A stretch of 64,000 nt of DNA, taken from a virus. Shown here in pieces: positions 1-64,000 of the stretch. A program made the translations under genes and the position numbers. Where the stretch lies: the IMG/VR virus record IMGVR_UViG_3300030093_000028, positions 4,052 to 68,051 of that record. One strand, given 5' to 3'. The first letter of the stretch is position 1. Every line of letters begins with the position of its first letter. The notes beneath the pieces were generated by a model. The model saw only the letters and a list, made by a program, of their open reading frames with translations. It ran no database searches and was not told where the DNA came from.

Positions 1-716
1 TTGGGCATATTTCTGACACCTCCTTGTTCATCTTTGTCTTTTACTAACTTTGTAAATTTAGTAAATTTTTCATTCAGCTCACTTTGAATTTCTTTTACGA
101 AATCATCAGATGTAAACTGAACGTCTTTTACTTTAACGTTTGCGTCCACCATAGCTGGTTCAACTGAATCGCCAAGCATACAGCACCCGTCAAATTTAAA
201 CTTTTCAAAGTGAAATATACCGTCTTCATCTTCATCGCCCTCGACAGATGAGACGGCAAGCTCCATAGACTGAGCCTTTTCACCATCGCGCTCAACAATA
301 TCGGTAGAGTCGCTAAATTTTTCCCACAGCAATGCATCGACCTGTAAGAACTCTCGTTCAACTCCATCAGAACACATCTTCGTAAACCATCTTGGATTAC
401 AGGACTCTGGAATCACACCATACGCAGAGCCAACGTACTTATCCTCAATACCGTCTTCGGTTCTTGTAAGCACATACTCATGCCCTTTAAAGTCTGCTTC
501 CTGAGCGAACTTATCATATTTGATAAACCCAAGAACAGGAGTGTTCTTTATTGAGTCGATACAGTCATCGACAACTTCTTTAGAGAAAAAACTTTTATTT
601 AAATTCTCACCAGTATGTAATACGTCTATAGTGATATTTAAAAATCTAGTATCATCATCCGATATCTCCCCGTTAACGGAGAATGTTGAATGCAGTGAGT
701 TAAATTTATTACCCAT
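1..716 (-). CDS. head-morphogenesis module protein, N-terminal part only (ORF runs off window start); possible prohead protease/scaffold
   Basis: Minus-strand ATG at 716-714 opens a frame with no stop down to position 1, translated by hand (MGNKFNSLHSTFSVNGEISDDD...). It lies immediately downstream (in transcription order) of the putative portal. An in-frame AAGGAGG-N8-ATG at 25-6 suggests a nested start. The ORF track omits it because it has no stop. Confidence 0.4.
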   Translation of the reverse strand, partial: MGNKFNSLHSTFSVNGEISDDDTRFLNITIDVLHTGENLNKSFFSKEVVDDCIDSIKNTPVLGFIKYDKFAQEADFKGHEYVLTRTEDGIEDKYVGSAYGVIPESCNPRWFTKMCSDGVEREFLQVDALLWEKFSDSTDIVERDGEKAQSMELAVSSVEGDEDEDGIFHFEKFKFDGCCMLGDSVEPAMVDANVKVKDVQFTSDDFVKEIQSELNEKFTKFTKLVKDKDEQGGVRNMP

Positions 717-745
717 AAATTATTACCCCCAGAAACAACTATCAG

Positions 746-934
746 TTAGAACAGACATCTTCTTTTATCAGATTTCCATTTTTCAATATTTGATTTAATA
801 GATTCATCGTTATCAAAAACATAGACAATAAATCCATCAACACGTTCTATTCTTATAAGTTTAGAACCATGCTTCATAAGATATAGCGCCAAGTGTTTAC
901 CTTTGCAATTAAACTCTTCTCGCATATCAAACAC
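746..934 (-). CDS. small hypothetical protein (62 aa) between portal and head protein
   Basis: Six-frame ORF in the same orientation as the neighbouring packaging genes. Confidence 0.3.
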   Translation of the reverse strand: MFDMREEFNCKGKHLALYLMKHGSKLIRIERVDGFIVYVFDNDESIKSNIEKWKSDKRRCLF

Positions 935-940
935 CTCGCA

Positions 941-2479
941 TTATCTATCATTCTTCTCGCCATCGCGCGTTTTTTCGCCCTCAACATCAAGCGTCTCTCC
1001 GCGATCTTCAGCCGTTGGTCTACCAACCTCTTTCTCTGCAACCTGAGCAGGTTCAGTATAGGAGGTAGCAAGAGGAACAAAGTTATTATGGAAATCAAAG
1101 ATATCATTATGCAAAATAAAAGACCCCAACGTTCTAGAAGGAGTCATATCAAGAGACGCAAGCCATTTATCGATACAAGACACGCCAAGCGTTACAGCGT
1201 CTTTATATCTCTTGCTCACGTTATCTCTGTTAAAGATAGTTATATCAAGGAGATAAAAATAAAATTTGAAAGCTTTTTTATTATAATTTCTAAGCTTTAT
1301 ATATCTATTAGTCCATCGCTCAAGCTGTCTGTATACTCCGTATACGAAACCAGCATCGTTCTCAACGGACATTGTTACAGCCGTACCAGAAGACGAACCG
1401 TTAAACAACTCTTTAGACTCGCCAGATGAATTATAAAGCTCATCAATTGCATCAGAAACATTATTTCTTGTGTTGCTAGAATCCTTAAAGCTTATTGCTT
1501 CACCATCTGAACCAAGAGTATGAATCAGTCCAATATCATCGTTCATACTCTCTCTGTTAATTTCAGCAAACACACTAAGCGTTTCAGGGGTAAGGAGTGG
1601 CTTATCTACCGTAGTCTCATCAATAGGAACTTTAACCGCAATCGCCTTATAGTTATCGGTTCTAGCAGACTGCAACTTTAACTTCTTATAAGTATCAAGA
1701 TCTATAATGTCCTTAACCATTCCTATGAGCATTGGATATGGATATGTCCATTGACTATTCAGCTTAATGCAAATCTGCTTATCTGCTGGCGGCTTATACC
1801 AAAAAGATGCCTTGCCATCAATATAATCCAGATAAGCTTGCTGTACATAATCTGGATACGCAGCTAACTCACTTTGCTTTATCTTGCCAAGGTCAATTTT
1901 AAAATTATATAAACCATCTTGAACCTGATATAGCTGACATATCCTATAATCTATCTTAAGAAAGAAGAAATCTGTCGAACTTTCAACAACAAGTCCGCAA
2001 TAAATATCTTGATACGGTAGATATCTCATTATTTTTGCAAACTCATGTTTTAAATTCATATCTTCGAGCTTTGCCGCAAGCTTAGAATATTGTTTCTTAA
2101 TCGTATCTGTCTTTGCGGTATTCTGGACATCATATAAATCAACCCACCAACAGAATAGAGCCATATTGCTATAAAGGCTATTCAGTCTATAATAGTGCGG
2201 GGATACACGCATGAGGTAAGACGATGCATCAAGAAGCAAACGCCAATATTTTTTCGGATGTTTGATTGCGGTATCAATATCGCTTAATTTAATATCGCCA
2301 ATACATCCAGTTTCAAGAATCTCAGTATTTAGAAACAAGTCGTTGCGCATTAATCTGCTAAACGCGCTCCAATCAATCTTGCCATCTTTTTCTGATTTCT
2401 TAAACGACTCTTCATCATGAAGATAATCTTCTTTTGTATATTCAGACGCATATTCAGAATCTAGTTTATCATTAGCCAT
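941..2479 (-). CDS. putative portal protein
   Basis: 512-aa ORF immediately downstream (minus sense) of the terminase large subunit. Size, position and acidic C-terminus are typical of portal proteins. No diagnostic motif was seen. Confidence 0.45.
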   Translation of the reverse strand: MANDKLDSEYASEYTKEDYLHDEESFKKSEKDGKIDWSAFSRLMRNDLFLNTEILETGCIGDIKLSDIDTAIKHPKKYWRLLLDASSYLMRVSPHYYRLNSLYSNMALFCWWVDLYDVQNTAKTDTIKKQYSKLAAKLEDMNLKHEFAKIMRYLPYQDIYCGLVVESSTDFFFLKIDYRICQLYQVQDGLYNFKIDLGKIKQSELAAYPDYVQQAYLDYIDGKASFWYKPPADKQICIKLNSQWTYPYPMLIGMVKDIIDLDTYKKLKLQSARTDNYKAIAVKVPIDETTVDKPLLTPETLSVFAEINRESMNDDIGLIHTLGSDGEAISFKDSSNTRNNVSDAIDELYNSSGESKELFNGSSSGTAVTMSVENDAGFVYGVYRQLERWTNRYIKLRNYNKKAFKFYFYLLDITIFNRDNVSKRYKDAVTLGVSCIDKWLASLDMTPSRTLGSFILHNDIFDFHNNFVPLATSYTEPAQVAEKEVGRPTAEDRGETLDVEGEKTRDGEKNDR

Positions 2480-2516
2480 TAAACCGATTCACCTCCTTAA
2501 TATGCGTACAAAACCA

Positions 2517-4298
2517 TTAGTACATATTTGGTCTTTTATTCAATCTTTTCATTTGTTTTGCATAAGATTTAATATCAAAAGAAACCTGCGGCTTCTGAAG
2601 AATTTCACGCTCAAGCTGACACTGAACCCAATAATTATACGCCAATGAACTGTAGCGGTCTTTTCTCATACCAGTCTTTTCTATAATTTTGATATTAGTT
2701 CCCTTTATCTCATGCTCAAGCTTTGTAAGCTCATATATCAACAATGTCGTTTGTATATACGGCATTTTATATTGTAATTGCTCAAAAGGCTGCATCTTTG
2801 CATAGCCTTTTATTTTATCTTTTAAGATTTCTTCTGCTTCGAATTCCGAGACAAGAAGATTAATCTTACCCTGTTTAAATCCGCTTCTAAGCAAAATACA
2901 AATCTCATTATTAAAAGAAGCGCTCGCTTTAATAGACCAAATAACTTCTGGGGCATTAGACACTTTACATCTAGCAGCCATATCCTTATCATTACAACAA
3001 GATAGAGCGCCATATAACTCGCCTGTCTCTGGGTCTACCATGTCTCTGATAAGAGCATCGAATACGCCAAGACCGCTGCCATTCGTATCGATTACAAGGT
3101 CTGTGCATTTATACAGTTTAAACAATCTGCGAATCACAAGCGCCAATTCATCTGTATTAAGACCCTCGTGGTTTTCGAGATATATTATATTAGACACGTA
3201 ATTATTATTATTCGTAGGAATTGCGCTGTTAATTATAATTGCACTGGCATCGTTTCTATGCTTATTAGAAGCCATAAGCGCAACGTCTACAGACATAATT
3301 CGTCTTTCATTTGTTGCTAAATCTGGTATCTTATATGTCTTATTGTTTATAAGTGATGGCGGATATACTGCTGTTTGCAAAGTTCTTCTGCATCCGATAT
3401 CGTCAAATGAGAAGAAAGCGCCTTCTGTATCTCCGAAGAACAAGCAGTCCATCTCCATGCTCCACTTGACTTCATCGAAGTCTTGTTCAGACATCTCATC
3501 TTCAATTTGTTCACGTGATAACAAACCTTCTTTTACAGAAACTTGATACGGTAAGCCACAGATAAAATACTTCTTAGTATCATCAAGCATATTTACCGTA
3601 TAAGCCTTTGCCTTTTCAAAAGACCAATGGTTTTTATACCACGCCGAACTCATATAGAACTCTTTATTTCGTTCTAGAAGATGTGCGTATTTTGGATTAT
3701 TTAAATAATTCGGCTGTCTTGGAGCTGTAAGGAATCGTCTCAATACCGTGTTAATAGTATCTAGGTCAACCATTCTAAACTCATCGACCAACAAAATATT
3801 AGCACGTGAACCACGACCAGAATCAGAAGCGGTAACGACTTTAATCCATGAACCATTTGCAAATTCAATTACGGCCTTATTTGCGCCAACGGCAGCATAT
3901 GTAATTTCTCGTCTAAGATTTTCAGAACCAAAACCATAGTTCTTCATGAAATCGTCTGTGATTTTTGACAAAACCTCATTCGCCTGTGGTCTTGTTGCAG
4001 ACGCAATACATATCTTTGTCTTTGGGAAAAGAATGCATCTAACAACACAAAATAATGCTGTTAGCCACGTTTTTCCCTGTCCTCGCGCAGCGATATACAT
4101 AAAGAAATTATTGTGCATCATTGCATACAATAATATCTTTTGAAATAGTTTTAATTTAATATTTAAGTAATCAGCAACAAAACGATGTGGGTTAGACCTA
4201 TAAAAACCAGCCCACAATGCAATACCGTTCATAATACGTTGTGATTTTTCATTAGCGATTTCTTTTTCAGATTTTTTTCTATTAACTTTATTCGCCAT
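2517..4298 (-). CDS. terminase large subunit
   Basis: Walker A-like ARGQGKTW near the N-terminus followed by a C-terminal nuclease-like domain. Length is 593 aa. Sits in a packaging-module context. Confidence 0.85.
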   Translation of the reverse strand: MANKVNRKKSEKEIANEKSQRIMNGIALWAGFYRSNPHRFVADYLNIKLKLFQKILLYAMMHNNFFMYIAARGQGKTWLTALFCVVRCILFPKTKICIASATRPQANEVLSKITDDFMKNYGFGSENLRREITYAAVGANKAVIEFANGSWIKVVTASDSGRGSRANILLVDEFRMVDLDTINTVLRRFLTAPRQPNYLNNPKYAHLLERNKEFYMSSAWYKNHWSFEKAKAYTVNMLDDTKKYFICGLPYQVSVKEGLLSREQIEDEMSEQDFDEVKWSMEMDCLFFGDTEGAFFSFDDIGCRRTLQTAVYPPSLINNKTYKIPDLATNERRIMSVDVALMASNKHRNDASAIIINSAIPTNNNNYVSNIIYLENHEGLNTDELALVIRRLFKLYKCTDLVIDTNGSGLGVFDALIRDMVDPETGELYGALSCCNDKDMAARCKVSNAPEVIWSIKASASFNNEICILLRSGFKQGKINLLVSEFEAEEILKDKIKGYAKMQPFEQLQYKMPYIQTTLLIYELTKLEHEIKGTNIKIIEKTGMRKDRYSSLAYNYWVQCQLEREILQKPQVSFDIKSYAKQMKRLNKRPNMY

Positions 4299-4309
4299 AC
4301 AAACACCGC

Positions 4310-5323
4310 CTAATCATCGTCTATAACGGTGTCGCCAAAAATGGCATCAAATAAAGCTTCGTTGTCTTTATCGTCATCATACTCTGGCTTTTCAACCGTA
4401 TACCTTTTCATAAATTTCGTATACAGTTTTGATAAGCCGTTTTTCAAATTCATCATCTTAGCAAGATGACCGCGAAAAAATACATCGATATAAAGACCTA
4501 TATTGTCAACATCTTTCAAATCATCCTCTGGCTCTGGAATCGGCCTTGTGTTTTCCCACTTGTCGATAAGCGTACCAAATGTCTGACTGTCAGATGTGGC
4601 ATCGCCAGAATTTTGTTTCGGCTGCAATTTGGCTGTGTCAAGAAGCTTCTGGAACGTAGCCGTCAAATCCTTTGTATCCTGCTTTGCCCTAGTAGCCTTT
4701 AACAACTCAAGCTGATTAAAACACAGCTGCTTAAAGACTTCTTCTTGTGCCTTTGTATTGCACTCGTGTCTAGTAGTCCAGTCGCAATACTCATTGTAAA
4801 GAAAAATATAATCATCATTATCGAAACCATTACCAAACAACTTTATCGCTTTGTCTATGGTTTCGTTCATGTCAGAGTCATCATCTGAATATATTGATAT
4901 CGGCTTATTATTAAACTTTGCTTCATTATATCTTTCTTCTAACGTTCTATCATAACCACCTCTGTACTGTCTAAGTGGTGAAATCGAGATATAAGAAGAT
5001 ATGAGAGAGCATGTTAAATCGCCATCTTCCATTCTTTTAACAGTGGCATTATATGCATCATCGCAAAAATATACATCTAAAAACATGCATATTCGCTCAA
5101 CGGCTTTTTTTTCTGGGTTTGCATATCCGTTGGTTTTATATACGTTTAAATAATTATAATAAATTTTATTAATGCATTCTTTGCACCACGGCATCTTTCC
5201 ATATGAAGCATATAAGTCACTATTTGATTTATAAAAATCTTTTGACTTAAGCTCCTTACCACAACAAGCACAATGCAGTGTCGAAGTGGAGTCATCATTT
5301 TTTCTAGCTGTTCTTCCCGCCAT
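4310..5323 (-). CDS. hypothetical protein with N-terminal Cys4 zinc finger; possible terminase small subunit
   Basis: CACCGK...CKEC motif. Lies directly upstream (minus sense) of terL, with a 12-nt gap. Confidence 0.4.
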   Translation of the reverse strand: MAGRTARKNDDSTSTLHCACCGKELKSKDFYKSNSDLYASYGKMPWCKECINKIYYNYLNVYKTNGYANPEKKAVERICMFLDVYFCDDAYNATVKRMEDGDLTCSLISSYISISPLRQYRGGYDRTLEERYNEAKFNNKPISIYSDDDSDMNETIDKAIKLFGNGFDNDDYIFLYNEYCDWTTRHECNTKAQEEVFKQLCFNQLELLKATRAKQDTKDLTATFQKLLDTAKLQPKQNSGDATSDSQTFGTLIDKWENTRPIPEPEDDLKDVDNIGLYIDVFFRGHLAKMMNLKNGLSKLYTKFMKRYTVEKPEYDDDKDNEALFDAIFGDTVIDDD

Positions 5324-5353
5324 ACGACACTACACCACCTTTCTTCAAACAAA

Positions 5354-6661
5354 CTATTTAAATTTAATATCGTAAATACAATCAAGCCCATCTTCTGTTA
5401 TCACGGAAATCAACTGCTCTGGCTTGTTTCTAAGCCTTTTATCTAAGCAATATTCATCTCCGCCACCAGCAAACGTACCAGCCTGAAGAACCTTTGTATC
5501 ATAAGATGTAACCATTGCATTCGTATGTCTATGACCACAATAAATAATATCTGGTTTTCTACCAGTAAACATAGTTAGCTTCTGAACCATGTTGTTTAGA
5601 TTATCGCGATCACCATGCACCCCATATATCAACTGTCCGCGAACATTGAATATAGCAATGCTGCATTCAATATCGTTTTCGTGAAATACTACATTTTTAA
5701 AATTCTGTAGCTTTGCACTGAGATAGGGGATAGCAAGCAAGTCCATATTCTCTCCACGCAAATTCTCATCTTTATTCTGAGAAAGACGGGAGTGATTGCC
5801 CATGCTTACATACACATTTACAGTATTAAATCTATAACTTAACTCTGTTAAGAACTGAGACAGATAATCTGTAACAGTTAAAAACTGCTCAATGATGTTC
5901 TGATTATTTTCAATTCTAATAGTATTATGAATGAAGCCAGAGATGAGTTCGCTTAGAATGACATAGATGTTCTCTGAACCGTGACGTAACTGAACTTCAA
6001 AAATCTTATCAAGATATTGATTAATTCTATCTCGCAAAATATCGTTATTAAACTTATTGAAATAATTATCTACTTCAATACCAGTATGCACATCAAAGAA
6101 AGTGCATACGATATCATTATCTGACTTTAAAGAGCCAGTGAACTTCTTGTCTTCATCATAAAAAAGCGGGTGACAGTCGCTTTCAGAAATGCTTCTTATG
6201 ATTTGCTCTTTGTAGCTTTCTTTTCGCGCCTGTTCACGAATCATCCTACGGAGTTCATTGCGCTCATCACGAACCTTAACTTGCTGCTTCTCAAGTTCTT
6301 GTTTTTGAGATTGCAATTCTTTTAGATATTCATCATTGTCATATTTATTAAACACACCAGCATCATAAAACTTTTTTGCCTGCTGATATGGTTTTCTAAA
6401 TGCCGAGGAAGTATAAGGCATATCTTCATTGCCGATTTCCTTGTTAATGATATCGGCCAGTTCGTCCCAATTCATATCTATAATTCCAGATTCCTTGGCT
6501 TGCCCAAGTCTCCAAATATATTGTTCTAGATTTTCAGATTCGCCTTTATGTAAATCCACGTATGGCACCTCCTCATATTTTTTCATCTTGCAGTAACAAA
6601 ACAAGATGATGGTGAAATATTTGATTTTCACAAATATCTTCCAAACTTTTACTTCATACAC
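5354..6661 (-). CDS. calcineurin-like metallophosphoesterase with N-terminal HTH/coiled-coil extension
   Basis: Motifs DVHTG, GDRD, GNHS and GHRH in the C-terminal half match the D-x-H / GD / GNH(D/E) / GHxH metallophosphatase signature. The start codon is ambiguous (GTG at 6661 or ATG at 6586). Confidence 0.6.
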   Translation of the reverse strand: MYEVKVWKIFVKIKYFTIILFCYCKMKKYEEVPYVDLHKGESENLEQYIWRLGQAKESGIIDMNWDELADIINKEIGNEDMPYTSSAFRKPYQQAKKFYDAGVFNKYDNDEYLKELQSQKQELEKQQVKVRDERNELRRMIREQARKESYKEQIIRSISESDCHPLFYDEDKKFTGSLKSDNDIVCTFFDVHTGIEVDNYFNKFNNDILRDRINQYLDKIFEVQLRHGSENIYVILSELISGFIHNTIRIENNQNIIEQFLTVTDYLSQFLTELSYRFNTVNVYVSMGNHSRLSQNKDENLRGENMDLLAIPYLSAKLQNFKNVVFHENDIECSIAIFNVRGQLIYGVHGDRDNLNNMVQKLTMFTGRKPDIIYCGHRHTNAMVTSYDTKVLQAGTFAGGGDEYCLDKRLRNKPEQLISVITEDGLDCIYDIKFK

Positions 6662-6710
6662 TATTGGATGTTCTGTATTGAACTAATTTCACCCAGAACA
6701 AAACAAAGAA

Positions 6711-6728
6711 GGGTGGCTAAGGCCACCC
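6711..6728 (-). terminator. GC hairpin GGGTGGC-TAA-GGCCACCC followed on the minus strand by a T-rich run
   Basis: Perfect 7-bp stem. Minus-sense downstream sequence is TTCTTTGTTTTGTTC. Confidence 0.4.
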
Positions 6729-6923
6729 AGTCTGAGTTATATCAATATTTAATTGTTATCTTGCATAACATACACGGCATAAATTATTCGTTGCTGTGAC
6801 AACCAAAAAGGAAGTCACAGCAACAACAAAGAAAGGTGTAGAAATATGAATGCAAGAAAAATACGCGAAGAGCAATCTTCGCATTTATATATTCAGCCAA
6901 CTAGCTGCGTATATAACGATTAT

Positions 6924-7250
6924 TTACTTACGAGAGCTAATCTTATCGCAATATGTTCTTGTGATGTGAGCCTTTGGAACAATCTTGCTCTTCGTCACAA
7001 TTGTCTCTCCCGTAAGATTATTAACCTTCTCATGAGATGGAACATATACCCCGTTTAATACGATACCCTCAAACAGCCTAACAGAAATATTTCTATCTTC
7101 ATTTGCTAGAGACAAAGCGTCTGAAACGTTCTCTTCAAGAGATTCATATACGCCCTTAACCGTATTCTTATCGATTCTACAATCCTTGGCAACGGCCTTA
7201 ATTAGCATATCTTTCGTATATGTAACCTTTTTGTCATCATTCTTAGCCAT
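6924..7250 (-). CDS. HU/IHF-family DNA-binding protein
   Basis: 108-aa basic protein with a ...SVRLFEGIVLNGVYVPSHEKVNNLTGE...PK... pattern resembling the HU beta-arm region. Confidence 0.6.
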   Translation of the reverse strand: MAKNDDKKVTYTKDMLIKAVAKDCRIDKNTVKGVYESLEENVSDALSLANEDRNISVRLFEGIVLNGVYVPSHEKVNNLTGETIVTKSKIVPKAHITRTYCDKISSRK

Positions 7251-7386
7251 TAATCTTCTCCTTCATACTTAATTGGTGTAGTTGGCAATTTTGAAAAAAG
7301 TCTTGAAATATATATGTCCTCCATATAGCGAGATTTCAAAATTTCCAAATAACACTAAATCTATGTATTTTAAAAATCAGTAAATT

Positions 7387-7422
7387 TAAACATATAACCT
7401 TAATAGTATGTTATATGTTTAA
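7387..7422 (-). terminator. 13-bp-stem hairpin overlapping the stop codon of the 966-aa gene
   Basis: TTAAACATATAAC-N11-GTTATATGTTTAA, followed (minus sense) by TTTAAATTTACTGATTT. Confidence 0.45.
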
Positions 7423-10319
7423 ATATTCTGGTCGCGTGACTTTTGAGTTTCGCGCTGTTTTTTCTTTCTTAATCTGGCAAGTTCGCGCTTGTGCTCTTGC
7501 GTACATTCATGACATCTACATGTTTTTGTATCCTTGATACCGACTTCAAACCATTCTCCACAGTCCACGCATTGCACGTCTCGCGTCTCTCGCTTTACAT
7601 TACGAGAAAGATTATCATAAACGATATCTCCATAACACAGCCAAAGAGCCATCTTATTTTTGCCACCATTGATACCGTAAAGAAACTTCACGAGAATATC
7701 GACAATCTTAAAATCATCGTATCCAAACGAAGAAAGCTCTTCATATATCTCCTTAGAAATCTTTCTATACTTTAAATCGCGGCGCATCTTAGATTTTGAC
7801 ATATCGTCAGAAGAAAAACCCTTAACCGCATCGTTCAATGCAAACTGATACTTCTTATTCAGTTCACAATACTTAACAATCAACGGATCGGTTTCTTCCT
7901 TGATAATCTTACCTCTGTCTGTAAACGATATCCTGCATTCCGTTCTAACATCTCTCATCATAAGTGCATAATCAATCTTATCAAGGCCAAGCTTTCTGCA
8001 ATTGATTCTCGGATTCGGAATAATATCATTAAGCTTATTGACGAGACTGTTGTTGATATCAGATACCTGATGCAGCTTTTTATCCTTCGCATATACAAAG
8101 AAATGAGGGAGAGGGTCTTTAGTAAAACCAGTTATCAGCTCCTTTTCGTAATCTGGTCTTTCTGGTTTATACAACGTTTTAGCATAGTCGATTACAAAAT
8201 TATTCTCCATGCAAAGAAGTCTAATTACATCAATTGCACGTCTCTTATCTTCGTTTGTACCAGATATGAACACCTCGCTGTTCCAAATCTTAGAGATGTT
8301 ATTGCTGTATATTCCGATATTTCCACCAACAAATGCAGCATGAAGTCCACCGTAGATTGCAGCGTTATCAAGATGTACTGGCTCAGCTTTTCGCATATTG
8401 TAGTAAAGCGGCACAATGTCAAACTTCTTAAGATTTCTTTCCGCAACTGCAATAAGAGTCTTATCTGCAACAACTAACGATTTGTCCCCATCAACATCAA
8501 ATTGAAGAATCTTACTAATCATGTCCTTGCAGCTTGTGTATACGGCATCTGTGCCAAACCACTCTCTAACACTATCCTTTCTATCTCCATACGCATAGCA
8601 GGCAACATTTTTTCTAATAGCATGTTCCATGAAAAGATGAGGAGAGCGAAGGCAATCAAGCTTTTCATCTTTTCTAAACAACCAACAGAACACCTCTCCG
8701 TCTTCAAGCAGGCCGTCAGGATTATCTTTGCCCATAAACCAATGCTCGCAAGCGGCATAGAAGTCTGGAAGTAAAAATGTATACTTGCCATGAACCTTCA
8801 GCTTTCCAGCTTTGAATCTTTTGACCATGCTATCTTTGATATCTCTCAACTGAGACTTTGCATATTCATCATTCAACAAAGCTGGGTAAAGGTCGATAGC
8901 TTTTTGAAAAGCGGTCTTATTTGTATTATACGGCGTTGCACCGAACACATCCTTAATACTCTCAACGGAACCGCATAAATTCTCAAGCTTATTTGTTGAC
9001 TGGTAGGCAATATCTGCAAGCTCATCATCGGTAACATCAGTCAATGTCTGAAGCATCTGATAATTGATAGTAGCGTCTTTGATGCGCTCTTCCTCGACAT
9101 TAGTTACGCCAGCTGTACACCCATATCTCTTGAACATCTCCTTATATTGATCCCAAGATTCATAATATTTGTTCATCTTAAACTGAGATTTGGTAAAGAT
9201 AATTTGAATATCTTCATCAACGATGTTATGCTCTTTGCCATATATATCCTTGATAACAGGAGAGCATTCATTCACTTCGATGAACTTCTTAAAGTCAAAA
9301 GCGCCAAGAAGACCCTTTACCCACGGTAGCCTAACCATACGATTTCTACCAAGACAAGGCAACATCATTCCCGCTCCATCAGTATGGGGGATAGGCACAT
9401 TGCCAGTTATCCTCTTGATGGAATAGTCCGCATCGTCAATTAAATCATATGTACCAATAACATCAGTCTCAAAATCATCGATAACGATAGTCTTGTCAAT
9501 GTCGAACTCATTCCATACATCGGTTGCAGAATTTGCAAGCGCCATATAAGCAAGATGCTTATTGGGATTGTTACCGCCATGTGCATTGATGTCGTCAATC
9601 GTCAACCCGCACATAATCGTCTTCTCATGCTTTTTCCAAGTTGACTCTTTGACGAATACACATTTCTTTGTGCGAATCTGCCCAGCAGAAGAAGTGAAGT
9701 AAATATACTTCTCGCCATTGTATTCGAAACCATTGTAAATCAAGTCTTTAATCATATCGAAATAATAGACCTGAATAACCATGAAGTCTTCGCATAGCTC
9801 ATCTGGCTTGGCACCGATGGTTCTTGTGAAATATGAATCGAATACAGAAATGATGTTCTTTTCTGATACTTGGTTATCACGAAGCATTCTTGTGTGGTGT
9901 CTACCGTCTGACGCAATATTCGATTCAACCTTATTAGACAGAATGGTAAGTAGTCTTTCCTTAGTTTCGTTGATCTTTGTGTTTTTAAGAGATACCAGAT
10001 TCTTCAATCGGCGATACTCGCAACCAAGCTCACTCAGCTCTTTGCTATCATCTCCAAACAAAGAAAAATCATATTCGTCCTTAGCAATAGATGCAAGACC
10101 ATCTTTGTCAACACCGTAAGACTCAAACTTAGACTCAATGTTTCGGACACCGACTATTGTTTTCTTTGTCTTGCCATCATTGCCTTTGATAACAGCGCCA
10201 TTTAGCAGTTGATTCCTTTCACTTCTCAGCTTGTGATTAAGCCAGTGAAGGGATGACTCTCTATTGTCATAAAAGTTCCCAGTGTCTAGGGAGTAGATGT
10301 CTATCTGCTTATCGAGCAC
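7419..10319 (-). CDS. large protein with C-terminal zinc ribbon; putative single-subunit two-barrel RNA polymerase (YonO-like)
   Basis: 966 aa. The segment ...CLRSPHLFMEHAI...ILQFDVDGDKSLVVAD (aa ~556-618) resembles the beta-prime R-x-P-x-L ... NADFDGD catalytic double-psi beta-barrel signature. C-terminal motif is CVDCGEW...CRCHEC. There is no Walker motif and no PolA/PolB motif. Confidence 0.4.
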   Translation of the reverse strand: MLDKQIDIYSLDTGNFYDNRESSLHWLNHKLRSERNQLLNGAVIKGNDGKTKKTIVGVRNIESKFESYGVDKDGLASIAKDEYDFSLFGDDSKELSELGCEYRRLKNLVSLKNTKINETKERLLTILSNKVESNIASDGRHHTRMLRDNQVSEKNIISVFDSYFTRTIGAKPDELCEDFMVIQVYYFDMIKDLIYNGFEYNGEKYIYFTSSAGQIRTKKCVFVKESTWKKHEKTIMCGLTIDDINAHGGNNPNKHLAYMALANSATDVWNEFDIDKTIVIDDFETDVIGTYDLIDDADYSIKRITGNVPIPHTDGAGMMLPCLGRNRMVRLPWVKGLLGAFDFKKFIEVNECSPVIKDIYGKEHNIVDEDIQIIFTKSQFKMNKYYESWDQYKEMFKRYGCTAGVTNVEEERIKDATINYQMLQTLTDVTDDELADIAYQSTNKLENLCGSVESIKDVFGATPYNTNKTAFQKAIDLYPALLNDEYAKSQLRDIKDSMVKRFKAGKLKVHGKYTFLLPDFYAACEHWFMGKDNPDGLLEDGEVFCWLFRKDEKLDCLRSPHLFMEHAIRKNVACYAYGDRKDSVREWFGTDAVYTSCKDMISKILQFDVDGDKSLVVADKTLIAVAERNLKKFDIVPLYYNMRKAEPVHLDNAAIYGGLHAAFVGGNIGIYSNNISKIWNSEVFISGTNEDKRRAIDVIRLLCMENNFVIDYAKTLYKPERPDYEKELITGFTKDPLPHFFVYAKDKKLHQVSDINNSLVNKLNDIIPNPRINCRKLGLDKIDYALMMRDVRTECRISFTDRGKIIKEETDPLIVKYCELNKKYQFALNDAVKGFSSDDMSKSKMRRDLKYRKISKEIYEELSSFGYDDFKIVDILVKFLYGINGGKNKMALWLCYGDIVYDNLSRNVKRETRDVQCVDCGEWFEVGIKDTKTCRCHECTQEHKRELARLRKKKQRETQKSRDQNI

Positions 10320-10523
10320 GTTGCCACCTCCTGATTCTTTATCAATGCAAAAGCCACGTTACATACTAGTTGCAGATCGCATAGATGATGCCGCAAACGA
10401 TGAGAGTGCAGATGAGATTCATATCAGATACACCTTCTTAAATAAAAAAACCTAACTTCAATACATAGCATATAACATTATCAGTTAAAAGTAAAGAAGA
10501 TTTTTACATTATTTTCAAGCATT

Positions 10524-11462
10524 CTATATCATCCCAATCTTCATCAGCAGCTTCTTCTTGTTTGAAATCTCGCGCATATAGTAGCCCTCACCGCAAGTCA
10601 TCAGATAGCCGTTCTCACGTTTGTACATATTGCACACGAGAGTGTGGTTGGTTCTCCATTTGCCGTCAACCTTGACTCTCGGCAGCGGCTCATAATAGAG
10701 AAGTCCAAGTTCATACAGCACCTTTACCGCCTGCGACATTGCTCTTTCTGAAATACCAATCTCCTCAGCTTCATCACGATAGAACATATTCATGACCTCT
10801 GGCTTCTTTGTTCTTCTGCTTTCAACTGGATTTTCATGACATGCATCTTCGTTGGATAGCCTATTTGGCCTATTTCGTATATTCATCTTAAGGTATGCGT
10901 ATACACGAAGCAGGATATCGTTGTTCACATATTTGCTCTTGGTGTCATATTCCATAATCTTCTCATACTCATCAAGATATACGATGGCGAAGTAATCCGT
11001 ATCGCATTCGTCCTTCACTTTTCCGTTGTTGAATTCGGCAATGCACATCTTGGTATTCTCGATACCGCCATCAAGAGATAGGTAGCCAAGATCGCAAAGG
11101 TCATTCACGGCAGATACAAACTTAGAGTTTATACCGCGACTGTGCCTATCAGAGTTCTTACCGTGCCATTTGACCATCCAGTTGATATTGAACATCACCT
11201 TATCGTCCAGACCTCTTCTCACGGCAAAGAACATAAATGTCGTGATAAGCATATCATTTGAATCGCTGTTGACGATAATCGCTTTGGGGATACGAAAGTA
11301 AACACCGTCATTACCATCAAGCTTAGACTTTGAATCGTATTCATATAAGGTATTATCAGACAATTTGACACCTCCAAGCAAGTTCAAAACATTTGAATTA
11401 TACCACACTTTCCGTGGACAACTAATAGAAATCTTTAAGTTGTCCACGTTTTTTGTGGACAA
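10524..11462 (-). CDS. winged-helix DNA-binding protein (replication initiator or transcription regulator); 5' end overlaps operator palindromes
   Basis: C-terminal AEEIGISERAMSQAVKVLYELGLL is HTH-like. The annotated TTG start lies inside palindrome 1. The nearest in-frame ATG is at 11252. Confidence 0.5.
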   Translation of the reverse strand: MSTKNVDNLKISISCPRKVWYNSNVLNLLGGVKLSDNTLYEYDSKSKLDGNDGVYFRIPKAIIVNSDSNDMLITTFMFFAVRRGLDDKVMFNINWMVKWHGKNSDRHSRGINSKFVSAVNDLCDLGYLSLDGGIENTKMCIAEFNNGKVKDECDTDYFAIVYLDEYEKIMEYDTKSKYVNNDILLRVYAYLKMNIRNRPNRLSNEDACHENPVESRRTKKPEVMNMFYRDEAEEIGISERAMSQAVKVLYELGLLYYEPLPRVKVDGKWRTNHTLVCNMYKRENGYLMTCGEGYYMREISNKKKLLMKIGMI

Positions 11463-11546
11463 GTGTAAAAAGTAACTGACTTGTCCACGTTTTTTGTGGA
11501 CAACTATACCATTATACCCCTACTTGTCCACGTTTTTTGTGGAAAT
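11412..11546. promoter_or_regulatory. operator-like cluster: three TTGTCCAC-N7-GTGGACAA palindromes at ~42-bp spacing plus one half-site
   Basis: The palindromes lie at 11440-11462, 11481-11503 and 11524-11546 (the last has a degenerate right half). The half-site is at 11414-11421. The extended motif GTGGACAACTATACC is shared with the second cluster at 20181-20287. Confidence 0.65.
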
Positions 11547-11629
11547 TTATACATTCCTAACAAAATAGATATATACAAAATAGATAAATATGTCTACGAC
11601 AAAATAATAGCTATGTGGGTATGGGGATA

Positions 11630-11865
11630 TAGACCATATCAAAGACATAGATAATCTTGGACAAATTTGGATGTCTTCTATATAAGAACTCCAAATTTGT
11701 CCCATTAGTTTTATCTATTTAATAAATATCTATTCTAAAAAAAATAGCCGTATCAAAAGATATAAGAAAATCAATATTACAGATATGAAAATATAGACTG
11801 TATCAGAGATATAAAACTTACTATATCAGAGATATAAAAATAACCTACATCAAAGATATAGGAGT
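11630..11865. repeat. iteron-like direct repeats ATCARAGAYATA (5 copies) in an AT-rich non-coding region, plus a 12-bp inverted repeat
   Basis: The copies read catatcaaagacatagat, tatcaaaagatataag, tatcagagatataaaac, tatcagagatataaaaa and catcaaagatataggag. The inverted repeat is GGACAAATTTGG (11659-11670) / CCAAATTTGTCC (11691-11702). Confidence 0.45.
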
Positions 11866-12589
11866 ATAGCATCTACGATGCTGACGATATGTAGATATAT
11901 TACCTAATTATAATGTCATATTAATTAAATACGAAGCATAGATAACGGTATCACCAATTATATCTTAATGCTAAATAGCTTTATATCAAGTGTATATTTC
12001 TTGTTATTTATATTGTCCTCAATAACATATTAGATTGAATATTAATAGCTTCTATATCTATGTTGTTGATATGTAGTTATATTTATATGCATAACCGGAT
12101 AGTTTCCTTTTTTAAATTGCCACCAATTCAATAGCTTATCTTATAGCATATTTATTTGAATATAGATCGCTTTGTTGTATTGGTGTTTATTTGGATGTTT
12201 ATATGTCTGCAAATATAGATCGTATACGTATTTCGATTGTTATCTTATGTAGTTGCATATTGGTTTCCTATCTATTGCCATCTGGTCATACCGTATATTT
12301 TACCGTTTATAAATTGTTATATATGTAGTTATATATTGTTGGTATGTAGATAGATTTCCAGAGTGATATAGATGAATTTATAGTGGGTCAGATATTTTTT
12401 TCGGTTGTGTTTAGATGAAACACATAGCTAGGATCAACAATAAAAAAAACGAACCAGAAGTTTTAATACACCCCCATACCCCTATCTACCTGCGGTTTTG
12501 TCGTTTTGTAGTGTAGTTTATTACCCCTACAATGTGCAATAAAAACGGTGGGGGCATGAGTGCAAAAAAAACAGGGGGTATTGCACTTG

Positions 12590-12680
12590 AAAAACTAACC
12601 CCCTATAGCCCACACAAAAACTAACCCCCCATATAACGTTCAAAAAAACCAACCCCCCATATAACGTTCAAAAAAACCAA
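12590..12680. repeat. C-tract repeats, including a tandem 28-bp duplication of AACCCCCCATATAACGTTCAAAAAAACC
   Basis: The two copies lie at 12623-12650 and 12651-12678. The related unit AAAAACTAACCCCC lies just upstream. Confidence 0.6.
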
Positions 12681-12710
12681 CCCCCTGTTTAGAACGAACG
12701 ACACAACGAA

Positions 12711-12896
12711 AGTTTTCAACAGGTTTTCAACATATCTAATACCATTAAATAGTTTTCAACAGAGTTTTCAACAACTTTTCAACAGATCCATGACTTTTCA
12801 ACAGAGTTTTCAACAACTTTTCAACAGATCCATGACTTTTCAACAGAGTTTTCAACAAAAAAAGTTGTACAACAAAGTTTTCAACAAACCTAATAC
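12711..12896. repeat. array of ~11 TTTTCAACA direct repeats, including an exact 42-bp tandem duplication
   Basis: The unit cttttcaacagatccatgacttttcaacagagttttcaacaa occurs twice (12775-12816 and 12817-12858). The region is non-coding, and ORF 12790-12981 is a repeat artefact. Confidence 0.65.
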
Positions 12897-13449
12897 TAGA
12901 AACAAACTGCAATTTATGCAAATTTTCGTTAAAACAGCCCTGTTTTATGCGTTTTTTTGCATATCGACCCCAAAACCTTAAACCTAAACTTGAACCTTAA
13001 GTATGCGCGTTTTTGTATATATCGACCTGTTTTATGCATTTAATATAGCTATGCGCTAGTAGCATATTGTAGTTTTCATCGTTATGGCATAGCTGTTTAT
13101 CTGCTGTTTTATTGTAAATGTGTTGAGAATGTGTATTACCGCACAAGCCACTTTATGCACTGTATAGTTTGAGCCGTCAAACAGGAACCCAAACGAAAGG
13201 ACGAAAGCAAACAGCGGGCTAGCAACCCAAACACATATAGGCACCTGTTATCTATATGGGTGTGCCGTCTATAGGCGGCGTAGTGTACCTATTGCGCGTG
13301 GTGATGTGGGTCAAACTGATAAGCCATTGCAAGACTATAGGGAAGCTATCTCGAACCTTGAGAACCGCATATTAAAATATAGGACGCAACACAAACGGCG
13401 CTTATGCCTACACGTCAACCACCTAAAACCACTATTTAAGGAGTTTACT

Positions 13450-13806
13450 ATGTACGTTAAGCACACCGTTACCGTTGCCGATACCACTATGACGAACTAT
13501 ACCGTTACCGCCGATGAACTTCACATTTTCATTGCAGATACCATTAAGCGGTGTGGCGGTATCCACTATCAGAGCGATGTCCTACTCGACTATAAGAGCA
13601 TGTTGCACCACATGAACGATAAAGGCGGCTATATGTGGTCTATCCGCGCCACTGGCACGTGGTTTATGCCTATCATGGCATATGCCACCCATCAGCCCGA
13701 TATGTTCACCACGCCGATTATTCGCTACGTTGTCGTAAAGGAGGGCGATACGTATAGGTTCACCGAATACGTAAAGCTCGACCTCGACAAACTCGCCAAC
13801 CTATAA
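13450..13806 (+). CDS. hypothetical protein (118 aa)
   Basis: Strong SD TAAGGAG 7 nt upstream of ATG 13450. The ORF-track start at 13306 lacks an RBS. GC is ~48 percent, higher than the surrounding sequence. Confidence 0.5.
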   Translation: MYVKHTVTVADTTMTNYTVTADELHIFIADTIKRCGGIHYQSDVLLDYKSMLHHMNDKGGYMWSIRATGTWFMPIMAYATHQPDMFTTPIIRYVVVKEGDTYRFTEYVKLDLDKLANL

Positions 13807-13850
13807 TATCCATCCGTAGGCGTGAGCGCCGCATGTGTTGCGTCCTGCCC

Positions 13851-14254
13851 GATAGGTTTCAATCGTGGGCTATCCCCAAAACGAAAGGGGATACCATGCC
13901 TAACCTAACTATCGATTTCGTGCAAGATTTCACCTGCGTCCGCGCCCACAAGCTCGATGATATGTATCAGCGGTACACTCGTAGCGATGATACGCAACTC
14001 ATAGACGTGTATGGACGCTATAGCGACAAGAAAGCGCGCGCATATGCGTATTGCCGCAACCTCATGCTAAAGTATGACGGCTACGATTTCCGTATCATCA
14101 GCTACAACACATTTATGTTTACGTGTGGTTTCATGTTCCGCGACCCCGCAACCGATGAACTCACGTTTGCATATATCACGCCTACCTATAACTATTGCTC
14201 GCCTATTGCATAACTACTATCAGCTATGGGGATAGCCTACAATTGAAACCTATC
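13851..14254. repeat. 28-bp imperfect inverted repeats flanking a single small ORF (404-bp IR-bounded cassette)
   Basis: IR-L is gataggtttcaatcgtgggctatcccca (13851-13878). IR-R is tggggatagcctacaattgaaacctatc (14227-14254). The reverse complement of IR-R matches IR-L at 26/28 positions. Confidence 0.6.
13896..14213 (+). CDS. hypothetical protein (105 aa) inside the IR-bounded cassette
   Basis: RBS GAAAGGGG then ATG 13896. The ORF ends 13 bp before IR-R. Confidence 0.5.
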   Translation: MPNLTIDFVQDFTCVRAHKLDDMYQRYTRSDDTQLIDVYGRYSDKKARAYAYCRNLMLKYDGYDFRIISYNTFMFTCGFMFRDPATDELTFAYITPTYNYCSPIA

Positions 14255-14284
14255 AGATAGCAATCAGCCAGGAGGGGAAAGATT

Positions 14285-14548
14285 ATGGTAAAGTTCTATG
14301 AGACACTGGACAGTGAAGGGCGCGTTTGCATCCGCCTTAATCGCCGCAACGGGCGCATTCTAGCCCGTTGGCGCAACGATATGCCCAACCAGACCCGCTA
14401 TCAGTTCGTGCGTGAGCGGAAGGCGGTTTTGGACGGGTACGGTGAGATGTGCTACACTGCCATACAATGCGCACTGTACGCAAACGGTATGAGCGATTTT
14501 TCGCCTGCCGTACACGCGCCCGAACTGGGATACCGCTATATCAGATAG
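14285..14548 (+). CDS. hypothetical protein (87 aa)
   Basis: SD AGGAGG then ATG 14285. Confidence 0.5.
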   Translation: MVKFYETLDSEGRVCIRLNRRNGRILARWRNDMPNQTRYQFVRERKAVLDGYGEMCYTAIQCALYANGMSDFSPAVHAPELGYRYIR

Positions 14549-14556
14549 CGGCAAGG

Positions 14557-14606
14557 TGTGAGCGTGCGAAACTATGCACGCTCACACCAACCAACCAACC
14601 AACCAA
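14557..14606 (+). terminator. hairpin GTGTGAGCGTGC-N6-GCACGCTCACAC followed by the microsatellite (CCAA)5
   Basis: 12-bp stem at 14557-14587. (CCAA)5 lies at 14587-14606. There is no T-run, so terminator function is uncertain. Confidence 0.3.
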
Positions 14607-14622
14607 AAAGAAGGGTACAATC

Positions 14623-14943
14623 ATGAACGATACACGTAACGCGCTGCGCCACTACTGCTGGAATACGTCACCAAAAAGCATCATGAACATGTGCATTAAA
14701 CGCGACTGGTATAACGCTGGTAGTGGCGTTGCATATGGGCATATGCTCGATTTTGTCCGCGATAACGAAACTATCGAGGACGATAGCGGCAAATATCTTG
14801 ACGTTGTGGAGCATATCGCAAAAGACATATACGAGCACACCGACATTGACGACAATAGCGATTTTTCGGCAACCGATGTTGCATGTGCTATTATGAACGA
14901 AGCGACCATACACTACTGGTATTGGGAAAGTCCCGAATACTAA
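14623..14943 (+). CDS. hypothetical acidic protein (106 aa)
   Basis: RBS AAGAAGGG then ATG 14623. The longer ORF-track version (14449) overlaps the previous gene. Confidence 0.5.
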   Translation: MNDTRNALRHYCWNTSPKSIMNMCIKRDWYNAGSGVAYGHMLDFVRDNETIEDDSGKYLDVVEHIAKDIYEHTDIDDNSDFSATDVACAIMNEATIHYWYWESPEY

Positions 14944-14952
14944 CTAGAATTA

Positions 14953-14983
14953 GGGGAACTCTATCCCGAGTTCCCCTTTTTTT
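14953..14983 (+). terminator. intrinsic terminator GGGGAACTC-N5-GAGTTCCCC followed by T7
   Basis: Perfect 9-bp stem followed by TTTTTTT. Confidence 0.65.
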
Positions 14984-14984
14984 A

Positions 14985-15360
14985 TGGAAAAAGTTATGGA
15001 GATTCTATAATTTTTTCGTGGAGAAAATGTGGAGATTTTGTGTGCGATCCATAGTTATGGAGAAAATGTGGAGAGTATGTGGAGCTTTGATGGAGATTTT
15101 ATGTGCATCTGATGGAAAAGCTATGGAGATTTGATGGAAGTTTCATGGATAAATACTAGACTGGGATATGGAGAAACTGTGGAAAACTAACACACTGGAA
15201 AATTACAGACTGGAAAATACCGAAACGCGCTAAAATGGAGTAGTACGCGAAACCAACTGGAAGGGCGGAAAAATGTTTCGGAAAATCGTAGACTGGGCGA
15301 ATACCAAAGACGGTAGGGAGGTTCTAACTGGAATTATTTGTGGAGCTGTTGGAATCTTTG
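14985..15360. repeat. dense array of short direct repeats (R)TGGAGA (~10 copies) and CTGGAAAA (~4 copies) in non-coding DNA
   Basis: Examples are tggagaaaatgtggagatttt, atggagaaaatgtggagagtatgtggagc and ctggaaaattacagactggaaaatacc. ORFs 14883-15134 and 15230-15424 are artefacts of this array. Confidence 0.5.
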
Positions 15361-15550
15361 CGGTAAGACTCTTCTGCTTTTTGGTGTGCTTGGCGACTGG
15401 ATACCCTGCGGATATTTGGAACATTTTCGGTTAGGAAAAATGGAGCGGATTAAATATCTGCTCTTTTTTTTGCGGAAAATGCTACGGAAAAGATAGCGCT
15501 TTGCTGGAAAATCTCGCGCACACGCCACGGATAAATGATAATATGTAATC

Positions 15551-15650
15551 AGTCGGAGGGACAAAGGCACCGAACATAGCCCACCTATTATGACTTACAC
15601 GTTCTCTACAGTTCTGTACTTTTTAAAGTTAGCTAGGTGGAACTTTTAGT
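15551..15650 (+). ncRNA. candidate ~100-nt small RNA, copy 1 (paralogous to 17378-17480)
   Basis: ~75 percent identical to the second copy. Preceded by a -10-like gataatatgtaat. Ends with the conserved hairpin AAAGTT-N10-AACTTT followed by TTTT. No ORF is present. Confidence 0.35.
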
Positions 15651-15758
15651 TGTGTATGATTGTATGGAGAAAATATGTAGGTATGTATTGTCGTGCTATC
15701 TGGCGTGGAACTATGGCAATATATAACTAACGAAAGGCACCAATCGAAAGGACGAGCC

Positions 15759-16067
15759 ATGAACGAGACGAACACGCGGAAGTTTTCGGCACTTGTGAAT
15801 GAGCTGGGATACAAGCTCTTGGCTATCGAGTTTGCCTATGAACTCAACGATAAGGAGCTTGGAGATACGCTCAACACCATCGCCGATAACTGGAACATGG
15901 AGTTTACCGAGGATAACACTGGACTTGTCCATGTGAGCAATTACGAGGACGAGGAAGAAGATTATACTTACAGTGACGAGGGCGAACCGAGCTGGACGGA
16001 ACTAATGCAGGACAACTATCCTAGTGATGAGAACGGCAAAATCTTTGACACCCCGAGCGGCTTTTAG
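15759..16067 (+). CDS. small highly acidic hypothetical protein (102 aa)
   Basis: Conserved leader ...ctatggcaatatataac...cgaaaggacgagccATG. The protein is rich in D/E. Confidence 0.5.
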   Translation: MNETNTRKFSALVNELGYKLLAIEFAYELNDKELGDTLNTIADNWNMEFTEDNTGLVHVSNYEDEEEDYTYSDEGEPSWTELMQDNYPSDENGKIFDTPSGF

Positions 16068-16081
16068 CCGCTCTTTTTTTA
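16055..16081 (+). terminator. intrinsic terminator GAGCGGC-TTTTA-GCCGCTC followed by T8
   Basis: 7-bp stem plus a T-run overlapping the gene end. Confidence 0.65.
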
Positions 16082-16190
16082 TCTATGTTTAATTGTGTTG
16101 ATACTGTGATGGAAAAGATTCTCGACAATCTCGATTCAATAAGTGATAAATTATAAGTACAGAAACCAACCACAAGGAAAGGAAAGAACG

Positions 16191-16658
16191 TTGGCTACTA
16201 AGACTTTTGATTTTGGCAAGATTGACTACTATGGTCGTGGTCGTAAGATTAACCCCGTCACCGTCGAGGTTGAGTTGACGGTAAAGGACGGCAAGCCCTG
16301 CTTTTCTGCTATGGGCATGGTTTACAATCAGTCAAAAACCGATACCGTTGCTGGCGGTCAATGCCTAGATTCAATCGCAAAGCGCACTAAGAACAAACAG
16401 TTCATGGAGATTTGCCGTCTGTGGAAACTGTACCACCTAAACGATATGCACGCTGGCACTATCGAGCAGGAAGAAGCGATTAAGGACTGGGAGTCGAAGG
16501 GGAATCGCTACGATTATACTAGCGCTTGCGAGTACCTTAAAAGCGTTGGACTTTATGAGGTTGAACATAACGGCAAGCCTTACACCTATGGTAGCGGTTG
16601 GCTTTACTGGGATATTCCCGAGGACGATTTGAAGATTATTCAAGCGCTTTTTAATTAA
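16191..16658 (+). CDS. hypothetical protein (155 aa), probable TTG start
   Basis: Leader ggaaaggaaagaacgTTG is positionally equivalent to the GAAAGG-N8-ATG leaders of the neighbouring genes. Confidence 0.45.
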   Translation: MATKTFDFGKIDYYGRGRKINPVTVEVELTVKDGKPCFSAMGMVYNQSKTDTVAGGQCLDSIAKRTKNKQFMEICRLWKLYHLNDMHAGTIEQEEAIKDWESKGNRYDYTSACEYLKSVGLYEVEHNGKPYTYGSGWLYWDIPEDDLKIIQALFN

Positions 16659-16662
16659 GCGA

Positions 16663-16690
16663 CTACCAAAGGGGAGCGGTAACGTTCCCC
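16663..16690 (+). terminator. intrinsic terminator GGGGAGCGG-TAAC-GTTCCCC then TATTTTC
   Basis: Hairpin plus T-rich tail. Confidence 0.5.
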
Positions 16691-17003
16691 TATTTTCTTG
16701 TCTTTAAATGCTACTAATTCAGTATCAATATCGACAACAGAATATAAAGCACTGTAAGCCGTTTTAAGCCCTTATATTTTCTGGCTGGATAACTTATACC
16801 CGACAATCATTTAACAGCCCTTAAATCGAATCTGGCGGGCTTGTAGCGGCAAATGCGGCTGGACTACCCTAGCGCATTTAACGGACAACCTAAGCAACAA
16901 AAGCTGGACAGCATAAAAAACAATATATGAAGAAAGTATGTAGGCGCTTGAATCGTGGTACTATCTAACCAACAAGAAAAGCACGCGAGAAGGGCGGCAC
17001 AAA

Positions 17004-17264
17004 ATGAAAACCATCACGCGAACTGGCAAGTATTTACACGCGGTAGCAGAAGGAAGGAAGGACGGCACGGAGCTTGTGAAGACGTGGGAGCTTTGTTCTA
17101 AGGCGCGTAAGCGTTATGCACGGCACTTGGTCGAGGTGTACGGTTGGGACGCGCGTATGGCTATTCAACGCGCCTATATTTTCGGCTACGACTTTATGCC
17201 CTATAGTTACAAGGAGAAGCGTCCTATTATGGAAACGCGCACGAAAAAGAGTTTCGGCTTTTAG
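17004..17264 (+). CDS. hypothetical protein (86 aa)
   Basis: Upstream conserved promoter-like element cgTGGTACTATcTAACC (16956-16970) and RBS GAAGGG. Confidence 0.5.
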   Translation: MKTITRTGKYLHAVAEGRKDGTELVKTWELCSKARKRYARHLVEVYGWDARMAIQRAYIFGYDFMPYSYKEKRPIMETRTKKSFGF

Positions 17265-17272
17265 ATTCTGGC

Positions 17273-17300
17273 GCTCACTGAAAAGGTGGGCGCTTTTCTT
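17273..17300 (+). terminator. intrinsic terminator GCGC...GGTGGGCGC followed by TTTTCTTTTG
   Basis: Hairpin plus T-run. Confidence 0.45.
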
Positions 17301-17377
17301 TTGTGTATTCATTTGTGAAGAACTTATGAATCTGGGAATCACAATCTCACAACCTAAAACTATGGTATTATATAACT

Positions 17378-17480
17378 AGTCGGGAGGACAAAGCGACCAA
17401 CATACGCCACTCATAATGACTTATTTATTGAGCTACAGTTATGCCTATTTTAAAGTTAGCTACTAGAAACTTTTGTCTAG
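17378..17480 (+). ncRNA. candidate ~100-nt small RNA, copy 2 (paralogous to 15551-15650)
   Basis: The extended -10 promoter ctaTGGTATtaTATAAC (17358-17374) is immediately upstream. The copy starts agtcgggaggacaaagcgacc and ends with the hairpin AAAGTT-N10-AACTTT followed by TTTTG. No ORF is present. Confidence 0.4.
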
Positions 17481-17565
17481 ATATAGTTATGTGAAGATAC
17501 TATGGAGACGAGTAAACCGTGGTACTATTTAATCAATGAAAGAAACCAAACGAAAGGTGGTACAA

Positions 17566-17784
17566 ATGTTATTCAAAGATTTGCGGAGTGTTTGGGGCGG
17601 CATGGTCAACGTAATTGTCTATGCCATAGATAAAGCGCCGCTCACGATTGAGGACTACCCGTTTGATATGGTGCAAAAGCGCCCGTGGCTTGACAATTGT
17701 GAGGTACGCGCTATTGAGCCTGACGCATATGTGCAACGTGATGGTCACTCAAGTTGCGTTGTCAAGTTAGACTATAGGGGATAG
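17566..17784 (+). CDS. hypothetical protein (72 aa)
   Basis: Promoter-like cgTGGTACTATtTAATC (17519-17535). RBS GAAAGG then ATG 17566. Confidence 0.5.
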   Translation: MLFKDLRSVWGGMVNVIVYAIDKAPLTIEDYPFDMVQKRPWLDNCEVRAIEPDAYVQRDGHSSCVVKLDYRG

Positions 17785-17787
17785 CGA

Positions 17788-17820
17788 CAAGCCCACCGCA
17801 AAAGGTGGGCTTTATTTTTG
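17788..17820 (+). terminator. intrinsic terminator GCCCACC-GCAAAA-GGTGGGC followed by TTTATTTTTG
   Basis: Perfect 7-bp stem plus T-run. Confidence 0.65.
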
Positions 17821-17905
17821 CGTGTATATATGTGAAGATAACGTGAACACGGCAAAACTATGGTATCCTTTAATCAACAAAGGAAACCAGAAGAAAGGCT
17901 GAACA

Positions 17906-18148
17906 ATGGTTTTCAATTTTAACATTGACGATTTTCTCAAGAGGTTTGATGATAACTACGATTTTCTCTATGATGCAAGCAGGAACGGTAGCGAAGTGGC
18001 GGGACAGCGAGAAGCTACAGACGCATTTGATGATTTTTTGAAGGAGCATAGAGATTTTGTGTGCGAGTTCGTGAAGTATCGTGGCGATGTTATCTCTAGC
18101 GACAGAGAAGCAGCGGCGTTTATGTTTACCCTATATGACTTTTGCTAA
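17906..18148 (+). CDS. hypothetical protein (80 aa)
   Basis: Promoter-like ctaTGGTATcctTTAATCAA (17858-17877). RBS GAAAGG then ATG. Confidence 0.5.
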   Translation: MVFNFNIDDFLKRFDDNYDFLYDASRNGSEVAGQREATDAFDDFLKEHRDFVCEFVKYRGDVISSDREAAAFMFTLYDFC

Positions 18149-18153
18149 GACTA

Positions 18154-18185
18154 GACCGCCTATATTTAGGCGGTCTTTTTTTTGA
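18154..18185 (+). terminator. intrinsic terminator AGACCGCC-N8-GGCGGTCT followed by T8
   Basis: 8-bp stem plus T-run. Confidence 0.65.
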
Positions 18186-18310
18186 CCATTGATATGTGTA
18201 GACTTTGTGAAGTTAAAGATTCTCGATACTCATAGACTCTATCAGTGCAATAATAATATCAACCAAAGGGGATAAGCCCGATGGGTTGATAACAGCAGAA
18301 AGGTAAGAAG

Positions 18311-18475
18311 ATGGATATTCAAGACGAGCAGAAGGTTATTGCCTACGTGAGCGGCAAGGAGGTCTATAGTGGCACTTGGGGCGATGCACCCGAGGACGTG
18401 AAGGCTTTATATGACGCATGTGATTGGTATCTTCTTGATGGTATTGAGCAATTCGATATTATCATGGTAGCCTAG
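18311..18475 (+). CDS. small hypothetical protein (54 aa; below the ORF-track size cutoff)
   Basis: ATG 18311 preceded by AGGTAAGAAG. Hand translation reads MDIQDEQKVIAYVSGKEVYSG... and stops at 18473-18475. A terminator-like hairpin AAGGCGGTA-N4-TACCGCCTT follows at 18484-18510. Confidence 0.4.
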   Translation: MDIQDEQKVIAYVSGKEVYSGTWGDAPEDVKALYDACDWYLLDGIEQFDIIMVA

Positions 18476-18610
18476 CAGAGATTAAGGCGGTAGTGATACC
18501 GCCTTTTTCTTTGTCAATATATATGTGTAGATTATATGAATTACCACTATATACAACAGTATATGATATATTTATATCAAGTCAAAGACCACTAGAGATT
18601 GGGAAAAGCA

Positions 18611-18817
18611 ATGGCGAAAATGCGGCAGTACACCTACCTAGAGATGACTAAGATTGTCAAGCGCAATGGGTATGCCTATGTGCGGTGTACTGGCGACCAC
18701 TGTATCTATAAGCGCGAGGACGGCAGCGGTACTATCGTGCTGGCGAAAAAGAAGCATATTAACCCTTGCATTGCAAGGCGGCTTATCAAAGAACACAATT
18801 TGATTGTTGACTTGTAA
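18611..18817 (+). CDS. hicA: HicA-like (YcfA family) mRNA-interferase toxin homolog, orphan
   Basis: The 68-aa sequence ...YLEMTKIVKRNGYAYVRCTGDHCIYKREDGSGTIVLAKKKHINPCIARRLIKEHNL matches the HicA consensus (K.G....R..GSH.I...P.G....IP.H....G.....I.K). No HicB-like partner was seen downstream. Confidence 0.55.
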   Translation: MAKMRQYTYLEMTKIVKRNGYAYVRCTGDHCIYKREDGSGTIVLAKKKHINPCIARRLIKEHNLIVDL

Positions 18818-18942
18818 ACAATCAATGCTATAGCAATACCGTCTTTATTGATTCAATATAATATGTGAAGATAATGTGAACGACAACATATTATGGTATT
18901 CTATAGACAAGGAAAGAGAACGCCAACAGAAGGGATAGTCTA

Positions 18943-19524
18943 ATGGCAACGGCGGGAATTGGCAGCAATAAAGAATCGCAGATTAAGTATTTGCGTGCGC
19001 AGGCAGAGTATGACTTTGCATGGACGAAATACTTTGACGAGATTTGCGAGGTCATTGCAAGGTATGACGGCAAGCAGGCTACTAAGCGTATCGCAACGGC
19101 GCTCAAGAAGGTCAACAACAACATTAGCTTTGACGTGAAAAAAGGCAATGGCGATAGGGGTTATATCTATATTGGATGGTATGACTTTGATGGTCGCATC
19201 TGGCGCAACGATAGCAACGATGAATGGGCTTACCTACGCACCGATAGCAACAAGTATCATATTATCATGGCGTTTGTCGATGATGTTTATTGCCTTGATG
19301 CCAACAATCTTATCAATCAGATAACCAACGCAAAGAATCAGGCAATCGATAATTATAATGAGACTATTGAAGCGCTCAATAATTTTGACGCATTGAAAGC
19401 GGAATATAATAAGGCGGTAGAGACGCTTAAAGAGATTGGTTCTAAGATTCCATCTAGCATTTACAGTCGATATGATTTGAATAGTTACAATGTGTATGAG
19501 TGGGGCAACTACTTTAGGGGATAG
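18943..19524 (+). CDS. hypothetical protein (193 aa)
   Basis: Promoter-like ttaTGGTATtcTATAGACAA (18891-18910). RBS AGAAGGGA. A coiled-coil-like C-terminus. Confidence 0.5.
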   Translation: MATAGIGSNKESQIKYLRAQAEYDFAWTKYFDEICEVIARYDGKQATKRIATALKKVNNNISFDVKKGNGDRGYIYIGWYDFDGRIWRNDSNDEWAYLRTDSNKYHIIMAFVDDVYCLDANNLINQITNAKNQAIDNYNETIEALNNFDALKAEYNKAVETLKEIGSKIPSSIYSRYDLNSYNVYEWGNYFRG

Positions 19525-19543
19525 TTAATCAACGTAAACATTA

Positions 19544-19576
19544 TAGGGACTGGGTATCTAGTCCCTATTTTTTTGT
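19544..19576 (+). terminator. intrinsic terminator TAGGGAC-N10-GTCCCTA followed by T7
   Basis: 7-bp stem plus T-run. Confidence 0.6.
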
Positions 19577-19901
19577 CTAGTCTTTGGAATATATGGCATT
19601 GCATTTTATACGCGATATAGCGCCTATTTACCCCCGATATTTTCTCTATGGGTACTTGCTAGGGTCGAGTGCTTATCGGGGCAAATAGGGTCAAATAAGA
19701 CGCTCTAAGCCTATAAAACGACCCTTTTGAGAATGGGGTACACAACGTCAAAATACACGACCAAAGACAACGCGGAAAATTACACCATACAGACCGACTA
19801 TCATTGTATGGAGAAACTGTGGAGACGGATATTCTCAATTACACACGGAAAATCTTTGGTACTATATAACCAAGGTAAAGCACCAGACGAAAGGTGAGAA
19901 C

Positions 19902-20060
19902 ATGGGTAAGGTCGTAATGGAAAATAAGCACGGTGAGATTTGCTGTGAGCTTGTTTACGATGGAAGCTATTGGAGGTTTCCCGATTCATACGATACGGAT
20001 TATCCCTTTGAGATTGGTGATAGCTTTAGAATCGTAAAGATTGAAGATACGGAAGATTAG
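19902..20060 (+). CDS. small hypothetical protein (52 aa)
   Basis: Promoter-like tTGGTACTATaTAACC (19855-19871). RBS GAAAGG then ATG 19902. Followed by terminator GGGCG-N12-CGCCC-TTTTATTTT (20071-20100). Confidence 0.4.
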   Translation: MGKVVMENKHGEICCELVYDGSYWRFPDSYDTDYPFEIGDSFRIVKIEDTED

Positions 20061-20180
20061 GAATAAGACTGGGCGGATAATCTATTCGCCCTTTTATTTT
20101 CTTGTCTGTATCATATGGAAAAAATCTTGCGAAGCATCTTTATCTATTTTGTATATATCTCTTTTGTTAGGAATGTTCAT

Positions 20181-20287
20181 TTTTCCACAAAAAACGTGGA
20201 CAACTATACCCTATTTATGATACTTGTCCACGAAAAGTGTGGACAAGTAGGAGAGTTTTGCAACTTGTCCACGGAAAATGTGGACAA
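20181..20287. promoter_or_regulatory. second operator-like cluster: three TTGTCCAC-N7-GTGGACAA palindromes at ~42-bp spacing
   Basis: Sites at 20181-20203 (degenerate left half), 20224-20246 and 20265-20287. The first site carries the same GTGGACAACTATACC extension as the cluster at 11440-11546. The cluster lies upstream of gene 20456. Confidence 0.65.
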
Positions 20288-20455
20288 CCTAAAGATACTA
20301 CACACTTTGTTATCATTTGTGGAATATCTAGCAAGATGGAATATATAATTATGGAGATAAAGTGGATTGCTAGATTTAAAGGGGTCGATTTCGATGCCTT
20401 TAAACGCATGTGATATACTTTGGATAAAGAAAACCACGAGACGGAAAGGTTTCAT

Positions 20456-20920
20456 ATGTTTGTCGATGGTAACATTTGGGTCGCTGACTATTCTGATGTT
20501 GACGAGATTCGGAAAAAGTGCAAGCAGGGATACAGGTTCATCGGTGATGTTGAGTACGACGTACCTATTGTGAAGAATCAAAAGACGTGGTATCGCTTTA
20601 AGTCAACGGATGATAGTATCGCTGGGTATCTCTATATTACGGAGCATCGTATTAAAGATGTGTTTGATTTGTTGAGAACTAACGTGATTGTTCACACGGA
20701 AGATAATAACACGTTTGTGTTCCATCCCTATGGTATGACAATCAATCGTAAAAAGACTATCGTGTACAAGCGTGATACCGTGGTGGAATATTTCCCTCAA
20801 AAAAATCAATACAAGGGGCTTAGTCCTTATGGTGCTGTGTCGAGCTACGTAAATGTGCATCGCTACCGTAGTATGCACAATACGCTTGTCAACCTTGGGT
20901 ATATCGGCGCTAAAAATTAG
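20456..20920 (+). CDS. hypothetical protein (154 aa), first gene downstream of operator cluster 2
   Basis: RBS GAAAGG then ATG 20456. Confidence 0.5.
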   Translation: MFVDGNIWVADYSDVDEIRKKCKQGYRFIGDVEYDVPIVKNQKTWYRFKSTDDSIAGYLYITEHRIKDVFDLLRTNVIVHTEDNNTFVFHPYGMTINRKKTIVYKRDTVVEYFPQKNQYKGLSPYGAVSSYVNVHRYRSMHNTLVNLGYIGAKN

Positions 20921-21208
20921 CGGAAAAGTTTTGAAAACTACTTGACAGCTACGCATCAGCTTATTACAATGTTGGTACAACATAAATGATACGGAACAAA
21001 AACGAACTAGCTTTTATGTTGCATACCGCCTTTTGTTTGGTGTTGGTATGAATGTGGTTGGTGTCTGATTGGTGGTTCTTTCAGGCGGATTAGGGGAGTG
21101 CATATGTGCTCCCCTTTTCTTTTGTGGAAAACTATATGGAGAAAATATGTTGTAGCCATAATCGTGATACTATTAAACCATGGAGCAAACCAGACGGAAG
21201 GAATTGCA

Positions 21209-21841
21209 ATGCTCGTTACTTTGGATGCAAAAGAACTTTTGGCAGCTGCTCGTCTTGCCTATGATAAAGACCAGATTCGTAGCTGGTGCAAGTGTCTGCT
21301 TATCAAAGTTCGCTACGACAAATATACGATTGTCGGCAGTGATGGGTATAAGCTGATCGAGTTTGAGCATAAGGTTAATTACGATGCCGCCGATGTTTCA
21401 GAAAAGCATAACGCCGATTTCCTTCTCTATGTTGAAGATGTAAAGAAGTATGTAAAGTCAACTGATAGTTGCGTGACTATTGACTATGATGGTGATGCAG
21501 ATAATTTAACAGCGCATATCTATCAACAGAAAAAGTCTGATAATTGGTTGCGTGATGTTGTCGGGTTTGATAATCTATCTAAGTTTGGATGGGAGTATAT
21601 CGACTATAAACGCATCATTGAATCGCAACGCGATAATGACGGAACCGTTCATCAAGGATATAGCGCATGGGTAAACGCTGATTATATGGCTGATATTTGC
21701 GCTGCTGTGAAACTTGCATACGGAAAAAGCACGCCTATTCAGATTATGATGGGTCTTGAGGGACGCGCTATGGAGTTTATGACAAGCGATTATAAGAATG
21801 AGCGTAGCTGTTTCGGAATGGTTATGCCAGTTAGACGATAG
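21209..21841 (+). CDS. short sliding-clamp (DnaN)-like protein (210 aa)
   Basis: The N-terminus MLVTLDAKELLAAARLAYDKDQ...LLIKVRYDKYTIVGSDGYKLIE follows the DnaN domain-I pattern (M.f.i.r..L...l..v...........L...A.D...L.ATDGHRLA). Only about two clamp domains in length. Promoter-like cgTGATACTATtAAACC at 21162-21178. Confidence 0.4.
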   Translation: MLVTLDAKELLAAARLAYDKDQIRSWCKCLLIKVRYDKYTIVGSDGYKLIEFEHKVNYDAADVSEKHNADFLLYVEDVKKYVKSTDSCVTIDYDGDADNLTAHIYQQKKSDNWLRDVVGFDNLSKFGWEYIDYKRIIESQRDNDGTVHQGYSAWVNADYMADICAAVKLAYGKSTPIQIMMGLEGRAMEFMTSDYKNERSCFGMVMPVRR

Positions 21842-21851
21842 CTCAATCTAA

Positions 21852-21877
21852 GCGCCCCTGTTATGGGGCGCTTTTTT
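21852..21877 (+). terminator. intrinsic terminator AGCGCCCC-TGTTA-TGGGGCGCT followed by T6
   Basis: 8-bp GC stem plus T-run. Confidence 0.7.
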
Positions 21878-22018
21878 GTTTCGGTTGTCGGAAAAAATCA
21901 GACAATTGAAACACGTAGTTAATTGTGTTGATGTTGTGAAGGTAAAGGTTCTCGTCTATATGGAATAAATCTTTGATAATATATAGACAAGGAAAGAGCA
22001 GACGAGAAAGGAACTGTG

Positions 22019-22432
22019 ATGGACATTCAGGTTAAAGAATGTGATGGTAAGCGTTACAAGGTCTACAATGATACTTGGTATTGGTTTGATACGCCCGATA
22101 GGGTCATTCAGATTCTTGATGGCGCAATGAAGAACCATGAGCGTATTCGTGTTTTCTATGGAGATACTGAAACTGGACGCGACTGGTGCGAGTTCTTTGA
22201 TACTATTGGTTACGTTAGCCGCAGTTGTGGCAACTTTAAGATTCCTTTGTTGATTAATAACAGTCGCTCCATTGGCGGCCCTAGTATTCTTGATGGAAAT
22301 ATTGTGAAGATTACCATTGACAAGGTTGTCGTTTATCAGCATCCAAATTATCATTTGGATGAATCTAAGTTTGATGGCTTGAATAATAAGCAGATTGATT
22401 TTCTTAAAGGCAAACGCAACCGTGAGTTCTAG
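22019..22432 (+). CDS. hypothetical protein (137 aa)
   Basis: RBS GAAAGG. ATG 22019. Confidence 0.5.
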   Translation: MDIQVKECDGKRYKVYNDTWYWFDTPDRVIQILDGAMKNHERIRVFYGDTETGRDWCEFFDTIGYVSRSCGNFKIPLLINNSRSIGGPSILDGNIVKITIDKVVVYQHPNYHLDESKFDGLNNKQIDFLKGKRNREF

Positions 22433-22469
22433 TAACTCTAATTGAAAGAATATAACATTGGCTGATACT

Positions 22470-22820
22470 ATGGGCTTTAACTATGACGAGACTTATACCC
22501 TTATGCGTAAGTTTCGTGAGTTGACCAAACAAGAAGTACGTATCATGGATTACCTTATGAAGATGGATGTTTTCGAGGGTACGTATAGCGAGCTTGCAAA
22601 AGCTATTGGCGATGAAAAGCTATGCAGCAATGTACGCAAGGCACTGTTGCATTTGCAAAGTATGGGTATCGTGAATATCGTAAATGTTTATTACGAGGAT
22701 GAAGCGAAAGACCATAAGAGCAACCCGATGAAGGCGTGTTTTATCGTTGATGGATGGATGTACGCCTTTTTAATGGGTGGCTGGGATAAGGTTGAGTTCG
22801 GTACACGCGCTTGGGATTAG
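22470..22820 (+). CDS. winged-helix (MarR/DnaD-like) DNA-binding protein
   Basis: HTH-like segment YSELAKAIGDEKLCSNVRKALLHLQSMGIV. Confidence 0.4.
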   Translation: MGFNYDETYTLMRKFRELTKQEVRIMDYLMKMDVFEGTYSELAKAIGDEKLCSNVRKALLHLQSMGIVNIVNVYYEDEAKDHKSNPMKACFIVDGWMYAFLMGGWDKVEFGTRAWD

Positions 22821-22863
22821 CGTGTCTTAAATCGTATTACAATAGCTTAGAAAGGTGGTTGCC

Positions 22864-23082
22864 ATGAAGATTGAGCAGCTTAGTGATGATGAAATGTATG
22901 AGCTTAAAGACAAGCTATATACTGATTTTTATTACAATCAAGACGCATTGCCGCCGATGATTGCTACTGAACGTAATGTTTTGGCAAGCGCGACATACCC
23001 TACGGATATTCCAGATTGGCTGATGTATAATCTTTACCAAGGTACAGAGTTTACCGAAGATGACTTTTGGTGCAACCTATAG
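22864..23082 (+). CDS. small acidic hypothetical protein (72 aa)
   Basis: RBS AGGTGG then ATG 22864. Confidence 0.45.
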   Translation: MKIEQLSDDEMYELKDKLYTDFYYNQDALPPMIATERNVLASATYPTDIPDWLMYNLYQGTEFTEDDFWCNL

Positions 23083-23297
23083 CCTTGCCATGTTGGAATA
23101 TATAATATCACGTCTCATAGGCGGCAACACTATCCCACGCCTTTTCTCACTTTCTTTCCTTTCATTGTGTTGCCGTCTATAAGGCGTGATATTTTTTGTG
23201 GAGGAAATATGAACTTGAAATATAGTTGACATGTAGTTACCAACTATATATACTATTAGTCAATGAAAGAGAAAGAACCTTAGAGAAAGGTACTACG

Positions 23298-24176
23298 ATG
23301 AAAGAGACTATGACCCATACGATTCATACTTCCACTACTTGCATTGGAAACTTTATCTGCACTGGGCTTTACGAGACTTATCTTGGAGAGCTTTGGGGAG
23401 GTATCCCGTATGACATGCGCGACAAGGCTGATGATGAAATCGGTAAGTGCGCTGTGGATTATATCAACGATGCCCTTTGGACGGATGTTTTCCCGTCTGA
23501 TTATGATGATGATTTTGAAGTGACGTATACTGGTACGTATCATCCGAAGTGGTATAATTTTGAGACTGATTCGACCCTGTTTGATTTTGCATATACGGAT
23601 AAATTGTGTGAGTATATGCTTGGCTATGCCGCCATGAACCGTGATAACTTTGAGGAGTTTCTTGAGAAGAAGTATACTTCTCACGATGGTTATGTGTCGT
23701 TCACGCCTAACAACTGGGACGATTGGTATGATGGATATATCAAAGATGATTTTCGTTGCGTATCCGCGCTGATTTATTTCATGCTTATCATGCTTTCTTG
23801 CGTTAATATTGATGATAACTACAATTTTGTAGGCGACAACAGTTATCAGTATGGCTTTATTGATAATTGTGTACAGACTATTTCAGAAGATTTCACGCCT
23901 TATGACTATGCTGTGAAGTATGAGAATGGAATGGTTGTCGCTGTATTCAGTGACTATGACGAGGACGGCGAGCTTTTCAATTGCTATCTGCTTGATGCTG
24001 ACGGTAATGTGATTAAGCATGAGCAGATTTCAGACGAATACAATGAGTTCAACCGTAGTGCGTTTGCAGCATTTCAGTATGGTGATGTTGAGCGTGTGTT
24101 GGATGATGATACAATGCTTTACCATATGCACAGTGAGCCTTGTATTACTCCCGATATTCCCGAGCATGAGTGCTAA
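23298..24176 (+). CDS. large highly acidic hypothetical protein (292 aa); possible DNA-mimic
   Basis: RBS GAGAAAGG then ATG 23298. D/E/Y/W-rich throughout. Confidence 0.5.
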   Translation: MKETMTHTIHTSTTCIGNFICTGLYETYLGELWGGIPYDMRDKADDEIGKCAVDYINDALWTDVFPSDYDDDFEVTYTGTYHPKWYNFETDSTLFDFAYTDKLCEYMLGYAAMNRDNFEEFLEKKYTSHDGYVSFTPNNWDDWYDGYIKDDFRCVSALIYFMLIMLSCVNIDDNYNFVGDNSYQYGFIDNCVQTISEDFTPYDYAVKYENGMVVAVFSDYDEDGELFNCYLLDADGNVIKHEQISDEYNEFNRSAFAAFQYGDVERVLDDDTMLYHMHSEPCITPDIPEHEC

Positions 24177-24348
24177 TGGGTGATACGGCGTATTGCACTT
24201 GGAATAATAAACAAGGTGCCTTTGTTATTAAGAATGAGTCCGATTTAGAAAAGCTCAAAGAAGATATACAAAGGCACCTTGACGCGCTGCTCAATATGTG
24301 CAATAATCTATCGCAGGTTTATTAGTGTCCGCATAAAAGGAGTATAAT

Positions 24349-24762
24349 ATGCTGACTGCGATTTGCAAGAGTATGGAAGATGCTGATTATTGGGCTTATG
24401 ACGATACGATTGAGGATGTTCTTGAGGATATTGTCTATGTAGCTGACAGTGAGCATTGTGCTGGCGAGCATGAGTGCGTGGCTTCTGCCCTTGATCCAAA
24501 GGGTAATGATTGGTATACTGATTCTTTACAGACAAATGAAATGATGTTGTCTGATGATGAATTGTTTGTGGTTACTTACTATGTCTATGATGGTAACGGT
24601 TCATTTGACGAGCTGGTCGATTTTGCTATCACTAAGAACGATATTATTAACAACGTTCTCACGAATAAATATGTCGAGGGCGCTTATTATTGGACGTTTG
24701 GACAGATGCTAAAGACCACTAATGACTGGCTTAATGGCAAGTATGGTGAGTATGACGATTAG
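24349..24762 (+). CDS. acidic hypothetical protein (137 aa)
   Basis: SD AAAGGAG then ATG 24349. D/E-rich. Followed by terminator AGCAGGGC-N7-GCCCTGCT (24801-24828). Confidence 0.5.
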   Translation: MLTAICKSMEDADYWAYDDTIEDVLEDIVYVADSEHCAGEHECVASALDPKGNDWYTDSLQTNEMMLSDDELFVVTYYVYDGNGSFDELVDFAITKNDIINNVLTNKYVEGAYYWTFGQMLKTTNDWLNGKYGEYDD

Positions 24763-24902
24763 TTTTTAATCGTGTCTTATACGGAAAAGTAAAACGTTTT
24801 AGCAGGGCTGTTTAAGCCCTGCTTTCTTATCTACTTGATAACTACTTTTATATGCAATACAATATAGTTAGACTAATGTAACATATAAAGGAGTGCTTAT
24901 GT

Positions 24903-25112
24903 ATGTCAAGTATGAAAGTAAATGTCCAGAAAAATGAACGCGCCATGCTTAATACGACAATAAACAAAGACGTTTTAGATAGCTTTAAAGCCCATTGTAA
25001 AAGCGCTGGGATGCCTATGAACACGGTATTGGAGACGTTCATGGTACAGTTTGTATCAGGCGAGTTTGTGTTAAAGATAGGCAAGAGCAATAAGATTGAT
25101 ATTAAAGACTAG
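24903..25112 (+). CDS. DinJ/RelB-like ribbon-helix-helix antitoxin homolog, paralog 1
   Basis: ...ERAMLNTTINKDVLDSFKAHCKSAGMPMNTVLETFMVQF... resembles DinJ/RelB (R..ID..LK..A..VL...G.T.S..V......V). SD AAGGAG. Followed by terminator AGACTAGC-N4-GCTAGTCT-T6 (25106-25132). Confidence 0.5.
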   Translation: MSSMKVNVQKNERAMLNTTINKDVLDSFKAHCKSAGMPMNTVLETFMVQFVSGEFVLKIGKSNKIDIKD

Positions 25113-25312
25113 CATTTAGCTAGTCTTTTTTGTTTGAAATATCTACTTGACAACTATATGATAAGTAGTATCATGTATGTTGATAGTCGGAAGAAAGGAT
25201 AGACCGTGGGTATGAATAGCGATGACTGGAAAATTATAATCTTTTGTTTTATTTTTTGTACGACATTGCTTGTTTTAGAGTTTATCCATATATATAGTTA
25301 GGTTGGAAAATT

Positions 25313-25654
25313 ATGAGTAACGTTGGGTTTGTTACCATGGAAGAGCCGACTGCTATTCCACAAGAGGTAACGGAAAAGGTTGACGATGTGTTTGCCAAGA
25401 TGGCGCAAACAGTTAAAGACAAGGTATATGTTGTATGGTATGATAATGGAGAAGAGTATGATGATAACTATCAAGACATAGATAGAATCTTTTCCAGCTA
25501 TGATGATGCCGCTAAATATCTTGATGATTGCGGCTATATAAAGCAGGTCGAGAACGGATATGGTGGAGAATATATAGAGTGGCATGTGCCATATGACGAG
25601 GAATATCCATATAATAATTCATGTTATTTCATTCGTGAGTTTGATTTGTACTAA
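25313..25654 (+). CDS. acidic hypothetical protein (113 aa)
   Basis: ATG preceded by GGAAAA. D/E/Y-rich. Confidence 0.45.
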   Translation: MSNVGFVTMEEPTAIPQEVTEKVDDVFAKMAQTVKDKVYVVWYDNGEEYDDNYQDIDRIFSSYDDAAKYLDDCGYIKQVENGYGGEYIEWHVPYDEEYPYNNSCYFIREFDLY

Positions 25655-25669
25655 TTGTTAGGAGAAAAA

Positions 25670-25867
25670 ATGTCTAAGATTCATCCACGCTGCTGCGCTA
25701 ACTGTCGTAATTGCGAGCCGTTTGATAATGGCTTTGAGGTGCAGGACGATGAAGCAGGCTATTGCAAGGCGCATGAGTGGGAGATTGTATACTTGGATGA
25801 TGATTCGTGGTGCGATGATTTTGTAGCTGTGAAATCGACCCGTGTACGTGACGAGGACTGGGATTAG
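25670..25867 (+). CDS. small Cys-rich zinc-ribbon protein (65 aa)
   Basis: SD AGGAG. Motifs CCANCRNC...CKAHEW...WCDDF. Confidence 0.45.
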   Translation: MSKIHPRCCANCRNCEPFDNGFEVQDDEAGYCKAHEWEIVYLDDDSWCDDFVAVKSTRVRDEDWD

Positions 25868-25868
25868 C

Positions 25869-26060
25869 ATGGTGGAAAACAATAAGGTTGTACTCAATAC
25901 AACCATCGACAAGGATGTTAAAGACGCTTTCAGTGCCTATTGCAAACAGGTTGGTTTCTCTATGAATACGGTGCTAGAGATTCTTATGCGACAATTTGCG
26001 AATGGTGAGTTTCGTATTAAGTTTGAAAAGAATAAGTTGGATCTTGATTTAGAAGAATAA
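25869..26060 (+). CDS. DinJ/RelB-like antitoxin homolog, paralog 2
   Basis: VLNTTIDKDVKDAFSAYCKQVGFSMNTVLEILMRQF is ~45 percent identical to 24903-25112. Followed by terminator GGGTGGAAC-N8-GTTCCACCC-T6 (26087-26118). Confidence 0.5.
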   Translation: MVENNKVVLNTTIDKDVKDAFSAYCKQVGFSMNTVLEILMRQFANGEFRIKFEKNKLDLDLEE

Positions 26061-26216
26061 TACCTTGTATATAGGTTATAATAGACGGGTGGAACATTTA
26101 TAGTTCCACCCTTTTTTATTTTCAAAATTGACTGCAAAAATATGAGCTAACTACTTGATAACTACATTGATATAAGGTAGAATATAGTAAAGAAAGACGA
26201 GAGGAAGGGATTGATA

Positions 26217-27020
26217 ATGGCTAGTCCAGCATTTGCGCCAGTTGTTGTGGAAGAAAAGCAGCAGAACAATATCATTCCGTTTAGTGTTATCATTGGCACT
26301 AAAGATGTTAAGCCTAAAAGTCCGAAGGCTCGTGATAATAGCGGTGGATTAAAGCCTGCTGGTGTATCTTCTGAGGTGTATGCTTTCCGTACCGATGAAG
26401 AGATTAAGTCTATGATTGATGTGTTTGACAAGCATATCAATGAAGCTACCGATGAACACCATCGTCAGCTTGCCAGTCGGAACAAGCTGCTGTTCGTTAT
26501 TGGTATCAATGTCGGTCTGCGTGCAAGCGATTTGATTACGCTTAAATGGAGTTTCTTCTTGGACGGTGTTGAGGACGGGGAGTATAAGTTTAAGGACTTC
26601 TATACTTTGCAACCTAAAAAAACACGTAAGCAGAAGAAGTTTGTCAAGTTGTTCTTTAATAACACCGTGAAGAAAGTTATTGTAGAGCACCTTAATGAGT
26701 TCCCTGCGGATAATTTAAACGAGTATATGTTTAAATCCCGTGAGGGTGACGGCGCTATTGCAGCTACTACTCTTTGGCGTATTATCAAGAACGCAGCTAA
26801 GGAAGCTGGGATTAACCAGAATATCGGTAGCCATTCCTTGAGGAAATCATTCGGCTTTAGGGCATGGCACGATGCGGAAGATAAGGATAAGGCGCTTGTC
26901 ATTCTAAGCTATGTGTTCAATCATAGCAGCGTAGCTACTACACGAAAATACATCGGCATTATGGATGATGAAATCAAAGACGTGTTCGACAGTCTTGAGC
27001 TTGGTTATGATTTTATTTAA
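26217..27020 (+). CDS. tyrosine recombinase / integrase (small, XerD/FimB-size)
   Basis: Box I GLRASDL. Box II HSLRKSFG plus NHSSVATTRKYIG, which carries the catalytic Tyr. Confidence 0.8.
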   Translation: MASPAFAPVVVEEKQQNNIIPFSVIIGTKDVKPKSPKARDNSGGLKPAGVSSEVYAFRTDEEIKSMIDVFDKHINEATDEHHRQLASRNKLLFVIGINVGLRASDLITLKWSFFLDGVEDGEYKFKDFYTLQPKKTRKQKKFVKLFFNNTVKKVIVEHLNEFPADNLNEYMFKSREGDGAIAATTLWRIIKNAAKEAGINQNIGSHSLRKSFGFRAWHDAEDKDKALVILSYVFNHSSVATTRKYIGIMDDEIKDVFDSLELGYDFI

Positions 27021-27035
27021 TGAAAGGTGAGTATC

Positions 27036-27221
27036 ATGGGTCTGTTTGGTCGGAAAAAAGACATTACCAACATGGTATTTGACTGGGATTTGTACTGGAA
27101 AGATATTGAGAGTGGCGTTGATAATAAAACTATAGTCAAGAAGATGGAAAATCTTGATTACTATGTGAGCAAGGCTGAACAGTTATACGGAAAAATTTCA
27201 GTAGCGGCATACGCAAAGTAA
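27036..27221 (+). CDS. small hypothetical protein (61 aa)
   Basis: RBS AAAGGTGAG then ATG 27036. Confidence 0.4.
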   Translation: MGLFGRKKDITNMVFDWDLYWKDIESGVDNKTIVKKMENLDYYVSKAEQLYGKISVAAYAK

Positions 27222-27323
27222 TTGATATAAGGCGGTTGTTTTTTGACAGTCGCCTTTGTTTATTATAATCTTAGATATTGAAGAGTGTTGGAGTGGTAAA
27301 ACAAAACTAAGAGAAGGGAGCGC

Positions 27324-28265
27324 TTGTCTTTGCGGAAAAATTTTGATGACTTTATACAGACATTTGATTCCGATAACACGGCAAAGGTGGCTAAATCATT
27401 ATGTGTTATAGGCGAATATGATTATTCAAATTGCACACCTGTTGATTTGCAAAATATTATATTAGGAATGAATCCTAATAGCCCAAAGGCTATAACGACT
27501 ATTATATATATCCTTGGTTTGTATGCCAAATATCTTGACAATAAAGATATGGAATATATGTTGAATGACTTGGATCGGAATATTCTTTGGTCATTAGCCA
27601 AACCAAATGCTTCTAAGAAATTTATTTCCAATGCGCAGTTTGAAAAGATATACCATGATATAGGAATGTATGAGGACTATAACGGATTCTATATACAGAC
27701 ACTATTTAGAAGCCTATATGAAGGTATCTATAACGATGATATGAGCGTTGTGAAGAACCTTAGAGCGGAAAATATATGGTGGGATGGAGCAACGTTAAAG
27801 CCCGATAATGGTGAGCCGTATGATATATCTATATCGGAAAAATTAGCCGATGATTTGATTAAGCTGAGCGAAATTGATATATGGGAAAGACGGAACAGGT
27901 ATGGGACATGCAAGATACCAATAGTCGGATTGCATGAAGACAGCTGTTTCAAGGTGGAGAATCGCAAAGGCAGTTCGGAATATTCTTATAGGTTCAGCTA
28001 CTACAGGCTGTTGCGGAATATATCTAAGAACTATGTTGGATATAATCTGTTGCCGCTACAGATATATGTGAGTGGAATAATGCATAGGATAACATTGGAA
28101 TTAGACAAGTGTGGAATAAATATCAAAGATGCCTTTGCGGACAATAACAAGGATAGAAAAGTGAATGGAATAATTTCAGATGAATTGAAGCGCAGCATGT
28201 GCGATACGCCAGTGCGGAACTTTAGGGAAATGGTCAAAGGGCATATAGATATTTTCTCTTCTTAG
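27324..28265 (+). CDS. hypothetical protein (313 aa), TTG start; possibly recombinase-associated
   Basis: RBS GAGAAGGGAG. No diagnostic motif. Confidence 0.45.
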   Translation: MSLRKNFDDFIQTFDSDNTAKVAKSLCVIGEYDYSNCTPVDLQNIILGMNPNSPKAITTIIYILGLYAKYLDNKDMEYMLNDLDRNILWSLAKPNASKKFISNAQFEKIYHDIGMYEDYNGFYIQTLFRSLYEGIYNDDMSVVKNLRAENIWWDGATLKPDNGEPYDISISEKLADDLIKLSEIDIWERRNRYGTCKIPIVGLHEDSCFKVENRKGSSEYSYRFSYYRLLRNISKNYVGYNLLPLQIYVSGIMHRITLELDKCGINIKDAFADNNKDRKVNGIISDELKRSMCDTPVRNFREMVKGHIDIFSS

Positions 28266-28380
28266 ATGGAATATTTTATATGATGCAAATGATATGGTTT
28301 GGTGCTAATATCTTAGTGTTGTGAAGTATTGCTATATTCTAAATATTTCACAACACACTTCTTGAGAGGAGCATTTGCAT

Positions 28381-28716
28381 ATGTTCGACTATAGTAAATA
28401 CGGATTTTCCAATGGCGATAAGACCGAGCTTAAACGTGTTCTCGAAGACAAGATAGAGTTTGAATCGGTAAGTATAGATACATATATAGCAAGACCATAT
28501 ACATTTATTTTAAGGTCTTCTGAAAAAAATGTCACAGCTTCTCTAGAGGACGATAGAGTGATAATCAGACGGAATGATCGCTTTAAAACTACTATTTCAA
28601 ATTTCTCTTTTGACAGCGTTTGTGATGTGCAGTTTAAATTGACGGAAGATTTTAGGTGTTCTATATTTTTTACCATTGCAAATATCTGCTATAATATCAT
28701 TGCTTATGTTTGTTGA
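28381..28716 (+). CDS. hypothetical protein (111 aa)
   Basis: SD GAGAGGAG then ATG 28381. Confidence 0.45.
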   Translation: MFDYSKYGFSNGDKTELKRVLEDKIEFESVSIDTYIARPYTFILRSSEKNVTASLEDDRVIIRRNDRFKTTISNFSFDSVCDVQFKLTEDFRCSIFFTIANICYNIIAYVC

Positions 28717-28719
28717 TAC

Positions 28720-30340
28720 ATATTTAGTCCGCTGATGCAATGCGGACTGCTACGAAAAAAGTTTTCAAAATTTTCTAAAAAGTTGTTGACATAGATATAG
28801 GCACCATGTAATATAGTTGATGTCAGAAAGAGACGCGGACAAATCGCAGATCAATCTGATGAGCACCTTGAGAAAAGAAGATGGAAAAAGTTCAAAAAAG
28901 TTCTTGCAACTGATAAAGTTAGATGCTATAATATCTGACACAGAGAAACGGAAGTTTCCAGTTGCACCTTGATATTTACATAGAGTATCAGCGTTGAGAA
29001 ATCAACGCGAAGGATTGTTTCAACCATGTGTATTCACGACTCCACGTGGTCATGGGCGTGTTCGAGGAGTCCCACTATGGAGGATACCCCATAGGTAGGC
29101 TTTGCCAGATGTAGGTAACTGGCTTCTGGTAGAAGAGGTGGAAAATCTCAACCGAGCAGACACGGCGCTGTGATGAAACGCAAGAAAATGGTATCGCTAA
29201 CTGGTTGCTATCGCAATAGATATGGAATATATTCCATTGAACCAAGTAGAGGGTAGTGTGGCAGCTATGCCAATCGCTTGGAGTGCCATAAGATAGTTGT
29301 CCAATTGATGCTGGTAATCAGCTATAAGACCAGACGCGAGTACGAGTAGCCCAAAGTTGGATTGTATTAGAAGATTAATATGCTGAATGGTGGGTGAAAG
29401 TTGTTGGTAGCCAATCCAGCCATAGATTGACGTAAAGTCGGGATGGAAAGATATGGGGTCGCTCCCTGTGTCTCAGCTCCATTTCCTATGTTACCGAATT
29501 ACCACTACGTTTTATGAAGGTAAGGCGAAGGCCTGAGACAATCTTTCGCGTTGGTTTGCTTGACCGACAAAGCGAGGTTCGATTCTGTGTTAGTCTTTTG
29601 GTTGATTTCACTAACGCAGATGGTACGGTACGATTCCGTAGACGGAAAATGTTTTGACTCCTTTCTGTTTTGGTTTAACGGTTGTTCCTTGCGTGTGAGT
29701 TATTTGACTTACGTTTTCATTTTCCGTCAACGCTCAGTCCCAAGGTTTACGATGGAGATAGCTACCTGACAAGTCTTGGGCGCATGGTAACGGCGTAATG
29801 TTACCCCTTGTCTTAACGGAGGAAGCGGACTGTTAAGCGTACACCGTTGCGTAAAATCGGTAGCGTTGGAAGGTCTGCCAGCGCGGACGGTATTTAAAAT
29901 AAGTGACCCCTCTGGTAGCTGGTGAGGACTTTAGTAAGCTACCACCGTCTATGGAGTATATATTATCATTGCGTGTTGTTGTATGGTATGAACAGATTTA
30001 TTTCCAGAATCTGTCATCGACAGAATGGGCAGGCCAGAGTCGAGTAGTCGTTCAATTTGCTCTTCTTTTGAGATGTCATCGTACTCGATAAGAGCATATA
30101 GACCATGCTTGAAAAGTATATATTCCATAGACGGTAATGTGACTTGGCGGTGTGGCGAAATCGGTATACGCTATGCTTTAATGGGCAAAACAGGTAGCTC
30201 CTGTATGCAAGTTCAAATCTTGCCACTGCCAATGGAACGTTACCGTCTATTATAATGGCTATGGGGGATTCGCACAACGGTTAGGGCAAGGGCCTTATAA
30301 GCTCTAGAAGAGTGTTCAACTCACTCATCCCCCACCATAA
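28720..30340 (+). ncRNA. ~1.6-kb ORF-free, GC-richer, densely self-complementary region: candidate large structured non-coding RNA adjacent to the tRNA array
   Basis: No ORF above 90 aa on either strand. Many long-range complementary pairs, for example GACGGAAAATG (29644) / CATTTTCCGTC (29720), GGTAGCT...AGCTACC (29913-29946) and CTGTCATCGACAG (30011-30023). Contains the tRNA-like element 30146-30231. Composition differs from the flanking coding DNA. Confidence 0.35.
30146..30231 (+). other. tRNA-like element with long variable arm but non-canonical anticodon arm (pseudo-tRNA or part of the large RNA)
   Basis: Acceptor GGCGGTG/CACTGCC pairs (with one G-U). T-arm GCAAG-TTCAAAT-CTTGC. Extra arm ACAGG-TAGCT-CCTGT. 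The 17-nt anticodon arm does not fold canonically. Confidence 0.3.
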
Positions 30341-30341
30341 T

Positions 30342-30414
30342 GGAGTCGTAGCTCAGTCGGAAGAGCAGGGGACTTTTAATCCCAAGGTCGTGGGTTCGAT
30401 TCTCACCGACTCCA
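30342..30414 (+). tRNA. tRNA-Lys (anticodon TTT), CCA encoded
   Basis: Acceptor GGAGTCG/CGACTCC. D-arm GCTCAGTCGGAAGAGC. Anticodon loop CTTTTAA. T-arm GGTCGTGGGTTCGATTCTCACCGAC. Confidence 0.8.
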
Positions 30415-30418
30415 CCAC

Positions 30419-30492
30419 GGACGCATGGCGCAGCTGGTTAGCGCAGATGCTTTACACGCATAAGGTCGTAGGTTCAAATCCTACTGTGTCCA
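30419..30492 (+). tRNA. tRNA-Val (anticodon TAC), CCA encoded
   Basis: Acceptor GGACGCA/TGTGTCC. D-arm GCGCAGCTGGTTAGCGC. Anticodon loop TTTACAC. T-arm GTAGGTTCAAATCCTAC. Confidence 0.75.
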
Positions 30493-30498
30493 CCAATT

Positions 30499-30580
30499 GC
30501 CGCAGTAATCCTTTAAAGACGAGGGTTGGACTGTAAATCCAATGTCTATGACTGGCTAGGAGCGTTACCTAGATGCGGCA
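30499..30580 (+). tRNA. putative type-II tRNA (anticodon GTA, Tyr-like) with atypical D- and T-arms
   Basis: Acceptor GCCGCAG/ATGCGGC (6/7 paired), disc A, then CCA. Anticodon arm TTGGA-CTGTAAA-TCCAA. Long variable region. The T-like hairpin CTAGG-AGCGTTA-CCTAG lacks the TTCRA motif. Confidence 0.4.
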
Positions 30581-30586
30581 CCAAAT

Positions 30587-30658
30587 GTCGGCTTCGTCTA
30601 ACGGTTAGGACATCACCCTTTCAAGGTGGAAACACGGGTTCGATTCCCGTAGCCGATA
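30587..30658 (+). tRNA. tRNA-Glu (anticodon TTC), CCA encoded
   Basis: Acceptor GTCGGCT/AGCCGAT. Anticodon arm TCACC-CTTTCAA-GGTGG. T-arm ACGGGTTCGATTCCCGT. Confidence 0.75.
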
Positions 30659-30667
30659 CCAAAACTC

Positions 30668-30749
30668 GGGGAAGTGATGGAATGGCAGACATCGGAGACT
30701 TAAAATCTCTTGCTCATAGAGCGTGAGGGTTCGAATCCCTTCTTCCCTA
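30668..30749 (+). tRNA. tRNA-Leu (anticodon TAA), long variable arm, CCA encoded
   Basis: Acceptor GGGGAAG/CTTCCCT. Anticodon arm GGAGA-CTTAAAA-TCTCT. Variable arm TGCTCATAGAGCG. T-arm GAGGGTTCGAATCCCTT. Confidence 0.75.
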
Positions 30750-30803
30750 CCAGATATATCAAGATATGGTATAATATCTTTTATATATAACAATTGATTG
30801 TGT

Positions 30804-30877
30804 GCGCCATTAACTCAGCTGGATAGAGTAACAGACTTCTAATCTGTAGGCCGTAGGTTCGAATCCTACATGGCGCA
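30804..30877 (+). tRNA. tRNA-Arg (anticodon TCT)
   Basis: Acceptor GCGCCAT/ATGGCGC. D-arm ACTCAGCTGGATAGAGT. Anticodon arm ACAGA-CTTCTAA-TCTGT. T-arm GTAGGTTCGAATCCTAC. Flanked by the 10-bp inverted repeat CAATTGATTG / CAATCAATTG. Confidence 0.75.
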
Positions 30878-30896
30878 CACAATCAATTGTACAATT

Positions 30897-30969
30897 GCCG
30901 ATGTGACTCAATTGGAAGAGTAACTGATTTGTAATCAGTCTGTTGCAGGTTCAAGTCCTGTCATCGGCT
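30897..30969 (+). tRNA. tRNA-Thr (anticodon TGT), CCA encoded
   Basis: Acceptor GCCGATG/CATCGGC. D-arm ACTCAATTGGAAGAGT. Anticodon arm ACTGA-TTTGTAA-TCAGT. T-arm GCAGGTTCAAGTCCTGT. Confidence 0.75.
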
Positions 30970-31015
30970 CCATGATTTTTTCTTGTCATAGTTGACATTA
31001 TATAACAATGGGGGC

Positions 31016-31025
31016 GTGGATATAA
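31016..31025 (+). promoter_or_regulatory. extended -10 promoter TGgaTATAAT inside the tRNA region
   Basis: Perfect TATAAT with TG at -15/-14. A TTGACA lies 23 nt upstream. Confidence 0.4.
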
Positions 31026-31066
31026 TCACGATAAAGCCAGATTCTCATGGATGATAATGGCGAAAC

Positions 31067-31176
31067 TGTCTCTGGTTCGAATCCAGACGTGTCTCAGTAT
31101 AGACGGAAAATAAGTAGCCATGTACTTATGATTATGTTATTTTACAAAAGACATGTGGTGTAGTTGGTAACGCACC
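31067..31176 (+). other. tRNA-like fragments: a 3'-half-like T-arm (TCTGG-TTCGAAT-CCAGA-CGTGTCT) and a downstream 5'-half-like acceptor/D-arm (AGACATG-TG-GTGT-AGTTGGTAAC-GCAC)
   Basis: The canonical GGTTCGAATCC T-loop is at 31070-31085. The 5'-half-like segment is at 31148-31176. The two 7-nt acceptor strands are mutually complementary (one G-U) but in permuted order. Confidence 0.3.
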
Positions 31177-31184
31177 CCACCTTC

Positions 31185-31273
31185 GGGGCAGACAACTAAC
31201 GGGGAGTTAGGTCTGACTGCTAATCAGAACGTACTTGTTCATCAAGTATTGGCTTCGAATGCCAGTTGCCCCG
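31185..31273 (+). tRNA. tRNA-Ser (anticodon GCT), long variable arm, CCA encoded
   Basis: Acceptor GGGGCAG/TTGCCCC (one G-U). D-stem AACT/AGTT. Anticodon arm TCTGA-CTGCTAA-TCAGA. Variable arm CGTACTTGTTCATCAAGTAT. T-arm TTGGCTTCGAATGCCAG. Confidence 0.7.
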
Positions 31274-31281
31274 CCATATAA

Positions 31282-31308
31282 TACCTGCCCCTATTGGCAG
31301 TGGTTTTT
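31282..31308 (+). terminator. intrinsic terminator CTGCC-CCTATT-GGCAG followed by TGGTTTTT, after the tRNA array
   Basis: A second hairpin plus T-run lies at 31455-31490 (GGATGTG-N9-CGCATCC-TGTTTTTTG). Confidence 0.5.
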
Positions 31309-31514
31309 AAGATTTTCCCGAAAAAAATCTTTTGCGGTAGAATAGGCAACGCCGCACGCTATTCGAGAGGATAGCAAGCCTTCTTGCTAGGAGATAAGCA
31401 AGTGCTTTCACGGAGTAATTGGTGAGCTGAAACACCGTAAAAACAGATCCTCTGGATGTGCCGTGAATACGCATCCTGTTTTTTGTTTGAATGTTGTACG
31501 TAGAAAGGGTTGGT

Positions 31515-32513
31515 ATGATAACGTTTGTTGTCGGAATTATTGCATTGCTTATTGCAATTCCATTCATTGTCTTTGATATTCGCACAAAGATTCCCGAACC
31601 TGTCGAGGACACCAATATTCTTGGGAAGTCATATATTAAAAACGAGACGGATATTAAGACTGTAAAATTTGCGCACACTTGCGCTCGTGGCGTTGCAGTA
31701 GTATGTATTGTCTTTGCCTTTGCATTTATCGGTGGTTCTTGCATCTATACACAGGACACTGGTGAGGTTTGCGTAATTCGTAATCTCGGTGGTTCTCTTG
31801 CCGATTCAACTTCTGAAGCTGGTTTCCATATCAAGATGCCTTGGCAAGATGTTATTACGTATGATGTACGCAACAATCTTATCAATTTCTATGGCGATAC
31901 CGATTACAAGGTTGATGGTGGCTCATATGAGGGTAAGCAGGTATCAATCAATGATAAGTCTGGTGCCAGTGCCAACGTGGATATTCAGGTCAACTATAGC
32001 TTGAATCCAGATTCAGCGCTTAGCCTTTATTCTGAGTATGGCACGCAGGAAAGCTTTGTTGAGAAGTATATTTCCAATGATGTTCGCGCTGTTACCCGTG
32101 AGGTTTCTGGTAAGTTTGATACTGTTACCATGCTGACTGATCGCTCGCAGTTTACCAAGGCTGTTCAGGATGCGCTGACTAAGAAGTGGAATAAGATTGG
32201 CCTTACTGTTGAGCAGGTAAGCGTACAGGATGTACGCTATCCTGAGTCTATTACCGATAGCTATTCACAGGCTCAGGCAGCTGAGGTGGCAAAGCAGAAG
32301 GCGCAGAATGAGCAGGAGACTGCCAAGGTTCAGGCTGAGACTAAGAAGATTGAAGCTCAGGGTGAAGCAGATGCAAACGCCGTTCTTGCACAGAGCCTTA
32401 ATGAGCAGGTGTTGCAGCAGCATTATATCGAAGCGCTAAAGGATATTGGCAAGGAAGGCAATCTTGTCGTGGTTCCCAATGGCTCAACTCCAATGATTAA
32501 CACTGGCAAGTAA
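31515..32513 (+). CDS. SPFH/band-7 (HflC/flotillin-like) membrane protein with C-terminal coiled coil
   Basis: N-terminal TM segment MITFVVGIIALLIAIPFIVF. SPFH core GEVCVIRNLGG...HIKMPWQDV. C-terminal heptad-rich AQAAEVAKQKAQNEQETAKVQAETKKIEAQGEADANAVLAQ. Followed by terminator GAGAGGGTGTGTCC-N5-GGATACACCCTCTT-T7 (32631-32675). Confidence 0.75.
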   Translation: MITFVVGIIALLIAIPFIVFDIRTKIPEPVEDTNILGKSYIKNETDIKTVKFAHTCARGVAVVCIVFAFAFIGGSCIYTQDTGEVCVIRNLGGSLADSTSEAGFHIKMPWQDVITYDVRNNLINFYGDTDYKVDGGSYEGKQVSINDKSGASANVDIQVNYSLNPDSALSLYSEYGTQESFVEKYISNDVRAVTREVSGKFDTVTMLTDRSQFTKAVQDALTKKWNKIGLTVEQVSVQDVRYPESITDSYSQAQAAEVAKQKAQNEQETAKVQAETKKIEAQGEADANAVLAQSLNEQVLQQHYIEALKDIGKEGNLVVVPNGSTPMINTGK

Positions 32514-32719
32514 TGTACATGCCTTGGAAACTTTAGGGTTGACCATGAAAGACGGATAGTTTCGGCTATGTGAGAGTAAACGACATGTCGTTGAAATCTT
32601 AACGCGAAAGCAATTGTGTTTAATATATGTAGAGAGGGTGTGTCCTTTTGGATACACCCTCTTTTTTTATGTCGAGATGATATAATATATACGTAAAGCA
32701 AATGTATTGGAGAATATAT

Positions 32720-33094
32720 ATGCCTACGTTCATATGCACGGTATGTCAAAACAGAATTAAAGAACACGGAAGTTCTGTTCTTTGTGGCTATGATAACACG
32801 TCTCATGATATGATTGAGGACACAACTAAATTGTATGATAAGTCATTTCTTTGTCCAAACTTTATACATGTGCGCGGAAAGAATATCAACACCTGTAAAT
32901 CAAAGAAGGTATACTCGTGTAGATACGATGCTTTGTGTGCAGCAAGGAAGATATTTAATAGTTCTGGAAACATATTGATGCCATATAAGTGTAAGATATG
33001 TAAGCGATGGCATTTAACACACAATTATTCTGACGGATATAATCCGCAGGATGAATATGCAAAAGCAAGAAATGAACATAGGCTATATGATTAA
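32720..33094 (+). CDS. Cys-rich zinc-binding hypothetical protein (124 aa)
   Basis: CTVC...C...CKSKK...CKICKRWH. RBS GGAGAA. Confidence 0.45.
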   Translation: MPTFICTVCQNRIKEHGSSVLCGYDNTSHDMIEDTTKLYDKSFLCPNFIHVRGKNINTCKSKKVYSCRYDALCAARKIFNSSGNILMPYKCKICKRWHLTHNYSDGYNPQDEYAKARNEHRLYD

Positions 33095-33123
33095 GGGTTA
33101 AAGTGAAGTTCTCGAAGTTCGAT

Positions 33124-33543
33124 ATGCGAATGTTCAATGAAGCGCATAAAGAAGCAATGAAAAGCACGTATAAAAGACGCTCGCAACATGTCGGTGCAGT
33201 CATAACATATAAGGGGCATATCATAGGTAGAGGATGTAACAGTAATAAAACCCATCCTTTGCAAAAGGAGTTCAACAGATATAGGGATTACAACAATGCA
33301 GATGTATATTCCCCAGATAAATTACACGCGGAGATTTCTGCAATATGTTCAATCTCGTATACTGTCGGAATAAATGTGAGATGGGATAAGGCTAGTATCT
33401 ATATCTATAGACCGATGAACGACACTAAAATGGCGTGTGCAAAGCCATGTCCTGCTTGTATGAACGCGATAAAAAGCCTTGGTATTAGGCATATATATTA
33501 TACTGATAGTAATGGTTATGCCTATCTCCAACTTGATGTGTAA
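33124..33543 (+). CDS. CDA-fold zinc deaminase (dCMP deaminase or tRNA-adenosine deaminase-like)
   Basis: HAEISAI (H-A-E) and PCPACMNAI (PCxxC) zinc-binding motifs. VGAVITYKGHIIGRGCN resembles TadA/ComEB. Confidence 0.65.
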   Translation: MRMFNEAHKEAMKSTYKRRSQHVGAVITYKGHIIGRGCNSNKTHPLQKEFNRYRDYNNADVYSPDKLHAEISAICSISYTVGINVRWDKASIYIYRPMNDTKMACAKPCPACMNAIKSLGIRHIYYTDSNGYAYLQLDV

Positions 33544-33669
33544 TTATTTTGTGAAGAGAGTTCCATTTGTGTTACTTTTCTGATATAATATCATAAGAAT
33601 AAAACAGAATTTTCTGATGGAAGATTCTTTGTGATGTAAATAGATTAAAAGAAAGTTGGAATATGATAT

Positions 33670-34044
33670 ATGGAAATGCCATTTAAGGAACAGACAGTAG
33701 AGAGCGATGATCGCTACTATGGTTTTTATGGTTGTCTTGATATTGAGATATCAGATGCGGATTATGAGTGCGATCATGTTGGTGATTGTTCGTTGGAAGA
33801 TTTCGATGACAATTTGCCAGACGCTTTAATTGATTATGATTTTGATGAACGAGTTCTCGGTAACATGATGGTGAGTAAGTTTGTCAGAAGTTTAAGCGAC
33901 AATGAAAAATATATCCTATCATGTCTATTAAATGGGATGACACATCAAGAGATTAGTGATACAATGGATTGTACAAGACAGAATGTCACTAGGACTGTGG
34001 AAAGACTCGGCACGAAAGCTATTGATTTTCTGTCTTATAATTAA
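33670..34044 (+). CDS. sigma-70 region-4-like HTH protein (small sigma/anti-sigma-type regulator)
   Basis: LSCLLNGMTHQEISDTMDCTRQNVTRTVERLGTKAIDFL resembles a sigma region 4.2 / LuxR-type HTH. Acidic N-terminus. Confidence 0.45.
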   Translation: MEMPFKEQTVESDDRYYGFYGCLDIEISDADYECDHVGDCSLEDFDDNLPDALIDYDFDERVLGNMMVSKFVRSLSDNEKYILSCLLNGMTHQEISDTMDCTRQNVTRTVERLGTKAIDFLSYN

Positions 34045-34074
34045 GGTTATATGCCAATAGAAAGGTGATTTATT

Positions 34075-34638
34075 ATGGCACGTACAAAGAATACTGTAAC
34101 TCAGGCCGTTGTAGATGAACTTATGGAGAGTTGTGATATCGCTGTCACTACCGCATTTGACAAGTGTACTATTGTAGCATGTAAGCTGCCCAATGGATTT
34201 GTAATTGTTGAGTCTTCTTCTTGTGTTGACCCTGCCAACTATGACGAGGATATGGGTGTCGATATTTGTATGAAGAATATCGAGAAGAAGCTTTGGGAGC
34301 TTGAGGGTTATCTGCTACAGAATAAGCTGTATCATGATGGTGTTTCATTTGATGATGATAAGGCTGATAACACAGATGACCTAGAGTGTGATGGCGATTG
34401 CGAGAATTGCGACCTGTTTGACGGCGATGATGATGACGCTGAGGAAGAGAAGGGCGATAAGCCAAAGCACACGGATAAGAAGTATGAGGATGACGAGTAT
34501 TGGGATAAGCTCATTCAGACTTACAATGATTATCTAGATTATATTGATGATTATCTCGATGACTTGGCACACTACAAGCGCCATCATCGTGGTCACAGCC
34601 CTTATCGCAATGACTATCTCAATAATGTTTGGTGCTAA
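34075..34638 (+). CDS. hypothetical protein with extremely acidic Cys/Asp-rich C-terminal half
   Basis: RBS GAAAGGTG. C-terminal ...DDDKADNTDDLECDGDCENCDLFDGDDDDAEEE... Possible DNA mimic or metal-binding. Confidence 0.5.
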   Translation: MARTKNTVTQAVVDELMESCDIAVTTAFDKCTIVACKLPNGFVIVESSSCVDPANYDEDMGVDICMKNIEKKLWELEGYLLQNKLYHDGVSFDDDKADNTDDLECDGDCENCDLFDGDDDDAEEEKGDKPKHTDKKYEDDEYWDKLIQTYNDYLDYIDDYLDDLAHYKRHHRGHSPYRNDYLNNVWC

Positions 34639-34740
34639 ACAATAGAATACATATAGATTATATGGAGAATGGCTTTGATAATATGTATTCTGATAGAATA
34701 CTAGTCGGAGCTATTCTCCATATTGCTAAGGAGTTAATGT

Positions 34741-35916
34741 ATGCAATTATATCTTGATTCAGCAGCAACAGCTAAGCCGAATAAGGAAGTTCTTGAAGCT
34801 GTCATGCCGTATTTAACTGACAACTTCTATAATCCGTCTTCAATCTATAGCAATGGCGTTAAAGTTAGACGTGCAATTGATAATGCTCGTGAGTCTATTG
34901 CTGGTTTTATCAACGCTGATACAGATGAAATCTTCTTTACATCAGGGTCAAGTGAATCAAATTGCTGGGCTATTCAGGGCTATTTGCTTGCTGGCGTTAT
35001 GGATATTTCTACTACTTCAATTGTCACGACCAAGATTGAACATAAGTCAATCATGGAATGTGTTGATGCTATGGAACGTTTTGGTAATGCAACTTATTAT
35101 TGTGACGTAACATATCTTGATGTTGACAAAGATGGCTTTGTTAATATGGAGCAGCTTGAGTCTGTATTTAAAGACCGCGAAGAGCCTGATTATTATGATA
35201 TCTTTGTGTCAATTCAGTTGGCAAATAATGAGGTTGGCACTATTCAAAACATTAAAGCTATCTCGGATGTTATCCATAAGTATGGTGGCGTGCTTCATGT
35301 GGATGCAACGCAAGCCTTTGGACAGATTCCCATTGATGTTAAGGCTATGGGAATTGATATGTTAAGTGCATCGGCGCATAAATTGGAAGGAGGGTTTAAA
35401 GGAGTTGGGTTATTATACAAGAAAAAAGACATTGAGATTCAGCCCATTATCTACGGTAGCCAGAACGCTGGATTACGCGGCGGCACTGAAAATGTTGCTG
35501 GTATTGTCGGCTTTGCGAAAGCCGTTGAACTCGCATCTGAGGAAATGGAAGACAAGCTGGCGTTATCTGTAAAGCGTGATTATTTTATTAACGAGCTTAC
35601 GAGAAATGGCTGCAAGCTAAATGGCGCTTCTGTTCATAGACTGCCAAATAACATTAATGTAATGTTGCCTGAAGGTATTGGCTCGGAAGAACTTCTATAT
35701 ATGCTTGACCTAGATGATATTCAGTGCAGTGCTGGTTCTGCCTGCAATAGTCATTCTAAGAAGCCATCATATGTACTCAAGGCTCTTGGATTGACGGATG
35801 AAGAAGCGGCAATGTCTGTTCGATTTACGATTTCTTCTGATATTACATATGAAGCCATTGATTATGTTGTTGAAAAAGTAGTAAAGATTATGAAGATTAT
35901 AAGGAATAGCAACTAA
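34741..35916 (+). CDS. IscS/NifS-like cysteine desulfurase (class V PLP aminotransferase fold)
   Basis: PLP-Lys motif SASAHKLEGGFKGVG. Active-site Cys loop CSAGSACNSHS (compare the IscS loop SSGSACTS). RGGTENVAGIVGFAKA. SD AAGGAG. Confidence 0.8.
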   Translation: MQLYLDSAATAKPNKEVLEAVMPYLTDNFYNPSSIYSNGVKVRRAIDNARESIAGFINADTDEIFFTSGSSESNCWAIQGYLLAGVMDISTTSIVTTKIEHKSIMECVDAMERFGNATYYCDVTYLDVDKDGFVNMEQLESVFKDREEPDYYDIFVSIQLANNEVGTIQNIKAISDVIHKYGGVLHVDATQAFGQIPIDVKAMGIDMLSASAHKLEGGFKGVGLLYKKKDIEIQPIIYGSQNAGLRGGTENVAGIVGFAKAVELASEEMEDKLALSVKRDYFINELTRNGCKLNGASVHRLPNNINVMLPEGIGSEELLYMLDLDDIQCSAGSACNSHSKKPSYVLKALGLTDEEAAMSVRFTISSDITYEAIDYVVEKVVKIMKIIRNSN

Positions 35917-35998
35917 ATCCGTTGCTTTGACGTGTTTGAAACTAAAACAGTTGCTATAATATAACGGTAACAGGTTGAGCATAGTAGAAAGGTTCGAT

Positions 35999-37183
35999 AT
36001 GCTAGACAAAAACGGCGAGCGTATGCTTGCATATACTGTAACAGTTGATAGTATCACGCCAATTGAAAAGGCTGATAACATTGAGCTTGCTCATGTTGGA
36101 GGTTGGAACGTAATTATTCGCAAGCATGAGTTTAATGCTGGCGACATGGCTGTCTTCTTTGAGATTGATTCTTTGCTACCAGAGACAGAGTGGTCTGAGT
36201 TTTTGCGCCCAAAGAAGTTTAAGGTAAAGACCTATAAGCTCGGAAAGTTTAATGTAGTTTCGCAGGGTTTGCTTCTTCCGATGAGCATTCTTCCAGATAA
36301 TAAGGAGTATGCTATCCACGAGGACGTGACAAATCTGCTTGGTATTAAGTATTATGTAGCCGAGGATAATGCTCGTAAGGCTAATTCTAATCCCAATGCC
36401 AAGTACAATAATATGTGCGCACGTAATACCAAGCTCGCAAAGAAGAAGTGGTGGAAGTGGCTGATGAAGCGTGCATGGGGTCGCAAGTTGCTGTTCGTTT
36501 TCTTTGGTCGCAAGAAGGATAATCCTAAGAACTGGCCTGTGTGGATTAAGAAGACGGATGAAGACCGCATTGAGAATGTCATGTTCATGCTTGAGGATAA
36601 GAATCCTTATGTCGTGACCGAGAAGATTGATGGCACTTCGACTACATTCTTCCTTGATTTGACTGGTCGTAAGCCTGATTTCGGTGTGTGTTCACGTAAT
36701 GTTCGCCAGATGGATGCAGATCAGAAGAACTTTGTTTCTGATATGTCTGGCATCGGAAACGTTTACTGGGAAATGGCATTCAAATACAATGTCGAGGATG
36801 CTCTTAAGGACATTGCAAAGAAGCGCAACCATAAGCATGTTGTACTACAGGGTGAGACGTATGGTGAGTCCGTACAGGGCAACAAGTACAAGCTTGATGA
36901 GCGCCGATTTGCCGCCTTCAATTTAATCTTTGACGGAGAGCGCCTTGGTTCTGTCGAAGCAAAGAAGATTCTAGCCGAGTACGATATTCCATTCGTGCCT
37001 ATTATTGATGATAACTATATCTTGCCCGATGCTGATGACTTTGAGGAGTTCAAGCAGTCTGCTGATGGCAAGAGTGTAATCAATAAGAAGTGTCTACGCG
37101 AGGGCTTTGTGTATCGTAGTCAGGATGGACAGCGCAGTTTCAAGAACGTTTCCCGCAAATTCTTGCTTAAAGCTGGTGAATAA
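35999..37183 (+). CDS. ATP-dependent RNA ligase (nucleotidyltransferase motif I KxDG) with N-terminal OB-like domain
   Basis: Motif I VTEKIDGTS. Motif IV-like EGFVYR. Motif V-like FKNVSRKFLLK. RBS GAAAGG then ATG 35999. Confidence 0.6.
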   Translation: MLDKNGERMLAYTVTVDSITPIEKADNIELAHVGGWNVIIRKHEFNAGDMAVFFEIDSLLPETEWSEFLRPKKFKVKTYKLGKFNVVSQGLLLPMSILPDNKEYAIHEDVTNLLGIKYYVAEDNARKANSNPNAKYNNMCARNTKLAKKKWWKWLMKRAWGRKLLFVFFGRKKDNPKNWPVWIKKTDEDRIENVMFMLEDKNPYVVTEKIDGTSTTFFLDLTGRKPDFGVCSRNVRQMDADQKNFVSDMSGIGNVYWEMAFKYNVEDALKDIAKKRNHKHVVLQGETYGESVQGNKYKLDERRFAAFNLIFDGERLGSVEAKKILAEYDIPFVPIIDDNYILPDADDFEEFKQSADGKSVINKKCLREGFVYRSQDGQRSFKNVSRKFLLKAGE

Positions 37184-38626
37184 ATGGACACTAGCACAAA
37201 GCCAGTGCTAGTGTGTATGGTGGGTTTACCCGCAAGTGGTAAATCCACCATTGCTTATAATCTAGCAATGGAAAATAATTATATTGTATTCAGCTCAGAT
37301 GCATTAAGAGAAGAACTTTATCTAGATATCAACGACCAAACTCATAACCATGAGCTGTTTGTGGAATTGCATAAGCGTATCAAGACGGCATTAAAAGAAG
37401 GTAATAATGTTATCTATGATGCTTGCAATTTAAGCTCTAAAAGGCGCGTTGCTTTCCTACAAGAGCTAAACCGCATCCCTTGTCGTAAAGAATGTATCAT
37501 TGCCGCTACTCCATATGAGCAATGTCTAAGGAATAATGCGAATAGAGACAGGTACGTACCAGATTATGTCATTGAGCGCATGTATAAACAATGGGAAACT
37601 CCTTATTGGTTTGAAGGTTGGGATGACATTGAGATTCATCACTGGAACGATAAAAGAAAAGATATTGACGAGTGGATTAATAGTTATATGGATTACGACC
37701 AAGATAATCCACATCATACATTAACTCTTGGTGAGCATTGTGTTTCTGTTGCTAACAAACTTAAAGATAACGATACCCTTTATTATGCTGGACTATTGCA
37801 CGATGTTGGAAAGCCATATACAAGGATGGAAAAAGACGTAGAGATTTATGTTCCAATACATGATTTTGAGGATTTATATGCTATATCAAATTATGGCAAT
37901 GTAAAAAATATTAAAACAAATAAGGTATTAAAGGGCAGAGATAATGGACATGGGTATCTAAGCGTTACATTGGGGAGCGAAACAAGAAAGAAGCGCTGTT
38001 ATATACACAGACTTGTAGCAGAACATTTTTTGGACATACCAGAGTGTTTAAAAAAATATAAGAAACTTGATGTTAATCATATTGATTCAAATAAATCAAA
38101 TAATTTTTATAAAAACTTAGAGTGGTGTACAAGAAGCCAAAATCAAAATCATGCATTTCAAACAAATCCAAATAGAAACGTTTCTGGTTTTGATAAATGG
38201 CAAAGTAAACTTTCATTTGGTGAAGTTGAGTCAATTAAATTTGTTAAAGAACATGCATGTTATACCAATAAAAAGATTGGAGATATGTTTGGTGTAGATG
38301 CGGCAACGGTATCAAGAATAATAAACAATAAGGCGTATATTACAGAGAATAAAGTTTTTAAGAAAAAAATATCGCCAATATTACCAATTGATCGTTGTAG
38401 ATATTATTCGCACGAACATGTTGGAGCGTATGACAGTTTATTCTTTGATTATCCTGTTGGTATTAACGCATTATTTGTTTCAGCCCTTATCTCAAATCAT
38501 ATGAAGCCATACGTATGGGAGAGAGACAACAACGAAAAAATGTATAATAAATATCTAAAATTGTGGGGCGATTATTTCATGCAATGTGTTATGATTCTAC
38601 ATGAAGCAGATAAGGCCGCACACTAA
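37184..38626 (+). CDS. P-loop polynucleotide-kinase-like domain plus HD phosphohydrolase, with an in-frame HNH (NUMOD4-HNH_3-NUMOD1) homing-endonuclease insertion splitting the HD domain
   Basis: Kinase P-loop GLPASGKST. HD motifs HHTL...LLHDVGK before, and HEHVG...ILHEADKAAH after, the insertion. The inserted ~aa 215-405 segment reads YAISNYGNVKNIK...VNHIDSNKSNN...NLEWCTRSQN. Its nt span (~37830-38400) is ~28 percent GC against ~40 percent in the flanks. The start codon overlaps the ligase stop (ATAAATG). Confidence 0.6.
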   Translation: MDTSTKPVLVCMVGLPASGKSTIAYNLAMENNYIVFSSDALREELYLDINDQTHNHELFVELHKRIKTALKEGNNVIYDACNLSSKRRVAFLQELNRIPCRKECIIAATPYEQCLRNNANRDRYVPDYVIERMYKQWETPYWFEGWDDIEIHHWNDKRKDIDEWINSYMDYDQDNPHHTLTLGEHCVSVANKLKDNDTLYYAGLLHDVGKPYTRMEKDVEIYVPIHDFEDLYAISNYGNVKNIKTNKVLKGRDNGHGYLSVTLGSETRKKRCYIHRLVAEHFLDIPECLKKYKKLDVNHIDSNKSNNFYKNLEWCTRSQNQNHAFQTNPNRNVSGFDKWQSKLSFGEVESIKFVKEHACYTNKKIGDMFGVDAATVSRIINNKAYITENKVFKKKISPILPIDRCRYYSHEHVGAYDSLFFDYPVGINALFVSALISNHMKPYVWERDNNEKMYNKYLKLWGDYFMQCVMILHEADKAAH

Positions 38627-38638
38627 AGGAGTTTTTAT

Positions 38639-39055
38639 ATGTCATATAGGGTTTTCGATCTAAAAAATCGTGAATGGGCAGATCCCGATAAAATTCTAAT
38701 TTCATGCGGAGAAAACAAGCTTCTGACCTGCGGAAACGCTGTGTTCGGATGGCAAAAATTGAAGGAATTGCCTGAAGATAGGTACTTATTCCACAAAAGC
38801 CTAGGAATTGTGGATAAACATGGTGTCGAGCTATATGAAGGCGATATCTGTACAGTTGACATGGAAGAAGGACATGAGGATGGCAATACGATTACTGTCG
38901 AAATTGCATATGTCGAAGAGCGTGCTTCTTATTTCATGTTTGACTGGGAGCATTCTAAGTATTATAGCTTTGGCGAAGACATTAATCTAATCATTGAGGT
39001 CATTGGCAATGTATTTGATGATTTTGATTGGAAAAATGAGGTGGGTGCAGCATGA
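38639..39055 (+). CDS. YopX-family protein
   Basis: 138 aa with ...DKHGVELYEGDICTVD...ITVEIAYVEE..., typical of the YopX domain. SD AAGGAG. Confidence 0.55.
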   Translation: MSYRVFDLKNREWADPDKILISCGENKLLTCGNAVFGWQKLKELPEDRYLFHKSLGIVDKHGVELYEGDICTVDMEEGHEDGNTITVEIAYVEERASYFMFDWEHSKYYSFGEDINLIIEVIGNVFDDFDWKNEVGAA

Positions 39056-39185
39056 TAGTAATTGCAATCGTTATGGTGGCGGTAATTGTGGTATCATATA
39101 CGTGCTGTAAGATTTCCCACAAGGAAGATGAACTTCGTAGGTATGGGAATGAAGACTATGGTATTTGGGATGAGTGGTGATTGAT

Positions 39186-39755
39186 ATGATTCAGATTCGC
39201 AATGGAGTATTTGAGACTAATAGCTCAAGTACGCACAGCATTTGTATCTCCAAGAAACCTGTTGATGCAGATGGTTGCCATGTTGACTTTCATTTTGGAG
39301 AGTTTGGCTGGGAGAATGGAGATGCCGATGTAGCGGATTATCTATACACGGCAATCTATGAGCTTGACCGTAGTGGCAAAGACGGGCTTCTCGATAAGCT
39401 AAAGGATATTCTCGATGCTCATGGTATCACCTATACGTTTGAAAAGCCCAAGACAGTTCACTATGATTATGGTGATGGAAATGAATGGGACGAGCTTGAT
39501 GTTGGCTATATCGACCACGGATATGATACATATGAGTTCGTACATGCAGTGCTTGACAATGACGATATGCTGATTCGCTATCTCTTTAGCGATAGTCATG
39601 TGTATACTGGCAATGACAATGACGAGGGTGGCATGATGTGCAATGCCGCAGAGCCTACTATCTGGAAGTGGGATTCTGATTGGCACAATAGCTGGGAAGA
39701 GCCAAACCCAAATCACGATGAAGAGAAGTACGAATACTTCTATAAGGGAAACTAG
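39186..39755 (+). CDS. hypothetical acidic protein, paralog A (shares N-terminal MIQIRxGVFETNSSSTHSxCI motif)
   Basis: The ATG at 39186 is preferred over GTG 39174 by analogy with paralog B. The first 21 aa are nearly identical to 39766-40236. Confidence 0.5.
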   Translation: MIQIRNGVFETNSSSTHSICISKKPVDADGCHVDFHFGEFGWENGDADVADYLYTAIYELDRSGKDGLLDKLKDILDAHGITYTFEKPKTVHYDYGDGNEWDELDVGYIDHGYDTYEFVHAVLDNDDMLIRYLFSDSHVYTGNDNDEGGMMCNAAEPTIWKWDSDWHNSWEEPNPNHDEEKYEYFYKGN

Positions 39756-39765
39756 GTGCTGTACA

Positions 39766-40236
39766 ATGATTCAGATTCGTGCTGGTGTGTTCGAAACTAA
39801 TTCAAGCTCAACACATTCGCTATGTATTATGACACAAGACGATTTTAATAAATGGGTTTCTAGTCATAATGGCGAATATTATTTTGTTGATGGTGATGGA
39901 TATGGCTATTCTTTCAATCATTGTTTTGCTGATGGTGTTGGAAGCGGAATCTATGATAAAGAAACAGTAAAGCAGGCTATCGAAAAGTACGCACAGGAGT
40001 ATGAAGAGAAATACAAAGATGAGCAGTGGTATACTCCTGTTGATGTTGATATGCTAGAGCATAGCGATGATGACGAGGTTGAGTCTAGGCGCGAAGATTC
40101 AAGACTGTGGGACTTGGGTATCTATACATATGATGATTGGTGTAGATATAATGATGAACTAGAGCAGTATGAGACACCATTTACAACTCCGTCTGGTGAT
40201 GATATGATTGTATTCGGAGCATATGGCTATCGCTAG
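39766..40236 (+). CDS. hypothetical acidic protein, paralog B (MIQIRAGVFETNSSSTHSLCI...)
   Basis: The ORF-track version 39643-40236 is an out-of-context 5' extension overlapping paralog A. Confidence 0.5.
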   Translation: MIQIRAGVFETNSSSTHSLCIMTQDDFNKWVSSHNGEYYFVDGDGYGYSFNHCFADGVGSGIYDKETVKQAIEKYAQEYEEKYKDEQWYTPVDVDMLEHSDDDEVESRREDSRLWDLGIYTYDDWCRYNDELEQYETPFTTPSGDDMIVFGAYGYR

Positions 40237-40244
40237 GAGAAGTA

Positions 40245-41150
40245 ATGAAGATTCTTGGCAGTTATAAGAACAATGATTATACCTGTACTATGTTCTCAGA
40301 CGGAACTAAAATAAGGTGGAATGACAAGGACTCATTTAACCCAATCAAGCCTGAGTCAATCGACCTTAAGATTACTAACATGTGCAATATGGAATGTGGT
40401 ATGTGCCACGAGAATTCAACGCCTGATGGGAAGCATGGCGACATTCTCAACCTTCCGTTTATCGAAACCATGTTTCCATATAGTGAAATTGCAATCGGTG
40501 GCGGCAATCCTCTGACACACCCAGACTTGATTGAGTTCCTTGAGGGTCTTAAAGAGCGCAAGATTATCGCAAGCATGACTGTAAATCAAGTACACTTTAT
40601 GCATAATATCGACCTACTGAAAGAGCTTACGGACAAGAAGCTAATCTATGGTCTTGGTATTTCATATATCGGTGGTCGCCATAAGAATTGCATTGACGCA
40701 ATCAAGCAGTTCCCCAATGCCGTTGTCCATGTTATCAATGGCATCGTACATATGGACAGTCTAGAAGCGCTTGCCCATAACGATTTGAAGATTCTCGTCC
40801 TTGGATACAAGGAGTTTAGACGTGGCAAGGCTCTGTATGATGAGTGCGGTAGAGAAATTGATTCTCTAAAATACCAGTTCTATGATATGCTACCCAAGAT
40901 TGTGAACGATGGTTGGTTCAAGTGCATTAGCTTTGACAACCTTGCAATTAAGCAGCTTGAGCCTAAGCGTCTTATGAGCGAGAAAGACTACGCCAGTTTT
41001 TATATGGGAGACGATGGGTCATTTACTATGTATGTAGATGCAGTCAATCGACAGTTTGCCAAGAGTTCTGTTTCTACCGAGCGCTATGATTTGATGAATG
41101 ATATCGCCGATATGTTTAAGGTTATTAAGGATGGTGTCAATGGAAAGTAA
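40245..41150 (+). CDS. radical SAM enzyme (function unknown)
   Basis: Canonical CxxxCxxC cluster CNMECGMC at aa 47-54. Gly-rich GGGNP SAM-binding-like motif. 301 aa. Confidence 0.65.
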   Translation: MKILGSYKNNDYTCTMFSDGTKIRWNDKDSFNPIKPESIDLKITNMCNMECGMCHENSTPDGKHGDILNLPFIETMFPYSEIAIGGGNPLTHPDLIEFLEGLKERKIIASMTVNQVHFMHNIDLLKELTDKKLIYGLGISYIGGRHKNCIDAIKQFPNAVVHVINGIVHMDSLEALAHNDLKILVLGYKEFRRGKALYDECGREIDSLKYQFYDMLPKIVNDGWFKCISFDNLAIKQLEPKRLMSEKDYASFYMGDDGSFTMYVDAVNRQFAKSSVSTERYDLMNDIADMFKVIKDGVNGK

Positions 41151-41577
41151 GTTGCTTTATCTTGCAGGTGGCATAAGTAATTTAAGCCGCGATGAGCAGT
41201 GGCAGTGGCGCAAGGATGTGCGCAATAAGATTCTTGAGAGCATTAATTTTTATGGGTATGATTATATGCCTATGTTCTTCAATCCACTGATGCACTACAC
41301 TGTAGATGATGAAATTCATAAGAGTGAGCGCGAGGTATTTGAGCTTGAGACTTATAATGTTCGCAAGTCTGACTTGGTTATTGTGAACTTTAACGCGCCT
41401 GAGTCAATCGGCACAGCTATGGAACTCGCTATCGCCAAGGAGAATCGTATTCCCGTTGCTGGATTGAACGAGGATAACGTTGAGTTGCATCCTTGGCTGG
41501 TTGAATGTACAACGCGCATGTGCGATACATTTGACGAGCTTATCGATTATGTTGCATGTCAGCATTTGATGGCGTAA
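41140..41577 (+). CDS. nucleoside 2-deoxyribosyltransferase / Rcl(DNPH1)-like protein
   Basis: LYLAGG (compare the YLAGP motif). ESIGTAMELAIAKENRIPV (compare DSGTAFELGYA). The start overlaps the rSAM stop. Confidence 0.55.
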   Translation: MESKLLYLAGGISNLSRDEQWQWRKDVRNKILESINFYGYDYMPMFFNPLMHYTVDDEIHKSEREVFELETYNVRKSDLVIVNFNAPESIGTAMELAIAKENRIPVAGLNEDNVELHPWLVECTTRMCDTFDELIDYVACQHLMA

Positions 41578-41661
41578 TAAACTAATGTAAAACTAATGTA
41601 GACTAATGTAAAAATTTTTTAGATTATCTGCTAGATTAGTTTGTACTTATGATATAATAAC

Positions 41662-41674
41662 TAATGTTATATGC
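41662..41674 (+). promoter_or_regulatory. conserved promoter element TAATGTTATATGC (extended -10 TGtTATAT), copy upstream of the SSB-like gene
   Basis: Identical 13-mers at 41662, 42864, 47652 and 62875. A variant AAAGTTATATGC lies at 63612. Each is 25-75 nt upstream of a plus-strand gene start. Confidence 0.5.
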
Positions 41675-41701
41675 CTTAATAAATATACGGAGGTATCTTA
41701 G

Positions 41702-42853
41702 ATGGCAAATAAGAAGAGTGGCATTAAGAAGACTGACTGGAAGTCAAACTTTGTTCTAGTTGGCGCTGTAAAGGTAAATGATTATACCTTTACTATCGAC
41801 AAGCAGAGTGAGCGTAGTTCTTGGGTTTATAATTCTATGAGCCTTAACATTGACTGCGGTGAGAAGTATGGTACTGTACGCGCTGAGATGTTTGGCGGAT
41901 ATTCCCCAGACCGCGAGAACATTATCTATGCCCACGGCAAGGACGATAACGGTAATGATGATTTCTCTAAGCAGATGACCGTTGCTTGGGAAGACCGCTT
42001 TGACGATACGATTCTAGATGAGGTCGGCGACCTTTCATTCATCGTTGTCGGTCTTGAGAAGACCACGAATGGAAAGACTTATTATAAGAACTTCCTTAGT
42101 GAGTATGATGCCATTGCCTATGCTCAGGAGCATCTTGAGGACGGCATGGTTGTAAATGTCAAGGGTCGTTTGCAGTATAGCGCATACAACGATACCGTTC
42201 AGGTTCGTAAGACTATCCAGAGCATTGTCCTAAGCAGCGCTGATGAGCCTTCTAAGTATTATGCTCGATTCACCCAGTCCGTTCTTCTTGATAGGGATTC
42301 TGCAAGCCTTAAGGATGTTGACAAGGACAAGGGCGTTATGTATGTGAACGCTCGTGTTCTTGATTATGTGAGTGAGCTTAACGGTACTGAGATTAATGGT
42401 CAGTATCCGTTCACAGAGCAGTTCGAGTTCCCAATGGATTTCACTAAGCCAGAGCTTTGCAAGAAGGTTTATGACAAGCTCTTCAAAGTTAAGAAGAATG
42501 TCCGTCAGGTGACGTTTGACGGTATCTTCGTTGAGGGTGGCGCTACCGTTACCGCAACGATGGATGATGTTCCCGATGATGTCAAGGAACTGATTGATAT
42601 GGGTCTTTATTCTGAGGAGGAAGCACTTGCCAAGTGCAGTGCAAGCGGTTCTCGTGAGCGCCGTATGATTCTTCAGAAGCCAGTGATTAAGCTTGTTGGC
42701 GATGAGAAGACTCCCGTTGTCCAAATCTTCGATGATAAGTATGAAGAGGATGAGCTTGTAGTCAACGTTGGTGATGACGAGGATGCACCATTTGATACCG
42801 ATGAGAAGTCTTCGGATGACTCGGATATGTCTTGGCTTGACGCTCTTGAGTAA
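41702..42853 (+). CDS. ssDNA-binding (SSB/OB-fold)-like protein with acidic C-terminal tail ending DMSWLDALE
   Basis: N-terminal OB-like NFVLVGAVKVNDYTFTIDKQSERSSWVYNSMSLNID. C-terminal ...DDEDAPFDTDEKSSDDSDMSWLDALE resembles the acidic SSB tip. Confidence 0.45.
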   Translation: MANKKSGIKKTDWKSNFVLVGAVKVNDYTFTIDKQSERSSWVYNSMSLNIDCGEKYGTVRAEMFGGYSPDRENIIYAHGKDDNGNDDFSKQMTVAWEDRFDDTILDEVGDLSFIVVGLEKTTNGKTYYKNFLSEYDAIAYAQEHLEDGMVVNVKGRLQYSAYNDTVQVRKTIQSIVLSSADEPSKYYARFTQSVLLDRDSASLKDVDKDKGVMYVNARVLDYVSELNGTEINGQYPFTEQFEFPMDFTKPELCKKVYDKLFKVKKNVRQVTFDGIFVEGGATVTATMDDVPDDVKELIDMGLYSEEEALAKCSASGSRERRMILQKPVIKLVGDEKTPVVQIFDDKYEEDELVVNVGDDEDAPFDTDEKSSDDSDMSWLDALE

Positions 42854-42863
42854 TACATATTAT

Positions 42864-42876
42864 TAATGTTATATGC
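42864..42876 (+). promoter_or_regulatory. TAATGTTATATGC promoter element upstream of the Sak4-like gene, followed by leader hairpin GCGGGAGAG-N13-CTCTCCCGC (42885-42903)
   Basis: Exact 13-mer. The 9-bp stem lies between the promoter and the RBS. Confidence 0.5.
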
Positions 42877-42939
42877 GGGAGAGATAAGTTTGAACTCTCC
42901 CGCTCATTCTCAATTAACATCTTAGAAAGGTGAATACAT

Positions 42940-44097
42940 ATGGCATTTGGTAAGAAAAATAATGTGCGTTTAGATCCTCTTGCATATAACATTTGTCTTC
43001 TTGGCGAGTCTAAAGTTGGTAAGACTACCCTTATGAAAGAGGTTTGTGAGAAGCTTGCAGGCGATGACGGCTATCTGTTCCTAGAGTGTGGCACTGAGCG
43101 AGGAGCCGATGCCATTCAGGGAATTAACTATATTAACTGTCCTGAGTGGGATATGGATTATGATGAGCTTACAAACAGCGCTGGTCTAGCTGATGTTTGT
43201 GAGGATATTATCGAGAATAAGACTAGCGAGTATCCCAATCTTAAGGCGGTAATTTTCGATACATATGACCACCTGATTGACATTGCGGAACAGAAGTCAA
43301 TCGATATGTGGAACAAGGAGTGCCGCAATAGCGGACATGCCGAGAAGTGTGTAAAGAGCATTAATCAGGCGTGGTCTGGCTATGGTCGCGGTGAGAAAAA
43401 GGCCATTGAGATTATGTTTGATATGATGGCTCGACTTCGTAATGTTGGAGTTGCTTCTATTATCATCGGGCATGTTAAGACGAAAGAGATTTCTGATGTA
43501 GTCTCTGGTGAGTCTTATCAGATTCTTACTTCAGATCAGCAGCAGAATTATTTTAACGCGCTCAAGAAGAACCTGCACTTCCTTGGTCTAGCATATATTG
43601 ACCGTGATGTTATCAAGGAGAAGACTGGTCGTAAGAATGCTGTGACTAAGAAGGACGAGGTTGTCAACAAGGTCGCATCGGAGTCTCGCAAGATTAAGTT
43701 CCGTGACGATAACTACGCTGTCGATTCTGGTTCTCGTTTCGCCAATATCATTCCAGAGATTGATATGAATGCAGACGCATTTATTCAGGCTCTTACAGAC
43801 GCAATTAAGTCTGAACAATCTAAGTCTGGCGTGTCATTTGATACAGCCAAGAAGAAGCAGGCTAAGCAGGAGAAGGAGCTTGAGAAGCGCGTTGCCGAGC
43901 AGGAAGAGCAGGCTAAGTCTCAGGCTGCTGTGGATGATGTAGTCTTTCAGATTGTTGATTTCTTTACCGAGAACAAGTCTGACATTGCAAAGATTAAGCC
44001 AGTCCTTACAGCTGTCAAGAATCTTGGATATGATAACCCCAAGTCTATTGATAATGTCGAGGACGCAAACAAGATTCTCGCTCTAATCTCTGAGTAA
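42940..44097 (+). CDS. Sak4-like RecA-fold ATPase (single-strand annealing / recombination mediator)
   Basis: Walker A LLGESKVGKTTL. Walker B-like AVIFDTYDHL. IIIGHVKTKE. Coiled-coil C-terminus. Confidence 0.6.
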   Translation: MAFGKKNNVRLDPLAYNICLLGESKVGKTTLMKEVCEKLAGDDGYLFLECGTERGADAIQGINYINCPEWDMDYDELTNSAGLADVCEDIIENKTSEYPNLKAVIFDTYDHLIDIAEQKSIDMWNKECRNSGHAEKCVKSINQAWSGYGRGEKKAIEIMFDMMARLRNVGVASIIIGHVKTKEISDVVSGESYQILTSDQQQNYFNALKKNLHFLGLAYIDRDVIKEKTGRKNAVTKKDEVVNKVASESRKIKFRDDNYAVDSGSRFANIIPEIDMNADAFIQALTDAIKSEQSKSGVSFDTAKKKQAKQEKELEKRVAEQEEQAKSQAAVDDVVFQIVDFFTENKSDIAKIKPVLTAVKNLGYDNPKSIDNVEDANKILALISE

Positions 44098-44174
44098 TTC
44101 TGATATAATGTACAACCATGCTACATGATATAAAAAATGCAGCATGGTTGTACGTACTAAAGAAAGGTTTGATT

Positions 44175-44315
44175 ATGGCACAGTCTATTGAGGTCATGGA
44201 GCAGCGCTATCAGATGCTACTTAACCGTAAGGGCAAGAACTCCGAGAATGTCGGCATCATGCGCAAGCTACGCCGTAAGATTAACAAGGCTAAGAACGGC
44301 ATTGTTCTTTCCTAG
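44175..44315 (+). CDS. small basic hypothetical protein (46 aa)
   Basis: RBS GAAAGG then ATG 44175. Upstream 13-bp-stem hairpin GTACAACCATGCT-N15-AGCATGGTTGTAC (44110-44152). Confidence 0.35.
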   Translation: MAQSIEVMEQRYQMLLNRKGKNSENVGIMRKLRRKINKAKNGIVLS

Positions 44316-44355
44316 TATATCTTTATAGAATATTCCTTCAGCGAAAGGAGTTTAT

Positions 44356-44784
44356 ATGTCTTCTGATTTTAAGCAAGAGTTCCTGAAAAACAAGTATGAG
44401 TATATTTCAGATGATGCTGCCAATGAGCCGCTAAAGAAAACGAAGAAGCAGAAGCCTAAGAAGTCTAATCATAAACATGAATATAAGAATATAATTATTC
44501 AGTCTTATGATAAGGTGGCTGGCAAATGGCGTGATACTTATGTAAGTTATTGTCCTATTTGTGGCAAGCTGAGCAGCTTTCAGGAAACTGATGAGATTGC
44601 AAAGATTTTCCCAAATATTCGAGTTGGTACATTTGGGTTTTGTATTGGCCTAACTTATAATGAGAGCAACAAAGAGTGGCAGAGCTTTGCAAACTGGTCT
44701 GGCGAAAATATTCCGCATGTAAAGTGGAAAGACTTTGTTTATTGGAAAGACAAGTATATCGACTTGAGTTTGCTAGATAATTAA
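44356..44784 (+). CDS. hypothetical zinc-ribbon protein (142 aa)
   Basis: SD AAAGGAG. CPICGK motif. Followed by terminator CTGCCCATGAC-N8-GTCGTGGGCAG-TTTTGT (44797-44834). Confidence 0.5.
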   Translation: MSSDFKQEFLKNKYEYISDDAANEPLKKTKKQKPKKSNHKHEYKNIIIQSYDKVAGKWRDTYVSYCPICGKLSSFQETDEIAKIFPNIRVGTFGFCIGLTYNESNKEWQSFANWSGENIPHVKWKDFVYWKDKYIDLSLLDN

Positions 44785-44848
44785 TTGACTTGAATGTTCT
44801 GCCCATGACATAACAGTCGTGGGCAGTTTTGTATAAGGAGGTTCCGCC

Positions 44849-45319
44849 GTGGCTAAGACATCTAAGAAAAAAATGACAGAGCAAGAGCTTGCAGATTGGG
44901 ACGAGCTTTATGAGTATGTGCGTTCAAAAGTAATGGGCTACGATAAGAACCAATCATTGACACCATACATTGTATTGCGTTTAAAGGGTCTTGTTGACGG
45001 TAAAGCAGTGGCAAATAAAAAGATTAAAGATAAAGCCCACTATTCTTACAAGGTTATTTTAAACACATTTAAATATTCAATGCCTGATATTGGGCGTGCA
45101 GTTGAACGCATTGCATTTAAAGATGAGTCTGCAAAGTTTAACTATGTTATGAGAATTGTAGAGAACAATATCAATACGGTATATATCCGTATGAAAAATG
45201 TAGAGAAAGCAAAAGAAGAAGCAATTAGAACTTCTGCTGTTGAATCAGTATATAAAGAGGCACAATATAAACCTAAGAAACAAACTGTAAAGGCAGATAA
45301 GTTTTCTGATTTGTGGTAA
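44849..45319 (+). CDS. hypothetical protein, GTG start; possible helicase-loader/replication accessory
   Basis: SD AAGGAGG then GTG 44849. Sits directly upstream of the DnaB-like helicase. No Walker motif. Confidence 0.45.
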   Translation: MAKTSKKKMTEQELADWDELYEYVRSKVMGYDKNQSLTPYIVLRLKGLVDGKAVANKKIKDKAHYSYKVILNTFKYSMPDIGRAVERIAFKDESAKFNYVMRIVENNINTVYIRMKNVEKAKEEAIRTSAVESVYKEAQYKPKKQTVKADKFSDLW

Positions 45320-45329
45320 TAAAGGTGAT

Positions 45330-46817
45330 ATGTGTATGGCAGAAAAGAATACTAAATTAACTCCATTTGAGCAGCAGCAAAAGAAGGCGGCTGAGCAAGT
45401 TCTAGATTATAAACTTGGAGCAGAAGCATCTATTGTGTCGATGCTTTATAAGAAACCAGATTTGCTAACGCAAACAAATCTAGAATTAAATGAATTTCAC
45501 AATAATGCATCGCGTGTATATTTTGAGATTGCACGTGATTTGGTTATCAATGAGAAAAAGACTGTTTTAACAGACGTTACAATTGGTCTTTATCTTGAGA
45601 AGCATCCTAAGCTTGCTAAAAAATATGATGAATATGGTGGCTATCAGACAATTGAAGATTCTGGTGCGTACATTGATATTGAAAATTTTGACGGTTATGT
45701 AACTGACCTCAGAAAATGGAACGTTGTAATCAAACTTATTAAGCGTGGATTTCCTTGTGATAAAAAACGTATTAGTGAGCTATGCGACATGTCCGCCGAT
45801 GAAATTTACGCCGAGTACACTGTATATCTCAATGATATCTTTGCTAATATTGATAATAATGTTAAGTCGTATAATGGCTTTGAAGGTATGCGAGAGCTTG
45901 TTGATGAACTCGATGAAGGCATGAACGTTGGCATTCCATTTGCTAATTGTTCAATTCTTAACAATGAAACTGGCGGTATGCTTGGTGGAAACATTATTGG
46001 AATGGGCGCTTCATCGGGCGTTGGCAAGAGTACTTTAAGTATTAATTATATTTTCCCGTCTATGGTAAAGCATAACCTTAAAGCTCTTTTTATTATTAAT
46101 GAGGAAGATCAAAATAAATTTAAGAAAGAAGCACTTGTATGGTACTGCACAAATGTATTAAAACATCCAGTACAAAAGCGCGTTCTTCGTGACGGCGGTT
46201 TTGATAAAGATACAAAAGAAGCTCTTTATAAAGCGTCTGAGTGGTTTGAAAGTCAAAAAGACAACCACAACATTACGATCGTTCCTCTTGAGCAATATAC
46301 CGCAAGGACAGTAATCAAACTTATTAAGAAATATACAAGGATGGGCATTGATGTTATAGTTCTCGATACATTGAAAGAGAGCTACGATTCTCGCAATAAG
46401 GAATCGTGGAAATCGTTAATGACCGATTGTGTTGATTTTTATGATTGTATTAAGCACACCGATACATGTATGATTATTACATATCAGCTTGTAAAAAACA
46501 AAAGCAAATACCTTACCAATGCAGACATTGGTGTGTCAAAGGGTATTCTTGACGTATTCAGTGTCAATATGTTCTTTAGAAGACCGCTACCATCTGAGTT
46601 TGAAGGTGAAAAGGAAGAACTATATTGTTGGAAAAAACCAACTGAGAATAAGGCCACAACTATTCCTTTTAAACTTGAGAAAGGTGAACATTATATGATT
46701 ACCTTCTTAAGCAAGAATCGTTTTGGACAAAGTGATATTCAGATTGTCAGCGAAGCAGACTTTTCAATTAATAGATATGAGGATATTGGATACGCAACGG
46801 TGGCAGTAGACTACTAA
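45330..46817 (+). CDS. DnaB-like replicative helicase
   Basis: C-terminal RecA-fold with Walker A GMGASSGVGKSTLS and Walker B-like IDVIVLDTL. N-terminal DnaB-N-like region. 495 aa. Confidence 0.7.
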   Translation: MCMAEKNTKLTPFEQQQKKAAEQVLDYKLGAEASIVSMLYKKPDLLTQTNLELNEFHNNASRVYFEIARDLVINEKKTVLTDVTIGLYLEKHPKLAKKYDEYGGYQTIEDSGAYIDIENFDGYVTDLRKWNVVIKLIKRGFPCDKKRISELCDMSADEIYAEYTVYLNDIFANIDNNVKSYNGFEGMRELVDELDEGMNVGIPFANCSILNNETGGMLGGNIIGMGASSGVGKSTLSINYIFPSMVKHNLKALFIINEEDQNKFKKEALVWYCTNVLKHPVQKRVLRDGGFDKDTKEALYKASEWFESQKDNHNITIVPLEQYTARTVIKLIKKYTRMGIDVIVLDTLKESYDSRNKESWKSLMTDCVDFYDCIKHTDTCMIITYQLVKNKSKYLTNADIGVSKGILDVFSVNMFFRRPLPSEFEGEKEELYCWKKPTENKATTIPFKLEKGEHYMITFLSKNRFGQSDIQIVSEADFSINRYEDIGYATVAVDY

Positions 46818-46829
46818 TAGGATTAGATA

Positions 46830-47633
46830 ATGGGAATAAAAAGCGTTCAAAATGTAAATTTACATGACGATAGAATTGGAGAAGAACGTTGTAATAAAAG
46901 TGGTTGTCTTATGAAGATAATTGAGTATAACGGTAATAATGATTTGATTGTAGAATTTCAGGATGAATATCATTATTTAGTACATACTGATTATAAAAGT
47001 TTTAAAAATGGCAGCGTTAGAAATCCATATCATCCAAAAATCTATGGCGTTGCGGCAACTGGAAGTAAATACAAAACAAGGTACGGCAATGAAACAACGA
47101 AAGAATATTTAGCATGGTATGACATGCTAAGAAGATGTTTTGACAAAAAATACAAAAAAATTTTTTCAACATATAAGGATGTTACGTGTTGTAAAGAGTG
47201 GTTGTTGTTTGAAAATTTCTATGAGTGGTTACATGAACAAGATAATTTTGATAAATGGTTGAATAATAAAAAATGGTGCTTAGATAAAGACATACTTAAA
47301 AAAGGTAATAAAATATATAGTCCATACACATGTTGTCTTGTCCCTATGCATGTAAATAATTTATTTATTAAAAACAACAAGTCTAGAAATGGACTACCAA
47401 TAGGAGTTAGTAAAACCAATAAAAATAAATATGTTGTAAATTATAGAAATGGTCATGAAGATATTAGTAGACCTAGTGGTTATTTCAGTACTATAAATGA
47501 AGCATTTGAAGCATATAAAGAGTATAAAGAAAACGTCATCAAACAAGTTGCTCAAAAAGAATTTGATGATGGTAATATCACTAGTGGATGTTATGAAGCA
47601 ATGATGAAATATAATGTAGAAACTACTGATTAG
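46830..47633 (+). CDS. free-standing HNH homing endonuclease (HNH_3 with AP2/NUMOD-like DNA-binding tail)
   Basis: Very AT-rich (~28 percent GC) ORF inserted between the helicase and primase genes. C-terminal GYFSTINEAFEAYKEYKE is AP2/IENR-like. HNH_3-like central region. Confidence 0.5.
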   Translation: MGIKSVQNVNLHDDRIGEERCNKSGCLMKIIEYNGNNDLIVEFQDEYHYLVHTDYKSFKNGSVRNPYHPKIYGVAATGSKYKTRYGNETTKEYLAWYDMLRRCFDKKYKKIFSTYKDVTCCKEWLLFENFYEWLHEQDNFDKWLNNKKWCLDKDILKKGNKIYSPYTCCLVPMHVNNLFIKNNKSRNGLPIGVSKTNKNKYVVNYRNGHEDISRPSGYFSTINEAFEAYKEYKENVIKQVAQKEFDDGNITSGCYEAMMKYNVETTD

Positions 47634-47651
47634 TTTTTTTAATTTTGCTAT

Positions 47652-47664
47652 TAATGTTATATGC
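47652..47664 (+). promoter_or_regulatory. TAATGTTATATGC promoter element upstream of the primase gene
   Basis: Exact 13-mer copy. Confidence 0.5.
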
Positions 47665-47715
47665 GATTGTGCTATACTTTAATAAGTGACTAAGCGCGAA
47701 AGGAGTGATATTTAG

Positions 47716-48792
47716 ATGGATACAACTTCTCTGAAAGAATATATCTTCAATAATAATAAAGTTGAATTTGTTCTAGATAAGATTGGTTGTAAGTCAATTA
47801 AATATCACTCCTCTAAAAATTTTTATTCAGCAACTAATTACAATGGCGATAATACTGGTGCTGTTAATGTCTATAATACCAAGTATCTTCTTATCCATAA
47901 TTGGACTCGTGAGAGTGAGTTTAATGATGTGTCTGATATTATCTCTCTTGTTCAATATAATAAGAAGTGTTCATTTGTAGACGCTGTTAAATATCTTCAC
48001 AATATTCTCGGACTTGAATTAACGCCATATAAGAAAGAAGAAAAAAAAGAAAAGTTAGACCCTCTTGCTATCTTTAAGAACGTCATCAGTAGACACAGGG
48101 CAATAGTAGACGTAGCGGAGATACAGGCTATTAAAGAAGAAGCTATTAACGATTATGTTCCTTTGCTTTATATTGATTGGTTGCGAGAAGGTGTCATGCC
48201 TTGGGCTGCTAAAAAGTTTGGACTAGCCTATTCATATAAATATCATCGCGTAGTTATTCCTATTAGATATTGGCTTGATGGTACGCTTGTTGGCTTTAAT
48301 CAAAGAACTACGGTTGAGAATTATGAAGAACTAGGAATTCGTAAATACTTTCTAACTGCTTCATATAGAAAAAGTCTTAATCTTTATGGCCTTTGGGAGA
48401 ACAGAGAAGAGATTGAGGATAAGAAAACTGTAGTTATTTGCGAGTCTGAAAAGTCTGTTCTTAAAAGATATTCGCGTAATGATGGTACTTGTGTTGCACT
48501 TCAAGGTAAGAAGCTAAGTGATGAGCAAAGACGTATTATCATTGGACTGAATGTAAACGAAGTTATTATTGCTCTTGATAATGATGTTCCAATAGAAGAA
48601 GTACGTCACATATGTGAGCAGTTCTATCATATTAGAAATGTATCATATGTGAAGGATCGATGGAATTTACTCGGTGATAAAGATGCTCCCGCTGATGCGG
48701 AAAATAAGGTGTATAATTTTCTTATTAAACATCGAGTTAAGTATGATGAGTCGGAACATCAAAAGTATTTAAACGGTCTTAAGAAGAAATGA
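47716..48792 (+). CDS. Toprim-domain DNA primase (DnaG-like)
   Basis: Toprim motifs VVICESEKSV (E-x-x-K/D) and IALDNDVPIEE (DxD). 358 aa. Confidence 0.55.
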   Translation: MDTTSLKEYIFNNNKVEFVLDKIGCKSIKYHSSKNFYSATNYNGDNTGAVNVYNTKYLLIHNWTRESEFNDVSDIISLVQYNKKCSFVDAVKYLHNILGLELTPYKKEEKKEKLDPLAIFKNVISRHRAIVDVAEIQAIKEEAINDYVPLLYIDWLREGVMPWAAKKFGLAYSYKYHRVVIPIRYWLDGTLVGFNQRTTVENYEELGIRKYFLTASYRKSLNLYGLWENREEIEDKKTVVICESEKSVLKRYSRNDGTCVALQGKKLSDEQRRIIIGLNVNEVIIALDNDVPIEEVRHICEQFYHIRNVSYVKDRWNLLGDKDAPADAENKVYNFLIKHRVKYDESEHQKYLNGLKKK

Positions 48793-48800
48793 GGTAAACA

Positions 48801-49022
48801 ATGAAACTCGTATTTCAGAATAGCCGAGGGCATGAGCGAACTATTGCAGATGTTGCAACGGCTGACGATGCATATTCTGAAATTAAAAAATTCTGTAGAG
48901 AACGAGACTTTCACATTTATTATACTCGTGTTTGGCAAGACGATGATGGTGCTACGGTATATGATGTTGGCTCACATGTAGAATTCTTTAAGCTGTATCC
49001 AGATAATAAGGGGCAGAAATGA
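48801..49022 (+). CDS. hypothetical protein (73 aa)
   Basis: Start overlaps the preceding stop region, giving a compact operon. Confidence 0.4.
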   Translation: MKLVFQNSRGHERTIADVATADDAYSEIKKFCRERDFHIYYTRVWQDDDGATVYDVGSHVEFFKLYPDNKGQK

Positions 49023-49330
49023 TTACGAAAAAAGATTTTGTTTCCGCAGTGAATTCAATTAAAGAAGTTGAGAACTTCTATCATCAGTATGGTCATAAGT
49101 GCTACGTTAAGAACTCGCTAATCCAAACACTTATTGATTCTGTTGGCGACAAATATGAGTGGATTGCATGGTATATCAATACGACTCGATACGGTGAAGT
49201 GAACAACACTGTAAGTTTCGGCGAGTATGGTAATGAAGCTAAACACTATGTCATCAAGACCGTTGATGATTTGTATGACTTCCTTGCTGACTACTATCAT
49301 TGGAATGAAATGGATTATAAGTATGAGTAA
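49019..49330 (+). CDS. hypothetical protein (103 aa)
   Basis: ATGA start/stop overlap with the previous gene. Confidence 0.4.
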   Translation: MITKKDFVSAVNSIKEVENFYHQYGHKCYVKNSLIQTLIDSVGDKYEWIAWYINTTRYGEVNNTVSFGEYGNEAKHYVIKTVDDLYDFLADYYHWNEMDYKYE

Positions 49331-49532
49331 CTATCCAGACTACACTTGGGAACAAGATCCCTACGCACCGTGGAATAGCGATGAAGGTTACATCGACAAG
49401 AAGTGTAAGCAGTGTTCGATGTTCGCAAAGATTCCAGATGATATCTGTGCAACCGACATGGGATATTGCATTGAATGCTGTGATTATTTTAGTGGCGAAG
49501 ACGATGCGTGTGCTTCTTTTGAACTATATTAA
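49323..49532 (+). CDS. small Cys-rich zinc-binding protein (69 aa)
   Basis: CKQC...CIECCDYF. The ATG at 49323 overlaps the upstream stop. Confidence 0.4.
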   Translation: MSNYPDYTWEQDPYAPWNSDEGYIDKKCKQCSMFAKIPDDICATDMGYCIECCDYFSGEDDACASFELY

Positions 49533-49543
49533 GGATGTTGTAT

Positions 49544-49744
49544 ATGACTGGTAGTTATATTAAAGATGATATTCAGCAGTTTATGGAAATGACATATTAT
49601 ATGATGGGCATTGTAGATGAATTTATGGATATCTCAGACGCTTCATCATACGGTGGGTTTCGAGACGATGAGCTGCGTATGTTTCGAAAAATGCACAAAG
49701 AAATGCACGATATCATAGAGTGCCGAAAGAAATATATGCAATAA
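49544..49744 (+). CDS. hypothetical protein (66 aa)
   Basis: SD AAGGA then ATG 49544. Confidence 0.4.
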   Translation: MTGSYIKDDIQQFMEMTYYMMGIVDEFMDISDASSYGGFRDDELRMFRKMHKEMHDIIECRKKYMQ

Positions 49745-49760
49745 ATAGAGCGGTGCGATA

Positions 49761-50054
49761 ATGGAAATTGTAAGCATTGACCGCGTGAAGGCTCGCAAGC
49801 CGCATAAGTGTGATATGTGCGGCAAGAAGATTGAAATCGGTGAAGAGTACGAAGCTCAGAATCTAGTCTGTTATAATGAGATGTATACGTTTCATCAGTG
49901 CGATAGATGCAAACCGTATGTCGATGAGCTGTGGAGCATAGGTTTTGATAACGACCTAGACGGACTTGATTCATGTACCTTTTATTCATTCATGTCAGAA
50001 GAGCATAATGATGTTTTGGATAAATGGTATGAAGAAGATGGTTATGATGAGTAA
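49761..50054 (+). CDS. zinc-ribbon hypothetical protein (97 aa)
   Basis: CDMCGK...CDRC. Confidence 0.4.
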   Translation: MEIVSIDRVKARKPHKCDMCGKKIEIGEEYEAQNLVCYNEMYTFHQCDRCKPYVDELWSIGFDNDLDGLDSCTFYSFMSEEHNDVLDKWYEEDGYDE

Positions 50055-50238
50055 GAAAAGCACTATAATCTGCGATAGGTGTGGCAAGGAAGTACCATAC
50101 AATGTAGGTAAAAGGTTTTATCATCATACATGTATATTGTTTGATAGGTTTTGCCTATGGGATAGTATAGAAGATAGACTTGACTTATGTGATGATTGTT
50201 CAGGCGAGTTCCGTAAGTGGTTAAAGAAAGAGGTGTAG
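50044..50238 (+). CDS. zinc-ribbon hypothetical protein (64 aa)
   Basis: CDRCGK...CDDC. Overlaps the previous stop. Confidence 0.4.
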   Translation: MMSKKSTIICDRCGKEVPYNVGKRFYHHTCILFDRFCLWDSIEDRLDLCDDCSGEFRKWLKKEV

Positions 50239-50241
50239 AAT

Positions 50242-50496
50242 ATGATGGAGCTTGGTTGCGAAAAGGACATTGAAGATATTTACACTTGGGCGCTTGACCA
50301 CATGGAAGGCTGCGATGAGCCAGAGTGGACTATGTATAGTCAAATCGTAGCTGCAATTGAAAATTATTGGATGAAGAAGTTTAAGTTTAAGCTTAAGGAC
50401 ATGGTTGACAATAAGCTTGAAGGCTTGGTTGGCAATGTGATTGAAGACACCATTGCCGAGATGCCAAACGCATTGAAGATGTTAGAGGATTCATAG
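50242..50496 (+). CDS. hypothetical protein (84 aa)
   Basis: SD AGAGGTG. Confidence 0.4.
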   Translation: MMELGCEKDIEDIYTWALDHMEGCDEPEWTMYSQIVAAIENYWMKKFKFKLKDMVDNKLEGLVGNVIEDTIAEMPNALKMLEDS

Positions 50497-50508
50497 AAAG
50501 GAATTGAT

Positions 50509-50778
50509 ATGGCTATATATAAAGTTGTATTTGATTGGTGGACAGACGAGGACGAGGATACTCCTTGGTATGAGCAGGAGCAGCGAGTATATTATTTCAC
50601 ACATGCCGAGGATGCGCTTGATTTCGTTGACCGTGTAGTCTGGAATGAAGCGGCATATGTGTCTATGGGTAGCCCGACTAACGCATATCTTTATAAGTTT
50701 AGCGAGTCTATCCAGTATAATGAGCCAGATGGCCGATATATTGCGGCATGGCACGAAATTGACAAGAAAGTGCGATAA
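50509..50778 (+). CDS. hypothetical acidic protein (89 aa)
   Basis: SD AAAGGAA. Confidence 0.4.
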   Translation: MAIYKVVFDWWTDEDEDTPWYEQEQRVYYFTHAEDALDFVDRVVWNEAAYVSMGSPTNAYLYKFSESIQYNEPDGRYIAAWHEIDKKVR

Positions 50779-50860
50779 AACAACGCTCTGACCTGCGGTT
50801 TTGTTGACGAAAAAAGCTTTAAAATCGTGATTTTAAAAGTTTGGTCAATTCCAATAAAAA

Positions 50861-50953
50861 TGTTACTTCCAAATAGCAATTGGAAGTAACAAAAATATTG
50901 GAAGTATAAAAGAATAATTGTGATATAATAATAGCTGCGTATTAAGCAGCTAT
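50861..50953 (+). promoter_or_regulatory. intergenic hairpins: GTTACTTCCAA-N5-TTGGAAGTAAC (11-bp stem) and ATAGCTGC-N7-GCAGCTAT
   Basis: Perfect stems. TTGGAAGTA half-site repeated at 50897. Upstream of gene 50973. Confidence 0.35.
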
Positions 50954-50972
50954 TTCTTTATAGGGAGACGGT

Positions 50973-51194
50973 ATGGAACTAGATACATTTTATGTCGTGA
51001 CGATTCCAGAACATACAAAGAAAGAGATTTCTTTTAGTACAAAAAAGTATGGCATGTGCTTAGGCATTGAGCCAAAAGAAACACAAGCCTATGTTCCAGA
51101 AAAGAAATATTATTTCAACAAACGTAAACAGGCTAAGAAGTTTTGCCTAGAGAATAATTATCCGTTTGAATACATCACAAAGGAGTTGTATTAA
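50973..51194 (+). CDS. hypothetical protein (73 aa)
   Basis: SD AGGGAGA. Confidence 0.4.
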   Translation: MELDTFYVVTIPEHTKKEISFSTKKYGMCLGIEPKETQAYVPEKKYYFNKRKQAKKFCLENNYPFEYITKELY

Positions 51195-52399
51195 TGGCAC
51201 GCTTATCAAAAGAAGAACTTGATAAAATCAAAAAGAAGTACGGCGTATCACGTATCTTTTCATGGAGTCGTGTAAATACTTTTATGACTTCACATTATGA
51301 GTATTACCTTAAGTATGTTAAGCATGTAAAAGAGGACAGAACAGACTGTGGTTATACTTCCCTTGGCTCCATCGCTCACGACACTCTAGACGCATTCTAT
51401 GAGGGGCAGATTTCATATGAAGATATGATTAATCAGTTCGAGGACGGTTGGCTTACTGCTATTGATATTGCAGACCTTAAGCTTGACCGTAATGATGAAG
51501 AGCATGATGCCAGTATCAAGGCTAAGTATAAGGAAGACCTGCAAATCTTCTTTAAAAACCATATTAAGTATGAGCATAAACTGCTTATCGAGAAGCCTGT
51601 AATTGCACAGGTTGGCGATAATGTATTTGTCGGCTATATCGATGCATTGTTCAAGGACGATGATGGTTGTTATAACATTATAGACTTTAAGACCAGTTCT
51701 ATGTACAAGGGTAAGACGCTTGAAGAGCATTCAGGGCAGCTAACCATATACGGATTGGGTTTAGTGCAAGCTGGTATTCCACTTGATAAGGTAAAGATTT
51801 GCTTTAACTTCTTGAAGTATTGTAACGTACAGTATCATCAGAAGAACGGCGCAGTAAAAGAGCGACAGGTTGAGCGCTATAAGCTTGGCGATAGTCTCAA
51901 GACAAATGTTAAGATGTGGCTTAAAGCTGACGGGTATTCAGATGATGAGATTGAAGATTATCTGAAGCTCCTCATTGATACCAATAGTCTTGACGTGTTA
52001 CCAGATGATGTACGCAATAAGTATGTGATTACAGATTGCCATGTATTCATTCCGTTTACACAGGAGCTAATTGATAAGTGGACTGATACGATTGTATCTA
52101 CCATTCAAGATATCAATATGCGTGAGAAGGACTACGAAGAGACTAAGAGCGATGCCGCGTTTTGGGATTCTGAGGAAGATGTTAAAGCGCAGTCGTATTA
52201 CTTCTCGACATTAATGGGATACTCTGCAAACCTACATAAGCCATACAAGGAATACCTAGATAAGCTAGAAGCACAGAAGAATGGCGCAGATATGTTCGGC
52301 GGTCTTCTCGGGGATTCTAAAAATGATGTTGTAACTAGTCAGGATATATGCAATAATAATACTGATGAAGTAGATTTGTCTTGGCTAGATAATATCTAA
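51194..52399 (+). CDS. PD-(D/E)xK nuclease (RecB/Cas4-like exonuclease), C-terminus DLSWLDNI
   Basis: GYIDALFKDDDGCYNIIDFKTS carries the D...D/E-x-K (IDFKT) signature. Start overlaps the previous stop (TTAATGG). Confidence 0.6.
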   Translation: MARLSKEELDKIKKKYGVSRIFSWSRVNTFMTSHYEYYLKYVKHVKEDRTDCGYTSLGSIAHDTLDAFYEGQISYEDMINQFEDGWLTAIDIADLKLDRNDEEHDASIKAKYKEDLQIFFKNHIKYEHKLLIEKPVIAQVGDNVFVGYIDALFKDDDGCYNIIDFKTSSMYKGKTLEEHSGQLTIYGLGLVQAGIPLDKVKICFNFLKYCNVQYHQKNGAVKERQVERYKLGDSLKTNVKMWLKADGYSDDEIEDYLKLLIDTNSLDVLPDDVRNKYVITDCHVFIPFTQELIDKWTDTIVSTIQDINMREKDYEETKSDAAFWDSEEDVKAQSYYFSTLMGYSANLHKPYKEYLDKLEAQKNGADMFGGLLGDSKNDVVTSQDICNNNTDEVDLSWLDNI

Positions 52400-52415
52400 T
52401 GGGGGTTGTAGTCAA

Positions 52416-53504
52416 ATGAAAACATTTAACCCGTTGAATGTTAGTAGTAAGTTTGCAATTTGTGGTTTGCCAATTCGAGTTGATACATATAAGAATTGTA
52501 GTTTTGGTTGTAAGTATTGTTTTTCAAACAGCAGAGTTATATGTGAATTTGAAAAGAGTTTACAGGTTGCTAATTTGAGTTCTCTAGAAAAAAGGTTACA
52601 CAGAATCTTTGATTTGAATAAAGTGAAGGAGAATAATTTTCTTGAGACTCTTATCGTAAATGGTACTACATGGCATTGCGGTGGCATGTCAGACCCTTTT
52701 CAACCAGTAGAAAAAAAGTATCGTATTACAGAACAGATGATTGATATTTGTAATAAGTACAACATTTCTATTCTTTTCAGCACGAAAAGCGATACAACAT
52801 ATGGTGCAAATTTAAATCCAGACTTGCACACGTTTCAATTGTCTGTTACGAATGTGAACTCGAACAAACTTCTTGAGCCTGCTGTTCCTGATATTAAAAA
52901 GAGATATAAATTCTATAGAGACTTAAAGAATAATGGGTTTAGGGTTGGTATTAGAATCCAGCCATTTGTTCCGAATGTTACTACATTAGAAGTCGTAGAA
53001 ATGTTTAAGGACGCAGACCAATTTACACTCGAAGGATTGAAGCTTGTTCCACAAAATAAAGAGCATAAAGAATTTCTTCTTGATGCTCTTGGGCTAGACA
53101 AGTCAGAATTCAAACAGATGGGACTACTTAATCTTCGTTCAGAGATTAGATTGGAAATGTATAAACCGTTCATTGAATACTTTGAGAAGAATAATATTCC
53201 ATATAGTATTGCCGACAACGATTTGCATTATCTTGGAACCAATGAGTGTTGCTGTGGCGATAAGCTTGTAAAGAAGTATACTGACTTTAACAATACTACG
53301 ATGCTTATGCGTTATGGCGTTGATTATACAAAAGAGCAACTTGATAATGCTCTTGCCTGTTCTGGCTGTGCGGATTGCAAATGTAACAATCTATTCACAT
53401 CGAATAGACAAGAAGGATGTACTACGGTTCAAGAGTTTTACGACAAACGATTTGACAGAACAAGTTCGCCATTCAGTCCTAAGTTTTTATACTTTGATAA
53501 ATAA
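52416..53504 (+). CDS. radical SAM enzyme, spore-photoproduct-lyase/DNA-repair-like family
   Basis: CxxxCxxC cluster CSFGCKYC at aa 29-36. 362 aa. A second Cys cluster sits near the C-terminus (CCCGD...CSGCADCKC). Confidence 0.55.
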   Translation: MKTFNPLNVSSKFAICGLPIRVDTYKNCSFGCKYCFSNSRVICEFEKSLQVANLSSLEKRLHRIFDLNKVKENNFLETLIVNGTTWHCGGMSDPFQPVEKKYRITEQMIDICNKYNISILFSTKSDTTYGANLNPDLHTFQLSVTNVNSNKLLEPAVPDIKKRYKFYRDLKNNGFRVGIRIQPFVPNVTTLEVVEMFKDADQFTLEGLKLVPQNKEHKEFLLDALGLDKSEFKQMGLLNLRSEIRLEMYKPFIEYFEKNNIPYSIADNDLHYLGTNECCCGDKLVKKYTDFNNTTMLMRYGVDYTKEQLDNALACSGCADCKCNNLFTSNRQEGCTTVQEFYDKRFDRTSSPFSPKFLYFDK

Positions 53505-53537
53505 TAAGTTTTAAAATATTTATTCTAAGGAGCTATT

Positions 53538-53720
53538 ATGCCAGAAGTTATTTGGGAGCTTGAAAGCTGGGTAAAAGAGAATTATAATGCACCTGCCTGC
53601 GAGTGGACTTATGAGCGTTCAGAAGGTAACTCATATGATTGTTTTGAAGACGGGTTCGAATGTGGCACAAGTCTCGCAGCATTTGAGATTGGTAAAATTC
53701 TAGGTATGGACATCGAATAA
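53538..53720 (+). CDS. small protein, member of a 3-gene paralog family (AAFEIGKILGMD motif)
   Basis: Shares LE(S/N)WVK...DGF..G..C.T..AAFE(I/V)GKILGMD with 54126-54365. SD AAGGAG. Confidence 0.45.
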   Translation: MPEVIWELESWVKENYNAPACEWTYERSEGNSYDCFEDGFECGTSLAAFEIGKILGMDIE

Positions 53721-53745
53721 TAAGTACACATTTTAAGGATTGATT

Positions 53746-54102
53746 ATGAAACTTATTATTAAAGACCGTGGCATGGGTAAAACAACCCAATTAATTCATA
53801 TTAGCGAAGCAACTGGTTATCCTATTGTTGTTGCTTATAAAACAATGATTGACAATATAAAAAGTACGGCTACAAAACTTGGATGCAAGATTCCAGAGCC
53901 AGTTTTAATTTCTGATATTGTAACTGGCAAAATACAATACGACAATATTCTTGTTGATGAGGTTACACTTGATGGAATTCTTAAAAAGGCTCTAAATAAT
54001 TATTTTAATAGCAATGTCGTAGCTTGTACTTGTAGTCCATATGTTGATATTGAAGCATATTATTCCTTGCCTAAAAGGAATTTAACTATTAGCTGCGATT
54101 AG
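53746..54102 (+). CDS. small P-loop protein (Walker A-like GMGKTT)
   Basis: IKDRGMGKTTQLI near the N-terminus. 118 aa. Confidence 0.4.
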   Translation: MKLIIKDRGMGKTTQLIHISEATGYPIVVAYKTMIDNIKSTATKLGCKIPEPVLISDIVTGKIQYDNILVDEVTLDGILKKALNNYFNSNVVACTCSPYVDIEAYYSLPKRNLTISCD

Positions 54103-54125
54103 ATAATAAAAATCTGTTTTAAGGA

Positions 54126-54365
54126 ATGGATATGTCTAAAGATAAAACGCTTTGCGAATGCAATAAGAAAGAGTCTGATGTTATTAAACATCTTGAAAAC
54201 TGGGTAAAAGGACGTTATGGAAAAGAATGCGGTAGTGGATGCCTAGGCGATAACTCGATTGACGGCTTTAGTAAAGGGTATAAATGTGCAACCTGTATGG
54301 CGGCATTTGAGGTTGGCAAGATTTTAGGCATGGATTTGAGCGCCTTAAGGAGTGACAATGTATAA
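54126..54365 (+). CDS. small Cys-rich protein, paralog family member 2
   Basis: The DKTLCECNKKE N-terminus is shared with 54352-54735. The AAFEVGKILGMD C-terminus is shared with 53538-53720. Confidence 0.45.
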   Translation: MDMSKDKTLCECNKKESDVIKHLENWVKGRYGKECGSGCLGDNSIDGFSKGYKCATCMAAFEVGKILGMDLSALRSDNV

Positions 54366-54735
54366 AGATAGAACACTTTGCGAATGCAACGAGAAAGAAA
54401 TTGAAGAGCTGCTGCTTGGTCATAAAGTTACAGTAGATGATTATGACAATCTTGTTCTCGATAACGGCGTAGTGCTTCAGATTAATCCAAACATCGGGTG
54501 CGGCGGCTGTGAGTCTGGTAATTATTATTTGGAGCATATTGCATCTGTAAATAATGCAATTACAAACGTTGAATTCGTTGAAGAGTTCGAGGATGATTGT
54601 TATTATGAACACTATAAGATTTTCGTTATCGCAGACGGCATGACAACAGAGTTGCTTAATGTATATGGTACGGATGGCAATGGTTATTATGGTACTGGAT
54701 ATACGATTGACGTGTATCTTCCAGACGAGGATTAA
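54352..54735 (+). CDS. hypothetical protein, N-terminus paralogous to 54126 (DRTLCECNEKE)
   Basis: Overlaps the previous gene by 14 nt. Confidence 0.45.
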   Translation: MTMYKDRTLCECNEKEIEELLLGHKVTVDDYDNLVLDNGVVLQINPNIGCGGCESGNYYLEHIASVNNAITNVEFVEEFEDDCYYEHYKIFVIADGMTTELLNVYGTDGNGYYGTGYTIDVYLPDED

Positions 54736-54744
54736 GGAATTATA

Positions 54745-55353
54745 ATGACTACTCTTGATTTAGTTAAAAAAGATAAAGTCATGTTGGCTATAGCAATGAA
54801 AGCAGAAGAAGCTGGATTTATTGTTATGGAAGCATCCTCCTATAAGGTCGTAGTCAAGGCTGGTTGTCTGCCAGTGTCTATTACGTGGGAGATGTGTTTG
54901 TGTCATGGCGGTAGAATGTGGCTGTCGCAAGCTAACACAAACATCTACGTTGAGCTATCATCACCTGAATACGATACGAAAAACGGTATCGTAGACCCAG
55001 AGACAGAGCTTGCATTTTATATTGATAACAAGATGGTTGATACTGTCAAGAGCTTTGAGAAGTATGTCTATGTCGTTGATGTTATCGGCGAATATAAAAA
55101 GGATGAGCTGAAAACGTCTTATTTTAAGAGTGTCGAAGACGCTTCTTACTTTGTGTTCCATGAGAAGGGGCATGACCTTAATAGCGAGTACGGAGAAGTG
55201 CTGCACCAATATCCAAATCCCGATATGCAAGAGCGTGTGACTTATGTTGGTGAAGACAAGGGCGTGCTAAAGTTTAAGGGCGAAGCTATTAACAAGGGCA
55301 AAGCTGGTCGAGAGTACGAAATTGAATTTAGAGTCTTTAGAAAGAAAATGTAA
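54745..55353 (+). CDS. hypothetical protein (202 aa)
   Basis: SD AAGGAA. Confidence 0.45.
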   Translation: MTTLDLVKKDKVMLAIAMKAEEAGFIVMEASSYKVVVKAGCLPVSITWEMCLCHGGRMWLSQANTNIYVELSSPEYDTKNGIVDPETELAFYIDNKMVDTVKSFEKYVYVVDVIGEYKKDELKTSYFKSVEDASYFVFHEKGHDLNSEYGEVLHQYPNPDMQERVTYVGEDKGVLKFKGEAINKGKAGREYEIEFRVFRKKM

Positions 55354-55550
55354 TGACTGCTAGAGATTTAATGAACTTAATGATAGGATACCCAGATTAC
55401 GAAATCACAAGCTTTATTTGGGATTATGATTTTTATGACAATTGTAGTCATGATTTGGGTCATCCAGAGTCATTGCACTTCTGTCCTGTAGATGGATATG
55501 CAGACGATAAGACAAAGACAATTGTATTAAATCTGCGACAGCGTTTTTGA
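55353..55550 (+). CDS. hypothetical protein (65 aa)
   Basis: ATGA overlap with the previous stop. Confidence 0.35.
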   Translation: MTARDLMNLMIGYPDYEITSFIWDYDFYDNCSHDLGHPESLHFCPVDGYADDKTKTIVLNLRQRF

Positions 55551-55565
55551 TTTTAAGGAGATAAA

Positions 55566-55850
55566 ATGCCGCCAATTCTTACTCATGGTGGAGTCATAAA
55601 GGATTACATAGCTGGTGAAGACATTAAGAATAATGATATCTACATCGTAGACACAGAGACACAGAAGATTAGAAAGCCTAAGAATCCTTCTGAGTGGTTC
55701 TATTGTCAAGTGGTTTATGTATATGAGACTAATCCTTGGGCTATTGACGGTATCGAAGAGGGATACATGGTAAGCCAAGAGATGATTGATGGTGGCACTA
55801 TTAAAGAGGGAACACGATGCCGTTGTTGGCTTGGTTTCTTTAGAGTATAG
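55566..55850 (+). CDS. hypothetical protein (94 aa)
   Basis: SD AAGGAG. Confidence 0.4.
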   Translation: MPPILTHGGVIKDYIAGEDIKNNDIYIVDTETQKIRKPKNPSEWFYCQVVYVYETNPWAIDGIEEGYMVSQEMIDGGTIKEGTRCRCWLGFFRV

Positions 55851-55864
55851 GTGGTGTTAGTTTA

Positions 55865-56059
55865 ATGAACACAGAGCATTGTATCGTTCAAGATGGTGGC
55901 GAGGTATACATCGATTGCAAAAAACTTCCCACATGCCCATCAAACTCAAAGCGTTCATCGGTTAGTATTATCGGTGATAAGATTTATATGAATGGGTATG
56001 AGTATAAGAACGGCAAGTGGAAGAGAACTCTACCAGCCCTGTTCTACAACCTGTTTTAA
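55865..56059 (+). CDS. hypothetical protein (64 aa)
   Basis: Compact operon context. Confidence 0.35.
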   Translation: MNTEHCIVQDGGEVYIDCKKLPTCPSNSKRSSVSIIGDKIYMNGYEYKNGKWKRTLPALFYNLF

Positions 56060-56076
56060 AGAAAGAATGCGTTATA

Positions 56077-56256
56077 ATGAAGTCGAAAGAGCTTGCAGAA
56101 GAGTTATTGAAATATCCAAACCTCGATGTTGTTGTGCGTGTGCCTATATCCGCTTCAACATACGACCATCCATATGGTGAATATGATATGCAATACATAG
56201 ATTATATTGGCTGCACTAGCACTAAAGATAATAATGTGGTAATATTTCTTGAATAG
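56077..56256 (+). CDS. hypothetical protein (59 aa)
   Basis: The ATG at 56077 is preferred over the longer overlapping ORF-track version. Confidence 0.35.
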   Translation: MKSKELAEELLKYPNLDVVVRVPISASTYDHPYGEYDMQYIDYIGCTSTKDNNVVIFLE

Positions 56257-56268
56257 ATAAGGTTGATT

Positions 56269-56586
56269 ATGTCTATTTATATTGTTCGTTTTGGTGATTA
56301 CGATAGTGAGTTTAGCGTTGGCTATTTTACAAATGAAGAAGACGCAGAGAAGTGTATGGAATACCATATGAGAACACAGCCAAGCGACTATGAGTATATG
56401 TGTGATGCGTATAGCCTAGAAAAATACGAGCTTGATAATACTGATTATGACGCGCTCAATAAAGAACTTGATGAAGCTGAGAGGACAAAGCAAAGAAAAG
56501 AGGAAGAAGAATTCAGAAACAAGGAGCTTGCAGAGCTTGCTAGGCTAAAAGCAAAGTATGAAGGTCAACAAGATGATTTGCAATAA
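56269..56586 (+). CDS. hypothetical protein with coiled-coil C-terminus (105 aa)
   Basis: SD AAGGTTG. EEEFRNKELAELARLKAKYE. Confidence 0.4.
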   Translation: MSIYIVRFGDYDSEFSVGYFTNEEDAEKCMEYHMRTQPSDYEYMCDAYSLEKYELDNTDYDALNKELDEAERTKQRKEEEEFRNKELAELARLKAKYEGQQDDLQ

Positions 56587-56869
56587 ATATGAGTTCTTGA
56601 AGTCTCTTAAAAAAGAGGAGTTTGATAGTGGAACAATTAGAGTTTCAATCGAGTGCAGAGATGGTATAACAGAAAACGTATGGGCATATCAAGATGACAA
56701 TATGGATAAATCATTTGCCATTTTGTTGAACACGCCGCTTAGCTACTTCCCAGTTCTTTGTTACGGGTCAGAAGTTAAGATTAAATATCGTGATAATATG
56801 GCTATTCTCGATACTAATTGGGTGGTAGAAGAGGGTAATCGATACGTGCTTAAGCGTTCTGATATATAA
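56573..56869 (+). CDS. hypothetical protein (98 aa)
   Basis: Overlaps the previous gene end. Confidence 0.4.
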   Translation: MICNKYEFLKSLKKEEFDSGTIRVSIECRDGITENVWAYQDDNMDKSFAILLNTPLSYFPVLCYGSEVKIKYRDNMAILDTNWVVEEGNRYVLKRSDI

Positions 56870-56893
56870 AATTATTGTTTTAAGGTGGTTGAT

Positions 56894-57031
56894 ATGGTAG
56901 AGTTTGATGTTGATATGGAGTATCTTGCAATCAACGATGAGCTTGATTGCGTTGTGCTACATGATGAGAATGGCGTAATGGACGATATAGTTTTTGTTCC
57001 GCGCCGTACTGTTGATGATGATGAAGAGTAA
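56894..57031 (+). CDS. small acidic hypothetical protein (45 aa)
   Basis: SD AAGGTGG then ATG 56894. Translated by hand as MVEFDVDMEYLAINDELDCVVLHDENGVMDDIVFVPRRTVDDDEE. Confidence 0.35.
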   Translation: MVEFDVDMEYLAINDELDCVVLHDENGVMDDIVFVPRRTVDDDEE

Positions 57032-57035
57032 TAGT

Positions 57036-57290
57036 ATGGATATGTTTAATAAGATTCGTGATTGGCTTGGCGCTATCGTATATGCAATTAGTATTATCAT
57101 TGGCTTCTATGTAAGCATTTGGGTAATGCTAGTTGAGCCTATTATTTACGCCTGCCAGTGTTTTGATGCTGGCACTTTGACTGCAACAATTGTCGGCATA
57201 ACGATTATTAAGATTTTGCTGTCTGGTTTTGCTGGCATACTGATAATGTTTATCGGGTTTGCAATTGCATTTTTTATCTCAAACCGATAA
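57036..57290 (+). CDS. small membrane protein with 2-3 TM segments (holin-like topology)
   Basis: Hydrophobic stretches AIVYAISIIIGFYVSIWVMLV and ILLSGFAGILIMFIGFAIAFFI. Followed by terminator GGGGAGA-N7-TTCCCC-T8 (57331-57360). Confidence 0.4.
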   Translation: MDMFNKIRDWLGAIVYAISIIIGFYVSIWVMLVEPIIYACQCFDAGTLTATIVGITIIKILLSGFAGILIMFIGFAIAFFISNR

Positions 57291-57377
57291 AAAAATACAG
57301 GCGCATTAAAGTGAATATATGTTATACTTAGGGGAGACGTTTGTTTCCCCTATTTTTTTTATTGAGAGGGTGCATAT

Positions 57378-60300
57378 ATGCAGGGTAACTATTGTGTGTA
57401 TCATTTACATAGTGATCTTAGTAATGGTGTTACTAATGTGGATTCAGTTACAAAATATACAGAGTATGTGGATTATGCAGCTTCTCTTGGTATGAAGGCT
57501 ATGGCGTTTAGTGAGCATGGTTGCATCTTTGAATGGGTTCATAAAAAGCAAGCGATTGAATCTGCTGGTATGAAATACATTCATGCTGTAGAAGCATACC
57601 TAACAGAAGACAGCGATACAGAAGATAAGCATAGGGATAACTATCACTGTGTCTTGATTGCTAAAAACTATGATGGCGTTAAAGAGCTTAATAAGATGGT
57701 GTCTAAGTCATTTCATCGAGACGATTATCACTTCTACTATATGCCGCGCATTACTTTTGAAGAGCTGTTCGCAACATCGGACAATATCATTATTACAACT
57801 GCTTGTCTTGGCGGTGTATTAAACAAGGGTGGCAATAATACAAAGAAGAGATTTATGAAATTCCTTATTACTAATAAGGATAGATGCTATCTTGAGATTC
57901 AACATCATAATTGTGTAGATCAAATTACATATAATAAGATGTTATATGTTATTAGCACGAAAACTGGCATTCCTCTGATTGCTGGCACAGATACACACTG
58001 CCTTAATGACGAGCATGTTGAGGGGCGAAAGATTCTTCAAAAAGCCAAGAACGTGTTCTTTTCTGATGAAGATGATTGGGATTTAACTTTCAAGACCTAT
58101 GACGAGCTTGTTGCTGCATATAAGACTCAGAACTCGCTACCAGAGAATGTATATATGCAGGCAATTGATAACACAAATGTTATGGCTGATTCTATTGAAG
58201 AGTTCGAGCTTGATTATTCAAAGAAGTATCCCAAGCTGTATGCTGACTCTGAAGGCACATTAAAAAAGAAGATTGTTGATGGCATTAAGAAGAGGGGGGT
58301 TAATAAATATCCAAACTTTGATGAGTACAAGAAGAAGATTCAATATGAGCTAGATACATATAAGCATAATGGAGCTGTTGACTTTCTGCTACTTGACGAG
58401 GACTATAAGGCTGCTCTTAAAAAACAGGGTGTGTCGTATGGATATTCTCGTGGGTCGGTAAGTGGCAGTGTAATTGCGTATCTTCTTGGTATTACAGAGG
58501 TAGATTCAATTAAATACAACCTTAACTTTGAACGTTTTATGAATAAAGAGCGTGTGTCACTTGCTGATATTGATACAGACTGGTCTAAGAAAGACAGATA
58601 TAAAGTAAGAGACTATATGTTCAATAAGGATGGTTTGTATTGCTGCGATATTGTTACATTCAACACTATTGCCATGAAGGGTGCTATTAAAGATGTTGGC
58701 AGGGCGCTTGGTATGAGCGTTGAGGATACTCAGACTATTAGCGATGCTGTTTACCAAGATGATAAAAAGAAAGATTGCATTGATACCTACTATACAGATA
58801 AATATCCAGAGCTATTTAAATATGTTGATATTGTAAAAGGTACAATCGTATCAATTGGCAATCATCCATCTGGTCTGGTTGTTTCTCCTTATCCTGTTGA
58901 CGAGTGGTTTGGTCTTTGTAGCACTAAGTCAAATGACAATATGATTTCTCAAATCAACATGAAAGAGCTTGATGGCTTACAGTTTGTTAAACTCGATGTC
59001 CTTGGTCTTGATTGCGTTGGTCTTATCAATGAAACCTGTGATTTAGCTGGCATTCCTAGAATTACTCCTGATAATATCTCATTTGATGATGTGAAAGTAT
59101 GGAATGAGATTAGGGATGATTGCACTATGATTTTTCAGTTTGAATCTTCATATGCAGGTGACTATATCAAGCAGCTGTTTAGCGATGAGACGATTGCGAA
59201 GATTAGAGAAAAGAACCCAGACTTTTCATATATCGAACTGATGTCAATGGCAAACGGCGCAATTCGACCCGCTGGTGCAAGTTATCGAGAGGAGCTTTCT
59301 GTTGGCGAATATCGTGATAATGGACATGAAGCGCTGAATAAGTTCTTGGCTCCAACACTAGGATACTTGGTATATCAGGAACAGATTATCGAGTTCTTGC
59401 ACTCTTTCTGTGGTTATACAATGGGAGAAGCTGACATTGTTCGCCGTGGCTTTGCTAAGAAGACTGGTACTGATAAGTTTATTCCTAAGATTAAGGAAGG
59501 ATTTATCAAGACAATGAAAGAAAAGTATGGAGTAGAAAAAGAGGAAGCAGATAAGCTTATTGAGAACTTCATCAAGGTAATTATTGATGCTAGTTCATAT
59601 CTGTTTTCACATAACCACGCTGTACCATATAGTTTCCTTGGCTATGTTGTTGGTTATCTACGTTGTTATTACAAGCTTGAGACAGTTACAACAGCTTTAA
59701 ACATTTATGCAGAAGACGATGCCAAGTGCTTGGAGATTATTGCATATGCAAAGAGAAACGGCATTGAGTTAAAGCCAATTAAGTTTGGCAAGTCAACTGC
59801 TGATTATACAATGGATAAGAAGGAGAACTGTGTATACAAAGGTATTGCCAGTGTGAAGCATTGTAATCGTCAAATTGCAGATGAACTACTTGAACTATCT
59901 AAGAACAAGTATGATTCGTTTACTGAGCTGCTTAAGGACATTAAAGATAAGACCTCTATTAACTCTAGGCAGCTAACCATTCTTATCAGTCTTAATTTCT
60001 TTTCGGACTTTGGTAAGAATAAGTATCTGTTAGACGTTGTTGATATCTATGATAAGTTTGCTAACTCAAAAATTATTGCCAAAAAGAAGATGGAGGAGCT
60101 TGGTGTATCTGATTATCTGATGCAGAAGTATGCTGGTAAGGAGACGAAATCACAGTGGAGACAGCTCGATAACCAAGGCTTAATTAATGAACTTTGCAAT
60201 CGACTTGAGGATAAATCTCTTGATATTGTTTCACAAGTAAGGGCAGAGATGGATTATCTTGGCTATGTGAATTATGTTAATCCTAATATGGCAGACGATT

Positions 60301-60560
60301 ATTATATTGTTACTGGCTTTGTGACATACAAGAATCCCTGTACTCCTAATCTTGTTTTGCGTAGAATTTGTGATGGTGAAGAGTTAGGGTGTAGAATTAA
60401 GCAGTCAAAGGTGTTCAAAGAAAGTCCATTTGGCATGTATTCTATCTTGAAGATTGAGGGATTTGCATACGACTTCAAGAGCAAGAAGATTAATGGCGAA
60501 TGGCAAAAGTCAGATGAGCGCGAGATTGTACTCGAAAGCTATGAATGTATGAAAGGGTAG
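57378..60560 (+). CDS. dnaE: DNA polymerase III alpha-type (DnaE/PolC-family) replicative polymerase with N-terminal PHP domain
   Basis: PHP motifs HLHSDLSNG and AFSEHG. 1060 aa. SD AGAGGGTG. Confidence 0.75.
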   Translation: MQGNYCVYHLHSDLSNGVTNVDSVTKYTEYVDYAASLGMKAMAFSEHGCIFEWVHKKQAIESAGMKYIHAVEAYLTEDSDTEDKHRDNYHCVLIAKNYDGVKELNKMVSKSFHRDDYHFYYMPRITFEELFATSDNIIITTACLGGVLNKGGNNTKKRFMKFLITNKDRCYLEIQHHNCVDQITYNKMLYVISTKTGIPLIAGTDTHCLNDEHVEGRKILQKAKNVFFSDEDDWDLTFKTYDELVAAYKTQNSLPENVYMQAIDNTNVMADSIEEFELDYSKKYPKLYADSEGTLKKKIVDGIKKRGVNKYPNFDEYKKKIQYELDTYKHNGAVDFLLLDEDYKAALKKQGVSYGYSRGSVSGSVIAYLLGITEVDSIKYNLNFERFMNKERVSLADIDTDWSKKDRYKVRDYMFNKDGLYCCDIVTFNTIAMKGAIKDVGRALGMSVEDTQTISDAVYQDDKKKDCIDTYYTDKYPELFKYVDIVKGTIVSIGNHPSGLVVSPYPVDEWFGLCSTKSNDNMISQINMKELDGLQFVKLDVLGLDCVGLINETCDLAGIPRITPDNISFDDVKVWNEIRDDCTMIFQFESSYAGDYIKQLFSDETIAKIREKNPDFSYIELMSMANGAIRPAGASYREELSVGEYRDNGHEALNKFLAPTLGYLVYQEQIIEFLHSFCGYTMGEADIVRRGFAKKTGTDKFIPKIKEGFIKTMKEKYGVEKEEADKLIENFIKVIIDASSYLFSHNHAVPYSFLGYVVGYLRCYYKLETVTTALNIYAEDDAKCLEIIAYAKRNGIELKPIKFGKSTADYTMDKKENCVYKGIASVKHCNRQIADELLELSKNKYDSFTELLKDIKDKTSINSRQLTILISLNFFSDFGKNKYLLDVVDIYDKFANSKIIAKKKMEELGVSDYLMQKYAGKETKSQWRQLDNQGLINELCNRLEDKSLDIVSQVRAEMDYLGYVNYVNPNMADDYYIVTGFVTYKNPCTPNLVLRRICDGEELGCRIKQSKVFKESPFGMYSILKIEGFAYDFKSKKINGEWQKSDEREIVLESYECMKG

Positions 60561-60565
60561 ACACA

Positions 60566-62812
60566 ATGGATAGCAATCAGGTAGAGTTTAAAGGCACTGT
60601 TGTTAAATGTGTCTACTCTTCTCCTAATTTCAAAACTTATGCTCTTGATGTAGACGATGTTTCATATCCTAATATCCAACACAATAAGTTTGACAACGTT
60701 TCTCTTATCGGTGATTTGTCAGACCTTGTTATCGGTATTGAATATGATGTTGTCGCCACAGAAGAGCAGACAAAATATGGCATAAGCTATCGTGGTGTAA
60801 ATGTACGTAGGGATATGCCTACAAAAACGTCAGATGTTAAGGCATTTTTACAAGAGATTCTTACTATGAATCAGGCAGAAGTTCTTTATGAGAACTATCC
60901 TGATATCATCGATATCGTCATGGAGGGTAAGGATGATATCGTAGATGTCGATAAGCTCTATGGCATTGGCGAAAAGACATTTGAAAGAATCAAAGAAAAG
61001 ATTATCGAGAACTTTAAGCTCGTTGACATTGTGTCTGAGTTTAAAGGCGCTATTTCACTTAGTATGATTAAGCGTATCTATGATAAATACAATGACGTTG
61101 ATGTATTAATGGAGCGTCTTAAGGATGCGCCATATGCTACGCTTACTCGCGTCAGCGGTGTGGGCTATAAGATTGCCGATTCCATCATCCTTAATCTGCA
61201 AAAAGAGGGTGTTATTGATTTTGGGTATGATGTAAAAACTAGTAAAGATAGGTGTCTTGCCTGCATTATCTATTTGCTTAAAGAGAACGAGAATGAAGGC
61301 AACACGAAGATGAATCTTGCGGACTTGCGCCAGCAATGCTATGACATGGTTCCATCTTGTGCAGACCATTTCGTCAACGCCATTCAGGATGATGCTATTT
61401 ACTATGATAAGTACACTATGTCTATCGCTCTCTCAAGTACGTTTAAGAAAGAAAAACATATTGCATATATGATTATGAACAATATATTTAACCCAAATAA
61501 CGTTTGGGATTTTGACGTAGAGAAGTACAGCAAGGATGGTGAGTTCGAGCTATCTGATGAGCAGATGATGGCTGTTGAATACTTATGCAAATACAACATC
61601 AGTATTCTCAATGGCGCAGGAGGTACTGGTAAGAGCTTTTCAACGCAAGCTGTTATCAAGATGCTTGAAGACAATGGAAAGAAGTATGAGCTATTTTCAC
61701 CAACTGGTAAGGCAGCTAAGGTCTTATCTGGATTCACAGGAAGAAAAGCCTCTACTATTCATAGGGGTCTTGGCTACAATCCACGAGTCGGTTGGACTTA
61801 TAATCAAGATTGCAAGCTTTGTTGCGATGTTGTCATAGTCGATGAATGTTCGATGGTTGATGTTAGTTTGTTTGCGCATCTTGTTGACGCTGTCGACTTT
61901 AATAGCACAAAGCTGATGCTGATTGGAGATAATGCGCAGCTACCCTCTGTTGGATGTGGTAATTTATTTCATGATTTTATGCAGAGCGATGCTATCCCGA
62001 CAACGACATTGACTACAGTATTTCGCTATGGCGAAGGTGGCGTATCCACTGTTGCGACAGATACGCGATTCTGCAAGACATATCTTGATGCAAGTATGAA
62101 AAACAAGGCTACTTGGTTCGGGACAAAGAAAGACTATGTGTTCATCGACCTTGCAAAAGAAGATGTTCCTAAAAATGCAGTTGCGCTATACAAAAAGCTA
62201 TTGAAAAATGGCGAACACATGGAGGACATTCAGGTTCTTACTGCTAAGAATATAGGAGAGTACGGCACGGTAAAGCTTAACAACAGGATTCAAAGAGCCA
62301 TTAATAAAAATTATGGCGCTCAAAGGCATATGAAAGTTGGAGATGTACAATACTATGATGATGACATAGTTGTCCAAAAGCAAAACAACTATAGTGCCTT
62401 AATATGTGATGAACATGGAACCATAAATGAAAAAGAGGGAACGGCGTTCGTTGCAAATGGCGAAACCGCGCGTATTGTATACGTATGCGCTACATATGCT
62501 GTGCTTGATTTTGATGGTATCATTGTTAAGTATTCTAAGTATGATATGACTATGGTGGGACTTGCATATGCCATGACAATTCACAAGTCACAGGGCAGTA
62601 GCATCAAAAATGTCATCCTTTGCACGACAAAGAGTGATATCTTTATGCTCAATAGCAACTTACTCTATGTTGGTGTAAGCCGTACAAAAAATCGCTGTTA
62701 TCATCTAGGCTCTATTGATGCCGTCAATATGGCGGTTAAAAAGAAAGCAAATCTATCAAGGCAGACTTTCATGCAGGAATTGATGAAGTCAATGGAGTAT
62801 ATGCAAGGATAG
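60566..62812 (+). CDS. RecD-like SF1 DNA helicase
   Basis: Walker A NGAGGTGKSF. Walker B VVIVDECSMVDV. Motif VI-like TIHKSQGSS. 748 aa. Confidence 0.75.
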   Translation: MDSNQVEFKGTVVKCVYSSPNFKTYALDVDDVSYPNIQHNKFDNVSLIGDLSDLVIGIEYDVVATEEQTKYGISYRGVNVRRDMPTKTSDVKAFLQEILTMNQAEVLYENYPDIIDIVMEGKDDIVDVDKLYGIGEKTFERIKEKIIENFKLVDIVSEFKGAISLSMIKRIYDKYNDVDVLMERLKDAPYATLTRVSGVGYKIADSIILNLQKEGVIDFGYDVKTSKDRCLACIIYLLKENENEGNTKMNLADLRQQCYDMVPSCADHFVNAIQDDAIYYDKYTMSIALSSTFKKEKHIAYMIMNNIFNPNNVWDFDVEKYSKDGEFELSDEQMMAVEYLCKYNISILNGAGGTGKSFSTQAVIKMLEDNGKKYELFSPTGKAAKVLSGFTGRKASTIHRGLGYNPRVGWTYNQDCKLCCDVVIVDECSMVDVSLFAHLVDAVDFNSTKLMLIGDNAQLPSVGCGNLFHDFMQSDAIPTTTLTTVFRYGEGGVSTVATDTRFCKTYLDASMKNKATWFGTKKDYVFIDLAKEDVPKNAVALYKKLLKNGEHMEDIQVLTAKNIGEYGTVKLNNRIQRAINKNYGAQRHMKVGDVQYYDDDIVVQKQNNYSALICDEHGTINEKEGTAFVANGETARIVYVCATYAVLDFDGIIVKYSKYDMTMVGLAYAMTIHKSQGSSIKNVILCTTKSDIFMLNSNLLYVGVSRTKNRCYHLGSIDAVNMAVKKKANLSRQTFMQELMKSMEYMQG

Positions 62813-62874
62813 ATTGACATAAAATCTGCATAATATTAATAGGAGTTTGTGGTATTATATATACTGCAAACTCC

Positions 62875-62887
62875 TAATGTTATATGC
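62875..62887 (+). promoter_or_regulatory. TAATGTTATATGC promoter element upstream of gene 62903
   Basis: Exact 13-mer copy. Confidence 0.5.
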
Positions 62888-62902
62888 AAAGAGGTGATTG
62901 GA

Positions 62903-63553
62903 TTGAAGAATAAAGATATCCTAGTGTCTATTGGTATGTTGGGTATATTTGTAATTCTTTTGTTTAGCATTTTGTATTTCGTGTTTCAGCCAGTTCATAG
63001 TAATAATGATGGCAAAGATGTTGATGATATAGATGTTGCCATTGTTAAAGACAAAGAGAAGACAGAAGAGCCTGTTGATGAGGATGTTGACCTAACTGCA
63101 AAGTATGTAAGCTATGAGACTTATGATGCTCCTGAGAACAGCGGCTTTAAATCTTTCATGGATTATAGGACGATAACTAATACCGATTCTAAACAGCACA
63201 GGCTACAACAGCATTATGCCGAGACTGGCGAATACGGTATTAGGATGGCTGATAGCAGATATATCGTAGCTATCGGTACATATTTTACATCTGATGTTGG
63301 TCAGTATTTTGATATCATACTTGAAAATGGTACTGTTATCCCGTGTATTTTGGGCGATCAAAAGGCTGATGTAGACACTGATTCAGACAATATTATCACA
63401 AAACACAATGGATGTATGAGTGAATTTATCGTTGATTCAGATGCTCTAAATGAGGATATTAAGTTCCACGGTGACATGTCATACTGTTCAAAAGATTGGG
63501 ATGGCCCAATTAAAACTATCAAGGTATACAACAGAAATATTTTTGAATATTAA
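62903..63553 (+). CDS. membrane-anchored hypothetical protein (216 aa), TTG start
   Basis: RBS AGAGGTG then TTG 62903. N-terminal TM segment ILVSIGMLGIFVILLFSILYFVF. Confidence 0.45.
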   Translation: MKNKDILVSIGMLGIFVILLFSILYFVFQPVHSNNDGKDVDDIDVAIVKDKEKTEEPVDEDVDLTAKYVSYETYDAPENSGFKSFMDYRTITNTDSKQHRLQQHYAETGEYGIRMADSRYIVAIGTYFTSDVGQYFDIILENGTVIPCILGDQKADVDTDSDNIITKHNGCMSEFIVDSDALNEDIKFHGDMSYCSKDWDGPIKTIKVYNRNIFEY

Positions 63554-63645
63554 TTTATATTCTTATGTATATTAGTGGTTAAATGCTGTATAATATTTAA
63601 TTGTATCAAATAAAGTTATATGCTTTAATTAGGAGGTAATGCGTA

Positions 63646-64000
63646 TGATGTTTGTTATTAAGCGAAATAGACGAGAAGACGCTTTTGACAAGAACAAGAT
63701 TTCAAACGCTATTAAGAAAGCATTTATTGAAGTCGATGGCGATGTTACCGAAGACGCAAATAAGATTGCAAGTAAGATTTCAAATGAAATCGCAAATATC
63801 AAGAAAGAGAAAATGTCCGTTGAGGATATTCAAGACATGGTTGTGAATAAGCTTATGGCAACCTCTCGCAAGGATGTGGCTTCTCACTACGTTGAGTACC
63901 GTTATAAGCGCAAGATTATTCGTGAGGTCAATACAACAGATGAAACAATTATGGAGCTGCTAAGTGGAGAAAGCGACTATTGGAATAACGAGAATTCAAA
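63646..64000 (+). CDS. nrdD: anaerobic ribonucleoside-triphosphate reductase, N-terminal ATP-cone (3' partial, runs off window end)
   Basis: SD AGGAGG then ATG 63646. Translated by hand as MRMMFVIKRNRREDAFDKNKISNAIKKAF..., which matches the ATP-cone consensus VIKRDG..E.FD..KI..AI.KA. No stop before the window end. The ORF-track 63652-63846 entry is another frame. Confidence 0.6.

Follow-up and report, generated by a model that had tools for sequence, protein, structure and literature searches.

A probable phage non-coding RNA operon carrying ROOL, a RAGATH-36-family RNA and a tRNA array

What fills a long stretch without open reading frames (ORFs) in front of a phage tRNA array? We analysed a 64-kb stretch of viral DNA (64,000 nt, the window; positions count from its first letter) that codes for a phage integrase-family protein, a DnaB-like helicase, Pol III alpha and other proteins. 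Related viral contigs of 70–130 kb exist. The source is an uncultivated phage of ~130 kb, and its host is probably a gut clostridial bacterium. A first-pass annotation had pointed to an ORF-free stretch of ~1.6 kb and proposed a giant ornate non-coding RNA, possibly of a new family. The stretch is real: from the gene end at 28716 to the tRNAs, ORFs reach at most 87 aa and overlap RNA elements, and 28717-30145 is structured and has no conserved ORF. Its GC content (0.42–0.52 over 28850-30650) does exceed that just upstream (0.32–0.36), but the downstream genes (31500-32600) also lie at 0.41–0.49.

The ORF-free block is a string of modules: ROOL, a RAGATH-36-family RNA, a hairpin and a tRNA-like element. 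We read 28780-31310 as a phage non-coding RNA operon in which two tandem sigma-70-type promoter-like sites precede these modules, and tRNAs and a terminator follow them (probability about 0.85). The modules have been identified, bounded and folded, and they are conserved and covary in related phages. The features are as follows.

28786-28814, plus strand: promoter-like site A, TTGACA-17 nt-TAATAT (consensus match only, 10/12)
28904-28932, plus strand: promoter-like site B, TTGCAA-17 nt-TG-n-TATAAT, extended -10 (consensus scan, relatives)
29000-29553, plus strand: ROOL RNA (Rfam RF03087), 554 nt, full length (Rfam match)
29568-29949, plus strand: long RAGATH-36-family RNA, ~380 nt (Rfam match below cut-off, models R1 and R2, covariation)
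29568-29738, plus strand: its 5' four-way junction, holding the 5' box, P2, UGG, P3 and a long P4
29570-29583, plus strand: its 5' box, AAGCG-AGGUUCGAU
29624-29640, plus strand: its P3, T-arm-like
reaching 29807, plus strand: its P5 and P6
29812-29837, plus strand: its clade-specific hairpin
29861-29949, plus strand: its 3' domain, holding Pa, Pb and Pc
29886-29891 with 29944-29949, plus strand: its Pb, GACGGU with ACCGUC
29944-30135, plus strand: hairpin with a hypervariable loop; arms 29944-29962 and 30117-30135, 19 nt, 18/19 complementary (95%)
30127-30140 with 30237-30250, plus strand: leader-trailer helix enclosing the tRNA-like element
30146-30232, plus strand: non-decoding tRNA-like element (ARAGORN, Rfam tRNA, covariation)
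30263-30972, plus strand: tRNA array (ARAGORN, Rfam)
30263-30337, plus strand: tRNA-Ile(tat)
30342-30417, plus strand: tRNA-Lys(ttt)
30419-30495, plus strand: tRNA-Val(tac)
30499-30583, plus strand: degenerate Tyr(gta)-like tRNA (relaxed ARAGORN settings only)
30587-30661, plus strand: tRNA-Glu(ttc)
30668-30752, plus strand: tRNA-Leu(taa)
30804-30878, plus strand: tRNA-Arg(tct)
30897-30972, plus strand: tRNA-Thr(tgt)
31185-31276, plus strand: degenerate tRNA-Ser(gct)-like element, last of the array (relaxed ARAGORN)
31285-31308, plus strand: terminator-like hairpin (CTGCCCCTATTGGCAG) with T-run (terminator scan)

The first large module belongs to a known family. The RF03087 covariance model scores 293.3 bits at 29000-29553 (gathering score 99.1; E = 2.6e-66) and aligns from position 1 to 574 of its 574 positions over 554 nt, with few non-standard pairs and with the closing stem, multi-stem junctions and pseudoknotted helices included. 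ROOL had been named as a candidate in the first-pass annotation; the Rfam scan makes the assignment unambiguous and removes the case for a new family here. The 24-nt closing stem (28999-29022/29534-29557) was found independently of the Rfam alignment. All of the conserved ROOL blocks (GGAUAC, CAAUAGA, GUGGCA, UGAAUG..GGGUGAAAGUU, GGGUCGCUCCC and GGCGAAGGCC) appear in the cmscan alignment. A search with the UGAAUGNNGGGUGAAAGUU block returned more than 118 viral loci; 15 were sampled, of which 14 carry ROOL. The score is mid-range against 14 other viral ROOLs (221–363 bits), and four relatives (L004, L013, L016 and L022) also have ROOL at 280–308 bits. In L001 and L018 the terminal hairpin AAGGC-GAAG-GCCUG has become ACGAU-GAAG-AUCGG, with full compensation.

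Weinberg et al. (2017; PMC5737381) described ROOL in prophages and close to tRNAs. Length, phage setting, position directly upstream of a tRNA array and score are all typical here, and nothing of substance differs: a variable hairpin is shorter (~20 nt deleted near model positions 377-396) and the downstream neighbour, a RAGATH-36-like RNA, is unusual. Among ROOL-motif loci, 25/69 have a same-strand tRNA within 600 nt downstream; in the window the array begins ~600–700 nt downstream (tRNA-like element at 30146, Ile at 30263). The novelty is low: this is one more ordinary member, and the family picture is unchanged.

The second module begins 14 nt past ROOL. Rfam's RAGATH-36 model (RF03104) matches it at 35.7 bits, half the gathering cut-off of 70, with a 75-nt insertion (E = 6.4e-5 when 3 kb are scanned, 1.3e-5 for 29554-30150 alone). 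The loci L003 (39.7 bits) and L009 (34.1 bits) also fall below the cut-off, and the scores of all loci grade into one another between 150 and 34 bits. The family assignment has further support from R1 and R2, covariance models made from RAGATH-36 loci of other phages only, with the window's clade left out. R2, for the 5' junction, scores 59.9 bits (E = 2.6e-17), its sole significant match in the 64-kb window (next E = 0.16); R1, for the 3' domain, has a single match there (35.9 bits, E = 7e-7). The invariant RAGATH-36 core is present at 29621-29640 and 29729-29737: UGG, the hairpin NNCGG-UACGAUU-CCGNN and, after a variable hairpin, AACGCUYAG. So are the domains that flank bona fide RAGATH-36 loci (5' box and P2; Pa, Pb and Pc), which are an extension proposed here and lie outside Rfam's definition.

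Helix order and a phage setting rich in non-coding RNAs are shared with RAGATH-36. The window RNA differs by a P4 insertion of 70–75 nt, a shorter P5 and the extra hairpin at 29812-29837. Compared with the 128-nt Rfam model, the conserved unit is about twice as long or more (250–400 nt), adding the 5' box, helix P2 and a three-helix 3' domain. The literature searched does not mention RAGATH-36, and the novelty of the extended architecture is modest. Its interest is that an orphan Rfam motif forms the central part of a larger RNA that covaries well and has tRNA-like features.

Complementary segments that had been noticed across the block are real, and each now has a place in one of its elements. 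In the RAGATH-36-like RNA, 29637-29651/29718-29732 makes up the P4 stem and GGTAGCT/AGCTACC (29914-29920/29937-29943) the helix Pc of the 3' domain, and CTGTCATCGACAG lies within a 116-nt insert, 29979-30094, that most relatives lack. Covariation supports the fold. In the 5' junction alignment 96.7% of cells are paired, with both sides changed in 13/20 pairs; in the 3' domain alignment 91.5% are paired, with both sides changed in 18/19 pairs. Changes on both sides occur in all of P2, P3, P4, Pa, Pb and Pc. Fitting the alignments to the models biases them towards the structure; the controls with slid partners, in which 27–45% (5' junction) and 34–47% (3' domain) of cells pair, nevertheless speak for a real signal. 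P1 (AAGCG/CGCUU) shows no sequence change at all, which puts it beyond the reach of a covariation test. By minimum free energy, 29568-29951 does not fold more stably than shuffled sequence (z = -0.63).

Downstream, the 5' arm of the 29944-30135 hairpin reuses the ACCGUC of Pb. Both arms are conserved in 11 relatives, and the loop varies in length and sequence. The leader-trailer helix is kept in 10/11 relatives, with a change from AAUGU/ACAUU to AACGU/ACGUU. A tRNA-like element had already been seen at 30146-30231: ARAGORN reports 'tRNA-???' with a 2-nt 'anticodon', and the Rfam tRNA model scores 40.5 bits. It is a cloverleaf with a long variable arm, and relatives show compensatory changes in the acceptor, anticodon, variable and T stems. 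The acceptor, D and T arms are maintained, but the usable anticodon loop is lost: in place of a 7-nt loop with a 3-nt anticodon there is an invariant 6-nt loop, UUAAUG, on a 4-bp stem (UGCU/GGCA, or CGGA/UCCG in L022).

The canonical tRNAs begin with Ile(tat) at 30263 and not, as first annotated, with the one at 30342. The array totals seven canonical tRNAs and two or three degenerate ones; in L013 the position homologous to 31185-31276 holds a tRNA-Ser(gct) at default ARAGORN settings. The terminator-like hairpin and T-run match the right-hand boundary originally drawn at 31310 and are likely the end of the RNA operon. Between 28940 and this point the plus strand has two other terminator-like matches, both within RAGATH-36-like helices and with weak T-runs. 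Site A is conserved in 11/11 aligned relatives. Site B recurs at 93% identity over 31 nt in L025, a relative without ROOL, and would place a transcription start ~60 nt before ROOL; it lies within a tandemly duplicated promoter-plus-leader block (28776-28880 and 28893-28975) with GCACCTTGA in both copies. The scanned region holds seven promoter-like matches against 6.8 expected from shuffles, so these are not enriched. With all elements on one strand, the block is probably one transcription unit; strand, spacing and consensus scans suggest co-transcription and the candidate processing sites. An earlier suggestion of a long leader of the tRNA operon holds only to the extent that all elements share one orientation and no strong terminator separates them.

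The RAGATH-36-like element could instead be a cis-acting leader or processing scaffold for the next tRNA or ORF, for example guiding or gating its maturation or expression. We consider this possible though not probable. Its orientation is always that of the next gene, which is a tRNA 0–5 nt away or an RBS and ORF, and canonical loci have a 38-aa ORF whose end overlaps the 5' box. In the window's clade Pb, the 19-bp hairpin and the leader-trailer helix share copies of ACCGUC/GACGGU, and this base-sharing chain looks like a possible conformational switch. However, the tRNA that follows can be Lys, Glu, Gly, Met, Ile, Gln or Leu, which leaves no specific partner; some phages have two RAGATH-36-like copies; and the large size (250–400 nt), the conserved multi-domain fold and the invariant single-stranded boxes fit a trans-acting or catalytic RNA better.

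For RAGATH-36 as a family we offer a tentative and rather doubtful proposal. The RNA after ROOL would represent the full-length form, a two-domain molecule of 250–400 nt. It would carry a T-arm mimic (UACGAUU loop on a 5-bp stem), an invariant 5' box and an invariant UGG, the last possibly making a tRNA elbow-like contact. It would be housed in phage tRNA arrays and released when RNase P cleaves at the adjoining tRNA. In the window's clade it would be joined to ROOL and the non-decoding tRNA-like 'punctuation' as a three-part unit acting on tRNA/translation supply or in anticodon-nuclease defence. The adjacency to tRNAs makes production by RNase P a testable idea and suggests tRNA metabolism in gut Clostridia phages as the place to look for a function: for 10 of the 45 distinct family members, the distance from the end of the RNA to the following tRNA is -1 to +5 nt. 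In the window's clade it does not abut a tRNA and lies 195 nt from the tRNA-like element, so RNase P may not define its end directly there.

A single giant ornate RNA, of a new family and spanning the entire 1.6 kb, is very improbable, even though 28700-29964 is conserved as a unit among close relatives (82–97%), the next module follows ROOL after only 14 nt and the block interior has no strong terminator. The idea was sound in seeing non-coding, structured RNA of the ornate phage kind beside tRNAs; it fails on there being a single RNA, since the modules distribute independently. ROOL is complete with its own closing stem, and more distant relatives of the phage lack it altogether. The second RNA occurs in 0/67 other ROOL-motif loci, and none of the nine scanned RAGATH-36-family loci of other phages (L003, L009, L031, L041, L074, L077, L079, L088 and L094) has an Rfam match to ROOL. 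ROOL and the RAGATH-36-like RNA each form a module of their own, independent of the other.

A self-splicing intron remnant, raised early on, or another classical large RNA would also be compatible with the size, the structure and the tRNA neighbourhood. This is highly improbable: the Rfam scan of 28600-31600 gave no match at E<=1 to group I/II intron, tmRNA, RNase P or GOLLD models, ARAGORN at default settings found no tmRNA, and ROOL and the RAGATH-36-family RNA account fully for the sequence. Small proteins missed by ORF callers can practically be dismissed: there are several ORFs of 50–87 aa on both strands, but the sole candidate with an ATG near a promoter, a 50–51 aa ORF (28817/28820-28972) after site A, has its frame broken in most relatives by A-runs of changed length and has lost its ATG in L004 and L010, and the others overlap covarying helices or sit in the insert that most relatives lack.

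If 28780-31310 is an RNA operon, it would be made as one precursor that host tRNA-processing enzymes cut, and RNase P cleavage at each tRNA 5' end would also create the 3' end of the upstream RNA. In the window's clade the tRNA-like element, perhaps with RNase III acting at long hairpins, would be the processing punctuation. tRNA-punctuated processing is known from MALAT1-mascRNA, from mitochondria and from the phage T4 tRNA cluster with its stable 'species 1 and 2' RNAs. As in those systems, a structured non-tRNA RNA lies in or against a tRNA array and finishes where a tRNA or tRNA-like element starts, which would allow RNase P to set its 3' end. The analogy is one of mechanism, with no sequence relationship.

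Other ROOL members form homo-hexameric or homo-octameric cages by cryo-EM (PMC12286853, PMC12990946). By analogy with these solved structures, the ROOL released here would be expected to build a hexameric or octameric RNA cage by self-assembly. ROOL heading a promoter-to-terminator, RNA-only operon is a clean natural case that could help in asking what the cage does. The tRNA array, together with an RNA ligase and kinase/phosphatase cluster 5 kb downstream, invites the speculation of a role in tRNA/translation supply during infection. GOLLD (RF02032 in the Rfam copy used), which also forms cages, is likewise a large ornate phage RNA beside tRNA arrays, but it is unrelated in sequence and fold. 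GOLLD and ROOL can share one tRNA-rich stretch, as in L123.

The region between the gene that ends at 28716 and the tRNAs is real and non-coding. As the first-pass annotation had reported, it holds no credible gene. ORFs are at most 87 aa throughout, and the sole plausible-looking one (50–51 aa, 28817/28820–28972), directly 3' of a promoter-like site, was ruled out because it has A-run frameshifts in most of 11 close relatives and has lost its ATG in two. GC content, also described as above that of the neighbouring genes, is higher than directly upstream (0.42–0.52 versus 0.32–0.36), but the downstream genes are about equally GC-rich. The complementary segments picked out by the annotation are real, and each was assigned to a structure. 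Megablast of window positions 28700–31350 against annotated phages gave only short tRNA matches, so the region has no close relative among them.

The largest element is ROOL (RF03087), where the annotation had suggested that a new family of giant ornate RNA might lie. The Rfam scan recommended in the annotation gave one large match in the whole window, at 29000–29553 (+), covering the model at full length (positions 1–574 of 574) with 293.3 bits (gathering score 99.1, E = 2.6e-66). The alignment contains the family's conserved blocks along with its nested and pseudoknotted helices, and few pairs are non-standard. A repeat search independently recovered the 24-nt closing stem (28999–29022/29534–29557). 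The same ROOL scores 280–308 bits in close IMG/VR relatives, and in two close relatives the terminal hairpin is exchanged with full compensation. A search with a ROOL core motif found over 118 further viral loci; 14 of the 15 sampled have a full-length ROOL at 221–363 bits, which makes the window copy mid-range and unremarkable, an ordinary representative of an established family. Models of introns, tmRNA, RNase P and GOLLD had no match at E ≤ 1 in the Rfam scan of the region, which speaks against the intron offered as an alternative. The accession cited for GOLLD, RF01998, differs from that in the Rfam copy used, where GOLLD is RF02032.

ROOL was described in 2017 as an RNA of about 580 nt from phages and prophages, frequently close to tRNAs (PMC5737381). 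In 2025 it was found to assemble into RNA cages, either hexameric or octameric (PMC12286853, PMC12990946). By analogy with these solved relatives, the window's ROOL would be expected to assemble into a cage. Among the other viral contigs, L123 carries ROOL and GOLLD in one tRNA-rich stretch (7558–8229 and 12269–12780), and in L121 ROOL adjoins a tmRNA gene (4082–4706 and 3098–3399).

Beyond ROOL, the region consists of tRNA-type elements and a divergent representative of an orphan motif that was already known. A permissive Rfam scan found a sub-threshold match to RAGATH-36 (RF03104) at 29621–29807 (35.7 bits, cut-off 70, E = 1e-5); one of its hairpins is enlarged by a 75-nt insertion. Searching IMG/VR with the invariant hairpin TGGNNCGGTANGATTCCG returned 91 loci. 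About 70 of them have AACGCTYA downstream of the hairpin, and almost all of these have a box, GCGAGGTTCRA, 22–130 nt upstream. Rfam RAGATH-36 scores are continuous across loci, from 150 bits to 34, so the window element is the divergent end of a single family. Sequences read across loci show a conserved unit that much exceeds Rfam's 128-nt model:

Conserved unit of the RAGATH-36-type RNA, 5' to 3'
5' box AAGCG-AGGUUCGAU
Hairpin P2, then UGG, after the 5' box
Hairpin P3, T-arm-like, 5 bp, loop UACGAUU
Hairpin P4, variable
AACGCUUAG, after P4; its CGCUU is able to pair with AAGCG of the 5' box, forming P1
P5 and P6, between AACGCUUAG and the 3' domain
3' domain: hairpin Pa (GGAAAUGCUGCC), helices Pb and Pc, and a conserved AAAGUGCAUCC joiner

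The window copy spans 29568–29949 and includes a clade-specific hairpin (29812–29837) that covaries (CUUAAC/GUUAAG versus CUUAGC/GCUAAG). An interdigitated double T-loop, which would bind a tRNA elbow, is a putative idea only. We found no paper naming the motif: RAGATH is absent from the main text of the ROOL discovery paper (PMC5737381), and a 2026 preprint on small RNA assemblies likewise leaves RAGATH-36 unmentioned.

Two covariance models were trained on sequences from outside the window's clade: R1 for the 3' domain (17 sequences, 19 pairs) and R2 for the 5' four-way junction (22 sequences, 20 pairs). In the 64-kb window, R1 has a single match (29861–29949, 35.9 bits, E = 7e-7), over the full model and with every pair standard. 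R2 matches 29568–29738 (59.9 bits, E = 2.6e-17); its next match has E = 0.16. Across the collected loci, R1 gave 66 matches (45 distinct) with 91.5% of cells paired, versus 34–47% with partners slid, and two-sided change in 18 of 19 pairs. R2 gave 72 matches (55 distinct) with 96.7% of cells paired, versus 27–45% slid. P2, P3 and P4 covary in the R2 alignment; P1 is invariant and hence offers no covariation read-out. Both alignments were fitted to the models and are thus biased toward the structure. The slid-partner controls, together with compensatory changes seen when close relatives were simply aligned with MAFFT, argue that the covariation signal is real despite this. Run on the unrefined MAFFT alignment of the 3' domain, RNAalifold found helix Pa only, since Pb and Pc were misaligned there. 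We replaced that result with a hand-drawn structure, made into a covariance model and used for realignment. The minimum-free-energy fold of 29568–29951 was not significant (z = -0.63) and was left out of the evidence.

The sole new piece, a by-product of the analysis, is the extended architecture of the RAGATH-36 family and its habit of abutting tRNAs. Ten of the 45 distinct 3' domains end -1 to +5 nt before a tRNA, whose identity varies; in the canonical, high-scoring clade an RBS and ORF follow, not a tRNA. Members occur in gut Clostridia MAGs (Ruminococcus, Roseburia, Oscillospiraceae). A genome scan found seven in such MAGs plus one in a Prevotella bin, none of them a close relative of the window. 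The window's own clade comprises uncultivated phage contigs of about 70–130 kb, and the window helicase shares 41% identity with its counterpart in Clostridium phage c-st. In the canonical clade, the invariant 5' box doubles as the end of a 38-aa ORF (ending in FGGMYLIIWETWFTLKRGSMP and the stop codon), at 1672–1788 (-) in L031 and at the same position in L043, L072, L074, L076, L103 and L108. This ORF has third-position variation, and its stop codon lies within the P2 loop. Some phages have two copies of the element or of one domain, with two 3'-domain matches each in L067 (7135–7265, 9116–9217), L076 (3392–3522, 393–494) and L009 (2338–2408, 2411–2490) and two 5'-junction matches in L043.

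Recurrent pairing of ROOL with RAGATH-36 was ruled out, as none of 67 other ROOL-motif loci has a RAGATH-36-type RNA. Nine RAGATH-36-family loci of other phages, scanned with Rfam, had no ROOL match either. The two modules are therefore independent, and their adjacency is specific to the window's clade. More distant phage relatives (upstream protein 42–68% identical) are without ROOL, and two of these retain only a weak 3'-domain-like match. In ROOL-less relatives, the corresponding position ahead of the tRNAs is occupied by blocks of about 800 nt that are poor in ORFs (L023 7389–8259, L024 7370–8320, L025 7399–8180) and may be other undescribed structured RNAs. The L023 and L024 blocks are about 96% identical, are not like that of L025, and have a weak RAGATH-36-type 3'-domain match (22–23 bits). 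Those of L023 and L025 fold very stably (z = -7.5 and -8.4) and have no Rfam match at E ≤ 0.01.

Next to the RAGATH-36-type RNA is a hairpin with 19-nt arms (29944–29962 and 30117–30135), complementary at 18 of 19 positions. Its stem is kept in 11 relatives; the loop differs in sequence and length, and 29979–30094 is an insert absent from most relatives. The tRNA-like element, already seen in the first-pass annotation, was found by both ARAGORN and Rfam at 30146–30232. Acceptor, D and T arms are present together with a long variable arm, and compensatory changes in relatives affect the acceptor, anticodon, variable and T stems. Its 'anticodon' arm consists of a 4-bp stem and an invariant 6-nt loop (UUAAUG), which argues against normal decoding. 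A suppressor or quadruplet decoder was considered and rejected: the covarying 4-bp stem fixes the 6-nt loop, and ordinary decoding is unlikely. A 14-bp leader–trailer helix (30127–30140/30237–30250) encloses the element and is kept in 10 of 11 relatives. Copies of ACCGUC/GACGGU are common to Pb, the hairpin and the leader–trailer helix, which could stack on or exclude one another. Similar to the helix at 30127–30250, a perfect 21-nt inverted repeat (30790–30810/30870–30890) encloses tRNA-Arg(tct) and lengthens its acceptor stem by 14 bp.

The tRNA array runs Ile, Lys, Val, degenerate Tyr-like, Glu, Leu, Arg, Thr, weak Trp-like, degenerate Ser-like.

Promoter-like sites, non-canonical array members and terminator-like hairpin
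28786–28814, promoter-like site A
28904–28932, promoter-like site B, with extended -10
30499–30583, degenerate Tyr(gta)-like, non-canonical D and T loops, encoded CCA; relaxed ARAGORN only
31010–31095, weak Trp-like; relaxed ARAGORN only
31185–31276, degenerate Ser(gct)-like; relaxed ARAGORN only, homologue in viral locus L013 called normally
31285–31308, terminator-like hairpin and T-run

The tandem promoter-like sites belong to a promoter-plus-leader block that occurs in duplicate and is conserved in relatives. Its copies (28776–28880 and 28893–28975) share AAAAAGTT, a -35/-10 pair and GCACCTTGA. Promoter-like matches in the region show no enrichment over shuffled sequence. CACCTTGAKA was discarded as a phage-wide promoter or leader motif; its only two exact copies are upstream of ROOL, both in the duplicated block, and reflect local duplication. 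L025 also has two similar promoter/leader blocks, about 480 nt apart. The leader's GCGTTGA (28983–28989) could pair with TCAACGC (29002–29008), in competition with the 3' strand of ROOL.

The modules, whose identities, folds and boundaries the analysis established, share one strand and have no strong internal terminators between them. One precursor would run from about 28940 (and/or about 28815) to about 31308. RNase P and RNase Z would mature it by cutting at the tRNAs and the tRNA-like element, with RNase III possibly cutting the long hairpins. In other phages, an RNase P cut at the abutting tRNA would fix where the RAGATH-36-type RNA ends on its 3' side. In the window's clade, the non-decoding tRNA-like element may punctuate processing in the way that mascRNA does for MALAT1. 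A structured-looking leader at 31340–31470, with a terminator-like hairpin and T-run, directly precedes a Band_7/SPFH gene (31491–32513). Rfam models do not match this leader at E ≤ 1, and a role as an attenuator or as some unknown cis-regulator is possible.

A link of the cage or the RAGATH-36-type RNA to tRNA supply or repair is speculation, suggested by the tRNA array and a nearby cluster of RNA ligase plus kinase/phosphatase. Three genes at 34741–38626 (+), about 3.5 kb downstream of the array, resemble a cluster for repairing or modifying tRNA. They encode a class V aminotransferase, an RNA ligase (PF09414 with an OB domain) and a protein that combines AAA_33 kinase, HD and NUMOD4/HNH domains. 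Elsewhere in the window, a 966-aa protein (7419–10319, -) has a Pfam RdRP match (PF05183, 8e-12), the fold of YonO-type phage-encoded RNA polymerases.
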